Assembly: GCA_051294905.1 (NCBI GenBank)
Contig: CM119373.1
Span: forward strand, 5,458,001-5,522,000
Direction of reading: 5' to 3'
Length of the DNA: 64,000 bases
Origin: Botryllus schlosseri
Taxonomy: Eukaryota
The notes under the pieces: model-generated
Database searches by the model: none
What the model saw: the letters and a program-made list of their open reading frames with translations, nothing else
What the model was told of the DNA's origin: nothing
Shown: positions 1-64,000 of the stretch, piece by piece
Numbering within the stretch: position 1 is the first letter of the stretch
How the letters are laid out: each line of letters starts with the position of its first letter
Translations under genes and position numbers: made by a program

Positions 1-225
1 TGATTTTAGATTTCGCCAGAACGTTAAGAAAAGAATTTTGAAATGGTGAAATTGATTTCAGTTGCAAAAAATCGCGAAACTTGCGCTAATCACAGCACAG
101 GTTTTGTGGCCACAAGAGCTTGTCTACTACTACATATTGGACGATATATACATGATTGTGATATGTAATAATGGCGGTGTGTGACAATTTCTGATTGCAG
201 TTAAGTTGTACTTTCCTGTTTTTAG

Positions 226-312
226 AGAAACCGATAGAAAGCAAAATAGTAGCTACTACAGTTGAACTTGAAGGGGTTTCGACAGTTACCACCGCAGGCG
301 ACAATACTACAA
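226..312 (+). CDS. Pentraxin gene A, Thr-rich linker exon (87 nt, phase 1-1; upstream exons unresolved or outside window)
   Basis: tttttAG acceptor and GTGAGT donor. Encodes KPIESKIVATTVELEGVSTVTTAGDNTT and splices in frame to the exon at 1564. Conserved at 49289-49375. Confidence 0.75.
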
Positions 313-1563
313 GTGAGTGCTGTCATATACCTATCGCCGTAGCCGGTGCGCAATAACGGAAATTACATATCATCTATCGACCACACCAGGTTGAATACCA
401 TACTATTGTTTATCATTCCTTTGGACCAGTAATTATTAACCTTTTTAGCGGTGGTATCCCTTGAACTGCCATGAAATTTTTCCCGTGCCCCCTATCCACG
501 ATTAAAAAGCAGTTTTTGAAGCAGCCCCAAAAACGTTGGTTTTTGGGCTCAGTATAGGGTTTCAACACGACTTCTGTGGATTTTTGGAACAGGAGACGTA
601 GCAGCGACTGAAGATATTAGTGTCGAAGGTTTCGCCAACGTGCTGTGTTTTAGGTTCCTAAAGTTTATCACTACCGATCTCTTTGGCAATGCGGTCTACG
701 TGGTCGCAGGTGCACCGAAACGTCATGGGTCTTGGTCTTTCTGGTGCGGAAGTTACGACCAGAGCCGAAATGCCGGAGTGGGACACTCCCGCTCCAGTAG
801 ATTTCCCACCCCTGGACTAAAGCACCCCAACGGCTTGATGTTTCCAGTCTCTTGTAATTACGATTAATGCTAGACTCGTTTCTTTAACTTAGGTTTTATT
901 TTTATTAATAGCCTACTCTTATGTTGTTGTAGGGGCTGGCATACCGAAATTTAAAGAAAAAATTCTCTTAAAAGAAAATCGCGCGAAGCGCGATGAAAAT
1001 ATCCGATTTGAAGAAATTCAATGAATAATATTCCACTTTTATTATGATTTGCAAAATAATTGATATCATAAAATAGCGTACGATTTCGCACTGCATCCCG
1101 TACCCATACCTTGGTGCCTCGCACCCCCATGAGGTCCATTGACTCCTGGTTGAGTACATCTGCGTTATGCCGTGTTTCAATGGGACAGGTATATGTAAGT
1201 TTAGTTGCCTCCCACAAGGAAAAGTTTTGAAATTTGAATTGAGTGCAATATTAATCCATTAAAGTACTCACAAAGGACATATTCGCCCTGCGGAATAAAT
1301 TGAAAGAATTGGTAAAGTATTAATTATCCATATTGAACGAGTTGTAGGTTGTCCAATTTCAATAATCGATGTACAACCATATTCTTCATCAACTGGCGTC
1401 GTAGTATGTTGAGTTGATACAGACACTTCCTTCAGCTGGCTTATACGAAATACGTGTTCGTCATTCAAATGTAATGATTAAATAATAATATACCAAACAC
1501 TTACTGAAATGCCGTTTTAAGTTTGAGCAAACATCATCATAAAACAAGGCATCTCCTTTTCAG

Positions 1564-2198
1564 CTTGCAACGAATCAGTCTTCACATTTTCCGAGGAGAA
1601 CCACCTTGATTACGTGTTGTACAATGGTACTTTACCTGAGATGTCATCACTCACAGTATGTGCCTGGGTTAAGCCTGACAAGGACAATGAATTTGTGAAA
1701 GGATCCCTCATCAGTTACTGCGAACCGCTCGGAAGCGATTGCAACACATTTTTTGTGCTGCTGCACTCAAATGGATCACGCCTCTTGCTCGTTTATGTCA
1801 ACTCACAATCCTATCGATTCTCGGGGGCTCCGTTCATAACGTCTCCTTCGCATTTTTGCGTGGTGGTGCACCCATACGAAGTGGGCTACTACATTAACGG
1901 TACTGAGCCAATGGATAGAATCGACCGTGAAAATTATATGAATATACCGACTGGCGGAGTGCTGATCTTAGGACAGGATCAAGACGGCAAAATAATCGGA
2001 AGGTCGCCAGGACAACCTAAAACTCCCCATCAGGGATTTCGAGGCGAAATTAAAGGTCTTCGTCTGTGGAAAAGAGCTTTGAGCACAGCTGAGATTGTGG
2101 ATTTGCACCGAGCTGGATGTAACTGTGCTACCTTCAACGAATCCAATTCGATCTTACATGGGCACGTGACTTCTCACTACGATATTTGCAAAGGTTGA
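1564..2198 (+). CDS. Pentraxin gene A, terminal exon encoding a pentraxin (LamG-like) domain
   Basis: ctccttttcAG acceptor. Motifs FTF..DYV, LTVCAWVK, HFCV, YYING, GGVLILGQDQD, FRGEI..LRLW.RALS..EI. Stop TGA 2196-2198. Confidence 0.92.
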
Positions 2199-3293
2199 GA
2201 CGATCGCAGTCGAGGTTGAGACGATTTGTTATTGACAGACAAAAGAGTATTGAACATTTTAAATTTTATTAGCGTCTAAGGTTTAATATTTACTGCATAT
2301 ATGCATAGGATTTGATGCGTGATTACATCTTCGGCTTTGCGAAGACACGTGACCAGGATTTAAAAAATCGCAGTAAATAATTTCGAATAAGTATGAGTAC
2401 CACCATACCAAGATAATTGATAACATTACCCACAGAAAGGATTTCGATGTCTTTCTAATCCAATAATTATACTTCCAATCGTTTGGATCCGTCCTATAAA
2501 TCGCTATAAGTCTCTTCAAGTCATTGGTTTAGTTTATGTTTCTTTACTTTAACCTGACGTTCTGAGTCGGTATTAAGTCTGTAACAGAGCTGAGCAATGT
2601 GCGGCCCGCGACGATATTTTGAGTGGCCTGCGAAAAGTTACTTTGCATGTTATCCCGTGGAATAATATCATTCGCTGTGTAAATATACTGGAAACTAGCT
2701 CATTATGAAGCCTGTTAATTTATGTGCCGCCATCGCATGGCCTGCGTACGTCATACCAGTAATTCAGATTCAGAATAAAGCCAATGTGCTGTAACAATTA
2801 AAGTCACAAAACGGCACTGTTTCCATTTAGTTTAGTTCAAACCTTATTTGTTGGCATTGCCACATTTACACCACTCTCTGACGTTCCAAATCCCTTATTC
2901 GAAAAACAGATCAATCAGTGCTCGTGATTAAACGGTTAACGGCCAGGCATGCATGTCAACAAGAATGGTGAAAATTCCAAGAACTTTCGGAGCACAAATA
3001 TTTGTTGACTTGAGTCAGGGTGAACCAGTCCTATAATTTGTGGCAAGCAGGTTTCCGTGGAGTAGATTTTGAGTCGGTAGAATGACAAAAAAGATGAAGA
3101 CAGACACTCGGCTAAGGGAAGGCGAATTTCGGAAACACTGCTAGTTTCCATCGACAACATAGCTATTTCAGCAAGCTGCACACTGCTCGGGAGGCAGCGA
3201 CCACGATAAGCTTTGTAGTATCCTGAATACATTTTTATGTCTTGATAAAAAAAAACGTGTTTGGAGGTTCAAGAAGAGTTTCAAATGTATCAT

Positions 3294-3563
3294 TTGTTTT
3301 TGGGTATTCATGGTGTTTGTCGACTACCAAGGTCATTTACACAAGGCCGATATTCTTCTTATTTTCCGTAGCTGCCGACTGGTAGCACGGCCCACCTCTA
3401 GGCTTTTGTAAGACACCGCTGACGTGGATGAGGTGGCGAGGAGGAGCCTAGGTAAACCTCCAACACTTAGGTATCGGAATTCGGAAGTCGACCTCGGTCG
3501 GACTCGAACCCGCACCCATTGGTGTTGCAGCCGCGGATTATACCACTGCGCTATCTTGCCACA
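3294..3563 (-). mobile_element. Full-length tRNA-derived SINE
   Basis: Minus-strand A box TAGCGCAGTGG and B box GGTTCGAGTCC, CA-rich tail, 14-bp TSD TTCAAATGTATCAT (3280-3293, 3564-3577). Absent from the duplicate site near 59620. Confidence 0.9.
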
Positions 3564-5107
3564 TTCAAATGTATCATGTTTACCATCGTTTTGAATTGTG
3601 ACGGCGAATAAATATTTTTTTTGTAAATTAATCGTGATTTTCTCATTTCCTAATATCAGTGCGTCCATAAGCGGCATGTAGCATGTATTAACAATGTATT
3701 TCCTTTCTCTAAATGTAGAAATACAATTAATACGTCGCAGAATATAGTTAAAACTTTTGACTTGGCCTACAATGTAACATCTGCTTTTAATATGGCCCCA
3801 TGATGGAAGATAATTGCCCACCCTTAGTCTCTAAGGAAGTTTCGAATAAGTGGCTCTCTTCCACTGGATTAAGCGATGGCTACGCGACGTTGCTCCTTCT
3901 CGTTGCCTGTGGCAGTGTGAAACACGGTAATGCTATCACTCCAATAAAAGTCCAAATAATCGATACAGCAGCTACACTACTATACGCAAGTGATCGTGCC
4001 TGAACCGTTCTCAGAATCGCTTTCATCGATAGCATGGATAATGGACATGCGCTATCAGAGGCGCTCAGTAACAGAGTACTTCTACTTTTTCAAAGTAGAC
4101 AGGTAGTTTCCCACTACTTGCAGTAATTCATCATGTAAATGTAATTTTCCGCTATATCTAATTCGTAATAATTTGTTATTTACTTACTTTTCTCGGGTAA
4201 AAGTGCTATATTCCTCAAATTAGAGCTAAAGACTGAGGGCTGGTTTCATGTTGTACCAAGAAGAATTTAATTCACACAACAGCAACTAAACCCAGATTTT
4301 TTTTCGCGCCTCGCGCAAAGTTGATATGCAGTGACGATCATGCTTTCACACGGTATTTGGTAAATATTAATTTACGGAGCGGGTTGCGTGGTTCCGCTCA
4401 CAGCGCATTGTCACCCATATGGCATGATTCAACGCATCAAATATGGCTCATCACAATGTTTGAAACTGCCGTTTCGCAATCTAGCATCTACTTATCGTAG
4501 CATATTCTTGCAGCACTAAGCGTGTCCTGATCTGGAATAGTGGTATCTGACTTTTTTAAGCGCCAAGTCCCAACATTGGTATGTTTTAGCTTTGAAACTT
4601 TCTGGAAAAAAATACATGAAATATGGTGGTGATCAGCAATTAGGCAATAATTTTTTTAATCAGATTAGTTCCGTTCTACAGTATATTGTCTCGTTATCGT
4701 TACCTTGTCATTCAATTCTCTTCTGCTCTGCTGCCAGATATCTTGCTTAAAGCCACATTGGTTACCTTAACTTTAATAAACCTTTAGTCATGTTACGACA
4801 ACGCAATAGTCAGTTTTCGACACTAACTGTGGTGCCTGTTTCAAGTTGGAACATTCAGCACAATACATCAGTTACGTAGGCCTATCTATGAAATACGCAA
4901 TGCAACTATTTCGAATATGCACTGTAGAAAAACAGTAGCTCGTTGTGTATCAGCAGAAATCCGCAATTTACAATCCTCTTGTAATACTGCGATACATCAT
5001 ACGTTTTGTAATTCCATCGAATGGCTTGACCAGCGAGATAAGTAAGATATATTACAACCGAGAATACATTTGAAACAAATTCTAAATCGCGGCCGTTTCA
5101 AGATCCA

Positions 5108-5721
5108 TCAGTCTCCATGACAGATGACATTCCTATCAACGATTACGCCACTGGTGGCGTACGAATTAGAACTATTGAGAGTGAAAATGGCGTCATCTGC
5201 GCAATTGCATTCACCGGCTCCGTACAAATGTTTAATTTCAGTTGCGTCCAAAGCTTTATTCCAAAGTTGAAATCCGGTCATCTCACCAAGGAAGCCATGC
5301 GAGCGTTCGGACGATGGGTGATTTTGACCAACGACCAGCACGCCACCTCCTCGTATGCTTTTCATGCCCGTAAGGTCACGAGTTATGAGTGTTCCATTAA
5401 CGTATGAGGTAGTCCAAGATGGGTTCATTGAAATGCACGTATGAGTTTCATAAATGATTCCAGGTAGAATTAAAAACATCGGTCGCCGTCCCGGAACTGC
5501 AACACGCAATGTGTTTCCAATCAAATAGATCGTCATGTCGCTATAGCTCTGATTTCCCTTTATCCGGTAGCTAAATATGAAACCATAAACCGGATTGCGA
5601 TCATGAACCTTCCTCAGCCAAACGCACACAGTAAGTGACGTAATGTTAGGCAATGTATCCTCGTATTGGACGTAATCCAAATGTCCGGTTCTCGGGAATA
5701 GGACTTGAGAGACATTGCATC
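5108..5721 (-). CDS. Pentraxin gene B, terminal pentraxin-domain exon
   Basis: Acceptor atattccAG. Reads GCNVSQVLFPRTGHLDYVQY, LTVCVWL, HTCIS, YVNG, GGGVLVVGQ, FLGEMTGFQLWNKAL. Confidence 0.9.
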
Positions 5722-6156
5722 CTGGAATATTTGCAACAAAATGTTCAAATCGGCTAAATTTCGATTTATTCGTTTCAGTCTTGAAACCAAAATAAATATT
5801 GTATTTATTTATTTTTCAGCCAAATAATGTCACTATAACACCTGCAAGGGAAGACGAAGGTATTGATTGAAATGACGTGTTGTAACACCTACTATCTCAA
5901 AACGAACTGATGCTGCCGGCGAGAGAAACTAAAATAATTGACGTGAACAATAAGTACCTTTACGAATGAACACAGGGCAGCAATGTGTTTTAAACGAAAA
6001 TATATGTTGGATCGATTGCCATGTTTATTAAGGACCACGAGTCCTGCGCATTTGTCAAACGACAGACATCTCATCACCTGCGACGTTACAATCATTGTCA
6101 ATTAACCTTTAATTAGTCGTGATCGTATCATTTTGACACATTTCACATCGAATGGG

Positions 6157-6310
6157 CCTCCTCTCCACCTCATCCGCGTCAGCGGTGTCTTACAAAAGCC
6201 TAGAGGTGGGCCGTGCTATAAGTCGGCAGTTACGGAAAATACAAAAGAATATCGGCCTGGTGTAAATGACCATAGTAGTCGAGAAACACCATGAATACCA
6301 ACAAAACAAA
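6157..6310 (+). mobile_element. 5'-truncated copy of the same SINE family
   Basis: Matches the 3' part of 3294-3563. 12-bp TSD ACATCGAATGGG (6145-6156, 6311-6322). Confidence 0.88.
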
Positions 6311-7098
6311 ACATCGAATGGGTTTTGATGAAACAACTTGTCTATGTCATCATTGGATAAAGATAGCTTCTGGTCTGTTAAACATGAGTAAATTTGTTTC
6401 CTGGATATAGTATTGATAAGCTGAAGTAGGAATTTTGGACGGGACAAAATTACAAACACTAAATTCAAAATCAGAATTTATTTTCCATCACATATGGCTG
6501 AAATTACTCCTTCGTTGCAGTTGCAAAAGTATGTCATGGTAACAAAAAATAAAGATACTATGCTGATATCGCAGAAATGATGTGTGTGAACTTTCACGTT
6601 GAACTAACGAGTCGTAGCCATAGTCGCGAGTCGGATCGTTTTAGCCATTAGAAGTTAGACTCGCACTTCTCATCGAGTCCCTATTTTGTTAGTGTACGAG
6701 TCTTGGTATGGAAACGGAGTAGCTACTTAAAAACTCACTAATTCGTGAATCAGAGCTGAGTCGCGAAGTTCAATTCTGCGGTGTGGGGAGCAGGGCCGGG
6801 GTAGCATTTTGAAATCTAACATGATATCGGAATCAAGTTACATAGAAATAGATATCTCGAGAATATGAGTGGTTTCAATGGAAAAAGCGACATAATTCAA
6901 TTAGAATAAGATCTGTAAACTTATCAGCATCATTAGGACCTGAGATCGTAATTCAGACGTTTTTCTGGGTTTGAGCTTTTTTACTAGAATACCAAATTGC
7001 TGCCTAGTTCAGAACTCAATCTCCCAAACTCAATGGTTTCGGATAATATTTTGAAGCACTGCTGGCCTTGTCATACAGTCACTATTTGGATAGCTTAC

Positions 7099-7395
7099 CT
7101 GTATGCTTGTAAGCTTTCGAAGTTGTCACTGCGTGACCTTTTATTACTGCAGTTGTTGCCACTGTTGTTGTAGTCGTCGTCCTCGTCGTTGTTGTGGGTA
7201 ATGTTGCTTTTGTTGTGTTTGCTACGGGCGTATGTCTTGTTGTTGGTAGTGGAGCTGTTACTGTGCTAGTAGGATCCGCATCTAAATCTCGGATTGTTAC
7301 ATCTCCTTCTTTATTCGTCACGCGAGTTTCAACTGATGCTATATTTCCTCCTGCCATTTCAAATACTCTTTCCAGCGCTCGCAAATCCACCGCAT
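7099..7395 (-). CDS. Pentraxin gene B, mucin-like Thr-rich stalk exon (297 nt, phase 1-1)
   Basis: Reads DAVDLRALERVFEM...PTTTTRTTTTTTVATT...KHT. GTAAGC donor, in phase with the exon at 5721. Paralogous to 20180-20383. Confidence 0.85.
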
Positions 7396-7602
7396 CTGCT
7401 TAGAAATTTTATCTATTTGAATGATTTGAACAATCGATTCTAATCATAATAATAGCATGAGGAATACTCTACTTCCAATCAATAATGGAAAGTTAGGAAT
7501 TGGTTGAGGAGGAAAAATGAATGATTATTATTTATTTAAATTAATTAGGGAGAAATAAACTTAAACATAAATTAAATATGATTATGTAGGAAACTGACTC
7601 AC

Positions 7603-7612
7603 CTGAAATTTC
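7603..7612 (-). CDS. Pentraxin gene B, 10-nt microexon (EIS)
   Basis: ttttgacAG|GAAATTTCAG|GTGAGT. Phase 0-1 fits both neighbours. Paralogous microexon at 20670-20679. Confidence 0.75.
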
Positions 7613-8276
7613 CTGTCAAAAGAAAATATAACAACTCACAATACAATTTTAGCGAAAATGTGAGTATTACCACCTACTACCCCCAATGGGGGTACAAGAA
7701 ATAGTAACCTACTTCCTCACTGGGTTATATGAGTGTGCACAAGGTCAGTTCCGACAAATGGATATGGATAGAGGCAAGATTTCGGGGCCGAACTTGTTAG
7801 CCTGATTTTCACCCTACGCTATGCTGGAAATAGGTGCTAAGTGATGCTACCAATGTAGACAAGTAAATATATCTTCAATTCTCAAGTTTTTTCAAGTCAT
7901 TGCTAATTTTTACAAGTCATGTCACTCGATTTTTAAGGAAAACGAGTAGAGCTAAGTCGAATTTTTATAATACAAGACATTGTAGAAGCAATGAAACCGG
8001 ATATTACTCAAGCCATTACATTTGGAAAGAATAGTGGCGCTCTTCAGAGGTACTCCTGAGCAACTAGCATAGAAGTGAAAATAGTATTGTTTATCAACAA
8101 TCGTGTCACCAAACATGACGTCACCGCCATGAAATTCAAATATTCGATTTTATTTAGTTCTGTCATTGAGGAAATACAGATAAACCCTTCCATGGCGCGG
8201 AACTATTTGCAGTATATTCGATATGCCGCTTATAAATAGTATCGATATTACGTAAGATTAGACCTGGACAACTTAC

Positions 8277-8323
8277 TATGGTCATTTGCCTTGTTCCACA
8301 GGTAGAAGTTGATCCAACGCTGT
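8277..8323 (-). CDS. Pentraxin gene B, 47-nt exon (SVGSTSTCGTRQMTI)
   Basis: ttctacAG acceptor and GTAAGT donor. Homologous to 20849-20895, with synonymous-type changes in this frame. Confidence 0.7.
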
Positions 8324-8519
8324 CTGTAGAATATTACTGGATTAAGCATTTCTAAATTGAAGATATCTACGATGTCAAGTAAATTATGTATAATATAATA
8401 GGGGTCCAAGAGAGACATCACGAAATGGCAGTGAAGTGATATGTACTTGCACAACATAGCCCTATAAGACTTATTTCTATTACTTTAGCGCTGGAGCATA
8501 CTTTGTTATCCATACTCAC

Positions 8520-8570
8520 AGTATTCATTTTATTATTGTAGATAGTAGATACGGATTTTGCTCCATAAAG
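8520..8570 (-). CDS. Pentraxin gene B, candidate 51-nt exon (LYGAKSVSTIYNNKMNT)
   Basis: ccttcAG acceptor and GTGAGT donor. Open only in phase 0-0, so it needs a further unresolved exon near 8400-8461. Confidence 0.45.
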
Positions 8571-9608
8571 CTGAAGGTAGATCAATTCCTAACAATTCCT
8601 ACCTATGATTTGAGTTAATATACCATAGATCGGGCTGTCAAACATACGCCCCGCGGGCCGCATACGGCTTGCCAGACTATTTCATCCGGCCCGGAAACAC
8701 TTTCGAGTAATGAAATATGCTCTTCTTATTCAGCAAATTTCTATCAAAAATTGATATTTGAATGCGAATGGTCAAACAGTTGCATAACTTCAGATCGAAA
8801 ATGTTCACGGCCTCCTTAAAAACTCGAATGCACATTAAATATTATTGACACAAGTCCCACCGTCCGCATTTAGAACCTTGCCTTTCTCGCAAAATATACG
8901 AAGACCCAACCCCACATCACGACTAAAACAAAGGGAGCATATACATATATCCACTTATATCTTCATCACCCGCCGGTTGGCGACACTCTTTCTGCGGTTT
9001 ATGGCTGTAACTAATCTGTCTCCCATCGTAATATTTACAATTTCGTATTGTGCGACTAAAGTTGTTGCCAGAATAGAGCCCATATTATCCGCAATATATT
9101 GTACAATGCATGGGCTTGATAGTTTATCATTCCCTTGAAAATAAAGGCATGGATTCCGAAGAAAAACTTGGTAATCATTTAACTGGTTCGGCCCGCCATC
9201 AATGAAAAGATTTGAATCAGACCCGCGATCCAAATTGTGTTTGATACCGTCGAAACCAACAGGTTAATTTGAAAGAAAGCACCTTTCAAATAAATACTCT
9301 CTCTCGAGAACTTTCACCGCATTGCGATTCCATGTAATGAAATTTAGTTGCTCAGCCGAATAAAGATCGTATAACGAATACTCTGACAGTTCGACGATGC
9401 AGGATTCCAAACAAACCTCTTACAATCGGAATTGCGACTGATGACGGTATAGTGTAAGAAGGATAATGACGATAGGATCAATTGGGGTCTGTCCCATTCC
9501 TGTCCATCGGGTGCAGTAATAAGAAATTAAGCTGTTGGTGTGAACTTATATGCGAATCATAAGACCACATTAGGCACATAACCCAATATATATGCAGATC
9601 TCACTTAC

Positions 9609-9663
9609 CTCCTGGCCGAAGTATCAAAAGAGCTAATAACAACTCCGAATGCATGCTTTTCAT
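9609..9663 (-). CDS. Pentraxin gene B, candidate first exon encoding a signal peptide
   Basis: aaATG start, MKSMHSELLLALLILRPG, strong G|GTAAGT donor. Exons between 9280 and 9545 unresolved. Confidence 0.6.
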
Positions 9664-10474
9664 TTGCAGATTCGAATTCATGGGATAACACGCATCCTTC
9701 CAATTTAAAGCGTTCGAATATAACATAAGCCTGGATACCACACGCATGATATTCTCAAAGTTAATTCCGGACGTAAGCCCTCATTTCCTACGATCAATCA
9801 TAATCATGCTATGTAATTCGGAACTATATTAAGGCATATAGTTACTGCGACCTTCATGGATAATTTTCGGGTTGGGTTTGAGATGACGTGAATATCAAAA
9901 ACGCACAGTAGATATTAGCATGGATTTTTAATACTGGGTTGGAAAGTTGCGGTGATGTGATACTGTTGATTTTCAGGGGGAATTACCATAATTCACCGTC
10001 CTCCATTGTCTCTCTTTCCTAGTCCCCAAAGACCTTGAGAAAGCGACTTGGGAAAAACTTGTGCATCCAATGTCCACCCAAATCATTTACCAAATAATTA
10101 GCCTACATCAGGGGTTGCCAACCTTTTTGCTATTCACGGCCGCATTTTGATTAGTTATGTAGCCTACAGCCGTATTCCAGGGCATGGTTCGTAATGAAGA
10201 AACTGGACGTCATCTACTCATTCTAAACTGTCCCTGTCCATTTTCGGTGAGCTCCAAACTAATTTATTTATTTATTCATATCGGCTTTCTATACGCACCG
10301 AAATCGCGAGTGGTCATGTTATGAAAAGATTCTTGGTTACGTCTTGGTCGAAAAGTTTTCAGATTTACGAATGAATTTGGTCATTAATAATAGTATTTTC
10401 ATATATTCCTATCAAAACTTTATCCTTTCTCAGCCTATGTGATCAGATTCCCCGGTAGAGTTGATAGAGGGTGG

Positions 10475-11997
10475 GGGTGTTAAAAAAAAAACTATTTTCC
10501 AAATTTATTCGGCTCGGTTGTAAAATCGTCAGCATACCTAAAATACCGATGCGCATAAAATTTGACTCAATTCCGACCAGTAGTAGGTCAGTCAAATTGA
10601 AATTTCAGTCAAATTGAAATTGCTGTCACTTTTGAAACAATAGTATCTACGGTGACCAAGTTCGTCACACCGAATTTGGAAATTAGTCCACTTCATTGAA
10701 ATAGACACGGTAAAACGATTGTGAGATAATTTCACAATATAGTACTTTACACACTAAAATTAACGACTACGAAAAGGAAATGAACCGATAATTAGCACAT
10801 GAAATATGGGTGAATATATTTTTTAAGTGATAGTCATTATCTATATTCTTTGTCTGTCCAATGTAGATTTCTTCACGAAACAATTTGATATTATATGATA
10901 TTTTATCATTTGCTCTGCAGCACTCCTATAGTACTCTCCCAGGCGAATTATAAGACTAATGGGCATCGTGGCAGATCTTCTTCGTATCAAAAGTTATCGT
11001 CCTCTATTCATGTCATCCTCCATCAAAGGTTAGTACCATCTAATTGTATCCATATATCGTCGTAAAACACCAATGCTTTTTATTACTCTATGACAAGAAG
11101 GGGTTCAGGGGATCATTCAAAGACCAGAAAATGACTAATGTGGTATATAAGTTCAGTGGGTTACCATTTGGTTTCCCTGAAGCTCGCAAAGTTTTGAGCA
11201 CATAAAAAGCTCTAGTATCAACGCTTATGTGAAGTAACAGAAATGCTTTTTCAACTCATAAATACTATTCATTGGCAAAGCCCATTCTCAATTGCAATCC
11301 GCACCATTTTAACGCTCTGGGTCAGTCAATGTCAAGTAGCAGAGAAATATTCGAACACAGAGCTCCTGAGGAATGCAACTAATGTCACTGTTGATGATAT
11401 TTTGGGAATGTCGACTTTGCAATCAGTAAAAAGTTCAAAATCAAGGCAGAGAGGGATCGGTTTGCCCTGCCTAAATTGGAAAGATTTCGTGAAATCTAAA
11501 TTGGCCCGACAAAAAATACTTCTAGATATAACTTGAGAAATATAATTATCCCTATTTTACCTTCTTGTCAGTTCATTTCCTTTTCGTGGTCGTTAATTTC
11601 AGTGTGAAAAGTATTCTATTGGAAAATCATCGCAACATCCTTTTAATGTGACTATTTCAAGGAAGTGGACTAACTTCCGGCAATCCATGTCATATCTTTT
11701 TTTTCGTTTACTTGCGACGTCTTCATCCAAACTCCACCATAGACCCGTGTTAAGATCAAAACAAGTGGAAAAGACACCCCTGCCTCTTCAGGCATACCTG
11801 GAATACGATTTTTGGTAATCTCGTTGTGACGAAATTGGTCACCGTAAAAACTATTATTTTAAAAATGACTGAAATTTCAATATGACTGACCTCGGCTGAT
11901 TGGGACTGAGTCAAATTTAGTGTGCAACGTCTCTTTAAGTAATCTGACGATTTGTCGATAAATCCGATAAAATTTGAAAAAAAAAATTCAACACCCC
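10475..11997. mobile_element. Long-TIR MITE-like element, superfamily unassigned
   Basis: Degenerate inverted repeats of over 200 bp starting GGGGTGTT and ending AACACCCC. TSD not clear. Confidence 0.6.
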
Positions 11998-12124
11998 TAA
12001 TGCAGGGTGTTTTCGAAAATTTAGGGCAAGTTATAAATGATGATGTATCTTCGGGTGAGCCAATTGTAATTATTCACTTTGTTGTATGTTTTTTTTAGCT
12101 CTCATCAGGATTGTTGGTATAGTG

Positions 12125-13559
12125 CAGTGGTTCCCAACCTTTTTCATCTCGTGCCTCCCTTGACCGAAATTTATACCAAAATTCCCCCCTTAGGATAAAT
12201 CTGCCCGATGATTAAAAAAGGTCAATTTACCGCGCAAACACCTGTTGACTGAGATAATAAAACGGACGACACCGAGTGTTTGTTTCTAACAGTGCTGTAA
12301 TAACACTTTGTAGACCTCCAAAAACAACGGTCTTGGTCCCAATCAAACAAATTCTGGAAGGCTTGACTCAACAGACCCTCACACTTCCATTTTTGTTTCC
12401 GGCTTACCATGCACCAATCGCTAATATAACTGTTGTGCAAAATCAGTATAAATTTACTGGTCTCGCGATTTTTTTCTCAAGTTTGCGTATGCATTTCGCC
12501 AATAATATTGGTACTTTCATATATCGGAGGGTTTACCAGACTCGAGTCTGACTCGAGTCCCCATTTTCTGAAGACTCGACTTGACTCGAGCAAAGCCATA
12601 TGACCCGAGACTATAAGACGGCCAAGACCGACATTTCATTGTAATTTCGAAGAACAGTAAAGTGACCACCCTATTGGAATTTCGACTATTGATCCTGGTA
12701 CTTGACAATGCGACATGAAACTGCTCATAGTGAGGAAAATTAGAATATCATAAATCCAAATCCTTCAATATCACCAAACAGTGTTGACTGGAGTGTTACT
12801 TGAACTCGGACTCGAGTCATAATACCATGACTCGGAGTCGATCCTCCGCTCGGTGACTTGGACTCGGACTCGACTCAATAGTGAATTGAAAATGACTCGA
12901 CTTGACTCGAGTCAAAGTTATGAAAGCGAGATTGACTTGTGACTCGAAGCATCGTGACTTGGTTACAGCACTGATGTATAACATACACGTGATCAGATTT
13001 CATGCTGGAGCTCATTGAAATTTAGGATATCCATCACGTTTCGGCAACATTGCACCAAGTTTAACGTGTCTTTTTTCGATCCGGCAGCTGTTCCCTAAAA
13101 TAAAGCAAGGCTAGCGATTTCTTTGACTTGATTCGATGACGTTGGAATATTTTGTCAATGTCGGAAAATGTTGACTTGAAAATACAAGATAAATCCCTTC
13201 AACTAGAGGCCTTGTGATAGATTTCGCACGACATTTGCTCGCTTAGGATATTTGATTGACTGGCCGTGGCTGGCCAATAAAATTGTCTTGCGAACTGCAG
13301 CACATTTGAACTAGTTTAAAAAAAAAGGGGGGGGGGGAATTTGTATGTGAAAAAGAGATTTCCAATAGCATTTGAAAATACTTTCAGCTAACAAATAACA
13401 GCCATAAGGAGCATATACGTTCGAATATAACTGGTCGACTGCATGACAGTACGGACCTGAACAATTTGGGAAATCCGTTACAATTCTAAAGTGGAATTCC
13501 TCCCTAAACATTGCAAAATTCCCCCAAGGGGGGAATTCCTTCCCGGTTGGGAACCACTG
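12125..13559. mobile_element. Non-autonomous hAT (Charlie-like ends) with internal GACTCGAGTC array
   Basis: TIR CAGTGGTTCCCAACC, 8-bp TSD GTATAGTG. Second copy at 37639-39218. Confidence 0.92.
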
Positions 13560-15396
13560 GTATAGTGGAAAGCTATCGAAATCGCCCAACCCACCAGAAA
13601 CAGATTTCTCTCGTGGGAAAGAAACGATTCGAAAAAAAATGATTCCAGGTTGGTATTTCCATATGGGGCGCATCATTTTCTCTGCTGTTCTCATCTGTAC
13701 TGCAGTGCTTAGATTGCAAAGTGCGCTACTACATGAAAATCAAAAATTAAGTCGCATTGAATTTCAGGGTTAATTAAAATCTCCTAAAAATTCGGGAGTC
13801 AATTCGTAAATTCAATTTTCATGTCGACGACCGCCAACACATATTAATTGAATTACGTGTCTACGGCCGCACAAATGTCCTTCTGCGGCCGCAGGTTGGC
13901 CACCATTGGCCTACATGATAACACTTAGTAAACAGGCACTGATCCTTGTCTGTAATAATCAAGACGTTGTCATAATAGAAAATCAGTAATTTATAAAGTG
14001 TGAAAAATGAAATCCATCGCTATCCGTTGCACAAACTATAACCATAACTAACTACGTTGTATATATAAACTGAGTGGCAAATTAAGTCAAATGGTTGTGA
14101 TTTTTCGATAAACACATTTAAAATTGGTGTTAAAACCTGTCGAGGGATAGCTCATTTGATGAACAAATCAATTGAGTTTTGAATTGACACATTTTTAAAG
14201 AACCGTATTCGTTTGCGTGACAGAAATAAATTTGTTTCGAACGACAGATTGACGCGTTGGGTTTGAATCAATTACCTATAATCACGTATAATGCATTTCT
14301 TATGAGTAGCATTCTACTAAATATGTACTAAATGAACTTCTTATATTCAAAAGACATAATATGTATGACCTATGACATGAACTTGTAAGCAAATATCATA
14401 TGTTTTCATAATTTCGCGTAAGTCTACCTACGCACTCTGCACACATGCTAGACAAACAAACCATGAAAGCATCAGCTAACAAATACACTAATTCACCAGC
14501 TTATCCTAATTCAGATATATCTTCTGATCGGTGCATGAACCGGTATCAGTCTCAATGTAGTATCGGTGTATGGATAGCACGACGTTACTATGACATTCAA
14601 AGCCACAATATACTGAGAATTATTGTGTCTGTTGAAAGTTGGAAGTTTGGGCACAAATTATTTCATTCCAAGTTCATGTACTTTATTTCTTTAAGGGGAC
14701 TTCCAGCCCCCTTCAGATGCTTCCACGCCCCCAGTTTGATAACCACTGATTGACATGGACTCGCATTTTAATTTTGAAACTGATTGACGATGGATTATGA
14801 CTATGGCGTGCTGACTGTACACTGTGCAAAGTGCGGCTTGCATGCGCTCAATGCAACCCAGAAAGAAATAATTTGCAATCCGTATCAATTTGAACATACT
14901 GCCTCCCGTGGAAAGTGATTGTATCTTAACTTATTCTCGTGCGTTTGAGCTTAGTATGCTTACAGAAGGCCCAAAACACTAACATCTCAAGATTACATAA
15001 TGTTCCTCACAATATATACAGATTGCGCAATGTCACAATATTCACACACATACTTACACGGTTAGTCTCACTTTGTCGTTCTTCCGAATATTCGGGAGCC
15101 CGTTTTCAGACCGAGGTTGCCCCCAAATATGTATCATTTGTATATATGCGGATGTACAGTACACACCCCTGAAAGACCCTATCGCGCCTGGTAGCAATTA
15201 AACATTTTCTAGGCGCCATTCACATACTTGCTTATGTGAATTGGCTATGCCTCCAATCACCACACACTTCAGCAGGCCGGGAAAGAGTTGCGAGATGGTA
15301 CGATGATATGTTCTTCAGATGCAACGCCTATGAGTTGCGAGTAAGAGCACTACCGAGCTCGATCCCAGAATGCCTACACCTATGAGATTTATCTAA

Positions 15397-15993
15397 GGCC
15401 CTTTTCATACCGGGGTTCCGGGAACAACAGATCTCGAAAATGTTTACCGGAACCCCTCTATGTGAACATAACACTGGTTTTCCGGGGCGGTATGAACGCG
15501 CTTATTTTCGGAGATTTTTACGGGACCGACTGAGTATGAACACGAATGGCGCAGCTGGGTTCCCGGAACGCTGTCAATCAAACTTTTAGTTACGGCAACG
15601 CGCTGTTCATTCAGTCGAGAAGGCATATCGAGAAGGCACATCGAGAAGGCATATCCGCAACATCCCATAGCTAAAAGTTGGAGCAAACTTCTCCGCATCT
15701 CACGTATATGCCTCTCCCACATCGTTTTCCACACGCATATTTCAACTGGAACATCCCACAGACATAGTTTCGTAACTATCGACACTTACGGAGAATCGCG
15801 TTCATACTGGCCATAATTTCCCGCGAATTTACCGAAAAAAACGACCTGTATGAACATAAGTTCGCGGTAACTCTAAATAGGTATGAACGCGCCCTTTTCC
15901 GGAACTGTTTCGGTAATTTTTTCTCTATGTGAACATCGCCTGTTCCGGAACTTGTCCCCGAAAGAGTTTCGTAAATCCGGTTTGAAAAGGGCC
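15397..15993. mobile_element. PIF/Harbinger MITE
   Basis: TIR GGCCCTTTTCA, TAA TSD. Confidence 0.85.
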
Positions 15994-15998
15994 TAAAC

Positions 15999-17224
15999 CA
16001 GGGGTTCTCAGCTTTTTTCCGGCCGTGGCTCATTTACCGGGTTGAAAATGTTCTGTGGCCGAACTCTTATTCTAGGGTCATAGTCCAGTTCAATGCGTGG
16101 TGATATACCTATTTCTTGAAAATATGCGCCTGTTTTTATCCTAATCATTTGAAATCGAGACCTCCAGGCAAAAGACATTAAATTTCGCCGAGCGTGACGA
16201 AAATTTTCACATTGGTTATTCTCCTGCAACAAACGATTAAAAATATATTTTTGGAGTTTGGGTTTGGAGTGCGGCAGTTATGGCCCTGGTAGATCATACA
16301 ACTCATGTGTACTTTATGGCTGTCCGCTGTACCACTCGCGTCGCAAAATCCAATGATGTAATCCCAGCATCCACTGTGTGATTGGGGTTTTAGTTACACT
16401 ATGGTGGGGAATGATATAACTACTCTAGGCCAGCTTCAAACCATTCTCTGGTGAATGTGCTACTGCAGGAAGTTTTTAATATGCAAGCTGTACTGTGCAA
16501 TGTAGAAGCCTATGCCTTGTACCTATACTGAAGTTGCGATGTCAGAACATTCAATCCAACATTACAATCAATTCATGTGACTCTTCTCTTACATTTTGTT
16601 AAATGATTCAATTCCGTTCATTTTAAACGATTCCAAAGATTAATGTGCTGCTCTAAATCCTCAATCTATCACGATTGGGTGCAGTGGTGCCGCATACTTC
16701 CACAGGAAGTTGATAATAATTGATAATAAATTGCAGTTATGGTTATTGTTATGTTACAATATTACGGCCTGTCGAAGTACCGTAAATCTATATCAAATCC
16801 ACTTGAGGCCGAGTTTAGTGCACACTCTTTGGAACGGCATGCGACATACGACAGATTATGACCTTACCGGAATACTTAATTACTTCAGCATCAAGTTCCA
16901 GTTATTATATAATCAAAACTATTGTCGTTGCTGTTAGCGGTAGGCTGTCATAGCCTGGGAACAAAAGCGGCCGTTTCCCCCTCCACCTTTCGACTTGTAC
17001 ATTGTGACTCCATACGTGCCCCAGCGTCTCATCAGAGTCGGATGAAAGACTAATGTAGCCAACGTATAATTCGATAATATGAATATATATTTGAACGCAT
17101 AACATAACAAATTTAACTAAACTTTTACCAATACCACATCTTCCAAATAGCTCTGTGGCCTACCTCAAAGCGCTCATGTGGATCGACCACCAGTGGGCCA
17201 TGGCCCAACGTTCGGGAACCCCTG
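15999..17224. mobile_element. Non-autonomous hAT inserted in a SINE
   Basis: CAGGGGTTC...GAACCCCTG termini. TSD ATCTAAAC/ATCTAAGC once the Harbinger MITE is removed. SINE halves at about 15290-15396 and 17225-17350. Confidence 0.75.
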
Positions 17225-17430
17225 ATCTAAGCTCCTCCTTGCCATCTGATCCGCGTAAGAGGTGTCTTGCAAAAGCCGAGAACAAAAGTGGACCGTGTTA
17301 TCAGTGAGAATAATAATCGGGAAAACCATGCATGAATCAACCACACTATGCATTATCAGTTCCGTATAATGACTAATGCAGTACCACAACCAAAACATCA
17401 ATTTCACACCTTTCAATGTATATCAGCTTA

Positions 17431-18086
17431 TCAATGACAGTTGTGAATCTCGTGTTCAATTACATCAACTTTCACAACATAATTAGATTCGTTGAAAGTC
17501 ATAGTCGAATCAGGGATGCAATGACATTCACCAGCTGCGTATAAACGTCCTATTTCATTGAGGGATAGTTCTCTATTCCAAACATGAAATCCTTGCATCT
17601 CACCAAAAAAGCCCTGATGGCCATTTTTGGTATTAGGAGGTCCTGGACTTGATCCGTTTATTTTGGAATCCTGATCTTGACCGAAAATTAGCACACCACC
17701 TCCATTTATCTGTCCAAATCCCGTCTTCGTATATTGCCGATATCCTTTTCGCGTACCATTGACGTAAAACGTAGCCGAATGGGAATTCAATACGAGGCAA
17801 AAATGCGTCGAATACGTGATTACCGGTAAGTCGCTTTCAAACGTAGTAGATCCCATGTCGGATTTCACAACCAGACTTGCCGAATATAGGGAGACCGTTG
17901 CGGCGTTGCAGCCATTCGAACCTTCGGCGCAGTAGCTCATGAATGTACCTTTCACAAGGTGCTCATGATCTGGTGATCGAAGCCACATGCATGCAGTCAG
18001 TGACGTCATGCGTGGTAGAGTGCCACGATATTGAACGTAATCAAGATGATCTTTCTCCGGAAATGTGAATTGAGAGATGGAGCAGC
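17431..18086 (-). CDS. Pentraxin gene C, terminal pentraxin-domain exon (open frame)
   Basis: Acceptor atatttcAG. Reads CSISQFTFPEKDHLDYVQY, LTACMWL, HFCLV, FYVNG, GGGVLIFGQDQD, FFGEMQGFHVWNRELS. Confidence 0.9.
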
Positions 18087-19264
18087 CTGAAATATCAATG
18101 GTACATTTCTATTACACGAATACATGTCCCAGTTTAGCTATGAGTGAGGTAGGTGTAAATTTCCCCTTTTTCACGCTAAACGAAAATATAATGTATATGA
18201 AAGCTAAATATATCGGCTTAGATAGATGAGAATGATAATGTTCATCGATTTATTGTTTGCCGCTTTCCCTAAATTCATCAGTTGATCACGGTAAAAGTTC
18301 GCAATGTGTCGGGGAGTGTCATTATTCCCTTGAAACGTGACGAGTAAGCGTATCTGCTGTTGGTTTGTACAAAATTGTAAATTGTGATTCTTAGGTATAT
18401 ATTACATGTTCGCTTTACGATACTGTAACTGCTTCAATGATGGGGAGACTGATAACGGATGAAGATAGCATATTTTTGAGATTCTTACTCCATCTCTAGA
18501 GATAATGATCATGCTACGGAAAGAGCGTAAAAAATTAAGATCTACCTTTTACAATTCTAAGATACTCGAAAATAAGTATTTTGACAATGTGATAAACGGC
18601 ATCACCGCCTCTGTCGCTACGGTCCGGATCAACCAGTCGAGATATATTGGGTGAAATGAATGGATTTGACGTGACCTATATAAGGTATTTGAAATGTATC
18701 TTGGTTATGAATGTATTTTCGATATGCTGCAAAGAATTATTATTTTCACAATCCTCCTAGTATAATTATGGCGATGGTTGGGGAACAACCTGCTTATACC
18801 TTATGATCCAACACTTCTGGTCCAATACTATTCCTCTAGTCACGCTAATGTTGCGTCACTGCTTTCACGGTGATACGACACCATTTAGGCATGACGAGTT
18901 AACGTAATTCGACCATCTGCCGAACATCAAATCGCGGCAGGAAAACACAAGTGCTGGCGTGTGCAGTATGTCCGGCCCATCCTCAAAAGCTCATGTATGG
19001 TTGTTAACGTTAAGTCGCGGGGCTTAGCCCCACAGAGTAATCTTTTTCCGCCAAGTCACACGAATAGTCATTACATGAAGGACATTTAGACAAACACATT
19101 TCTATTTCATGATAGCTGGCTATAATACTTTGATCGGTGATACGACTCACCCATTATTAGCTGAGTTGAAGAGTTAAACACTAGGGAATAAAAAACACAG
19201 AGTAAATGTAGGTATTGCAGATTGACTCGGAGCAAACACGGACTATAGCGTCATCAAATTATGA

Positions 19265-19911
19265 CAGGGCTGGCCAACCCGTGGCCCGCGTGCCACATGT
19301 AACCCGCGAGACGGTTTTGAGTGGCCCGCTGGTAATTTTCGAAATTAGGTACATTATCAAAAATGGATTGCCCAGATTGTGAACTTGCAAGCCAGCCAAA
19401 AATTATAATAGCCTGTCCGCAGCACTTGTGTTGATGACTAAAATATCAGTTCCGACGCATTGGCAGATCCATGGTCCAGTCACATGTCGGTAGATCTTCG
19501 TATATTACAACAAGGTAGACGGTTTTGCCGTAGATTTATCTAAATTAAATTTTCTTCACGCTTAGCGCAATATGAAGTCACTCGATTTCTTGCTTTTAAT
19601 ACTGTTACGATGCCTATCCCCTCCCGAAGATGAAAAAACATCTAATGTACCAGATTCAGTCTACAACTATATTCGCAATTATACGAGAGAAAGTTGGCCG
19701 AAGTTGTCAGTATCGACATGTCCAGGCGCCGAGCAGTCATGTCCTTGCAAATTGAGCCCAGCGATTAACAGCAGACCCGCAATCTACCCAAGTAACAATA
19801 TTATTGACCCATGTACTTTGAAAAATTTTTCGCGCTTGGCGCGGCTAGTGGACCGCGCAATGTTTCGACAATAGTATGTGGCCCTTTGGCCGAAAATGTT
19901 GGCCACCCCTG
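19265..19911. mobile_element. hAT MITE in an intron of pentraxin C
   Basis: CAGGGCTGGCCAAC...GTTGGCCACCCCTG termini, decayed TSD AATTATGA/GATTATGG. Confidence 0.75.
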
Positions 19912-20179
19912 GATTATGGCAACCGGGGTACTCTGAGTACACAGCGCATATGTTCGTTAAAAGGTAAATACGGTATTTTAACTTTTCTGATAATCACTAC
20001 TGCCACTGCTAGACGTAATAATGAGCGATATTCGAATGCCCATAATCGATTCGGAACCATACGATTTAAATACTCGATTTTGCTTTATCCAATGTTACTA
20101 AATTTTATATCAATCTGCTCTTAGCTTTTGGTTACACATCAGCAGTTCGATAAAGGCAGTAACATACACTACCCTATAC

Positions 20180-20383
20180 TTGAATTTCGATACAATTCGG
20201 TAGTATTCACACTATAACCTTTTGGGACTGCAGCCGCAGGTGGTATCGACTTTGCTGCTATAGTTTTGGTTGCTGAAGAGATGAGTGAGCGACTGTCGTT
20301 TTCCTTTATGGTCGTTTCAATAGCAATGATATTTTCAGCTTCCCTTCCGAGTGTTCTCTCCAGTGCCTGCAAACCAGCTGCGT
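20180..20383 (-). CDS. Pentraxin gene C, stalk exon (204 nt, phase 1-1)
   Basis: Reads AAGLQALERTLGREAENIIAIETTIKE, paralogous to 7099-7395. Donor GTATAG inferred from phase. Confidence 0.75.
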
Positions 20384-20669
20384 CTGTAGATCACAGAACT
20401 TTAGTTGAGATAAAATATGGCAGCCACGGATTAAGGTGGACAACGCGATTCAAATGTGGTGGTCGCCCGGAAAATACTTTACTCTGACCTTGTTACAGCA
20501 CGCACTTAGATTTGCGCTTGTGATTTCATAATATCCTAGCCGTCTTCATCGCGCACAAGATACGACATGCAGGAAATTTATGCAAACGTCAAATGCCCAT
20601 TAGTCACGCAACAAGGAGAAATTATCTTCAACCAGAAGATAATGTCGACGAGGTAGCATATTGACTCAC

Positions 20670-20679
20670 TTGAAATATC
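20670..20679 (-). CDS. Pentraxin gene C, 10-nt microexon (DIS)
   Basis: ttttgacAG|GATATTTCAA|GTGAGT. Confidence 0.72.
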
Positions 20680-20834
20680 CTGTCAAAACAATAGATACGA
20701 AGATCGAATTTCATCATCGCTACAGAGAAACCAAAGCTCAACAAATGCTGGTATGGTTAATTATTTACACTCTTTTAAGTCAATATATACTAAATGTATC
20801 GTAATAAACTCCATTATCAACCGTTATGATTTGA

Positions 20835-20938
20835 TATTCTCGACTTACTATTGTGATTTCCCTTTGTCCACAAGTAGACCGTGCTTGATCAACTTCTACT
20901 TGTGGACAAAGGGAAATCACAATAGTAAGTCGAGAATA
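20835..20938. repeat. Perfect 44-bp inverted repeat with 16-nt loop spanning the 47-nt exon of pentraxin C
   Basis: 20835-20878 is the exact reverse complement of 20895-20938. Confidence 0.95.
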
Positions 20939-21051
20939 AGCTATAGCTTATATTTCAACTTATTACAATTGTATTTACCAAGTTATCCATTAAGATACAT
21001 GGAGATATGCACGTGACCTAATCATAACATTGTTAAAATGATATTTTCCAG

Positions 21052-21923
21052 GAAGAAGATGAAAGTAAAGAGGTGAAAGGTCTCCTATTCCTCCAAAAAG
21101 AATTGACGGATAAGCGCTTGAAATCAACATCAAAGTTGCTCGCTGTTGCCGTCCAGCAGGTAATTATAGGTTAAAAATTTTGAGCCATCATATCTTAACG
21201 AGTTGGGTGAGAGGGCTGTCCAGAGGTGGTCCAAGTAGTCAGCCATGCTACAGCAGTAGAGTGGAGGAAATGCTGTAAATTTCACCCACCTTTTCAATTG
21301 CAAGGTGCATCTTTGTGACTAACGCCCAAGGCAGAACCTTCTTGAGTATACGGAAAAAGTGAAAGTATTTCGTTGCTGATGTTACTCTTAGCGTGCCATC
21401 AATTAGTTTTAACTGTGTGTAAATAAGTCAGATCTCCAAGTTCTATTCTTGCTCGCCAGTCCCTCAACAATCTAGTCTGGTAATGGTGGTCAAGATTTGA
21501 TACTTTGACTACAAATAATAATAACCGCATTATTGAATGACTTATACATTCTTATTGTTTCAGGCACATGATGTTAAAATTGAATGCCTAAAACTGGACC
21601 CGCCGCACCTACTTATCGCCATCCACGAGTCGGGAGTTCATCAGGGATGGGTGTTGGTGGATGATATCACTATACCCTGCACAAAAGATCAAGGAATCCC
21701 AGGCATGGTCATTGGCCTGATGTCTTGTTACTATGTCTGGGACCTTAAATATCCAAAATCATTTATGATCCTCGGATTTATTCAAAAGACACTAATCGAA
21801 GACGAAAAAAACGACTTTTTCAAATCGGCAAAGTACGTCGAATTTGAAAAAAAAATACCGCGAGCCCTGTTTGTGAGAATTCAGAATATCCAATGGTATA
21901 TACAGACTTGGACAACTAGATAA
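21052..21923 (+). pseudogene. Two-exon 3' fragment of a SAMD3-like, transposon-associated (EnSpm-type accessory) gene
   Basis: Exon 21052-21159 and an exon starting at 21564 join in phase 0. Motif LMSCYYVWDLKYP..F.ILGFIQK.L recalls SAMD3-like C-termini. No 5' part seen. Confidence 0.55.
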
Positions 21924-22427
21924 TTCTAGAAATTAGACTAAACAGAGTGAAATCTTTCTCTGCTCCAATTTCAATTCTAATCCAATTTTGGAAATGTTTC
22001 TCAGCTCTAATTATAATCATATTTAAACAAATTTCTGGTTTACCGGAACAACTGTATAGTTCGAAACCAGCTTTCTGAGACAGACATTTTCCATTCTAAT
22101 GCTTATGAGAATAAAATCTGACTTGATGTGTACTGATATTGACCGGGTTTCAAATTTTTACACTAATTAAGTAATTACAATTATAATCTAATTTGAAGAA
22201 AAAAAACTCTTCATAAATCATGCTAATTCAAATCTAACATTTGGAAAAACAGTAGTAGATATAATTATAATTCTAGTCCTATTCGGTAGTCCTATTCGGA
22301 AATACTAGCTATAATTCGAAAAAAACTAGTTCTAATTTTAATTGTTGTCTAATATTGAAAAAAGCTGTGTATGCATAATTTGAAACTAACCCCAAAAAGT
22401 TGAAAATTTTCTAGTTGTCCCACTCTG
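21903..22427. mobile_element. Degenerate MITE with CTAATT/CTAGTT-rich interior
   Basis: Imperfect TIR CAGACTTGGACAACTAGA / TCTAGTTGTCCCACTCTG, no intact TSD. Confidence 0.55.
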
Positions 22428-24170
22428 GCTGTAGGGTTTGTAATAATGGCAATGTTGCTTGACATTCGAGCATAGGATGCATTGCAGTGTTGGGATCAAG
22501 TCACTACCTTCGAGTCACGAGTCATATCGAGTCATTGCACATTTTGACTCGAGTCAAGTCAAGTCCATCGTTTTTTGAAGGTGACTCGAGTCAAGTCAAG
22601 TCAGTCGATTTTCAAAGGTGACTCGAGTCAAGTCGAGTCAAGTCAAGTCAAGTCACGAGTCAAGTCACAATTCAAGTCAAATTGCCTTTTCGAGGTATGA
22701 GGCGTGATTACATCATTGTATTTCGCTAGCTGTCTGAAATACAGATTTAGTGCTGAGTGCACTGGCGTAGCAGCATGTGCTGCCGCCCCTGGCTTTGCTT
22801 AAAATTCTGCCCCTTAAGTAGATCGCAGCAAATTTCGACATAGATTCCTGTTCAAGTAATCTTGTCAATAAAAATAATTACGGATAATATGCCGCGTTTC
22901 AGCCTCACCGTCTCAACGTTGATAAGGCCAAAAATAATAAAGACAAGAAATAGCGAACGAATGTATTGTGCAAATAGATAATCAATAGCCGCCTCAAAGC
23001 AAAATCAGCGATAATACCCCCAAATTCAAGTTTTTGAACGTATTCTTTTTCTATAGACAGAATGGATAGAGCTAATAGCCGATCATCATTCATTGTAGAA
23101 CGTAAATAAGACTTAATCAGTTTGATATTTGAGAAGCTCCTCACACAGCTTGCAATAGAAACACCAATGGTCGGATAAAGTTTCAGACGCGAGCATAAAT
23201 ATCGTGTGGAATCAAGTAGCTATTTGCATTAACTAACCACTGTAAAACATCACACGCTGTTGCGCTACGATCAAACGTGGTTTCACTGCTCCGCACCAGC
23301 CCCTTAACCCTTTTAAAATCTCTAGTTGAACAACTTCATATGATCATATCTTAATTTGTGTACGTCCTAGAGGCCTCATATTGATTTGTACGAAAAGCTG
23401 GCAATCTTCTGATTTATATGATCCCTAATTCGAAGGTATATAAGGCATGACAATATTCGCAGCCAACTCCATAAAGTCCACCTCGTCGTCATAAGTGCTT
23501 CTAAAAGCGATCGTGAATCAATTGTGAATTTCGCTTTGCAGCAGCGCGTGGGAATTCAAAAATCCAAACATATCTCTCAAGTCAGGGGTGGGCAACATGC
23601 GGCCCGCGAAGGGATTTTGTCCGGCCCGCGGACTGTTTTCCGTCTTACGTGATAACGTGGCCTGCGGCCCCAGTCTGCCGAGATTCCCCACTATACTTTC
23701 TTACTAGGTACAATTTTAGTGATTATATGTTATTATATACGTGTAGTGTATGCGCAGCGTGCGAGAGTGGAGCTTATGCGTAAGTTCGGCCAGGCGAGAA
23801 GACTTGCATTATCCGCATTTACCATGTACTCAGCCCTAATGTCGTTTGTGGTAATCATAGTGTTTGTCGACTACAACGGTCATTTACAACAGGTTGATAT
23901 TTCTTATTTTTGATTCCGTAACCGCCGACATGTAGCCCGGCACACTTCTAGGCCTGTAAGACACCGCTCATGCCAGTGGTTGACAATTCAAAACGGGTCT
24001 CGGTCCACTTTTCGAATTTCGTAGAGGACGCAGGCCGCATGAATTCAATATCAACACAATTGAACAACGACGCTATCTCGTCACCTACTCAACCCTAATG
24101 AATTGATATCTTTGTAAACCTGGGATACTGGACTCATCGACCGCCTTGAAATCCAAATTAAAGATTGCAC

Positions 24171-24795
24171 CATAGTGTCCTATATGGTGTCGACAGAAGC
24201 AAATCTCACGGCTCAGTGAAATTGTATCACGTCACAATTTCCATTTGGCTACAGGCAATTGACGTTCATTTTTGACCGGCTTGCCGAGCATTAAATTTGG
24301 TAAAACGGGTATCAATCGAAAGCTGACTCTGCACTGATGACGAAAATATAAATTTTATTCCGCTTGCGGCCCTGGAACCCACACAATCAGCCTCGACTTT
24401 CCCATTGTTATGGTGGATGGCATTGGGACGCAACAATGCTTTTTGGACCTTTTTCTCTTGAGCTACACTCTCGTTTCGCCAGACAGCATTGTTGCGTCAT
24501 GAGATTCTCTCTCGTTTCGCCAGACAGCATTGTTGCGTCCATATGCCAATCTCTATAACAATGAAAAATTCAAGGCTGATTGTGGCAGTTCCAGGCCACG
24601 AGCGGAATAAAATTAATATTTTCGTAATCAGTGCAGAGTCAGCTTTCGATTGATACCCGTTTTACCAAATTTAATGCTCGGCAAGCCGGTCAAAAATGAC
24701 CGTCAAATTGCCTGTAGCCAAATGGAAATTGTGACGTGATACAATTTCACTGAGCCGTGAGATTTGCTTGTGTCGACACCATATAGGACACTATG
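24171..24795. mobile_element. Palindromic MITE, P-element-like
   Basis: About 280-bp inverted arms starting CATAGTGTCCTATATGG, 7-bp TSD ATTGCAC. Superfamily inferred from TSD length and CATAG ends. Confidence 0.8.
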
Positions 24796-25404
24796 ATTGC
24801 ACTGTGTGTTGACTGATCAGAGAGAACCGGACATGGCGGCGCCTGTATGACAACGCTATTCTCAAATCCACATTGTCTTCGTCATTATCGGCGAGAAATG
24901 GATTTGAAGTGACATTGCTGTCATTGAAATACATTTATTAAATACGATTTATTCCTTGTATATGTGGATAAATGGGTGAATGATGTATCGATTCAGCAAT
25001 CCGCCCCGCCAAGTACTTAATTTTCCTATTTCCGGCCCACCGACTGGAGAAGCTGCCCGCCCCTGCTTTAAGTGGTGTATGCCGGTAAACCTAGTTTCAG
25101 CTTCAAGCTTGAATCTGTCCAAAGCATAAAACATGCATCGTCTAACTTCTTCAACAATACTGCTGAGGCCAGCATCTTTTGATTGTTCGCAAGGCGTTCT
25201 CCTTTTTCCGCGAACTCTCCGAACAATCGGCCTTGACGGCCATTTCGGAGTGGTTCCACAGCCATTTTGACATATTAAATCGTGTTTTCGGAATCTGCGC
25301 GACACTAGCTTTCGATTGAGACCTGTGTGATTAAATTTTAGCTCACGGGACGCCAGCAATAGGACACCCAATTACGCTTCTTTTAGCCGGCTGTGTACAC
25401 TGTG

Positions 25405-25537
25405 CCAAGCGAGATAGTGTAATCGTGATGCGTCCCACTTCTTGATCGGTAGGGCGTGGGTTCGATCCCCGGCCGGGTCAGACCAAAGACTCGAAAACTG
25501 GTATCCACGGTTATCCCGCTAGGCGCTCAGCAATCAC
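25405..25537 (+). mobile_element. Second tRNA-SINE family (MetaSINE-like core), 5' part
   Basis: B box GGTTCGATCCC followed by GGTCAGACCAAAGAC..AAAACTGGTATCCAC..CCCGCTAGGCGCTCAGCA. Interrupted by the hAT at 25538. Confidence 0.65.
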
Positions 25538-26406
25538 CAGGCCGTGTTATTTTTGGCATTTCAGGAGCCAGATGCCAAAACTGCCCAAAATAAAAATTTG
25601 AAAATGCCAAAAGTAACACGGCCTGCCAATAGTGTATTTCGTTCATGGTGTTGTGTTAACAGGACCGAATTACAAACGAGAAGAGCGTGTGTGAAGGGCA
25701 GGTTTCTTACTCTATGGGTCCAGCCCACCCATTAGGGGAGAAAGCATGGTGTCCTAAATGGTGTGGGCACAGCGAGATTGAACGGCTGACTGCACTTGGT
25801 TTACGTCATACTTTCCATTCGTCCAAAGGCAATTTTACGGCTATTTCTGACCAGCTTGCCGAGCGCTAAATTTGATAAAACGGGTATTAATGGAAAGCTT
25901 CCGCTGTACTGATTACTAGAATATAAATTGTATTCTGCTCATGGATCTGTAACCCCCAAATTTCGTTGGGTGAAAAATTAATTCAGGAGAAACTTTGCTG
26001 ACCTGAGTTTGGAAGCACTGTTACAGTGCAAACAATTTAAGTCTATTCAAAAGCGGCAACAATCAGGTGTTTATCATGTTTGTTAGGCTTCTCATTCTTT
26101 TGCTTATTGGCACCGATTCCGAATGGATACTGCACATTTTGTGGTTTCGTTTGATATTATGAACCTATGTAATCACTAGGTTTTTTCTTCTTATTATTGT
26201 TTGTTGGTACTGATTATTAGTGGATGCTGCATATTTTTTGGTCTCTTTTGATAAATTGACCCAAATAAAGCGTTTTTATGACTAATTCGAGTCTGAAAAT
26301 ATCTATTTAGAGGTCGATGCCAAAACTTCCAAAAATAAAAATTGAAAAATGCCAAAAATAAGCTATTTTTGGCAGTTTTGGCATATGCCAAAAATAACAC
26401 GGTCTG
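25538..26406. mobile_element. Non-autonomous hAT with an extra internal right end near 25624
   Basis: TIR CAGGCCGTGTTATTTTTGGCA, 8-bp TSD GCAATCAC. Confidence 0.85.
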
Positions 26407-27555
26407 GCAATCACGGAGGAGAAAAAAAGTGGGTCCACACTAGATGACCTTACTATGAAGTCCGTATCGCATCTCCTTCGTCTAAGCATCTCGGTTGCGC
26501 AGGCGAAAATGAATACCATCTCTTTCTCTCTCACACACTGTGCAGCCTCATTTTGCCGCCCCCTTGGAGCCTGCCGCCCCTGGCGCAAAGTCAGAACCGC
26601 CAAGTGGCTGCTACGCCACTTGGTGAGTGGTTATTGATTTTGAACCGATGAACGAATATAGCGTTAAATATACGCGCAAGTAAGGCGCTGTATCGCTCAC
26701 ATGTATGTACAACTAATAAAATACGTAAGTAATTGCACAGCCTCAGTTTATAGTTACCAGTCAAAATTGAGAATAGAGAAACGAATTGATAAGATGCAAT
26801 ACAGTACCCTTTTGAAATTGATATGATACAATTCGAGCCTTCGCCAATTGTTGAGGACTATATAAACTATTTTCGAATTTAATTGCAATAAAACAAGAGG
26901 TTTGGTTAAGTTAAGAACACAGAACAGAAATAGACATTTTGCTATTAAATTACTTTACTATACTATAGTTTACGACAACGTAGACTGTAAGCTTCGCTGT
27001 AAGCTTCGATCACTTCGTTTGCGATCAATATATTTGTGAGAGAACAATGGAGGCTCAGTAAAACGCACGATCATTAAATGATTGGTCGCTCTCACGGGTT
27101 ACACCAGCGTTGCGCGAACAATCCGAACATCTGTAAGATACAGTGATTTTTATCGACACCGATTACTTGATGACTTGAAATTGACTCGTGGGATTTTGCT
27201 CCGAGTCACGAGTCAATTCACATTTCCGATACGCCGAGTCAAGTCAAGTCAAGTACTTTTAGTAAAGTGACACGAGTCAAGTCAAGTCATACGAAAAAGT
27301 GACTCGAGTCAAGTCCTGACTCGAGTCATCCCAACACTGTTTGTACATTTACGTACCAAATTATCGCCTTACTACCGTAAGCATCGAATTTTGAGAGTTG
27401 ACGAACTATACCGCTTCAAGTATCAAAAGTTATACAGAAATATTTTTTCAATAGTTTGCCTCGTGTTATGACGACACGATAGTCAGTTCACGACAATGTA
27501 AGTAACATACAACAGAACACAACATAACAATACAGCAGGACAGAAAAACAGCACA

Positions 27556-27735
27556 TTCAAAGCTCTTTCAGCGGAAGATCGTCGCAAGGAATCCATCCGT
27601 GACGCCTTCGTTACTGGTCTTCGATCAAACGCTATCAGACAGAGAATATTAGACAGTGACGGGGCTGTAGCCCTCGAATTGTCAGTTTCAAGAGCCCGAT
27701 CATCAGAATCCGCCCAGAGAAGCTCTATGGTACCT
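27556..27735 (+). mobile_element. Gypsy-type LTR retrotransposon gag fragment
   Basis: Translates ALSAEDRRKESIRDAFVTGLRSNAIRQRILDSD..ALELSVSRARSSESAQ. Confidence 0.7.
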
Positions 27736-27777
27736 ACTGAAACCAGTCTTGTACAAACTAATGGATTTTCACAAAGT

Positions 27778-27965
27778 GCAACTAGAACTAGAACTAGAAC
27801 TACTCAAATTTAAAACTCGCAACTACAACTACAACTAGAACTACCCGATTTTCAAAATCTGCAACTACAACTAGAAATAGAACTACCCAATTTCAAAAAT
27901 ATTAACTAGAACTAGAGCTAGAACTAGTCAATTTTCAAAATCGCAACTACAACTAGAATTAGAAC
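27778..27965. repeat. (ACTAGA/ACTACA)n hexamer array, probably a MITE subterminal repeat
   Basis: Directly visible tandem hexamers. Confidence 0.85.
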
Positions 27966-28135
27966 CAGGGTTGTAATGACTCGAGTCATTTTGATTCGAG
28001 ACTCAGACGGCCAACAGCGACATTTCATTGTAATTTCGAAGAATAGTAAAGCAAACACTCTATTGGGGCTTCGTCTATTGGTACTGGTACTTGAAAATGC
28101 GACCAAAAACTATTAAAAGTTAATAAATTGGTATT

Positions 28136-29434
28136 CAGAGGTGGTCAGTAACGAAGTACTTCTACTTTTTCGAAGTACTCAAGTAGTTTCCCTCTACTTC
28201 TGGTACTTACTCAAGTAGATCTGATTTTCGCTACTTCTACTTCTACTTCGTAATTTTTTGTGATCTACTTACTTACTTTTCGCTATTTTCAGTTTGTCAA
28301 GTAGAAGTAGTTTAATCCTTTAATCAGGAAGATAGCCTGAGGAATTTCGGGTCTGTTTTCACGGAGTATCAACATTTCATTTTCATAAAAGTTGAGTAAA
28401 GCCAAAAATTTTCGTCGCGCTACGCGCTCAGTGGATACGGAGTAGCCAGTATGATTTCACGAAAGTATCGGTGAATATAATTTGGGTAGCGGGTTGGCGT
28501 GGTTCCGTTCACACCGCATTGTCACCCTTTGCCCATATGGAATGTTTCACCGGAGTATATATGGCTCATCATAACGTTTGAAACTGATGTTTCGCAATCT
28601 ACCATTTACTTATCATATCGTAATCTAGCAGTCCATGGCATGTCCTAATCTGGAAAAGTGAACTCTGACTTTTTTAGTTTTAGAGCTGTTTTAGCATACC
28701 ACCTTTGAAACTTTCTTTCTTTAGACATGAAATACATATTCCGCTTTTAGAAGTAGTATTTAGGCTGTACTTGACTTTCTATTCCCAGTATCATACTTTG
28801 AGCTCAAATCAATATCAGTTATTTTGTCTCGATAACATGCCATGTTGAAGTATAAAAGCAAGTGTAGTAATGCCTTCAATTTCCGGAAATAAAGCTACAC
28901 AATATGGCATTTTCACGATCCACCATATTTTGTATTCACGCTTACTAATCGCGCAAAGTGCCTTCACCGCATCCTATACAACATCTCCGCATTGCACTTC
29001 GACTTCACCACTGGCCTTATAATATGGGGGAGGGCGCAATATCATGATATTTTCTAGAACGATTTCTAGTTCGATTAAATAGAGGATTAGTATCGCATTT
29101 CCATATCAATACTATCATTTTCATCCCATGATGCGGACGAATGCTTATGCTGTCGAAAATTGAATACCTCCTGGTATACATCAATATGAATCAAGGTACG
29201 CACCTTTCGCATTGCTCAATATGCACCTTTGGACAATCCATGTGAACGAATTACGATCGTTTTCACAACTACTTACTTACTTGAGTAGATTTAAAGTCAG
29301 TCAATTCTACTTCTACTTCAAGTAGTTTTAGGTTTCTTATGGAAGAAGTACTTCTACTCGTACTTGAGTAGATTTATTCGTCGCTACTTCTACTTCTACT
29401 TGAGTAGCTTTCTTGACTACTTTGACCACCTCTG
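28136..29434. mobile_element. MITE with ACTTCT-rich subtermini (partial relative at about 4057-4620)
   Basis: TIR CAGAGGTGGTCA / TGACCACCTCTG, TSD unclear. Confidence 0.75.
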
Positions 29435-30723
29435 TATATTATAAATGCGAACCACTCGATATCACCGAATAGGGTTATAACAGTGGGTTTAACAAGACTT
29501 TACCTGGAAAATGAGCAGTCAAATCAATGACTTGGACTCGAACCTCTGCTCGATGACTCGGACTCGGACTTGACTGGGGGGCGAATTGAAAATGACTCGA
29601 CTAAACTAACATTTCTTAAAGCCAGACTGTAGAGTCAAGTGTACCTGTTTGATGCAGGTGTGGTCAGTCTAGTTGACCTTCACGGTCGTATCGATCATTC
29701 CTATCTAATACCGAATACTGTGCAAGCATATTTTCTGTACCACCATCACTGCCGTCCGTTTTTATGTATTATGGTTGTATGAAAATAATGACTCTCTCCC
29801 TCTCTCTCTCGAACTTGCCTGCCGACGAATGCCGCATTGATTTTCATGGCTAGTTAGCGTAGTGAACCTGAATTTAATCCACTAAATCTGCCGTGAAACA
29901 TTCTACTTTATGGTGATATACTAAGATCTACGAAAAATGTGGCTGGTTTTGCGGTAACGCCACTGCGTCGGTATTGGTATTTCTATCATCAACATCCCAA
30001 ATTTCACGGTCAGGCTATTCAAGTTTTTGGTTGGGATTGTATGTTCACAATAAAGTACCAATTACCTCGGCTATACTCATTTTTGATGATAAAACGAATT
30101 TGGAAAATTATCTCGCGAAACATTGGAAGCCTGTTCGCGGGTAACAGTTCGGCCAGCCCTGACTTTGATTAACGAAGTAACATTTTCAAGATTTGTCACA
30201 TATTACAACATCCTGACGTGTTGCACGGAAAAAAAATTGCAGATTTGAAATCAGTGACCTCAAATTAGTGTAATTCAGTATTCAAAGTCAAAACCAAATT
30301 TTGTGCTGTATTTATGCCTTATAGCGCTAATTCAGCGATGTGATTTATAAAGTAAGCCCATATGCTTATTTCTTATCTCCGCAAAAAATACAATTCGGAA
30401 ATCGGTTAATCATTTCCGTGTATTTGATAAACGGCCGATGATACTTGATGAGAAGACCAAACTAACACTTGGCCATCACTAAAATAAGTTTAGCATCCTG
30501 AGTTTTGTTTTCTCGATGTTTGCTCATTCTTTATACCTTGCGACGTCATTTCAATATTGCGAGCTATATCTTATGAGTTTCCTGGTTTCGTAGCTGCGTA
30601 GAAAATCGCAATTAGGAAATCGGCAAATCATTTCCGTGCATTAAATAAACAAACTGTCGGCAATATCCAATGACCAATCATCATTTGAGATTCTTGCTAA
30701 ATCAGAGATGGCATTTGCCTGTG

Positions 30724-30765
30724 TGACTCAGCTGAAGTGGGTGGCATAACTTGTGAACCTATAAA
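30724..30765 (+). promoter_or_regulatory. Candidate FReD1 core promoter: AP-1 site TGACTCA plus TATAAA
   Basis: TGACTCA 30724-30730 and TATAAA 30760-30765, about 90 bp before the ATG. Both conserved at 35002-35008 and 35038-35043. Confidence 0.5.
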
Positions 30766-30854
30766 TTCACCAGCCCACCACCCACCATTTTAATAATGTC
30801 AGTAAGATACGCGCCGCCACGGCAGCTGGCATTGAATATCAGATTGTTTCTAAA

Positions 30855-32342
30855 ATGTCGCTCAAGATTTGGATTATTTTGCTGTTCGGATTCACGATAT
30901 ATCTTCGTTCATCAGGTACGATGAATTTGGATTCCGATTTGAATCGGATTGTAGTTTTTCTTTTCCAGCGAAATTCTGCGTGAGAAGATACGTCAACGGT
31001 AAATGGATCTCGAAGGGAGATTGCGGGGTTGTTATACGAGTGGCTCAAGGTTACCGCTGAAGGTTATGTTATGTGTACTTTTCATGAAGGGCTCGGGAAG
31101 CATCTCAGAGATGCAGAAAAAAATTCAACTCAAAATCAACGATGAGAAGAAAAAGTGCATCGCGGATAAGGAATGGACTGTTGAGTAGCATTTCAACTCT
31201 TTTTGATGCGGCGCAATTTCGATTCAATTGAATTCTTGTGGTACTGAATGCTGTTGCAGGTCTTCCAGCGACGAAAATACGGAAACGTGAATTTCAATCG
31301 AGGTTGGGATGATTACGTGAACGGATTCGGGGATTGTGATGCAGATTTGTGGCTAGGTAGGAAGATTTTTTAATTTGATTCGTTCAATTTGTAGGTTTTC
31401 GTCGATGTTATCTTGTTGGTTATGACAGGGATGGTGCGAATGTAAGGTGCACGTTCGCGTTATGTGTGTGAACCTCTGGAATTTTGATGTTCGCGTTCAC
31501 AAACTAACCTTGGTTCTGCGCAGTGAACCTTTTGCATGTAATACAATTTCCATGTTATTATAACGTATTTCGTTGAAATTCCTCGCATGACATCTTGAAA
31601 GACAGTCAGCACTAAGCGAGCATGCACCTTGCCTATTTCAAAAATGATTTGCTAGAAAGTCCGCTCGGAATATTCGTTGGTGAATCAGTAGAGGATATCT
31701 GTTGGGATCTTTGTCCGCAATCAGTTACTACATCAACGAAATAAATACAGAGAATGCATCGATGTCTGATGTAAAAATCTATCAGACACACGGGATCTAT
31801 CAAAGCTTATTCTTGCAAAGCAGTTTGATTCAAAACCAACGTATCCCATAACTCCGTATCGTCTGTCTCCAGGGCTCGAGGAATTGCATAACAGGACAAA
31901 GGAAGGAGATATGGAGTTGGAAATCAACATGATAACCAAAGATGAAGCAATCCATTGGACGGCAAAATACAGGCAAGTCTGAAGCAACGGTCTCTGTGAA
32001 AACATGCAACCAACAATTCTGTTTCCCAGCTCCTTCCGCATCGGACCCGGATCCGACAAGTACAGACTGCACGTCTCCGGATACTCCGGGAATGGAACCG
32101 GTGGAGATGCTTTCTCATATCTCAACAATCAACAATTCACGACGAAAGACGCGGACCACGATAATGCGGCGTCAGGGAATTGCGCTTCCCTATTCGAAGG
32201 AGGCTGGTGGTTTTACGACTGCGCCGCCGGCAACCTGAACGGAAACTTCAACAAAACAGACCATAAGGGGATCTATTGGAATGGTTCCTCCAACCTCCTG
32301 CGATTCTCGGAGATGAAGATCCGGAAAAGAGCAAGAAATTGA
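30855..32342 (+). CDS. Secreted fibrinogen-related protein FReD1 (6 exons, 239 aa): 30855-30915, 30969-31027, 31090-31179, 31260-31356, 31873-31972, 32030-32342
   Basis: Signal peptide [21 protein letters not shown]. Motifs [63 protein letters not shown]. All phases join. Confidence 0.9.
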
Positions 32343-32829
32343 CTCTTGTACATCTGTGACGTCACAGCGGCGTACGAATGCGGTGATCGATTTGCTAAAA
32401 ATTGCGAAAACAGGACAAAGGATCAAGGCTTCATAGTGCCATCTCGCGGTCGCACAGCAATCAAATGCTATAATAATCCCATAAAATCAACTATCTTCTG
32501 TCGCTTTGCTTTGTCCGAGATAGGGCCGAAAAAATTTGAAATTTTATCAAAAACTTGAGTTTTTTTAAGTTTTAAAAAAGGACCTTCAAAATTTGAAAAC
32601 TGGACATAAGTCTCTTTGATTCCACTGCGACGACAAGCTTACGCTACGTCCAGGCCAGACCGGACAATGTATTCCGAGTCTGGCTATTGCTACATTGATA
32701 TTGAGCAGAGTGTAAACGGTTTTCTATACTTTCTATACTCTATCCCCCCATTAACAAGTTATACAGCAGCCAACATCCCAATCGCACGGGTTTGGATTCC
32801 ATGATGCAATAGACAACTCTTGTTAGCGC

Positions 32830-33462
32830 GTGAGAGAGAGAGAGAGAGAGAGTCTTTATTTTCATCGAACCAAAATACATAACAAACGGCAGTGATGGTG
32901 TTACAGAAAATATGCGTGCACCGTATTCGGTATTAGATAGGAATGATCGATAAGACCGTAAAGGTCATCTAGTCTGATCACACCAGCATCAAACAGGTAC
33001 ACTTGACTCTGAACAGTCTGGCTGTAAAGAAATGTTTAGTTAAAGGAAAATAGAAAAAAAATTAAACAATGGTGGCAAATGATCAATGAAGCAATGTCTG
33101 GGCGAGGTAGGGCAACAGTGTTAGTGTAACGACAAGAGGTGATCAAGTAGGGCTTTTTTGAATCTATTATAAGGCAATTCACGGATATGTGGTGGTAATG
33201 CACTCCAGATGATAGGTCCCGAGTAGTCGATAGATCTCTTAGTTAGGTTGTTATTGGGTGGGGGTAAGTAGATGTTTCCTTTATACGAGGATCTCGTGTA
33301 ATGGGAATGGACATGTTTAGCAGGTATGAAAAAGTCATCAAACACAGTAGGCAGACTATTGGAAAAATATTTGTGAACAACTTTTGATACTTCGAAGCGA
33401 TATAGTTCATCAACTCGCAAAATTCGATGCTTACGGTAGTAAGGCGATAAATTGGTACGTAA
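32830..33462 (-). mobile_element. 3' end of a CR1/L2-group LINE (ORF2 tail, 3' UTR, AATAAA, (TC)n tail)
   Basis: HSHYTRSS..IYLP..SIDYSGPIIWSALP motif. Related + strand pieces at 27348-27450 and 29600-29810. Confidence 0.85.
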
Positions 33463-35134
33463 AGGTTAGGGTATTACCTTGTTTCGTGTGTATTTCTATT
33501 TAATTACTGATCGGTGTAATCGTCATTATCACTCGCGTTTTTCTTTCCCTATATATTCAATCGGTAGAACTGTTTTGTTGGTTACTTTGTAAGGACGGTT
33601 GAAGATTTGCGGTCAGGCATTGTTATAAATCCTACGTTTACTCTGCCCTTGCCTACTTTGTGTCATGATATATTCAATCATTGTAGTAAAGGACTGTGTT
33701 TGATTTATACCGGCGTTACCGACCGTCAAGATTAGACAGGCTTCTGCGCCTATAGTCGCCACACGAACATTTCGCGTGCCGCGCAGAAACAATAGACTCC
33801 CAAAACCTTGGCAGTCACTGAGTAGCCGGTGAAACGTTTTCACTAGGACAATAATTCAATGGAATTGCGCTATCAAGAGAGATGGGACTGCGATATTATG
33901 GCAGACTTATTGCTGGAGTCTAGACAAAGGAATTACAAAAGCCCAGCAATACAGAAAACCATCGAAGAGAAAATTTGTTGGTAATATTTTAATATTTTAC
34001 ACCTAAATAGGTTTGGAGTTTACCGATCTGGCATACCTACATGCATGAATTATATTCCATCCTCTCCGTGTATTTCATTGGTGTTGCGTCTCTGACTTTG
34101 CTTAACGCTCTCGTTTTGTGAAATCTCTCGTTGTTGTTGTTGTTATACCATTCTTACCTCACACTACCTCTTTCATCTTTACATTTCGAATTGCAATCTC
34201 CGTATTATACCGATGGCCACTACCGACGAGGGTCAGTTGAAAAGCTTATTGTGAATAAATTGCGATTATGAATGTGTTGTTCGTTGTAATATTCAAATTC
34301 TGTACCACAGGGAGCCTATTTGAATTATATTTGTGAATACATCTAGCTTCTCATAAACTTCAAGATATGGCGTAAATCCTGAGATAATTGTGTAGTAGAA
34401 TTTAAAATATTTTTACATTCTTTGACCAAAAATTTCAATATTATATTCCAGATTTGTCACATATCTCAAAATCCTGACGTGTTGCACGAATAAATAATTG
34501 CATATTTGAAATCAGCGACCTCAAATCAGTATAATTCAGTATTCAAAATCAAACAGTAAATTTTGTGTTATATATCCATTTTACTATTTATACCTTGTAG
34601 CTCTAATTCAATGCTCTGTGATATATAAAGTGAGTCCATATGCTTATTTCTTATCTCCGCAACAAATACAATTCGAAAAACGGTAAATCATTTCCGTACA
34701 TTTGATAAACGGTCGATGATACCCGATGAGGAGCCTAAACTAACACTTGCCCATCACTAAAATAAGTTTGGCATCCTGAGTTTTGTTTTCTCAACGTTTG
34801 CTCATTCTTTATACCTTGCCACGTCATTTCAATATTGTGAACTTTATCTTATGAGTTTCCTGGTTTCGTAGCTGCGTAGAAAATGGCATTTCGGAAATCT
34901 GCAAATCATTTCGGTGCATTAAATAAACAAACTGTCGGCAATATCCAATGACCAATCATCATTTGAGATTCTTACTAAATCAGAGATGGCATTTGCCTGT
35001 GTGACTCAGCTGAAGTGGGTCGCATAACTTGTGAACCTATAAATTCATCTATCCACCACCTATCATCTTATTAAGGTCAGTATAGGATACACGCCGCCAC
35101 GGCAGCTGGCATTGAATATCAGATTGCTTCTAAA

Positions 35135-36927
35135 ATGTCGCTCAAGATTTGGATTATTTTGCTGTTCGGATTCACGATCTACCTTCGTTCATCAGGTACG
35201 ATGAATTTGGATTACGATTTGAATCGAATTCTATTTTCTCTTTTGCAGCGAAATCCTGCATGAGAAGATACGTCAACGGTAAATGGATCTCGAACGGAGA
35301 TTGCGGGGTTGTTATACGAGTAGTTTAAGGTTACCGCTGAAGGTTATGTTCTGTGTACTTTTCATGAAGGGCTCGGGAAGGACCTCGGAGATGCAGAAGG
35401 AAATTCAACTCAAAATCAAAAATGAGAAGAAGAACTGCATTTCGGGCGAGGACTGGACAGTAAGTAGCATTCCAAAATTTTAAATATTTCGGATACAGCG
35501 CAATTTTCATTGTTAATTTCTTGTGTTGTTGAATGCTGTTTCAGGTTTTCCAGCGCAGAATAAACGGAAACGTTGATTTCTTCAGAGGTTGGGATGATTA
35601 CGTGAAAGGATTCGGGGATTGTGATGGAGATTTGTGGCTCGGTGGGAAGATTTTTCAATTTGATTCGTTCAATTTGTAGGTTTTCGTCGATGTTAGCTTC
35701 TTGGTTATGTCTGACTATAGGGTTGGTGTGAATGTAAGGTGCACGTTCGCGTTATGCGTGTGAACCTCTGGAATTTTGATGTTCGCGTTCACAAACTCAC
35801 CTTGGTTCTGGACAGTGAACATTTTGCAAATAATACATTTTCATGTTATTATCACGTATTTGGTTAAAATTCTTCGGACGACATCATGAAAAGAAATTCA
35901 GCACTAAGTGAGCATGCAGCTTGCATATTTCAAAAATGATTTGCTAGAAAGTCCGCTCGGAATATCCATCATTTCGTTTGTGAGTCTGCAGAGAATCTCT
36001 AATGTGATCTTTGTCCGCAATCAGTTATTACATCAACGAAATAAAGATAGAGAATGCATCGATGCCTGATGTAAAAAACAATCAGACATACGGGATCTAC
36101 CTTGGTTTGATATCTTTATCGTATCACAAAACCAAATCCTTCCTATATTGGGGTGTTGGCTACTGCATACCTTGTTTTTGAGATAATATCTTGCGGAACC
36201 AATGTTTCACAATGTTAAGTTGCCGAAGGCTTAAGAAATCGTTGGCGAATTTGCGATTTTGAGGAATTGTGATGGCATATTTGATTGTTCCTATTGATAT
36301 AATCAGGTGATCTTTAAAATGTCGGCGTTTACTTCAGCATTGTGGCATTACACGCTCCAAGTGATCGCTAGTCACCGAAGCAGTTTGATTTAAAAGCAAC
36401 ACCCCACCTAACTTCACATCGCTTGAACCAACACCTTCAATAATTTTGTAACGTTTGTCTCCAGGGCTCGAGGAATTGCATGAAAGGACAAAGGACGGAG
36501 ACATGGAAATGGAAATCAACATGATCAAGGAAGTTGACGGAGCTCGCTGGGTGGCAAAATACAGGCGAGTTTGGGGCAACGGTCGTTGTGAAAACATGCA
36601 ACCAACGATTCCTTTTCCAGCTCCTTCCGCATCGGGCCCGCATCCGGCAACTATAGACTGCACGTATCCGGATACTCCGGGAATGCGACCCGCGATGCTT
36701 TCTCACCTCACAGAAATCAACAATTCACAACGAAAGATGCGGATCACGACGTTCATTCGTCATTAAATTGCGCTACTTACCGCGAAGGAGCCTGGTGGTT
36801 TGCCGGGTGCGGCAACAGCAACCTTAACGGGAACTTCCACAAAACAGGCATCAAGGGAATTCACTGGTACACTGGCTCCTACATCAACCTGCGATTCTCG
36901 GAGATGAAGTTCCGCAAAAGATCGTAA
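35135..36927 (+). CDS. Secreted fibrinogen-related protein FReD2 (6 exons, 237 aa): 35135-35195, 35249-35307, 35370-35459, 35545-35641, 36465-36564, 36621-36927
   Basis: Tandem paralog of FReD1 with identical sizes for exons 1-5 and an open frame to TAA at 36925-36927. Confidence 0.9.
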
Positions 36928-37092
36928 ACGTGACGTCACAGCGACGTACGGATGCGTGGATTGGAACTTTATAGCGCCCTCTCGCGGTGATCGATTTGCG
37001 AAAGGTTACGAAAACAGGACAAAGTATCAACGCTTCATAGCGCCATCTCGCGGTCACACAGCAATCAAATGCTATAAAAATCCCATAAAATC

Positions 37093-37576
37093 AAATAACT
37101 TCCCTCCCACACTTCCGCTTTGCTTTGTCCGAGATAGGGCCGAACATAAATTGAAATTTTTTCAAAAACTTGCTTTTTTCTAGATTTGTAAATCGACCTT
37201 CATTCTTGATGTGTGATTACGAGCCACGCTCTCAGCAGAGAGTCACTAAATATTCTCGAGCTAACTTGTGCAACAAAGCAAGTGAAATTTTTCATGATTG
37301 GCAAGGTGCATGGTCGTGTTGCGTTGATTTTGCTATGGTAAATAACTTCCCTCCCACACTTCCGCTTTGCTTTGTCCGAGATAGGGCCGAACATAAATTG
37401 AAATTTCTTCAAAAACTTGCTTTTTTCAAGATTTGTAAATCGACCTTCATTCTTGATGTGTGATTACGGGCCACGCTCTCAGCAGAGAGTCACTAAATAT
37501 TCTCGAGCTAACTTGTGCAACAAAGCACGTGAAATTTTTCAAGATTGGCAAGGTGCATGTGTTGATTTTGCTATGT
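37093..37576. repeat. Two-copy tandem duplication, period about 247 bp
   Basis: Unit starting AAATAACTTCCCTCCCACAC at 37093 and 37340, nearly identical. Confidence 0.92.
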
Positions 37577-37638
37577 TACCAGCGCCATGCATAGAATGAT
37601 CCTGTAGTTGAAATGCAAAGAATTTAAACCAACTAGAG

Positions 37639-39218
37639 CAGTGGTTCCCAGCCTTTTTCATCTCGTGCCTCCCTTGGCCGAAGCTTGAGCCAAAATTCCC
37701 CCCTTAGGAGAAATCTGCCCGATGATTGAAAAAGGTCATTTTTTACCGCGCAATCACCTGTTTACCGAAGAATAAGATCGGAGGTACGGAGTGTCTGTTT
37801 CTAGCAGGGCTGTAACAATACTTTGTAGACCTCCGATAACAATGGTCTTGGTCACAATCAAACAAATTCTGGAAGGCTTGACTCAACAGACCCCCACCCT
37901 TCTATTTGTGTTTTCGGCTTATCATGCACTAATCGCTAATAAAACTGCTGTGAAAAATCAGTATGCATAAATTTGCTGGTCTCGCGATTTTTTCTAAAGT
38001 GTGCGTATGCATTTGGCCAATAATATTGGTATTTTCATGTATAGCAGGATTGACCACATTCGAGTTGCACTCGAGTCAGCATTTTCTGATGACTCGACTT
38101 GACTCGAGTCATTTTCTCAAAATAGGGAAACAACTCGACTCGACAAGAGACAATCTGTGTATTGACTCGACTTGGAGTCATTGTACATGACTCGAACCAA
38201 GCCATATGACTCGTGACTATAAGACGGCCAATACCGACATTTCATTGTAATTTCGAAGATCAGTAAAGTGGCCTTCCTATTGGAATTTCGTCTATCGGTC
38301 CTGGTACTTGGGAATGCGACAATAAACTGCCCAAAGTGAGGAAAATTAGTATATTATAAATCAAAATCATTCAATATCACCAAACAGAGTTATAAAGAGT
38401 GAGTTTAACAAGACTTTAACTGGAAACTGAGCAGTCAACACACGGAATTGGACTCGGACTCGAGTCATAATACCATAACTCGAACTCGACCCTATGCTCG
38501 GTGACTTGGACCGTCTGACTTGACTCAATGGTGAATTGAAAATGACTCGACTTGACTCGAGTCAAAACTATGAAAGTGAAATTGACTTGTGACTCGGAGC
38601 CTCGTGACTTGGTTACAGCGCTGATATATACCCTGATATATAACATACACGTGATCAGATTTCCTGCTTGAGCTCATTGAAATTTAGGACACTCATTCGG
38701 TTTCGGCAACATTGCGCCAAGTTTAACATGCATTTTTTCGATCGAGTAGCTGTTCACTAAAAATAAAGCAAGGCTAGTGATCTCTTTGACTTGAATCGAT
38801 GACGTTGGAATATTTTGTCACTTTATGAAAATGTTGACACGAAAATATAAGATAAATACTTCCGTTAGCGGCCTTGTTGTGATAGATTCGGCACGACATT
38901 TGCTCGCTTAGAATATATTTGATTGAGAGGCCGTCGCTGGCCTACAAAATTGTCTTGCGAACTGCAGCACATCTGAACTAGTTAAAAAAAACAAGGGCGA
39001 ACTTGTATGGGAGAAAGAGATTTCAAATAGCATTTGAACATACTTTCAGCAAAAAAACAGCTATAGACAGCATACGCTCTGATATAACTGGTTGCCAACA
39101 TGACAGTTCGGACATGGAACATTTTGGGCAATCCATTACAATTCTGAAGTGGAATTCCTCCCTAAAAATTGCAAAATTCCCCCGAAGGGGGGAATTCCTC
39201 CCGGGTTGGGAACCACTG
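37639..39218. mobile_element. Non-autonomous hAT, same family as 12125-13559
   Basis: TIR CAGTGGTTCCCA, 8-bp TSD AACTAGAG. Confidence 0.92.
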
Positions 39219-39889
39219 AACTAGAGCAAGTTTGCATTTACCCATCATATCGTAATAGCAGTCCACGGCGTGAAAAAGTGGGCTTCAACGGTTTTGAGCG
39301 TTAGACCTGTTTTAGCAGACCACCGTAAAACTGTCTTGATAAAATACATGAACGACGAGACGAAAAACTCCAATGTTAATGAGTGCAAAATGCACATTCT
39401 TTAGGCGTCGCATCCTGTCTGCTCAGATTTTGGACTCTGTAAACCTTGCGTATCACTCTTGTATTCAGTCAAAATCAAGCAACCCAAATCGATAAATAAA
39501 TAATGTTAGCTTAGGTTTTCATTTGAGACTACTAAGAATGCAAGCGAGATTCGCAACAATGTTTGCTCGACGTCGCTCGATGGAATGAAGAGCGAGACAA
39601 CAGTAACGAGGACAATTTTTAGCACACACTAGCGAAAAGACAATTTAACAGTAACCAAACAATCAAATCGACTATAAGCGTACAATTGCAATTATTAGAA
39701 AAAGCGAATTACGATATGATTCCTCTAAAAACGACATCAAATAAAGGATAGAAAAAACATGTGGAACCACAAACAAAATTGTCCGCTTTTTTGAAATAGT
39801 ATTGGTATTTCTCGTTCAATTCGCAGTATCATTACTTAAAATTCTAATTAGTTTCAGTGCTTTTGTCTCGAAAACATACATGTTGAAGT

Positions 39890-40822
39890 CAGTGTTGGGA
39901 TCAAGTCACTATATACCTTCGAGTCACGAGTCATTTCGAGTCATTGCACATTTTGACTCGAGTCAAGTCAAGTCAATCGATTTTTGGAGGTGACTCGAGT
40001 CAAGTCGAGTCAAGTCAAGTCAAGTCACGAGTCAAGTCACAATTCAAGTCAAGTTGCCTGTTCGAAGCACAAGGCATGCTTACGTCATTGCATTTTGCTA
40101 GCTGTCAGAAATAAAGATTGTTGGTCATTGATTCTGGACTCATGAACGAATATAGAGTTAACTATAAACGCAAGAAGGCACTTTATTGCTCACATATACG
40201 TAGAAATGCTAAACTACATAAGTAATAGCATAGCCTCGGATTATAGTTACCAGTCAAAATAGAGAATAGAGAAACGAATTGATAAGATGCAATACACTAC
40301 CCAGTTACAAATTGACACAATTCGGGCCTGCGCTAATGGCTGTGGACTATATAAACTATATTATAATTCAATTTCAATAAAACGAGTTTGGTTAAGTTAA
40401 GAACAGAGAACAGAAATAGACATTTTGCTATTAAATTACTTTACTATAGTAGTTTACGACAGCGTAAGCTGTAAGCTTCGATCACTTCGTTTCCGATCAA
40501 TATATTTGCGTGAGAACAATGGAGGTTCAGGAAAAAGCACAATCATTGAATGATTTGTCGCTCTCACGGGTTACACCAGCGTTTCGCGTACAATCCGAAC
40601 ATATGCAAGACACAATGATTTTTATCGACATCGATTGCTTGATGACTCGAAATTGACTCGTGAATTTTGCTCCGAGTCACGAGTCAATCCGCATTTCTGA
40701 TACGCCGAGTCAAGTCAAGTCAAGTCATTTTAGCAAGGTGACTCGAGTCAAGTCAAGTCATACGAAAAAGGTGACTCGAGTCTGACTCGAGTCAAGTCAT
40801 GACTCGAGTCATCCCAACACTG
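39890..40822. mobile_element. hAT-type MITE, right copy (933 bp, uninterrupted)
   Basis: TIR CAGTGTTGGGAT. Its own flanks GTTGAAGT/ATGCATTG do not match each other. Confidence 0.9.
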
Positions 40823-41297
40823 ATGCATTGTAGAATGACAGCCTAGCAAGCAGCACTTGAGCAGGTGTCTTTACGATTCGAAAATTATCCTAAATCTAAC
40901 ACTTACCAAACACAAGCTTTAACCTACATGCTCAAGTGTTTGACTTCCTCATGCTCAAGGGTCGTATCCTATTATGTCGCTTGCTCATCATATGTCCGCG
41001 TACCGTTTTTTATGTCGTTGCACGTTGCACCTATGTTTCAAATGAGTTGGTGCTTTTTGCAATAAAATTCGTTTTCGTTTCAAGTTCTGCGTCATTGTTG
41101 AACACGTCTGGGTTAGTTGTTTTAATTTCGAGCTCTGTGGCAATATTAAACACGACAGCGTTACCTAAAACGCGAAAATGCGTGACACGCAATACGAAAC
41201 GCAATCAGGCGGTGAAAATCGACTCACTTTTGGCGTTTTGTTTTCCGTCTCATAAACGCCAATGAAATTGAGAGTGTAGCATCTTATCAAATACGTC

Positions 41298-41444
41298 GGA
41301 GCCGGAGCTACTCCTCAAATAACGGGCTCCAGCTCCGGCTCCGGCTGAATTTTATGTAGAGCTCCGGCTCCGGCTTCAGCTCCGGTGAAAATGCACGGCT
41401 CCGGGGCTCCGGCTCCGGGCTCCGGCTCCGGCTCCAAAGCCCTG
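41298..41444. repeat. (CTCCGG)n array forming a MITE end (..AAAGCCCTG)
   Basis: Visible tandem hexamers ending in a CTG terminus. Confidence 0.7.
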
Positions 41445-43259
41445 CGGCCAATACCGACATTTCACTGTAATTTCACAGAATTGTGAGGTACCCACCCTTT
41501 TGGGATTTCGTACGATTGGTACTGGTACTTGAAAATGCGATCAGAAACTGCTCAAAGTGAGGATTAGTATATTATGAATGCGAAACATTCGATATCACCA
41601 AATATAGTTATATAAAGTGAGTTTAACAAGACTTTTACTGGAAACTGAGCAGTCAACATAATGACTTGGACTCCGACTCGAGTCATAATACTATGACTCG
41701 GACTTGACCCTCTGTTCGATGACTTGTGGACTCGGACTTGACTCGATGGTTGGTTAAGCACCAGCGTCACGACATCAGTGGCAGTTGTTCAAATCCCGGT
41801 TCGGACCAACTTCTATGTGTTGGAGGTTTCTCTCGGCTCCTCATCGCCGACCTCACTGTAGTTGCAGTGCGTTGAAAAGTGCAGACTGATAGCGAGTCGT
41901 GCTACAACTCGGTAGCAAAGATCACGACGGGTACGCATGGATGCGAGAGAGACTGGAGTCTGAATCAGTGAAAGATTGAAGAAGTCCTCCCCAAGATGAC
42001 CTCGCACAAATACTTATGAGCATTACAAACAATCGTGTGGTGGTGTACATAGCCTGAAAAAGGCGAGGAGCCCACTGCAAAAAGTGAAATATTAAGAATA
42101 ATAAAACTATCTACATATAATATATATGTACGTATAGAAATTTCGTAGTTCGACTTATTTGTAAGCAAATTCCACGCAATAATGTACTGAGAAATTAAGA
42201 GAATTGCTAATAGTAATCTTGATCTTGTTATTTACCGTCCCAATGGGGGGGTCTCTGGTTCCAAAAATAACGCAAGTGGGAACGAAGCAAAAATGTTTGG
42301 CAACCACCGAGGTGACAAACCTAATTATTTTTTCTGCCAACAACGCATGTCTGATTACCCCGCAATTCTGGAATGGCGGCTCTCGAACAATAAATCTGAC
42401 CTACGGTTATCGATGAAAGACGATCTTGCGGAGATAATCGTATTTCTTATCGATGTATTTAAGATTAGGCTTGGCAATAACCAAAATTATTCTCATACAC
42501 TTGTGTCCGCTAATTCATATTTTGATTTAAACTTATTTCAATAGTAACACGAGTATGCATATACCTCATGAATATTAGCAACACATTCTAGTGATATTTA
42601 AAAAGAGCAATACTTCCAATATGTTTCCGATATAGAATACGGCAAAGGAATAATCACAACTGGCACGAATCAATAACTCAAATAAAAAGATTGATTAACA
42701 TAATAAGAATATTAACTACCCCTATATAATAATCATATTTGATGTCCTTTTGTGCCAATGCCGTAATGAACGGTGCGTGATATAGTCACGCGCCACAACT
42801 CGATGCGTCAAGCGAACACATTCCACATTGCGTTAGTCACCGTCACACCAAGTTTGCGATTTAGTTTTATATGTTAATCACCACCGATTCTAAAATGCCT
42901 CAAGTTGCAATAAGATCATGAATAATAAATAGCATCACCATAATCGGGGTGCAAAAACGATGACACGCGCTCCTAGTATAGTTCCAGCAACTGTTATAAG
43001 TTGGTTATAAATATATTACACTGTTTTATTGTTTGCGCCGGTACTTCTATGGGTCATATTTACCTATTTCGGGGCGCAAAATTCGAATCTGGCCTTAGTT
43101 TTGTTCTATCTCATCACGTTTTCAAGATAACATATGTGTCGAATATTATTACTACTTTTTCGGGGTAAAGTAGATTTGGCCTAATTGCAGTAGCTACTGA
43201 AGTAGTTATGTTTTCAAGCTACTTCTACTTCTACTTGAACAGTATTTCGGACGACCTAT

Positions 43260-43430
43260 TTTTATCAGACACCGCTTACACGGATGAGATGACGAGGAGG
43301 AGACTAGACAAAACTTCAACACTTATATACGAATTCTGGAGTCGACATTGGTCGGACTCGGACTCCCGCAACCCGCAACCCGCAACCCATTGTTGTTTCA
43401 GCTATGGATAATACCAACGGTGTCTCGCCA
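43260..43430 (-). mobile_element. Degenerate 5' part of the tRNA-SINE family of 3294-3563
   Basis: GGTCGGACTCG..CCCGCAACCCATTG..CAGC match. Confidence 0.65.
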
Positions 43431-43479
43431 CTAGTTCGCTCATTTAGATGTTTGTGAATAGTCGTACATGTTAACTGTC

Positions 43480-43960
43480 GACATTAGGATTTTAGATTAT
43501 TTATTAACCACATATTTGAACTGCTGCAAATTTTGTGCCAAGCGTGCTATAGATCACCTACACAAGTACAATATGGTAGTAGGTAGCATCAATTACTGAA
43601 TATCAGCATAATTTTAATTCACCCATATCGGAACAGGTCGCGGTGTCACTGGTCTCGTAAAATTGGTATGATCGATGATAATAGTTACCAAAAGTAAATT
43701 TCGAAAGTTAATTGTTGACAATATGATTTTAGATTTTCTAATAACCACATATTTAAAATGTTCAACCCTTCGTGCAAAACATGAGATATGTAGATCACGT
43801 TGATTAGTACAATATGGAAGTAGGTAGCATCATACTACTCAATATCAGCATGATTTCAATTTACTCATATCGGAACAGGTCACCGTGTCACTATAGTATG
43901 AGTCTCCTGCAATTGTTATGATTGATAACAATAGTTTAACAAAAGTTAAATTTCGAAAGT
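43480..43960. repeat. Diverged two-copy tandem duplication of about 240 bp
   Basis: GATTTTAGATT..TAACCACATATTT..AGTAGGTAGCATC..CATATCGGAACAGGTC..AAATTTCGAAAGTT occurs twice. Confidence 0.85.
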
Positions 43961-45641
43961 TCGCACGCGGAAATGCATTGCGTTATGAATGATCTCGCGC
44001 ATCGCAGCCTATCCTAGTCATACCAATGTATTCAGTTCATGTCAACACCCAAATACAATTTAGATTGCAGCATAAGGAAATGCCATTTAAGCCATTGACT
44101 GACGACGGACCCTTTGAAGTCATGATACAAAGGTAATTCCGCGTAAATGTGTCGCTTATATTGAAAATCGTTCAAATCAAGCCGAAATACGACGCAGGAA
44201 GTCGGAGAAATGGCTGGGTATTTATTACTCTTTGCTGGATTGACCTGGATCTTCTTGCTTATAGACGTATGCTGCTCTTCTGGTATGTATTAACCGGCGA
44301 CCTGTATGATTATGGACAATATATATTAGTGATATTGCGAACCTCAGGAAATTTCCGATTCGTGCGAATGCGAACCTTTTTGAAAGGTTCTGTGTGAACT
44401 GTGAACGCGAACGTGAACCTTTGACGTCACGTGATGTCATACTGCTAATGCCATACCTAAATTTCAATGAAGTGATATATTAATGTACATTGTACACGAT
44501 ACCTACTGACGACTCAGGCCGCATTGTGCCACAATGCAGACGAGCATGCATGCATTTTAAACGTCACCAAATGCATCAACTGGAACAATCAAATGCTCTC
44601 CTAATCCCATAAAATCAATGTCACCGGCTCTTTGCCAACAACTTCGTAGAGGACTTGCAGGGCCAGACGGGACAATGCATTCGCCGTCTGGCTATTGACA
44701 CATTGATATTAGCAGAGTGTAAAAATCATTTCTATACTTGCTACCGATATTTCCCCATAAACAAGTTATACAGTAGACTACGCACCCCAATAGCACGGAT
44801 TTGGTTTTTACGATACAATAAACATATCGATCATAGATGGATGCCGTACGTCTGCTAAATTGTTTTTACATTAGACAACGATGCATTCTTTATACCAATT
44901 TCATTAATTGATTGATAAAGCATCAATTGATGACTACGTACATGTAGCGCATTTCGTTCTTGCTGTCGCGTGATTGCGGGCAAACCTCAAAACAAACGGA
45001 AAGCGGAATATTTCGAGCGGACTTTTGTAACAAAGTAGGAGGAAGCTTTGAGATTGGCAAGGCGCATGCTCGTTTAGTGTTCATTTTTTATGCTGCCAGC
45101 GTCATGCAGAGAGTGATACGAAGTTGAAATACGAAGAATTTCAACCAAAGATGTTATAATGACGTGGAAATCTGTAATATATGAAAAAGGTTCACAGTAC
45201 AGAACCCACCAAGGTTCGACTGTGAACATAAACCTCTAACTTAGTAAGGTTCACACAAAGAACGCGAACGTGAATCTCACGTGCACACCATCCCCAACAT
45301 TTAACTCTGACATTGTGCTCCGAACTTGCTTTATGCAATATTGAATCACGCAAGAATGTCAAAAATAAAATTTGAAGTTGCATTTCCATCTTGCTGAACG
45401 TAAATCAATGATGAATGCATATGCTTTGGGACTCGAATTAGACCACCACGTATCAATTTTGTTGTTGCGGTCCTATACTGTGATCAAATAGTTGCAGAGC
45501 TTTCATTCACTTTTTTAATTGGATTAAAATAGAATAATAATTTATTGATACAATATCGATTTATAATCTTGATGCGGCCATTTCTCAAGTCATGTACTTC
45601 CGCAAAGTCTCACTCAAGTCAACCTTTTAATATTTATTCAG

Positions 45642-45700
45642 ATGGCTTTTGCTCCAGAAGCTACATCAATGGACATTGGACCTCAGCAGGGAATTGTGGC
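45642..45700 (+). CDS. Orphan 59-nt exon (GFCSRSYINGHWTSAGNCG) homologous to FReD exon 2, parent gene uncertain
   Basis: tttattcAG acceptor and GTTAGT donor. Same length, phase (1-0) and Cys/Tyr/Asn-Gly/Trp pattern as 30969-31027. Confidence 0.7.
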
Positions 45701-47051
45701 GTTAGTATCCCCCATGTTTCATTTTTTTTTCATCAATAGTGCATAAAGTCACAATTTCTCATGAGCTTCAGACTACTCCATTTCCAGCACTACAATCTCG
45801 CATATTATACCATGATTTTGCAGTACATCATTGCATACCAATAAACTACGATCATGCGTGACTGACGCATTCTAAACGAACATTGCGTACCGGACACCAC
45901 CGTCCCATGGGCTGTATTTAGAGTCATCAGCACGACATCTGGTACCAATTTCGCTGTCACACTATTTTGAGTCGATGTAAAAAAGTAAATGCCCGATTTC
46001 GAATGCAGATATATCGAGGGGTAAGGAGGCGCAAACGTGGTAACGCAAACGTTTTTTTCGTGATGTATGAAATTGTGTACTTCTAAAGCTGTGCTCATCA
46101 GTATTAGTCCCTTCTTCCAGGACGGAACAGCGCTTGAAGATATTATGGCCAATTTGAAAACGCTATCGGAAGAAGAAATTTCTTCGACCACGCATTCAGG
46201 TAATTTCGCCATTTCTTGAGTTAACATATACCGAGGATACTAGGGAAGTATTTCCATCGGTGACATTGTACCACTTCCATCACGATTTGCCGCATACACG
46301 TGTGTCAAACGTGGATAAAGCTATTTCCGATCCCTTTTTTTGAAACTTACCAGTTTTAACTGATTTTCTCTTCCTTTATCTTTTGACATCTCCAAAGGAG
46401 TTGATACAGCGGACGAACAACCCAAGTAGCACCTTGTTTCTTGGACTTTGAATAACCAGAAAGTTATTGTTCAGAACGATGTACGGAACGATATGGCCCA
46501 TCGGACACGGTGAATATGGAAGAAGTTTCGACAAAAACCACTGTTGGTGGGATTACCACAGGCAAGTCGTAACAATAACCGCCTAAAAATAATTGTCTGG
46601 CCGTCTACACATAATCGAATTAGCAAGTGTTGGCGACAGCAATTTGAATTTACGAAAGTACTCCCAGATTGTTGAGATATACGATGACGCGATTTACGGT
46701 GACTTGATTTGTCTGTGGAAACATTGCAATATCCCGCCATACAAATGCATGACGAAGAAAAAAATGTGTGCCCATAAAATACAAATTTGGAATCGTGTGC
46801 GTCTCATAATGAAGGTTTTCGTGGTATATCCTACCTTTGAGCTTTTCTAATATAAATTTCAACCAAACCAAAATCTTTACGAGAGTTCAAGAAACAACAG
46901 CATGCAACAAAGTGATTAATAAAAACTCACGGATTCATCACCATTAAATATGTGCCCGTAATTGTCGAAGAGAACCCCGCCTGGGGTAGGGCGAACCAAC
47001 AAATTCTCTGGTCAGACTCCGATCCGACGACTACTTGGTAATGTACTTGAA

Positions 47052-47330
47052 GCTGGCAAAATAGCGTATGGGTATGATCCACAGCTTAAACAACGATGCG
47101 TTGCGGGTACGAGTGCAACCGAGGCCGACTCCAGAATTCTCACCTGTATAAGTGTTTAAGGTTTATCTCTAGGCTCTTCCTTGCCATCTAATCCGTGCAA
47201 GCAATGTCTTAACAACGCTTGGAAGTGGACCATGCTACAAGTCGGCAAATAAGGTATCATAATGAAGACAATCGGCCTGGTGTAAATAACAATTGTAGTC
47301 GACAAACACCATGAAAAACACAAACAAAGA
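47052..47330 (+). mobile_element. Degenerate full-length tRNA-SINE copy
   Basis: GGCAAAATAGCG head through GTAGTCGACAAACACCATGAAAAACACAAACAAA tail. Confidence 0.75.
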
Positions 47331-49288
47331 AACTTTAAATGACCGAAATCTGGACCGAATAACTGCGATAATAATCATCTACGATTTCAGGTTATATATT
47401 GTATATTGTAACAAAAGAAACATGACAATAAATACTCTCAGACTTTCATTCGCTGCTACTGCCGTTTGGTTTGGAGTTACAACAGCCATATGCTCATCAA
47501 CAGCCCCAATACCGATTCTGACCGTAAAAAGTGCGAATCAACCTTTGATATGACTCCGATCCGGCTCCGAGAAAAATACGACCGGGTAACCGGTCTGGCT
47601 CCGATACATATCCCGCTCTACCCCATCCATCAGCTCTGCCGGTGAATTTGATTACGTGGTTTGAGACAAAAAATATTTGATAGCAATATGTGCAACTACC
47701 AATATAATCATTCATCAATTTGAAAAGGTTTCTTGCGATTTCAGTGCCTATAATAAGGCAGCGGCATGTCAAAAGAAAACAGTGATGGTACAAAAATTAC
47801 AAGAGCTATCCGCTACGCGAAATCCTCTATAGTGGCAACTTAAGATGGATAATTTGCGCCCTGCTGGTCCATTACGTCTGTCCACTGGAACGCCGCCGTA
47901 AGCTATATATATAATCGAAATGCGGCCGTTAATAGCAGACAGATTGTACACTGTTCAAAAATAACTATTTTTCCCCGATTTCAGCCATTCACTGATTAAA
48001 TTGTCAGGTTACCTGAAAAACGCTGCACACCAAATTTGGTTCAATTTTAACAAGTAAGGACTCCGCAGATCCAATTAAAATTGTTAATTTCTTGGCAAAA
48101 CAAAAAAAATTCAAATTTTTCTGCCAACCCCATGAAATTGTTGAGCTGTCTTCAAAGACGATGCAGAACAAATTTGACTCAATTCCAACCAGTAGAAGCG
48201 GAGTTATTTTTCTTTGATAATCCTCGGATTATTCACCAATCAAGCGTCACCATCCTCGAATCAATAGTTAAAGTGAAACGTTCATGGAAATAAACCACAT
48301 GCTAAGTCCAAGTTGGTATAATTACTTCAAATAAGGGTTGGGCTAGATCTTTGAGTTTTTAATTTCATGTTTGCATTGCTTCAATCAATATTTAATACCA
48401 TCCTGTAAGTTGATTAATATTATCGGAGTTTTGCAGACCGGATCACGGCCATTTCTAGAATCCGGCCTAGGAGTCGGACCATTTAACTTTAAAACAGGAT
48501 GGGAGTAGGACTGGAGTATTTGTCGATCCGGCCCGCATTAGTCACGAGATAGATTTAGAGTGATATTTTATGATGTGGGGTAGTGGAAAAAGTAGGGTTA
48601 CCATATTTGGGGGTTCAAATTCCGAGCACCATATTAGCCCCCATTGGCGGATAACACATTGTCTGTCATAGGACGTCACACTATTAAAGCTCTTCCTATC
48701 GACCAGAGATCCACACTAGCATACATCCGGAGTTTTTCAACCCTTTATGGACGCGACTGCGTTTCTAATTTGTAAAATGATTGCATTTTGGCAATGGCGG
48801 TGGTTTGCATATTAAGTGTGTCGCGCGAAATCGCGTCGATCTAGCCCAAATCTATCCGAAAATGATTTTGTTTATGTTCATTTACGAGAAATATCCGAGC
48901 CTATATCAAGTCATCATATTTCTGGATATTTACGCATAGTTTAGAATTTTCTCCCGGACGCAGTTTGAACGGTGAAATTCTAAACATGTCTGGAAATTCC
49001 GGACGTATGGCAACCCGAGGCAAAAGCCGGGGTAAGGGTATGGGGTCGCCATTGCAGCATACCATTCCAGACTCTCAATTGGATAGCTATATTGAAGTTT
49101 GTATATTTCGCATTGAAGTTTCAAGTAATAATATTATAACAGTGAAATCGCGAACATTGCGGAAATCACAGCACAAGATCTATCGTATACGAGTTTATAT
49201 TGGACGATTTAAACATGATTGTGATATGTAATAATGGCGGTGTGTGACTATTTCTGATTGCAGTTAAGTTGTATTTTCCTGTTTTTAG

Positions 49289-52200
49289 AGAAACCGATAG
49301 AAAGCAAAATAGTAGCTACTACAGTTGAACTGGACGGGGTTTCGACAGTTACCACCGCAGGCGACAATACTACAAGTGAGTACGGTCATATACCTATCGC
49401 CGTAGCCGGTGCGTAATAACGGATATTACATATCATCTATCGACCACACCAGGTTGAATACCATACTATTGTTTATCATTCCTTTGGACCAGTAATTATT
49501 ACCCTTTTTAGCGGTGGTATCCCTTGAACTGCCATGAAATTTTTCCCGTACCCCCTATCCACGATTGAAAAGCAGTTTTTGAAGCAGCCCCGAAAACGTT
49601 GGTTTTTGGGCTCAGTATAGGGTTTCAACACGATTTCTGTGGATTTTTGGAACAAGAGACGTAGCAGCGACTGAAGATATTAATGTCGAAGGTATCGCCA
49701 ACGTGCTGTGTTTTAGGTTCCTAAAGTTTATCACAACCGATCTCTTTGGCAATGCGGTCTACGTGGTCGCAGGTGCACCGAAACGTCATGGGTCTTGATC
49801 TTTCTGGTGCGGAAGTTACGACCAGAGCCGAAATGCCGGAGTGTGACACTTCCGCACCAGTAGATTTCCCACCCCTGGACTAAAGCACCCCAACGGCTTG
49901 ATGTTTCCAGTCTCTTATAATTACGATTAATGCTAGACTCGTTTCTTTAACTTAGGTTTTATTTTTATTAATAGCCTACTCTTATGTTGTTGTAGGGGCT
50001 GGCATACCGAAATTTACAGAACAAATTATCTTGAAAGAAAATCGCGCGAAGCGCGATGAAAATATCCGATTTGAAGAAATTCAATGAATAATATTCCACT
50101 TTTATTATGATTTGCAAAATAATTGATATCATAAAATAGCGTACGATTTCACACTGCATCCCGTACCCATACCTTGGTGCCTCGCACCCCCATGAGCTCC
50201 ATTGACTCCTGGTTGAGAACATCTGCGTTATGCCATGTGTCAATGGGACAGGTATATGTAAGTTTAGTTGCCTCCCACAAGGAAAAGTTTTGAAATTTGA
50301 AGTGAGTGCAATATTAATCCATTAAAGTACTCACAAATGACATATTCGACCTGCGGAATAAATTGAAAGAATTGGTAAAGTATTAATTATCCATATTGAA
50401 CGAGTTGTAGGTTGTCCGATTTCAATAATCGATGTACAATTATAGTCCTCATGAACTGGCGTCATAGTATGTTGATACAGACGCTTCCTTCAAATGGCTC
50501 ATACGAAATACGTGTTCGTCATTCAAATGTAATGATTAAATAATAATATACAAAACACTTACTTAAATGCCGTTTTAAATTTGAGCAAACGTCATCATAA
50601 AACATGGCATCTCCTTTTCAGCTTGCAACGAATCAGTCTTCACATTTTCCGAGGAGAACCACCTTGATTACGTGTTGTACAATGGTACTTTACCTGAGAT
50701 GTCATCGCTCACAGTATGTGCCTGGGTTAAGCCTGACAAGGACAAAGAGTTTGTGAAAGGATCGCTCATCAGTTACTGCGAACGGCACGGAAGCGATTGC
50801 AACACATTTTTTGTGCTGCTGCACTCAAATCAGTGGCGGCTCGTGACAATATCGGGTGGTGGGGCAAGGGCTGCGAGCGACTTTTATCAACATGACGTCA
50901 CAATGGCGTTCTCCAACGTAAAAAAGTAACTTTATGATGGTCACATGAATTTCCCGAAAACAGTGATTTTAACGTAGGTGCCGCGAGAGGTTTGCCGGTG
51001 AGCCGTGACTTGAAGTGTGGTAACAAATGTTTTATTCATTTATTTTTAATCAAAGGATTATTTTACAAAATGTACGTGAACTAAGAATCGTCCCTATGCC
51101 ACGAATCAAGTATCAGGTCATCCTTAGTAGCATGCGTTTTGATTTCATGGTAGAGTTATAGATTACGCAAATCGATAGACCCTAAAATCCGACCGTCACC
51201 CCAAATTCGAAATCCGGATCCAGTCCGGCCAGGTAAAAAAACATTGAAATCCTGCTCCGGCTCCTTAACCGGACTGTGGCCATCTCTGGTTACGACCAGG
51301 TGATAATAGGCAACCAAAGCGGAGGCACCCGGCGTACGATTGGATCAATAGACTGGACAACTTCTAGACCTCTCATTTTCGCTCTAAAGGCAACTGCGTA
51401 AACTACGTACGGAATAAAGATTCAATACGATTCATGTTCGCACTTGACTTGACCTGACTAATTCCAATGACTAGAACTCGAGAGATTGCGTAAGCCTAAC
51501 TGGAAAGGTCAACGAGTTCGGACACATACGCAATTGTTATCTCATAGATTGGGCCTGTCATATTGAATCCAGAACATCAATTTGAATGGTCTTTGAAGAA
51601 CTAAGGACAGCAGCCTCGGAACTTCGGTCTCGGAACAACGTAGGACATTTTGGCCTTGAAACTGGAGACTGTGACACAACACATACGGCTTACTGTCTAT
51701 AAGTCTGCTGCGAAATCGCCGTTGGAAAATATATTAATATATAAATACATGAATAAAAGCCGTAACTTAGTATACTGTTACAAGAAATCATCGAGAAGTA
51801 GCATACGCAATCTCATAACCCATTCCGGTATGGTACACTGTCAAAATCAATGCAAACAGACGAACACCGAACTTTGAGTAAAATAGATCGAGGAATAGGC
51901 TGATCGAATGATCAGCTGTTAGCCGACATCGAAAATGAAATAGCTATCGCAATTGACAGGGGATTGTAAGCAAATGGTTTGAAGGCCACAATTTCACAGT
52001 GAAATGGACATTGGCGAACATAAAATTATGTGAATATTTGAATGCAAACCGAGAATCTTGGTCAGCTGTTTCATGCGATCATCGAGATATACCATTGGAA
52101 ATATCATCACCGATCTCGTTATGGAACGCAGACTATAGATTAGCACAGACCGACACCGGCTATTGCGTGAGATCCGCAATGACGTAGGTAGGCTAAGTAT

Positions 52201-53633
52201 CAGATCAGCGCGCATCTCTACCATACTCGACCTCGAAAACGAAATAACTGCCTCAATCATTGAGTGTCAACTTTAAGACTTGGCACCGCGTTCGATACTA
52301 AAATCAAGACATACCGTGTGAAAGCTCATGACAGATCTAGGTATGGAACATCGTTAAAATCAATAGAGACCAATAACGGCTTTTGCGTAAATTTGTTGGC
52401 GATAAATGAAGAGTCAGCTCTTACTCGACTTTGGAAACGAAATTACCACCCACATAGTTCAGTGACAAACTTAAAACTTGTTACAGCGGTCGATACTAAC
52501 ACTTACCGTGCCAAATATCATGACCGATCTCGGTATAGAACATCGTCAAAATCATTGGAGACCAATACCGGCTTTTGAGTAAAATCTGTTTGCTGTACTA
52601 TGTACATGATAGATCAGCACACACTGAACTTCCGAAACGGAATTACTACCATTATCTTTAAGTAGTAAGCCTGAAACTTGGAGCAGTGTTAAATGCTACC
52701 TTCACGACATATCATACCAAGTTTCAAGAATTATCATGGTGCGAAACACCGTCAAAATCGACCTATACCAGCAAAGGTCGACTCAACGCATATTACGGTA
52801 ACCGAGTTCAGATATAGATACGATTGTTACATCACACCTCAAGGGCGAGTAGGCATATTTGCCCCGGTTGCTCGGCCATTTTACGAATAGGAGAGAGGAA
52901 ATCACCGTTTCTTTATTGTGCGCGGCTTTGAGAGAATAGATAGTGAAAGCTTGTTATGAGCGCTACCGGGGCAAGCCCCGGCTAGGCATTCACAAAGCGA
53001 AAACACAGAAGAGAATTCGATTTTCGCAGAGGCTTCGCTATGTATGGGCGTTTGCAAGCGAAAGCACATGAAGAACGCAGGTTTCGCTGTGATCTCGGTA
53101 TATATTGATTGCTGTGCGTCTATAAATGGTCGAATTGTTATTGAACAGAATTTTAGGTGGGGCAATGCCCCAGTTGCCCTATAGGACGAGCCGCCACTGA
53201 CTCAAATGGATCACGCCTCTTGCTCGTTTATGTCAACTCACAATCCTATCGGTTCTCGGGGGCTCCGTTCATAACGACTCCTTCGCTTTTGTGCGTGGTG
53301 GTGCACCCATACGAAGTGGGCTACTACATTAACGGTACTGAGCCAATGGATAGAATCGACCGTGAAAACTATACGAACATACCGACTGGCGGAGTGCTGA
53401 TCTTAGGACAGGATCAAGACGGCAAAATAATCGGAAGGTCGCCAGGACAACCTGAAACTCCCCATCAGGGATTTCGAGGCGAAATTAAAGGACTTCGTCT
53501 GTGGAAAAGAGCTTTGAGCACAGCTGAGATTGTGAATTTGCACCGAGCTGGATGTAACTGTGCTACCTTCAACGAATCAAATTCGATCTTACATGGGCAC
53601 GTGACTTCTCACTACGATATTTGCAAAGGTTGA
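49289..53633 (+). pseudogene. Pentraxin A' (duplicate of A): linker exon 49289-49375, pentraxin exon 50622-53633 split by a hAT insertion
   Basis: Near-identical to 226-2198. The frame runs into the insertion and stops at 50929. Confidence 0.9.
50831..53199. mobile_element. Non-autonomous hAT (2369 bp) inserted in a coding exon
   Basis: Perfect TIR CAGTGGCGGCTCGT and perfect 8-bp TSD ACTCAAAT. Empty site in gene A at 1765-1772. Confidence 0.95.
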
Positions 53634-54453
53634 GACGATTGTAGTCGAGGTTGAGACGATTTGTGGACAGACAAAAGAGTATTGAACATTTTAAATTTTA
53701 TTATCGTCTAAGTTTTAATATTTACTGCATACATGCATAGGATTTGATGCGTCATTACATCTTCGGCTTTGCGAAGACACGTGACCAGGATTAAAAAAAT
53801 CGCAGTAAATAATTTCGAATAAGTATGAGTACCACCATACCAAGATATTTGCTAACATTACCCACAGCAAGGATTTCGATGTCTTTCTTATCCAATAATT
53901 ATACTTCCAATCGTTTGGATCCGTCATATAAATCGCTATAAGTCTCTTCAAATCATGGATTTAGTTTATGTTTCTTTACTTTAACCTGACGTTCTGAGTC
54001 GGTGTTAAGTCTGTAACAGAGCTGAGCAATGTGTGGCCAGCGACGATATTTTGAGTGGCCTGCGAAAAGTTACTTTGCATGTTATCCCGTGGAATAATAT
54101 CATACGCTGTGTAAATATACCGGAAACTAGCTCATTTTGAAGCCTGTTAATTGATGTGCCGCAATCGCGTGGCCTGCGTACGTCATACCAGTAATTCAGA
54201 TTCAGAATAAAGCCAATGTGCTGTAACAATTAAAGTCACAAAACGGCACTGTTTCCATTTAGTTTAGTTCAAACCTTATTTGTTGGCATTGTCACATTTA
54301 CGACACTCTCTGTGGTTCCAAATCCCTTATTCGAAAAACAGGTCAATCAGTGCTCGTGATTAAAGGATTAATGGCCGGGCATGCATGTCAACAAGAATTG
54401 TGAAAGTTCCAGGAACATTCGGAGCACATATATTTGTTTACTTGAGTCATGGG

Positions 54454-55916
54454 CAGGCCTGTTTATTTTTGGATATTGGGTTTTATTTTTGGAGATTCTC
54501 CAAAAATAAGATTTGAAAACATCCAAAAATAATATTTTTTTGGATGATGATTTTTCAAGATTTTTCAAGTCAGAGCGATGTAAACAACCAGAAAACTCAT
54601 AAAAAGACACAAAAATAGCCTGTGTGTTAGGGAAGGGGTCACCGAAACGCTAAAACTAGTTCCACTCATTCCACTCCACGTTTCTGCTGACCTTGCCTTC
54701 CCGCCCCCTCCGTCTTTGTACTCCTATAAGTTTCACAGTACGGCACGTAGAGAAGACGGGCAGGCAGCTTGAGTGAGGCAAAGGGAACGGCGAAATCAAA
54801 TACGGCCACCTCTGTCACAACCGCTTCGTCTACACGGGACGGAACTGATTGGCTACCTCAGACGGCAACAGAACTTGATCCAGGAGATGGAAAGTGCGTG
54901 ACCCAAGTCTGTTAACGCCCATTGGTTGTCAATGAAGAAGATGGCCTCCTAGTTGACTGGACACCCTACCTAACTCCTTGATGTTATGGACGAGAAAATT
55001 CCGGCATGTGCACCTTCGCTGCAGTGGTGATTCCAACTGATCGTTCTTGATCGCATGGTCCCAGAGCTGAGCAGCACCACCGTCACGAAGCTGTTCCCTC
55101 TAAGCTGCGCACGTGCGCAAATGCGCAGTGATGACACGGTCTCTGCGCACAGAAAATAGAAGTTGCGCACATAAAATCCGAAGTTATGACCTTTTTTTTA
55201 GTCGTTACGCACTGTTGTCCAGGGGTCTGCGCAGTGAGTTGGTGAGTGTGCGCAGACTCGTCAAAAATTAGAGGGAACATTGCTTCAGGGTATTGGCAGT
55301 CCAATCGAGGAGCAGCAAGTGTTCCAGCGCCTGGTCGAACGTCTTCGAGCCAGTCCAGGTGAGGACTGGGACAACGACGCACGCCACAAGGAAGGTTTTC
55401 TGGTCAGAAGGTGTTGGCCGTAGGGTTGTCAAGTTCAATGAGGCACGCAACTTCGTGGAGGATCAGAGGGTTTCAAGCGCATCACTGACGAGCGCTTGTC
55501 AGGAGCAAAGCTTGGAAGATTGAGGAGTTTGGAGAGTTAGCCATCCATCCCTTTTTGAACCCCTAGGCTCAATGTTTCCCACAATTGCGACGGTCGAGGT
55601 CTCTAAAATCAAGTTGGACAAGGGATCGGCCGCGCGCCTCTCTCTGATTTTTCTTTAGAGGGTATTCTCCAGGCCAACAACTTGATTTTTTGACAGATGT
55701 ATTTGAAAGTTATATCAAGATCACTGATGATGTCGATGTGTTAGAGGACTTGAATACATGATCATAACATACGCTCGGTGAAGTTTTCCAGTAGTAATAG
55801 GGCTGAAAACACGTTCATTTCTTATTTTTGGAGATTCTCCAAAAATAAAATTTGAAAACATCCAAAACTAAGCTATTTTTGTTATTTTTCGAGAAATCCA
55901 AAAATAAACAGGCCTG
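54454..55916. mobile_element. Non-autonomous hAT (1463 bp)
   Basis: TIR CAGGCCTGTTTATTTTTGGA, TSD GTCATGGG. Empty site near 3015. Confidence 0.92.
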
Positions 55917-55983
55917 GTCATGGGTGAACCAGTCCTTTCATTTGTGGCGAGCAGGTTGTCGTGGAGTAGATTTTGAGTCGGTA

Positions 55984-58900
55984 CACTGTAAATAATCTGT
56001 TAGATTTACTGGGAAATCTCTGTAAATTTTACAACGAATTACCAGTCGCAGCCAATAACTGTGCGTAGCTTGTAATTTTACATTTTGATATGTAACATTA
56101 CCATAGTTTAGCCGTGAAGTCAAGTTACCAGAATTTCTTCGCAAAATTACTGACAGTTACTCGTAACTGCAGTTTACCATGCTATTGGGAAGATTGATTA
56201 GCTTCATAATCGCTGCAGCCAATATATACGTGGAAATGAATGTTACTGATATATCATTCTCGTGTTGATTTGACTTGATTCAACCTCGTTCGCGAAACTG
56301 GGGTCTGTTGTATGGAAGTTGTTGGTCCTAGTACCAATTTCAGTATAGTAGCCTACACAGTAGGGTACAAGAAACAACCGACAATAGTAGCTAATGTAGT
56401 TACACCATAGCCATTATATTATATTATACGGCTATACGGCTGTTCTCGCTGGTTACATTCGTTGTTACGGATGCGGCTGATAAGTTAGAAAATCAGTTTA
56501 GGATGTATGTTCGGGAAACTAGAAATATCAGCACCGCATGCTCAGTTGTCCATTTGCTAATGGCGGACAAGTCGACCTGTAATAGCTTACAATAAGTTAC
56601 CGTTACGCGTTACGCGTTACTGGTTTTCTGAGATTCGTAGTAAACAGCCAACGCACAACTGTGACATCACAAGCAGTGTCTCGTTTAGTAAGTACAGTAA
56701 GTAGTGAACAACACTTGGGATAAATATCAATTTATACGAAATTAAATGGAAAAGAAAGGAACTATATGTAATGATAAATGTTTCTGTATGAAAGAGAAAT
56801 AACCTAAGTCAAACATTATAACGTGGCCAGCAAATATTATTGGTGGCATGTCAGCGGATGAATACGACTTATTTCGAAATCGTTCGAGTGTCGTATCGTT
56901 GTCTGGCCATTAAGGCCTCTGCACACTGAGCTCGCGACCCGATAAAACGAGAGAATCGCGCCTGTCTACGACTGGACCATGCAGACCGGAGTCGCCGGCA
57001 ACTCGCAACATGCCGTCTGCGACAGGGTTGCGCAACTCCGCGACAAAGTTGAAAATTTTCAACTTTGTCGCGAGTTGCGAGCGACTGGTCAGCAGTTACT
57101 GATTGCTAGCTCTATGTCACCGCAATAGTTTGTCCGGGTATTGCGTGTTTTGGCATCTATAATTGTTTCCTCATTGAATTTAGACTGATTTGAGGCCATT
57201 TTAAAACTTGAAGCTTAACTGCAAGAGCGCATTCTACTGTATGTACGCAGTACCGGTACTTGGTAATTACCAAAGGCCAACCAGCTCCAGCAGTACCGAT
57301 ACCGCGAATCTCTCAGTCATTGTATGTCTACAGGTGGATTTATTATATATATACCTTGTCTGGTTCATTTTAACCTGTACAGACTGTACAATGTACATTG
57401 GTTGGAAACTGGGTTAAGCAGGTACATATAATCGTGGTATGTCATGGGTTCACTGATGTAGGCTATATTTCAGATATCGGTACATCTCAGAACACGACGT
57501 CTGAAAATCTTTTTGTTGACTAGGTAGCAGCAGTGTAACTCTTGATGTTAGATTTCGTCTATTCTCCTCTTTACCAGACTTCGGTACGAATTGTAGTGGC
57601 TAATATTATAAGTCAAAAATGGACTATATGCATCATTATGGAGAATGAATCAACCAGGCCTATACGGATCAGTTTCCATGCTTGATAACTGAGGGCGAAT
57701 CGAAGATTGAAAAGGAAAGAATCCCAGAGTTATATTTGAATATTGTCAAGACTCAATTCATTTACAATGAAGTTATAATGCATTTGAATGTTGTTCTCTA
57801 TCATATCGAGAAATTAATGTATGAGTGCTTGACAGTTGATGCAGTCACTGAGGTAGTGGAATACAGAAAGGCTTGGTGTTTGTAGCCACAATAGGCTACA
57901 GCTAGAACTCCAGAAATTTGGATCGGCAACCGGAAATAGCGCCTTTAACTGGGTCACCCAGATTATGCGTTTTCAGCATTGAAATATGATATTGGTTCGT
58001 GTGTGCATATAAGACGTCATCTTATTCATTGACAAACCCATGTATACCCATCGAAATATTCATTTTGCGATCTATCGGGAGCTGTGCAATGTGTATCCAT
58101 TGCGAGACTTCGAACAGAACGCGCAAGAGCTGTAGTTGCCGCTTGTGGGCACTGCCGGGACCAGTGTGCATTGCTTCGCAACTTACGACTCGCAACTCGC
58201 AACGCGCAACTCGCGATGTTGCGTCGCGAGGTCAGTGTGCAGAGGCCTTTATTGAGATTTGAGCAAAGGGTGGAGCGAAGCTTGTTGTGCTTGAAGAAAG
58301 TGGACACGATCGGGGAAGATGCCTAGGAACGCTGAATGGGATACGCATCGTCAAAGGTACAGTACTACATAGTATTTGTTACCGTGAATATCTGCGACTG
58401 TGCAATGTGCACACCACTTTGATTTCATGATTGAAATATTTCATTCTCCGCATTTTCTGTTCTATTTTGGGATACTAGTCGACTTATATAGTGACCTGTG
58501 ACACCACATACTCCGCCGCGGAGGAGTTGAAACTGTTGGCTTGTTTATGTCATTTTCGGGCCATAGCATAGAGATGTTTTCATCCACTGCTGGATTTGTT
58601 TGGCACACATGCCACCTCATATCCAGAGTGGAATTGGTGAGGAACCTTTTGCTTCAATACATTAGATACAGTAAGTCATGAATCTCTGCTATATCATGTA
58701 CAAGACGGAGCCTTCATCACACAATGTACCAGTACCGGTACTTCAAAACATGTTACCGTATATTTTTGTTAGCCTATTTGTCTTAGTAGTCTTTATAATG
58801 TCATGTCTAGGTTAGGAACTTTGCTTTATATAGCGACTTACTCATGAATTCTTTTTAGTGGAACTGCAAGATACTAGTTACACAGAAGGAATGAGGAAGA

Positions 58901-59420
58901 GAAAAAGAAACAATTGGAAGTTTCGCCGGTGATGGAATTAATTCACCTTTTCTGCGACCACTCGTGTTACTGCATGTCTCCTGAAGAAGAATTAGACCTC
59001 CAGCAGCAATACTTTTCCATCGATTACCACTTCATCGTGATATCATGAATGAATATACAGTTTTTTCCAATGTCGTTTTGGGAGTGTGAAGAAAATTTTG
59101 CGATATTTTAGCATCAGGTTGCTTTGCGATAGGTATGGATGTACGTGAATTTACAAGCTGGTATGTATCTCGATTTACAGGGACAGTATGTAGGTAGGTA
59201 GGTAGGTAGGCGGTCTCGGTCTCAAATGTACAGGAGAACATGTAGATTGGGTAACCCGGAGGGGACTGTAACATTACAGTATGGCGTGTAAAGTGAGATT
59301 ACCGGACGAGTGTAAGTTGAATTTGCATTGACTAACGGTAAAGTTAGATCACCACGAAATGTCTGGCTACCGTGCTTCCAAACATTTCGCGGTAAATCGA
59401 GGTTTTTATTTTTTACAGTG
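55984..59420. mobile_element. EnSpm/CACTA-type element (3437 bp)
   Basis: CACTGTAAA...TTTACAGTG termini, 2-bp TA duplication. Empty site GAGTCGGTAGAATGAC near 3075. Confidence 0.85.
56913..58248. mobile_element. PIF/Harbinger non-autonomous element nested in the CACTA element
   Basis: TIR AGGCCTCTGCACACTGA, TTA TSD. Confidence 0.9.
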
Positions 59421-60074
59421 TAGAATGACGAAAATATGAAGACAGACACTCGGCTAAGGGAAGGTGAATTCCGGAAACACTGCTACATCGACAACAAAGC
59501 AATTTCAGCAAGCTGCACGCTGCTCTGGAGGCAGCGACCACGACAAGCCTTGTAGTATCCTGAATACATTATTATGTCTTGATAAAGAAAAACATGTTTG
59601 GAGGTTCAAGAATAGTTTCAAATGTAGGCTATCATGTTTACCATCGTTTTGAATTATGACGGCGAATATTTATTTATTTTTGATAAATTAGTCGTGATTT
59701 TCTCATTGCCTAATATCAGTGCATCCATGAGCGGCATGTATAAACAATGTATTTCCTTGCTCTAAATGTAGAAATACAATTAAAACGCCGCGGAATATAG
59801 TTAAAACTTTTGACTTGGCCTACAATATAATATCTGCTTTTAATATGGCCCTATGATGGAAGATAATTGCCCATCACCCATAGTCTCTAAGGAAGTTTCG
59901 AATAAGTGGCTGTCTTCGACTGGATTAAGCGATGACTACGCGACGTTGCTCCTTCTCGTTGCCTGTGGCAGTGTGAATCACGGTAATGCTATCATTCCAA
60001 TAAAAGCGTAAATAATCGATACTGCAGCTACACTACTATACGCAAGTGATCGTGCCTGAACCGTTCTCATAATC

Positions 60075-61036
60075 CAGTGGTTCCCAACCTGTGGTACGTG
60101 TACCACTAGTGGTACGCGAAGGTCTTCCAGGTGGTACGCGAGTAGATTCTGTTATTTTTTCGACCGAAGGGAGTTATTAGTTAAGGTGGGGTTGAACACA
60201 ACGATTGTTCTCCAATAAACTTCAGGCTTAGCGTGGCCTCCTCGTACTCGACTCTAGCTTCTCACTCTATTCCCCATCTGCCAATTTCCCCTTCTACGTG
60301 GGAGTCCGAACAAGTATTTTCATCCCTGATGACTATCAAGTCGAAGAATCAAAACCGACTTGTTGCGCCCATGCATGACTTTCGATGCGCTGTGAGCAAA
60401 CATATGCCACGCATCGACCAGCTAGGGCAGTGGTTCTCAAACTGGGGGGCGTGAAAGCATCTAAAGAGGGGCGCGAAGCTGCGGCCAGCAGAAAATTTTT
60501 TCGCGTTTCGCGCGATTTACCTAAATTTCATTGTCTTTGCTCTGTGAATAGTCATAACTGCATATTTGGGAATTCTATTATCAACTGTCATAACCTTCCA
60601 TGCAATCAAATTATTCGTTAGGATTGCTAGCATTCTGGTTGCATTTTGTGATATAACGATAATTGGGGCGCGAAATTCTTCACTATCATAAACGGCGGCG
60701 CGTCTAAAAAAATTTGAGAACTGCTGAGCTAGTGGAAAATAAGCTAAATGCAGCCATCGCATTAAAATAATTGACGTTTGTGGTTTGTTTTTAATTGAAT
60801 ATTATGTTGTGCTTCTTGTGACTGGTGGTGAAAAACAATTCCATGCATCCCATTTAACCCTGGCTGATAATGCCTAGTGTAATAGTGTTTCCTATTACGC
60901 CTCGCATACGTCAAAAACGTCATTATGATGTCATAAACATTTTTGACCGTCTTCAGCGTAACTTATGTGGGTGGTACGCGAGCACTGCATAAAACCTCGA
61001 AATGGTACGTGGGTGAAAAAAGGTTGGGAACAACTG
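60075..61036 (+). mobile_element. Charlie-type hAT deletion derivative with a transposase C-terminal remnant and a nested MITE at 60428-60726
   Basis: TSD TCATAATC. Remnant STWESEQVFSSLMTIKSKNQNRL..HDFRCAVS..PRIDQL. Nested TSD AGCTAGGG/AGCTAGTG. Confidence 0.88.
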
Positions 61037-61056
61037 TCATAATCGATTGTGATAAG

Positions 61057-61940
61057 TGGGGCAATTTTTTTTTATCTAAAAAACGGAAGATTTTGACCTA
61101 AAAAATCTAAATTTTGACCTTTTTTGACCTAAAAAAAACTGAAATTTGACCAAATTTTGACCTCACGTATGCAAATTAGGTGTTTTCGCATATAATGTTA
61201 AAATTGTACTACTTATCTTCATTTCTGGTTGGAACTGTCTGTCCTTACAAAGTAGATTGGCCTGAAAAAACGTTTTTGGCTCAAAAACTGACAGATATTT
61301 ACATGAAAAACTAGTATTTTAACGAAATTTGGCCCTATGAAGAATTCCAGTAGTTACATTACGTATTCTGGTGGAAATAATTAAAATTTGTTGTAGTACA
61401 ACGAAAGATCCTTTCCTACATTCTCGGGTAGAAAGTGTCTGTCCTTACTACGTAGCTTGCCAAGAACGGAGAAAGAACGTTCAACAGCAGCATTTGTTGG
61501 CTGACAACACTCAAGTTGTGTGCACACTGCTGGTGAAAAACCGTGTTGCTTCATTCTGACAATGTTGTCTATATCACAATTTTTCAGCTTGCGCTTCTTG
61601 ATATAAGAACCATGCAATGTCCAAGCAGTCTTGCTTCAGCTAGGATATTGCGGTACGTTGACCATAAAACCATGTCACTATTTGTTTCATTTGACCATTT
61701 ATGATTCACAATGAGCAGACAATGGTCCGTTTACCACGGTAGGCCTATAAAGTAGGCTACAAGCTGTAAAATATCAAATGATAAGTTCACCGACAGCGCA
61801 AAATCTACGATACAAACGAAATGCAGAGGTCAAAAAATTTTTAACATAACTTTGTAAACAATTTTGACAAATTTTGACCTAACGCTACAATTTTGACCCA
61901 ATTTTGACTTTTTTTGACATGTCAAAAAAAAATTGCCCTA
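61057..61940 (-). mobile_element. hAT deletion derivative with a dimerisation-domain remnant
   Basis: TIR T(A/G)GGGCAATTTTTTTT, TSD GTGATAAG. Remnant PTNAAVERSFSVLGKLRSKDRHFLPEN. Confidence 0.88.
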
Positions 61941-62009
61941 GTGATAAGATGTTAAGCTATATCAATACTTATATCTATTTTACACACTGAACTGCGACTC
62001 TATATCACG

Positions 62010-62856
62010 ATGACAGCTACTGAAGCTGATCTGAAAGATGCCACAAGGAAGCTTACCTCCAAGATTGAGGCGATGCGAGTCTCGTGTCATGAAAAAAGCG
62101 TTGTCAATGAAGCAGTCAGCCAAGTACTGGCACAGCTATTGAAAGATAGTGATTTTAAAGACCTAATTGCCAAATCCACACAGATGGATACGAAAATTGA
62201 TTATATTATTGACCAAAACAAGAAAAGAGACAAATAACTTCAAGAAATCAAGGCATCTCAAGACTTCATCAGTTCCGCCTTCGAAGCCCAAAAACAACAA
62301 TTCAAGGACCTCGAAGCACAGTATTGCATTCCTCCAGATGGAAAATAAGAAATTGCAACAAGCTATCTCAAATAAAGAAAGACAAATTGACGACCTCGAC
62401 CAAATCCAACGGAGCGATACCCTGGAACTCCATGGCGTACCTGTTAAAGAAAATGAAAGATTTGACGAAGAAGTCACTAAAATTGGTGCAGCTCTTGGTA
62501 TCTCACTAACATCAGATGACTTGAACTCTGTCTTCAGGCTTCGATCTCAAAATGCAGCTATGAGTGATCGTCCACCTTTGATAATTGCAACATTCCACCT
62601 CTTAAAGACCAGGGGACTTTTTCTCGAGAAGCGTGGAGATCTTCGGAAAGTCACGAAACATCCTGAATACAAAAATATATACATCAATGAAAACCTGACA
62701 AAATTCCGCAGGATCCTATATGCAAAAGCACGACAAGCTGCTAAAACGTTAACGTACGACTTCTGCTGGACTGCAAATGGGAAAGTATTTATGAAGCGAG
62801 ACAATAATACACGCACAATCCTCATTGATTCTCTAGAAAAGCTGAACCAGCTGTGA
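62010..62856 (+). pseudogene. LINE (CR1/L2 group) ORF1, disabled
   Basis: Coiled coil, LELHGVP, IYINENLT..R..L..AR..FCWTANGKVF. In-frame TAA at 62235-62237 and a frameshift near 62320. Confidence 0.85.
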
Positions 62857-62906
62857 AAGGCCTGGTGATCATCTCGACTATGTAAGTCACTTTGTCATTG
62901 CTCAAA

Positions 62907-64000
62907 ATGGCTTCCAGCGAAGACCATACAAATGCATATGTGAAAAATTCTGAGCTGCTTTACAACAATATTGAGATTTGCGAAAGTGTTACTTTGGATA
63001 ATTTATCCTACAACTTATCTACCGCTTTTCAAGACTTTGTTATCTGCCACTTCAATATTAGATCTTGGCAAAAACACTATTTATCCCTTCATCAAATTAT
63101 TAGAGACATGAATATTGCTCCCAGTGTAATAGCTTTGTCTGAAACTGCCCTGCGTGACGACCCCTTATTGAATATCAATTTACATGGTTATACGTTCATC
63201 CTCACCACCACAGATACCAAATGTGGCGGAGTTGGTATGTATATGAGAGATGACATTCCCTATTCCCTTGTTGATAAGTATTGCCTGAATCTGGATACAA
63301 TTGAAGAAAAATGGGTAGAGGTTCAAGTTGGCATAGCCAGTGTACCTTCCATTATTGTCGGTGTTATCTACAGACACCCCGTGCCAAACACCTCTGACTT
63401 CAGCTCTGAGCTATCCCACGCCATTGTTGAAATATCTAACTCGAAGTTACCATTTTTCGTGGTCGGAGACATCAATATTGACATGGCATCCAAGAAAAGC
63501 AAAAATACATCAAGTCATCTTGAGAATATCACGGCTACTGGTGCAACACAAATCATTACTAATCCCACCAGATACTGTGACACCACTGCAACCATTATTG
63601 CCCATTGCTACACTAATATAGCACAAGGTTCAATAAAACCATATGTCCTGATTGATGACACTACTGATCATTACCCAATAATAGTTCAATTCAGGCGCCG
63701 TATGCATAAAAACCTTTGGCTTATACGACACTCTCCAGGAATCTGACTCCAGAAAGCATGACTAATATCTACATTTCTACAATCACGTCTGGGACTATTT
63801 TGAAAAGTATGAACCAATGCCTCTGACTGAATTGAATTTTAATCAGCGATTCAACATGTTTATCAATTCAATATTAGAAATAGTTAATGTATACTCACCA
63901 TTGACAGGTTTATCTCGCAAACAGCGTAAATTGAAACGTAAGCCATGGTTAATTCCATCTATCCTCCAATCCATTCGTATAAAGAATAAGATGTATCGTA
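62907..64000 (+). mobile_element. LINE ORF2 apurinic-endonuclease domain, frameshifted near 63720, runs off the window
   Basis: HFNIRS, IALSET, GGVGMY, GVIYRHP, VGDINID, PTR, TDHYPI, later KPWL..I. Confidence 0.92.

Follow-up and report, generated by a model that had tools for sequence, protein, structure and literature searches.

A candidate 18.3-kb hAT-type macrotransposon bounded by two MITEs and carrying FReD genes in a pentraxin cluster

Two MITEs in direct orientation flank a block of DNA with two FReD genes in the window, which is the whole stretch of 64,000 nucleotides that was analysed. The question raised by this locus is how the block came to be there. The initial annotation had proposed that it entered as one unit, by way of the outer ends of the two MITEs, in the manner of a bacterial composite transposon. 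We examined this proposal by comparing the outer flanks, the MITEs, the inner flanks, and the cargo with related sequences.

Outer flanks and insertion site

The insertion spans positions 22485-40822 (18,338 bp) and is a single insertion in an ordinary repeat that we call O. From left to right the layout is ATGCATTG, MITE1, TTTGTACA, the cargo, GTTGAAGT, MITE2, and ATGCATTG. The features of the outer flanks are as follows.

21485..22476, no strand assigned: left part of target repeat O (outer flank); the 1000 bp left of the block are 90-96% identical to 5/5 fetched O copies
22477..22484, + strand: left copy of the target site duplication (TSD), 8 bp, ATGCATTG; the 8-mer is single in 5/5 paralogous O copies
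40823..40830, + strand: right copy of the TSD, 8 bp, ATGCATTG; likewise single in 5/5 paralogous O copies
40831..41279, no strand assigned: right part of target repeat O (outer flank); 91-96% identical to other O copies

The same 8-mer had been described outside both MITEs, and it was recovered at both places. The left flank (21985-22484) was matched over its full length by 12 other genomic copies, and the right flank (40823-41279) matched the same 12 loci. In all 12, judged by coordinates, the two flanks are contiguous and overlap by exactly 8 bp. Five of five fetched copies read ...gcatagg ATGCATTG tagaatgacagc..., with the 8-mer present once, in one of them in the form ATGTATTG. Outer flanks that are contiguous where the insertion is missing are a mark of macrotransposons, and the empty site that had been predicted was thus found (12/12 by coordinates and 5/5 by sequence), with paralogous O copies rather than alleles of this locus as the sites compared.

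The 8-mer ATGCATTG is not rare in itself, because it occurs five times in the window compared to 3.8 expected. It is also not a common target of this MITE family, which had been named as an observation that would speak against the proposal: all 12 other O copies are unoccupied, and ATGCATTG is not among 34 other TSDs of the family. The decisive evidence is the length of the family's TSD together with the continuity of the outer flanks elsewhere, not the rarity of the 8-mer.

The two MITEs and their inner flanks

The terminal repeat CAGTGTTGGGAT[C/G]A occurs four times in the window and nowhere else there (0.77 expected), at 22485 and 39890 on the + strand and at 27326-27339 and 40809-40822 on the - strand. 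Therefore, there are two complete MITEs in direct orientation, both with the ...GGGATCA end at the left and the TCATCCC... end at the right. The coordinates in the initial annotation were exact, and the ends were confirmed.

22485..27339, + strand: MITE1, subfamily B, ~987 bp of MITE sequence (22485-22752 plus 26621-27339), interrupted by a nested insertion and lacking its own TSD; both ends found
22758..26621 (approximate bounds), - strand: nested hAT-like insertion inside MITE1, which holds further repeats; absent from 12/12 other MITE copies aligned
39890..40822, + strand: MITE2, a complete element of 933 bp from subfamily A, lacking its own TSD; ends found; 95% identical to a copy on C4 over positions 1-933

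The family has thousands of copies (5210 first-look candidates). An 8-bp TSD had been assumed for it, and 27 of 34 other copies do have a perfect one. Among 29 of these copies, 22 had a perfect TSD, four had one mismatch, one had two, and two were unclear; five of five further subfamily B copies had a perfect TSD. Apart from the two unclear copies, only MITE1 and MITE2 among the copies compared have no TSD of their own. As had been noted, their inner flanks, which we confirmed as TTTGTACA and GTTGAAGT, do not match. This is the arrangement expected of a macrotransposon, with no TSD at either MITE and a single one of the family's length shared by the outer flanks.

The MITE ends, CAGTGTTGGGAT, are perfectly inverted over 12 bp and fit short terminal inverted repeats that start with YARNG, as those of hAT elements do. 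TSD length and end motif together place the family in the hAT superfamily as a likely, not a proven, assignment, because P-superfamily elements also make 8-bp TSDs. No Pfam match was found in open reading frames of at least 75 amino acids overlapping MITE2, or in MITE1 outside the nested element. Therefore, the MITEs would have to be moved in trans, presumably by a hAT transposase. Repeats of GACTCGAGTC near the ends (22546, 22583, 22620, 27301, and 27318 in MITE1; 39955, 39992, 40740, 40773, 40784, and 40801 in MITE2) are putative transposase binding sites.

On the - strand at 22908-23219, the nested insertion in MITE1 retains part of a hAT dimerisation domain (PF05699, E 3e-4), with a match that falls slightly short of the Pfam cut-off. 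A possible 7/8 TSD (GCTGAGTG/GGTGAGTG) is a plausible but ambiguous reading. A later move of the block had been argued from the contrast between its perfect TSD and this decayed one. We give that argument no weight, because the contrast amounts to one mismatch.

MITE1 and MITE2 are only ~78-85% alike, and each differs by 3-10% from its nearest relatives. In diagnostic columns, counted by eye from the alignment, MITE1 has the subfamily B state in 77/84 (positions 87 to 947) and MITE2 has the subfamily A state in 81/84 (positions 96 to 882). The first 87 bp and the last 51 bp are conserved between the subfamilies and have no diagnostic columns. The MITE1 parts on the two sides of the nested insertion have their best genomic matches at the same loci, at least 10 in number. 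Together, the uniform typing and these shared loci indicate that the outer ends come from two different, whole elements, and neither MITE looks chimeric along its typed length. Tandem duplication of one MITE, followed by filling-in, was rejected because the two are only 78-85% alike and belong to different subfamilies.

Compared with other copies of the repeats concerned, each inner flank is half of a host repeat without its outer half, a LINE at MITE1 and a repeat that we call H at MITE2.

27340..27475, + strand: MITE1 inner flank, with half-site TTTGTACA and a fragment of a LINE-like repeat that lacks its upstream half; 725 first-look relatives
27971..29602, + strand: complete copy of repeat H without a MITE, with target GTTGAAGT at 28844-28851
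39219..39889: left half of repeat H, ending in half-site GTTGAAGT at 39882-39889, within the C1-paralogous segment described below

Six of six fetched LINE copies continue upstream for at least 130 bp through ...CTCAT[C/T]TGTACCTTTACG..., whereas at MITE1 O sequence stands in place of this upstream half, and the change coincides exactly with the MITE end. At MITE2 it is the right half of H that is replaced by O, again exactly at the MITE end. A paralogous FReD locus on contig C1 is 96.6% identical over the last 268 bp before this point; it then continues with the right half of H and has a single GTTGAAGT but no MITE. There, H is uninterrupted (...CATACATGTTGAAGT running directly into ATCAAATCAAGTG...).

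Cargo and the search for a donor

30178..32588, + strand: FReD gene 1 (secondary copy), with Fibrinogen_C exons at 31248-31370 and 31983-32339 (PF00147, E 5e-9 and 2e-19; tblastn with P0001-P0003)
32837..33466, - strand: young LINE 3' fragment between the FReD genes, 98.3% identical to a copy on C16
33790..39889, + strand: segment paralogous to C1:11853422-11858601 (- strand), by collinear matches
34321..37340, + strand: FReD gene 2, exons at 35533-35676 and 36592-36924, within the C1-paralogous segment
37641..39218: transposable element (TE) block absent from C1, within the C1-paralogous segment

The right 6.1 kb of the cargo (33790-39889) is collinear with a C1 paralogue that has no MITE. 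Counting substitutions only, the gene is 88.9% identical and the flank downstream of it 93.7-96.6%. The left 6.4 kb (27340-33790) has no counterpart at C1. FReD gene 1 is 86.7% identical to FReD gene 2 and 87.3% identical to the C1 paralogue. The cargo genes are multi-exon genes with introns. The initial annotation had called both intact, and each does have two open Fibrinogen_C-coding exons in the right order, but intactness of the whole genes was not confirmed. No FReD coding sequence was found outside the block by tblastn with P0001-P0003. Similarities at 44661-45294 are to intronic repeats and not to FReD coding sequence.

The LINE fragment has an open frame at 33124-33465 on the - strand, which is a putative reverse-transcriptase C-terminus; there was no Pfam match in it. 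The nested hAT, this 98%-identical LINE fragment, and the TE block at 37641-39218 may be later additions.

A search for a donor had been suggested, by way of MITE copies flanked by the inner-flank 8-mers or other copies of the block. No donor locus was found in the assembly by any pattern used. There were no exact matches for TTTGTACA adjoining a left end, and four matches with one mismatch were unrelated. For a right end adjoining GTTGAAGT there were three exact matches and 20 with one mismatch, and those inspected were other H copies or unrelated. Two of the three exact matches were such H copies, only 81-86% like the H half in the window. Comparison of the C1 H sequence with the genome found no right half more than 93% like that of C1, and the 28-nt start of this right half had 1,736 matches at up to three mismatches, with an exact match only at C1. 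An excision footprint pattern gave eight matches, compared to 10 for a reversed control, and none of three inspected was flanked by H. A LINE-to-H junction pattern had no matches. Metagenome scans for the two block junctions gave no matches for either. A contig in X5, a marine metagenome, starts at position 40822 after 85 unaligned letters and is indistinguishable from an O paralogue.

Two candidate sources were rejected. C1 as assembled is not the direct donor, because H is undisturbed there, with a single GTTGAAGT and without a footprint. A spreading H::MITE composite was rejected as the source of MITE2 because the MITE is inverted in L036 relative to L037, with H in the same orientation in both. 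This indicates independent insertions at one site.

Probable macrotransposition, its alternatives, and known systems

Entry as one unit via the outer ends of two MITEs, as originally proposed, is the best-supported reading, given the single 8-bp scar, the 12/12 empty paralogues, the two half-sites, and the non-chimeric MITEs. We consider it probable that the block is a hAT-type macrotransposon made by one transposase event in which MITE1 provided the left end and MITE2 the right end. The donor locus would have had the two MITEs in direct orientation, MITE1 within a LINE copy and MITE2 within an H repeat. A cut-and-paste transposase of hAT type, making an 8-bp staggered cut, would have brought the two outer ends together, and everything between them would have been excised or copied as one macrotransposon. 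The moved unit, whose share of today's cargo we infer, would have been the two MITEs plus ~12.5 kb or less of chromosomal DNA with at least one FReD gene. Insertion at ATGCATTG in an O repeat, between pentraxin genes, would have duplicated the 8-mer. Direct orientation provides one left and one right end, as maize macrotransposons need according to the excerpts available of PMC9910405 and bioRxiv 10.1101/082677. The 18.3-kb size is no obstacle, because Ac macrotransposons of 28 kb and ~100 kb have been reported (PMC9910405 and PMC3260210, in excerpt).

The same final structure could have arisen in two steps, if a solo MITE inserted into O at ATGCATTG and a MITE-cargo-MITE segment was later copied or recombined in through MITE homology. 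This could have happened by ectopic gene conversion, by synthesis-dependent break repair, by a double crossover, or by the integration of a circle that MITE-MITE recombination had excised. Such a history predicts the same flanks and the same empty paralogues, and the family offers thousands of copies for recombination. It also fits the failure to find a donor footprint, and a terminal crossover would be invisible in ends that have no diagnostic columns. However, the solo MITE must then be the origin of MITE1 in its left part and of MITE2 in its right part. Because MITE1 is of type B from position 87 and MITE2 is of type A up to position 882 of 933, one exchange would have had to fall within at most 87 bp (or at most 51 bp) of the end of ~950-bp elements. 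The assembly has no intact donor in which both MITEs are present with TSDs of their own, and 12.5-kb non-allelic conversion tracts between chromosomes are rare. We regard the two-step history as unlikely.

A transposase could also have made the insertion with other ends or in another order than seen today, either by reversed-ends transposition with re-replication, which joins two non-adjacent donor stretches into a composite cargo, or as a longer macrotransposon that was later trimmed by MITE recombination. Collinearity with C1 ends at 33790, beyond which the left 6.4 kb has no counterpart, and this might be an internal junction. In maize, composite insertions with transposon ends as their borders are known (excerpts of PMC4270019 and PMC9910405). 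However, later TE insertions and the secondary FReD gene 1 copy explain the break equally well. Re-replication keeps the donor intact, yet no such donor is in the assembly, and trimming between MITEs would yield a chimeric MITE, which was not seen. Other original ends or another original order are quite improbable. Least credible, in our judgement very improbable, is an assembly artefact in which two mis-joins within MITE copies spliced a foreign 18 kb into an O repeat with a solo MITE or none. Matches from X1, X3, X5, and X7 (organism B) were swamped by short contigs and repeats, and among them neither junction-spanning reads nor usable evidence of an empty site or a solo MITE could be shown. 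Even so, mis-joins inside repeats would not give exact element ends beside a perfect 8-bp duplication, and MITE1 and MITE2 are readily told apart, because of their differences from each other and from their nearest relatives. Furthermore, unique pieces of the cargo were found in read runs X1 and X3 (one sample) with zero differences and at single-copy depth.

Bacterial composite transposons, such as Tn5 and Tn10, are the system to which the block had been likened. The comparison is apt for how they work, since two copies of a small element flank a cargo and move it by their outer ends (PMC1676026, in excerpt), but the block is not a member of that class. Each bacterial insertion sequence encodes a transposase, whereas the flanking MITEs have no Pfam-matching open reading frame, and the block is in a eukaryotic genome with intron-containing cargo genes. 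The Pack-MITE or transduplication class (PMC2817404, in excerpt) also has host sequence between transposon ends. There, however, a single element holds gene fragments between its own ends, whereas the four ends here are those of two whole elements, with multi-exon, intron-containing genes and their flanks between them. The block therefore does not belong to that class.

Macrotransposition is well documented in maize (PMC9910405 and PMC3260210, in excerpt; see also Huang and Dooner 2008 and Wang et al. 2022, as cited in PMC9910405). In the Ac/Ds/fAc system, the 5' end of one element and the 3' end of another in direct orientation function together as a single transposon, with an 8-bp TSD or footprint left behind, as proposed for the block, and sizes are 10-28 kb and up to ~100 kb. 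Excision and reinsertion were observed genetically there, whereas the block is known from its static structure alone. The Tam3L macro-transposon of maize White Cap, as described in excerpts of bioRxiv 10.1101/082677, is also like the block in that two elements without 8-bp duplications of their own share an outer one, and in that the insert brought whole genes to a new site and contains a duplicated cargo gene. Its outer flanks adjoin each other in a reference that lacks the insertion; here, they do so in paralogous repeat copies. White Cap has plant Tam3L hAT elements, a known donor 1.9 Mb away, and an orthologous empty site, whereas the block has non-coding ~0.95-kb MITEs of two subfamilies in an animal-type genome, paralogous empty sites, and no donor found.

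In the literature available in excerpt, we found no natural gene-carrying macrotransposon in animals under that term, which was otherwise used for plants. Outside plants, it occurred there in a speculation about P-MITEs of Anopheles, in a paper on Galileo in Drosophila, and in a review on medaka. The static evidence at this locus is unusually clean: 12 paralogous sites are empty, both inner flanks are half-sites, and the MITEs at the two ends belong to different subfamilies. The locus offers a test case in which the left end of one subfamily would work with the right end of another across 12-18 kb of cargo. One might go further and suppose that abundant MITE pairs are a working gene-relocation system in this genome, in which a transposase acting in trans repeatedly lifts segments between neighbouring MITEs and shuffles fast-evolving FReD lectin genes of innate immunity into other immune clusters, such as those of pentraxins. 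This is conceivable, if rather doubtful; on this view the block, with its four ends intact, may itself still be able to move. Read as a macrotransposon, the block shows how non-coding MITEs can carry lectin genes between chromosomes and seed a mixed immune-gene cluster.

Ends and target-site duplications of the two MITEs

The window (C3:5,458,001-5,522,000, in an assembly totaling 495.5 Mb) contains four occurrences of the terminal repeat CAGTGTTGGGAT[C/G]A, versus 0.77 expected (motif count, whole window). These four ends delimit two complete elements that share one orientation and bound the block on its left and right:

22485-27339, MITE1, ~987 bp of MITE sequence interrupted by a ~3.9-kb nested insertion
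39890-40822, MITE2, 933 bp

The coordinates and 8-mers in the initial annotation proved exact when we re-read both element ends and flanks. The order is ATGCATTG-MITE1-TTTGTACA on the left and GTTGAAGT-MITE2-ATGCATTG on the right. By profile search of their ORFs, the MITEs encode nothing. The palindrome GACTCGAGTC occurs 20 times in the window, versus 0.03 expected, with strong clustering close to each end of each MITE, where its copies are putative transposase-binding repeats.

Perfect 8-bp target-site duplications (TSDs) flank 22 of 29 other full MITE copies and all five additional copies of subfamily B, to which MITE1 belongs. This bears out the assumption that the family makes 8-bp TSDs. 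The remaining seven copies have one mismatch (n = 4), two mismatches (n = 1), or are unclear (n = 2; one decayed with an indel, the other with a duplicated end). Nearly all copies carry an 8-bp TSD, and so a neighboring pair in which neither does is unusual. The targets are diverse, and ATGCATTG is the target of none among the copies examined. The 8-bp TSD and CAGTG ends suggest that the family is hAT; these ends fit YARNG, the hAT end motif. P-superfamily elements likewise create 8-bp TSDs.

Other repeats were noted as well. A second MITE family, R (~560 bp), ends in CAGGGTTGTAAT, has the same GACTCGAGTC motif near its ends, and may use a related transposase. Three of its insertions lie around the C1 paralogue (a related FReD locus on contig C1) and one is in the block.

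Window 12120-13559, 37634-39218, and 38060-38623, family R
C1 offsets 21722-22282, 23703-24257, and 27927-28490, family R
20835-20938, perfect 44-nt inverted repeat with a 16-nt spacer, 1.5 kb left of the block
62167-63743 (+), two adjacent open frames, Baculo_FP_2nd (E 2e-9) and Exo_endo_phos endonuclease (E 4e-8); probably the 5' part of a non-LTR retrotransposon

Empty target sites and inner half-sites

The outer flanks of the block are two halves of one ordinary repeat, O. In a genome search, 500 bp of left flank and 457 bp of right flank matched the same 12 other loci, and at each of the 12 the matches adjoin, overlapping by exactly 8 bp. Five O copies that we fetched read ...gcatagg ATGCATTG tagaatgacagc..., with a single 8-mer (variant ATGTATTG in one of the five). 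Thus, 22485-40822 (18,338 bp) constitutes a single insertion marked by a single 8-bp duplication. The initial annotation had called for an empty site; such sites were found at O, but they are paralogous rather than an orthologous allele. None of the 12 other O copies has a MITE at the corresponding position. Therefore, ATGCATTG is not a recurrent target, which removes the concern that it might be a common one for this family.

The inner flanks are half-sites. The left flank of MITE2 (~39219-39889) corresponds to the left half of repeat H, which is very abundant: the motif of GTTGAAGT plus the H right half is found in at least 1,736 genomic copies. One complete H lies within the block:

27971-29602, complete H without a MITE, GTTGAAGT at 28844-28851

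The C1 paralogue is collinear with window 33790-39889, and there H runs uninterrupted from ...CATACATGTTGAAGT into ATCAAATCAAGTG..., with a single GTTGAAGT and no MITE. Beside MITE2 in the window, H lacks its right half, and O sequence starts exactly at the MITE2 end. Beside MITE1, 27342-27475 is part of a LINE-like family that continues at least 130 bp upstream across the insertion point in all six fetched copies. Its upstream half is absent in the window, and O starts exactly at the other end of MITE1. Together, both half-sites and the O junctions show that the breakpoints of the relocated segment match the outer MITE ends to the base. This precision points to a transposase, or to recombination within the MITEs.

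The H site GTTGAAGT has been struck independently at least three times by the same MITE family. The window H site (39882-39889) has a subfamily A copy in + orientation, a second H copy (L037, C15:21190060) has a different, B-like MITE in + orientation, and a third (L036, C13:13080545) has an inverted MITE in H of equal orientation. Several further MITE copies adjoin GTTAAAGT variants. Within H, GTTGAAGT looks like a strong insertion hot spot for the family.

Possible routes to the present arrangement

To assign the two MITEs to subfamilies, we used 84 columns that distinguish seven A copies from five B copies and tallied the states by eye. MITE1 has the B state at 77 columns, A at 5, and another at 2 (positions 87-947), and MITE2 has A at 81 and another at 3 (positions 96-882 of 933). 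The best genomic matches of the left and right parts of MITE1 are the same 10 or more loci. By these comparisons, neither MITE is visibly chimeric. Duplication of a single MITE as the source of both was ruled out by the typing; the two are only 78-85% alike.

The single 8-bp scar, the paralogous empty sites, the half-sites, and the apparently non-chimeric MITEs support the earlier interpretation that the block moved as one unit, and macrotransposition of the whole block in one step is the probable route. In a two-step route, a solo MITE would first insert at ATGCATTG and later grow by copying, through homology, from a MITE...MITE donor; the final picture would be the same, and the MITE ends are conserved enough between subfamilies for terminal exchange to be possible. 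However, the solo element would then be the origin of both outer parts, left in MITE1 and right in MITE2, and the typing confines the exchange to the terminal ≤87 bp (left) or ≤51 bp (right). These are small targets, and we consider this route unlikely. Other transposase-made variants, either a composite insertion involving re-replication or a form that was trimmed afterward, are less probable still. An assembly artifact is very improbable because mis-joins within repeats would not make exact ends beside a perfect duplication.

The suggested genome search for a donor locus recovered none in the assembly by end-plus-flank, H, footprint, or LINE-H junction searches. C1 as assembled was rejected as the donor: it shows a pristine H site, and nothing there corresponds to the left 6.4 kb of the cargo. 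Identity between C1 and the window is 93.7-96.6% in the downstream flank and 88.9% in the gene (substitutions). Contig matches over 21700-41600 were dominated by repeat-derived contigs, and two metagenome scans gave no match to either block junction.

A 522-nt contig from sequencing run X3 (depth 71) matches 27351-27630 from its letter 243 with 3 differences; letters 1-242 do not resemble the MITE1 end found before 27351 in the window. In the assembly, the start of this stretch has no near-identical second copy, the next best match to 27340-27545 being ≤93%. The contig may be another allele differing left of 27351. Contigs from run X7, labeled as a different organism (B), are ~99% identical to 33499-33793 (cargo) and 40419-40571 (inside MITE2); the nearest relative of MITE2 in its own genome is 95% identical. 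The same block may be present in organism B.

Lectin cargo and relation to known macrotransposons

The initial annotation placed the FReD (fibrinogen-type lectin) genes inside a pentraxin cluster. This holds, with pentraxin exons on both sides and Fibrinogen_C exons in the window only within the block:

1527-2195, +, pentraxin exons
5111-5815, -, pentraxin exons
17434-18108, -, pentraxin exons
31248-31370 and 31983-32339, Fibrinogen_C exons, FReD1
35533-35676 and 36592-36924, Fibrinogen_C exons, FReD2
50585-50926 with 53157-53630, +, pentraxin exons

The pentraxin gene at 49145-54452 is a 95%-identical duplicate of that at 69-3020 and is split by a ~2.4-kb insertion (50831-53199).

Collinearity with C1 extends to both sides of FReD2; FReD1 (30178-32588) is a secondary copy. 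The two and the C1 gene are equidistant (86.7-87.8% across 2,378 columns shared by all three). The informative sites divide 33/26/23 and do not single out one branching order, and so one or two genes may have been aboard at the move. The FReD-domain exons are the most diverged parts (78-85% identity; compared over 31079-32339, 35400-36924, and C1:11855100-11855800). Identity rises to 90-95% in introns and upstream stretches and to 94-97% in the downstream flank (FReD2 versus C1). The last exon has a dS of 0.34-0.46 and a dN/dS of 0.55-0.90, in a codon alignment that starts with a few intronic codons. This pattern suggests either that the genes exchanged sequence with other family members or that they underwent diversifying change.

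Just downstream of FReD1, a 630-bp LINE 3' fragment (32837-33466) is 98.3% identical to C16:728304-728934. That copy is also downstream of a FReD paralogue, and the two FReD genes are only ~79% alike. The shared fragment could reflect coincidence, a young SINE-like unit, or local gene conversion. Just downstream of FReD2, 37093-37578 is a 247-bp unit in tandem duplicate (93.5% identity by BLAST, 98% ungapped over 220 nt).

The Tam3L macro-transposon of maize White Cap is diagnosed by elements that lack their own TSD, by flanks that are not contiguous, and by an 8-bp duplication that matches at the outer ends (bioRxiv 10.1101/082677), and the block shows the same features. It also fits the behavior of Ac/Ds macrotransposons, reported at sizes of 10-28 kb and up to ~100 kb (PMC9910405, PMC3260210). 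In its working the block is like a bacterial composite transposon (PMC1676026), but it is not a member because its MITEs encode nothing. Nor is it a Pack-MITE, because it has four ends and apparently whole multi-exon genes. Outside plants, the papers found under the term macrotransposon and its variants were a speculation on Anopheles P-MITEs (PMC1562414), a paper on Drosophila Galileo, and a review on medaka. The evidence supports reading the block as a naturally occurring macrotransposon formed by a MITE pair, with lectin genes as its cargo, in a genome of animal type.

Follow-up and report, generated by a model that had tools for sequence, protein, structure and literature searches.

The exon at positions 45642–45700 of the 64-kb stretch of Botryllus schlosseri DNA analyzed here (the window) appears to encode the first half of an extracellular module of about 40 residues that would lie directly after the signal peptide. 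This first half is predicted to fold as a β-hairpin that turns at Asn-Gly, pairs Tyr with Trp across its strands, and contains two invariant cysteines, and the second half, supplied by the next exon, would be an amphipathic helix of four to five turns. Together, the two exons seem to constitute a phase 1-1 cassette that has been copied onto genes for FReD, pentraxin, C-type lectin, VWA, and EGF-array proteins. The hairpin-helix module is apparently an unnamed, lineage-expanded N-terminal module present on at least five domain classes. If so, it represents an apparently undescribed domain family, and its short tag groups some 80–95 ascidian genes that are otherwise unrelated.

A Short Exon Shared by FReD and Pentraxin Genes

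The window carries four pentraxin genes and two FReD genes (Table 1). An earlier note on this DNA had proposed that one short exon is common to both FReD genes and to the pentraxin side of the window, and our comparison bears this out, as length, phase, splice sites, and motif agree in all three copies (consensus C-x3-Y-x-N-G-x-W-x3-G-x-C). The hairpin exons of FReD1 and FReD2 are identical at 56 of 59 nucleotides, and the exon on the pentraxin side matches them at 35 and 34 of 59 nucleotides and at 11 and 10 of 19 residues, respectively. A motif-plus-splice-site pattern, built from the same three copies that it then recovers, gives three matches in the window versus none in 300 mononucleotide shuffles.

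Table 1. Coordinates of the hairpin exons and the genes that carry them in the window
Feature	Position	Strand	Description
Pentraxin A, last two exons	226..2198	+	Linker 226–312, pentraxin 1564–2198
FReD1	30855..32342	+	Six exons, open frame of 239 aa, Pfam Fibrinogen_C E 2e-19
FReD1 signal exon	30855..30915	+	
FReD1 hairpin exon	30969..31027	+	59 nt, phase 1-0, AG acceptor, GT donor
FReD1 helix exon	31090..31179	+	Phase 0-0
FReD1 FReD-domain exons	31260..31356, 31873..31972, 32030..32342	+	
FReD2	35135..36927	+	Six exons, open frame of 237 aa
FReD2 signal exon	35135..35195	+	
FReD2 hairpin exon	35249..35307	+	59 nt, phase 1-0, AG acceptor, GT donor
FReD2 helix exon	35370..35459	+	
FReD2 FReD-domain exons	35545..35641, 36465..36564, 36621..36927	+	
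Pentraxin A' signal-peptide exon	44210..44282	+	ATG, 24 codons, hydrophobic, ends in phase 1
Hairpin exon	45642..45700	+	59 nt, phase 1-0, AG acceptor, GT donor
Amphipathic-helix exon	46121..46199	+	79 nt, phase 0-1, second half of the module
Pentraxin A' linker exon	49289..49375	+	Ser/Thr-rich, 87 nt, phase 1-1
Pentraxin A' domain exon, 5' part	50622..50830	+	
Insertion in pentraxin A' exon	50831..53199		2,369 bp, 8-bp target-site duplication, terminal inverted repeats
Pentraxin A' domain exon, 3' part	53200..53633	+	

As had been claimed, no FReD exon lies 3' of the hairpin exon at 45642–45700 in a tblastn search of positions 43001–64000 (best E values 0.11 and 0.55), and the idea that this copy is the relic of a third FReD gene was rejected at the level of gene structure. 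Instead, the exon belongs to the gene we call pentraxin A'. The earlier assignment to a pentraxin gene was correct, but position 49289 is not the start of the next exon, since the helix exon at 46121–46199 intervenes; both this exon and the signal-peptide exon had been overlooked. A direct splice from 45700 to 49289 would be out of frame (phase 0 versus phase 1), so the 79-nucleotide exon is needed to reach the linker in frame. The resulting chain of signal, hairpin, helix, linker, and pentraxin exons is open as far as the 2,369-bp insertion, which by class name we take to be a hAT-like DNA transposon. Because this insertion splits its pentraxin exon, the A' copy is probably disabled.

Two intact paralogues, pentraxins A (locus L011, contig C3 near 5.452–5.460 Mb) and A'' (locus L012, outside the window, contig C3 near 5.560–5.565 Mb), repeat this five-exon layout, including a homologous 73-nucleotide signal exon, with canonical splice sites and open frames of 310 aa. 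The earlier note had suggested looking for the hairpin exon in gene A, and it is present upstream of the window along with the signal and helix exons. The A' and A genes share about 95% DNA identity, with A' interrupted. Pentraxin A matches the Pfam families Pentaxin (E 1.2e-11) and Laminin_G_3 (E 4e-13), and the gene downstream of the hairpin exon has the Pentaxin domain that marks the pentraxin family. Matches to the pentraxin A exon number 98 genome-wide, and large pentraxin clusters are found on the contig that holds the window (C3, ~4.07–5.85 Mb) and on contig C5 (~8.4–8.7 Mb).

No hairpin exon was found in the other two pentraxin genes of the window, B (8323–7099, minus strand) and C (~20895–20215, minus strand), and no signal exon was located for either. 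Their leader is of another kind, composed of a single-Cys exon (47 nucleotides in B), a 10-nucleotide microexon, and a helix/Thr-rich exon, and the B chain is in phase. Two features of the FReD genes can also be recorded. The open frames of FReD1 and FReD2 require a short GC-AG intron at an equivalent site (31973–32029 and 36565–36620), and most of the N-terminal FReD subdomain is missing from both (31090–31356 and 35370–35641), such that the helix exon leads straight into the FReD core.

Copy Number and Constraint

We searched the 495.5-Mb, 219-contig assembly with three patterns. A codon pattern produced 103 matches versus one in a reversed control, and two other patterns produced 73 versus 3 and 118 versus 26. 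Among the 100 codon-pattern matches listed, 80 are exon-like by eye, 19 represent one repeat-like sequence, and one contains a stop. From the three patterns, we estimate that the genome holds roughly 80–95 copies of the hairpin exon, distributed over most large contigs.

Reading 39 loci yielded 35 exons, and the four non-exon loci (L024, L026, L049, and L061) were excluded before constraint figures were calculated. Two matches to the repeat sequence and L026 lack splice sites and were rejected, and L061 is likewise false. All 35 copies are free of stops, and all retain the first cysteine even though the search pattern did not fix that residue. An AG acceptor is present in 34 of 35 copies (the exception being L056), as is a GT donor (the exception being L048). 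Seven positions are invariant in every copy, six of them fixed by the search pattern and one free, and the exon length is fixed. Across these copies, identity at unconstrained codon positions is 0.58/0.65/0.47, with third positions most variable, versus 0.27–0.30 in the ungapped intron flanks, which are near background. Downstream of the hairpin copy at L056, on the minus strand of that locus, are a 599-aa envelope-like ORF (2–1798), for which no confident Pfam match was found, and an ISXO2-like transposase ORF (1877–3049).

Partner Domains and the Two-Exon Unit

The partners of the 35 copies were read as pentraxin (12), FReD (11), C-type lectin (5), EGF array (2), and VWA (1), with none seen for 4. 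Three of the pentraxin partners are assigned by a full exon chain and nine by proximity alone, with a same-strand pentraxin 4.6–10.6 kb downstream in five cases and at 14–25 kb in four. Two of the C-type lectin partners score above the Pfam cut-off (L053 and L054), two fall below it (L058 and L060), and one was recognized by eye without a Pfam match (L055). Pfam supports the VWA partner of L057 (E 5e-8) and the EGF-array partner of L033/L051 (E 3e-10), for which there is a near-identical paralogue (L034). Given these pentraxin, C-type lectin, VWA, and EGF partners, a motif confined to FReD proteins was rejected at the level of gene structure. When coordinates were paired by eye for all 79 exon-like copies listed, a FReD exon was found within 8 kb of at least 36, a lower bound given that 150 of 340 FReD candidates were scored. 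Another match (C5:10696042) precedes a pentraxin exon by about 1 kb.

In each partner class (FReD, pentraxin, lectin, EGF, and VWA), the hairpin exon is followed by a related exon for an amphipathic helix, although this second exon was not found at every locus. This exon is 67–79 nucleotides long with phase 0-1 in pentraxins A', A, and A'', in lectins L053 and L058, in L033 (EGF), and in L057 (VWA), and it measures 79 nucleotides where it precedes the EGF array and the VWA exon. Across the six non-FReD genes that were checked, the two exons make up a phase 1-1 cassette; because the hairpin exon is phase 1-0 and the helix exon phase 0-1, the pair is bounded by phase-1 introns. Phase-1 introns on both sides are the usual form of shuffled extracellular modules. 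This class 1-1 arrangement occurs in pentraxin, lectin, VWA, and EGF genes, with FReD1 and FReD2 as the exception, where the helix exon is phase 0-0. Thus, the earlier proposal of a small module attached to unrelated recognition domains is supported, with a wider range of partners than was claimed, but the unit is not the 59-nucleotide exon alone. Only 19 plus about 22–30 residues separate the signal peptide from the linker or head.

In a tree of hairpin exons, those linked to FReDs group together (91/96) and the others interleave. The tree is weak, being built on only 59 columns with stars at 4 of its 31 forks, and we therefore claim no order of shuffling events. A helix-trimmed realignment was worse and was dropped.

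The module could be a passenger of a reused 5' cassette that comprises promoter, signal exon, hairpin, and helix, in which case it would serve as a folded cap or spacer that has no shared partner. The signal exon does travel along, being found as a 73-nucleotide exon about 1.4 kb upstream in A, A', and A'' and as a candidate in L031. Furthermore, many FReD and pentraxin genes lack the hairpin exon, as do pentraxins B and C with their single-Cys leader, and the hairpin matches that pair with a FReD exon (at least 36) compare with at least 150 FReD exon matches. However, the seven invariant positions (six of them pattern-fixed), the fixed exon length, and the persistence of the module in another ascidian, described below, argue that it is more than a spacer, and we judge the passenger explanation to be quite unlikely.

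A Putative Relative in Styela clava

Outside the genome, a predicted protein of Styela clava (XP_039256391.1, annotated as fibrinogen C domain-containing protein 1-like) carries the hairpin motif without gaps at the position that directly follows the signal peptide; both cysteines align, and a helix and then a FReD come next. This motif is the best of 14,073 19-mers taken from 41 FReD proteins (z 7.6), one of which carries the motif. As in FReD1 and FReD2, a signal peptide is followed by a hairpin with identical Cys, Asn-Gly, and Gly spacing, a helix, and a FReD. In contrast to those proteins, Trp/Phe replace Tyr/Trp and the N-terminal FReD subdomain is kept; the module is unannotated. The Styela copy scores 10 bits on the profile versus 53–70 bits for held-out members. 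Because this score is far below those of members and matches that of bacterial FN3 strands without cysteines, homology rests on position plus pattern, and on these grounds the Styela FReD appears to carry a diverged copy of the module. Within the Botryllus genome, a relaxed pattern identified more diverged candidate hairpin exons at C2:13257238, C2:18178642, C7:24728086, C7:24899984, and C5:21270623, one of which is like the Styela variant.

A full profile search of 1.84 billion representatives, with a profile that would miss divergence at the Styela level, returned 10 matches and no other named protein with the module. Two of the 10 are unnamed ORFs from Logan that read through the hairpin exon. 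The rest were rejected, seven being FN3-repeat proteins and one another repeat protein; these proteins match through several short stretches, and the two sequences that were read lack the cysteines. A word-indexed profile search of 7,999 candidates found only a Cys-less repeat protein. Pfam gave no match for two 20-residue exons or for the N terminus of XP_039256391.1, and the best E value in a PDB sequence search was 0.13. An Atlas match to DUF4238 at 0.87 is within the chance range, and a metagenome pattern scan gave 27 loci that all score ≤5.4 bits and were attributed to chance. No published description of a hairpin-helix module was found in a literature search that had most subscription papers outside its reach.

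Predicted Structure

An AlphaFold2 model of the Styela protein (47 rows) places strands at residues 25–30 and 33–38 around the Asn-Gly turn and a helix at residues 45–63, with pLDDT values of 76–87 over residues 21–60. By this model, the hairpin exon is predicted to encode a β-hairpin with an Asn-Gly turn. The two hairpin cysteines probably form one internal disulfide, and we infer that the hairpin packs on the helix. The same strand-turn-strand arrangement occurs in Cys-free form in bacterial FN3 domains. Folding from a single sequence was poor (pLDDT 37), and a fold search with the whole model, in which the module (residues 21–67) was barely covered, gave nothing at Z ≥5. Prediction of a complex of three module copies, run with the alignment unused, scored 0.02 and counts neither for nor against assembly.

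Arg/Lys, Tyr, and Trp are conserved on the hairpin, which is consistent with a localization or sorting tag that directs proteins to secretory granules or, through a basic-aromatic face, anchors them to polysaccharides of the tunic or matrix; such a tag may even be a removable pro-piece. The occurrence of VWA and EGF arrays among the partners besides lectins also fits this possibility, as do the basic clusters that the Styela protein, FReD1, L053, and L055 have after the helix. However, pentraxins A and A' have no basic cluster after the helix. Moreover, Tyr and Trp around an Asn-Gly turn are a common hairpin-stabilizing pair and need not be a binding face. We consider a sorting function unlikely.

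Comparison with Known Systems and Possible Roles

Like the pentraxin A-type genes, long pentraxins, such as PTX3 and the neuronal pentraxins, have an unrelated N-terminal region with a helix and cysteines ahead of the C-terminal pentraxin domain. We know of no case in which these N-terminal domains are shared with FReDs or lectins. To our knowledge, they are also much longer than the N-terminal part of the pentraxin A-type genes.

Defense collagens (ficolins, collectins including MBL, and C1q) likewise place one N-terminal unit on FReD, C-type lectin, and other heads, as described in the accessible part of one report (PMC11312191). Corresponding heads are present here, with Fibrinogen_C in FReD1 and Lectin_C above cut-off in L053 and L054. 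However, the N-terminal unit is a hairpin plus helix of about 40 residues and not Gly-X-Y collagen, and it also occurs on pentraxins, VWA, and EGF arrays. No Gly-X-Y run was found between signal peptide and head in FReD1, FReD2, pentraxins A and A', or L053. The gastropod VIgLs (FREP, CREP, and GREP) are also expanded, secreted proteins in which heads of the FReD, C-type lectin, or galectin type share one kind of N-terminal domain, but in the accessible text on these proteins the unit is one or two IgSF domains (PMC5433772), whereas the Botryllus mini-module is near-invariant at its core. No N-terminal IgSF domain was found, and the 19 plus about 22–30 residues after the signal peptide are modeled as hairpin plus helix. 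With neither collagen nor IgSF in its sequence, the module belongs to neither the defense collagens nor the VIgLs.

The closest functional parallel is GBL of Halocynthia roretzi, a collagen-free C-type lectin whose N terminus has a coiled-coil region and which associates with MASPs and activates C3, according to the accessible part of its description (PMC8605247). Lectin L053, with its leader, predicted helix (modeled in the homologous module), and EPN-type C-type lectin domain, resembles GBL in layout and as a collagen-free secreted ascidian lectin, but the accessible portions of the GBL literature mention no module that other domain types have in common with it (PMC8605247, PMC5465252). GBL was compared by description and not by sequence.

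Because the module is of fixed length, constrained, and located at the mature N terminus of unrelated heads, it is best read as a shared handle. In line with a possibility raised in the earlier note, we tentatively favor a docking or assembly tag that, by analogy, would work like the collagen stalk of ficolins, collectins, and C1q. The heads would bind different ligands, and the tag would give them all one shared binding partner, which might be a protease of the MASP type, a receptor on phagocytes, or further chains bearing the tag. Some observations do not fit easily with this proposal. FReDs form trimers and pentraxins form pentamers, and such differing head symmetries are a poor fit to a stalk of fixed symmetry. 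In addition, it is not clear that the EGF-array and VWA partners act in immunity. If the tag does bind a common partner, the sister group of vertebrates would have arrived independently at a design in which one stalk serves many heads. With a 40-residue bait, it would become testable how ascidian lectins, FReDs, and pentraxins that lack collagen are assembled and how they recruit effectors.

A bolder version of the docking-tag proposal, which seems to us doubtful, is that the module is a universal adaptor tag of styelid ascidians that connects about 90 secreted proteins, drawn from five or more domain classes, to one effector (MASP/C3 or a phagocyte receptor). If true, these animals would have evolved on their own, and without collagen, an equivalent of the ficolin/collectin/C1q stalk or of a constant region like that of antibodies, which would account for MASP recruitment by collagen-less ascidian lectins such as GBL.

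Splicing and RNA Evidence

It could be argued that, outside FReD genes, splicing does not join the hairpin exon to the domain that follows, and that the exon's neighborhood reflects clustered duplication and relic fragments. In the RNA runs X1, X2, X8, and X12, which were swamped by repeats, no GT-AG splice junction appears among the 15 joints listed of about 1,360, and the absence of an observed junction is compatible with this argument. So are the transposon that disrupts A', the non-AG acceptor of L056 and the non-GT donor of L048, and the lack of a partner for 4 of 35 copies. Nevertheless, we regard unspliced relics as very improbable. Pentraxins A and A'' and lectin L053 each have a phase-consistent, stop-free chain with canonical splice sites, the L053 chain being open and in phase for 204 aa from the hairpin exon onward, and the hairpin-helix-VWA chain of L057 is also in phase. 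Moreover, the helix exon is kept beside the hairpin across partner types. From these phases and open frames, we infer that the non-FReD copies are spliced as parts of the two-exon module.

Depth is zero over positions 45504–46837, which include the A' hairpin and helix exons, in runs X8 and X12 (6% and 13% read, respectively), and no RNA run is listed as containing the pentraxin exon. For FReD2, the same two runs have 3 and 5 reads at position 35255 in the hairpin exon and 12 and 4 reads at position 35383 in the helix exon, and these reads possibly derive from paralogues because of 88% likeness. A short repeat that is tRNA/SINE-like by eye is highly transcribed at approximately 41749–41860 of the window, with a depth of several hundred in both runs. 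Toward the end of the window (62167–63746, plus strand), there are two adjoining ORFs that by eye resemble a LINE ORF1 and the start of an endonuclease.
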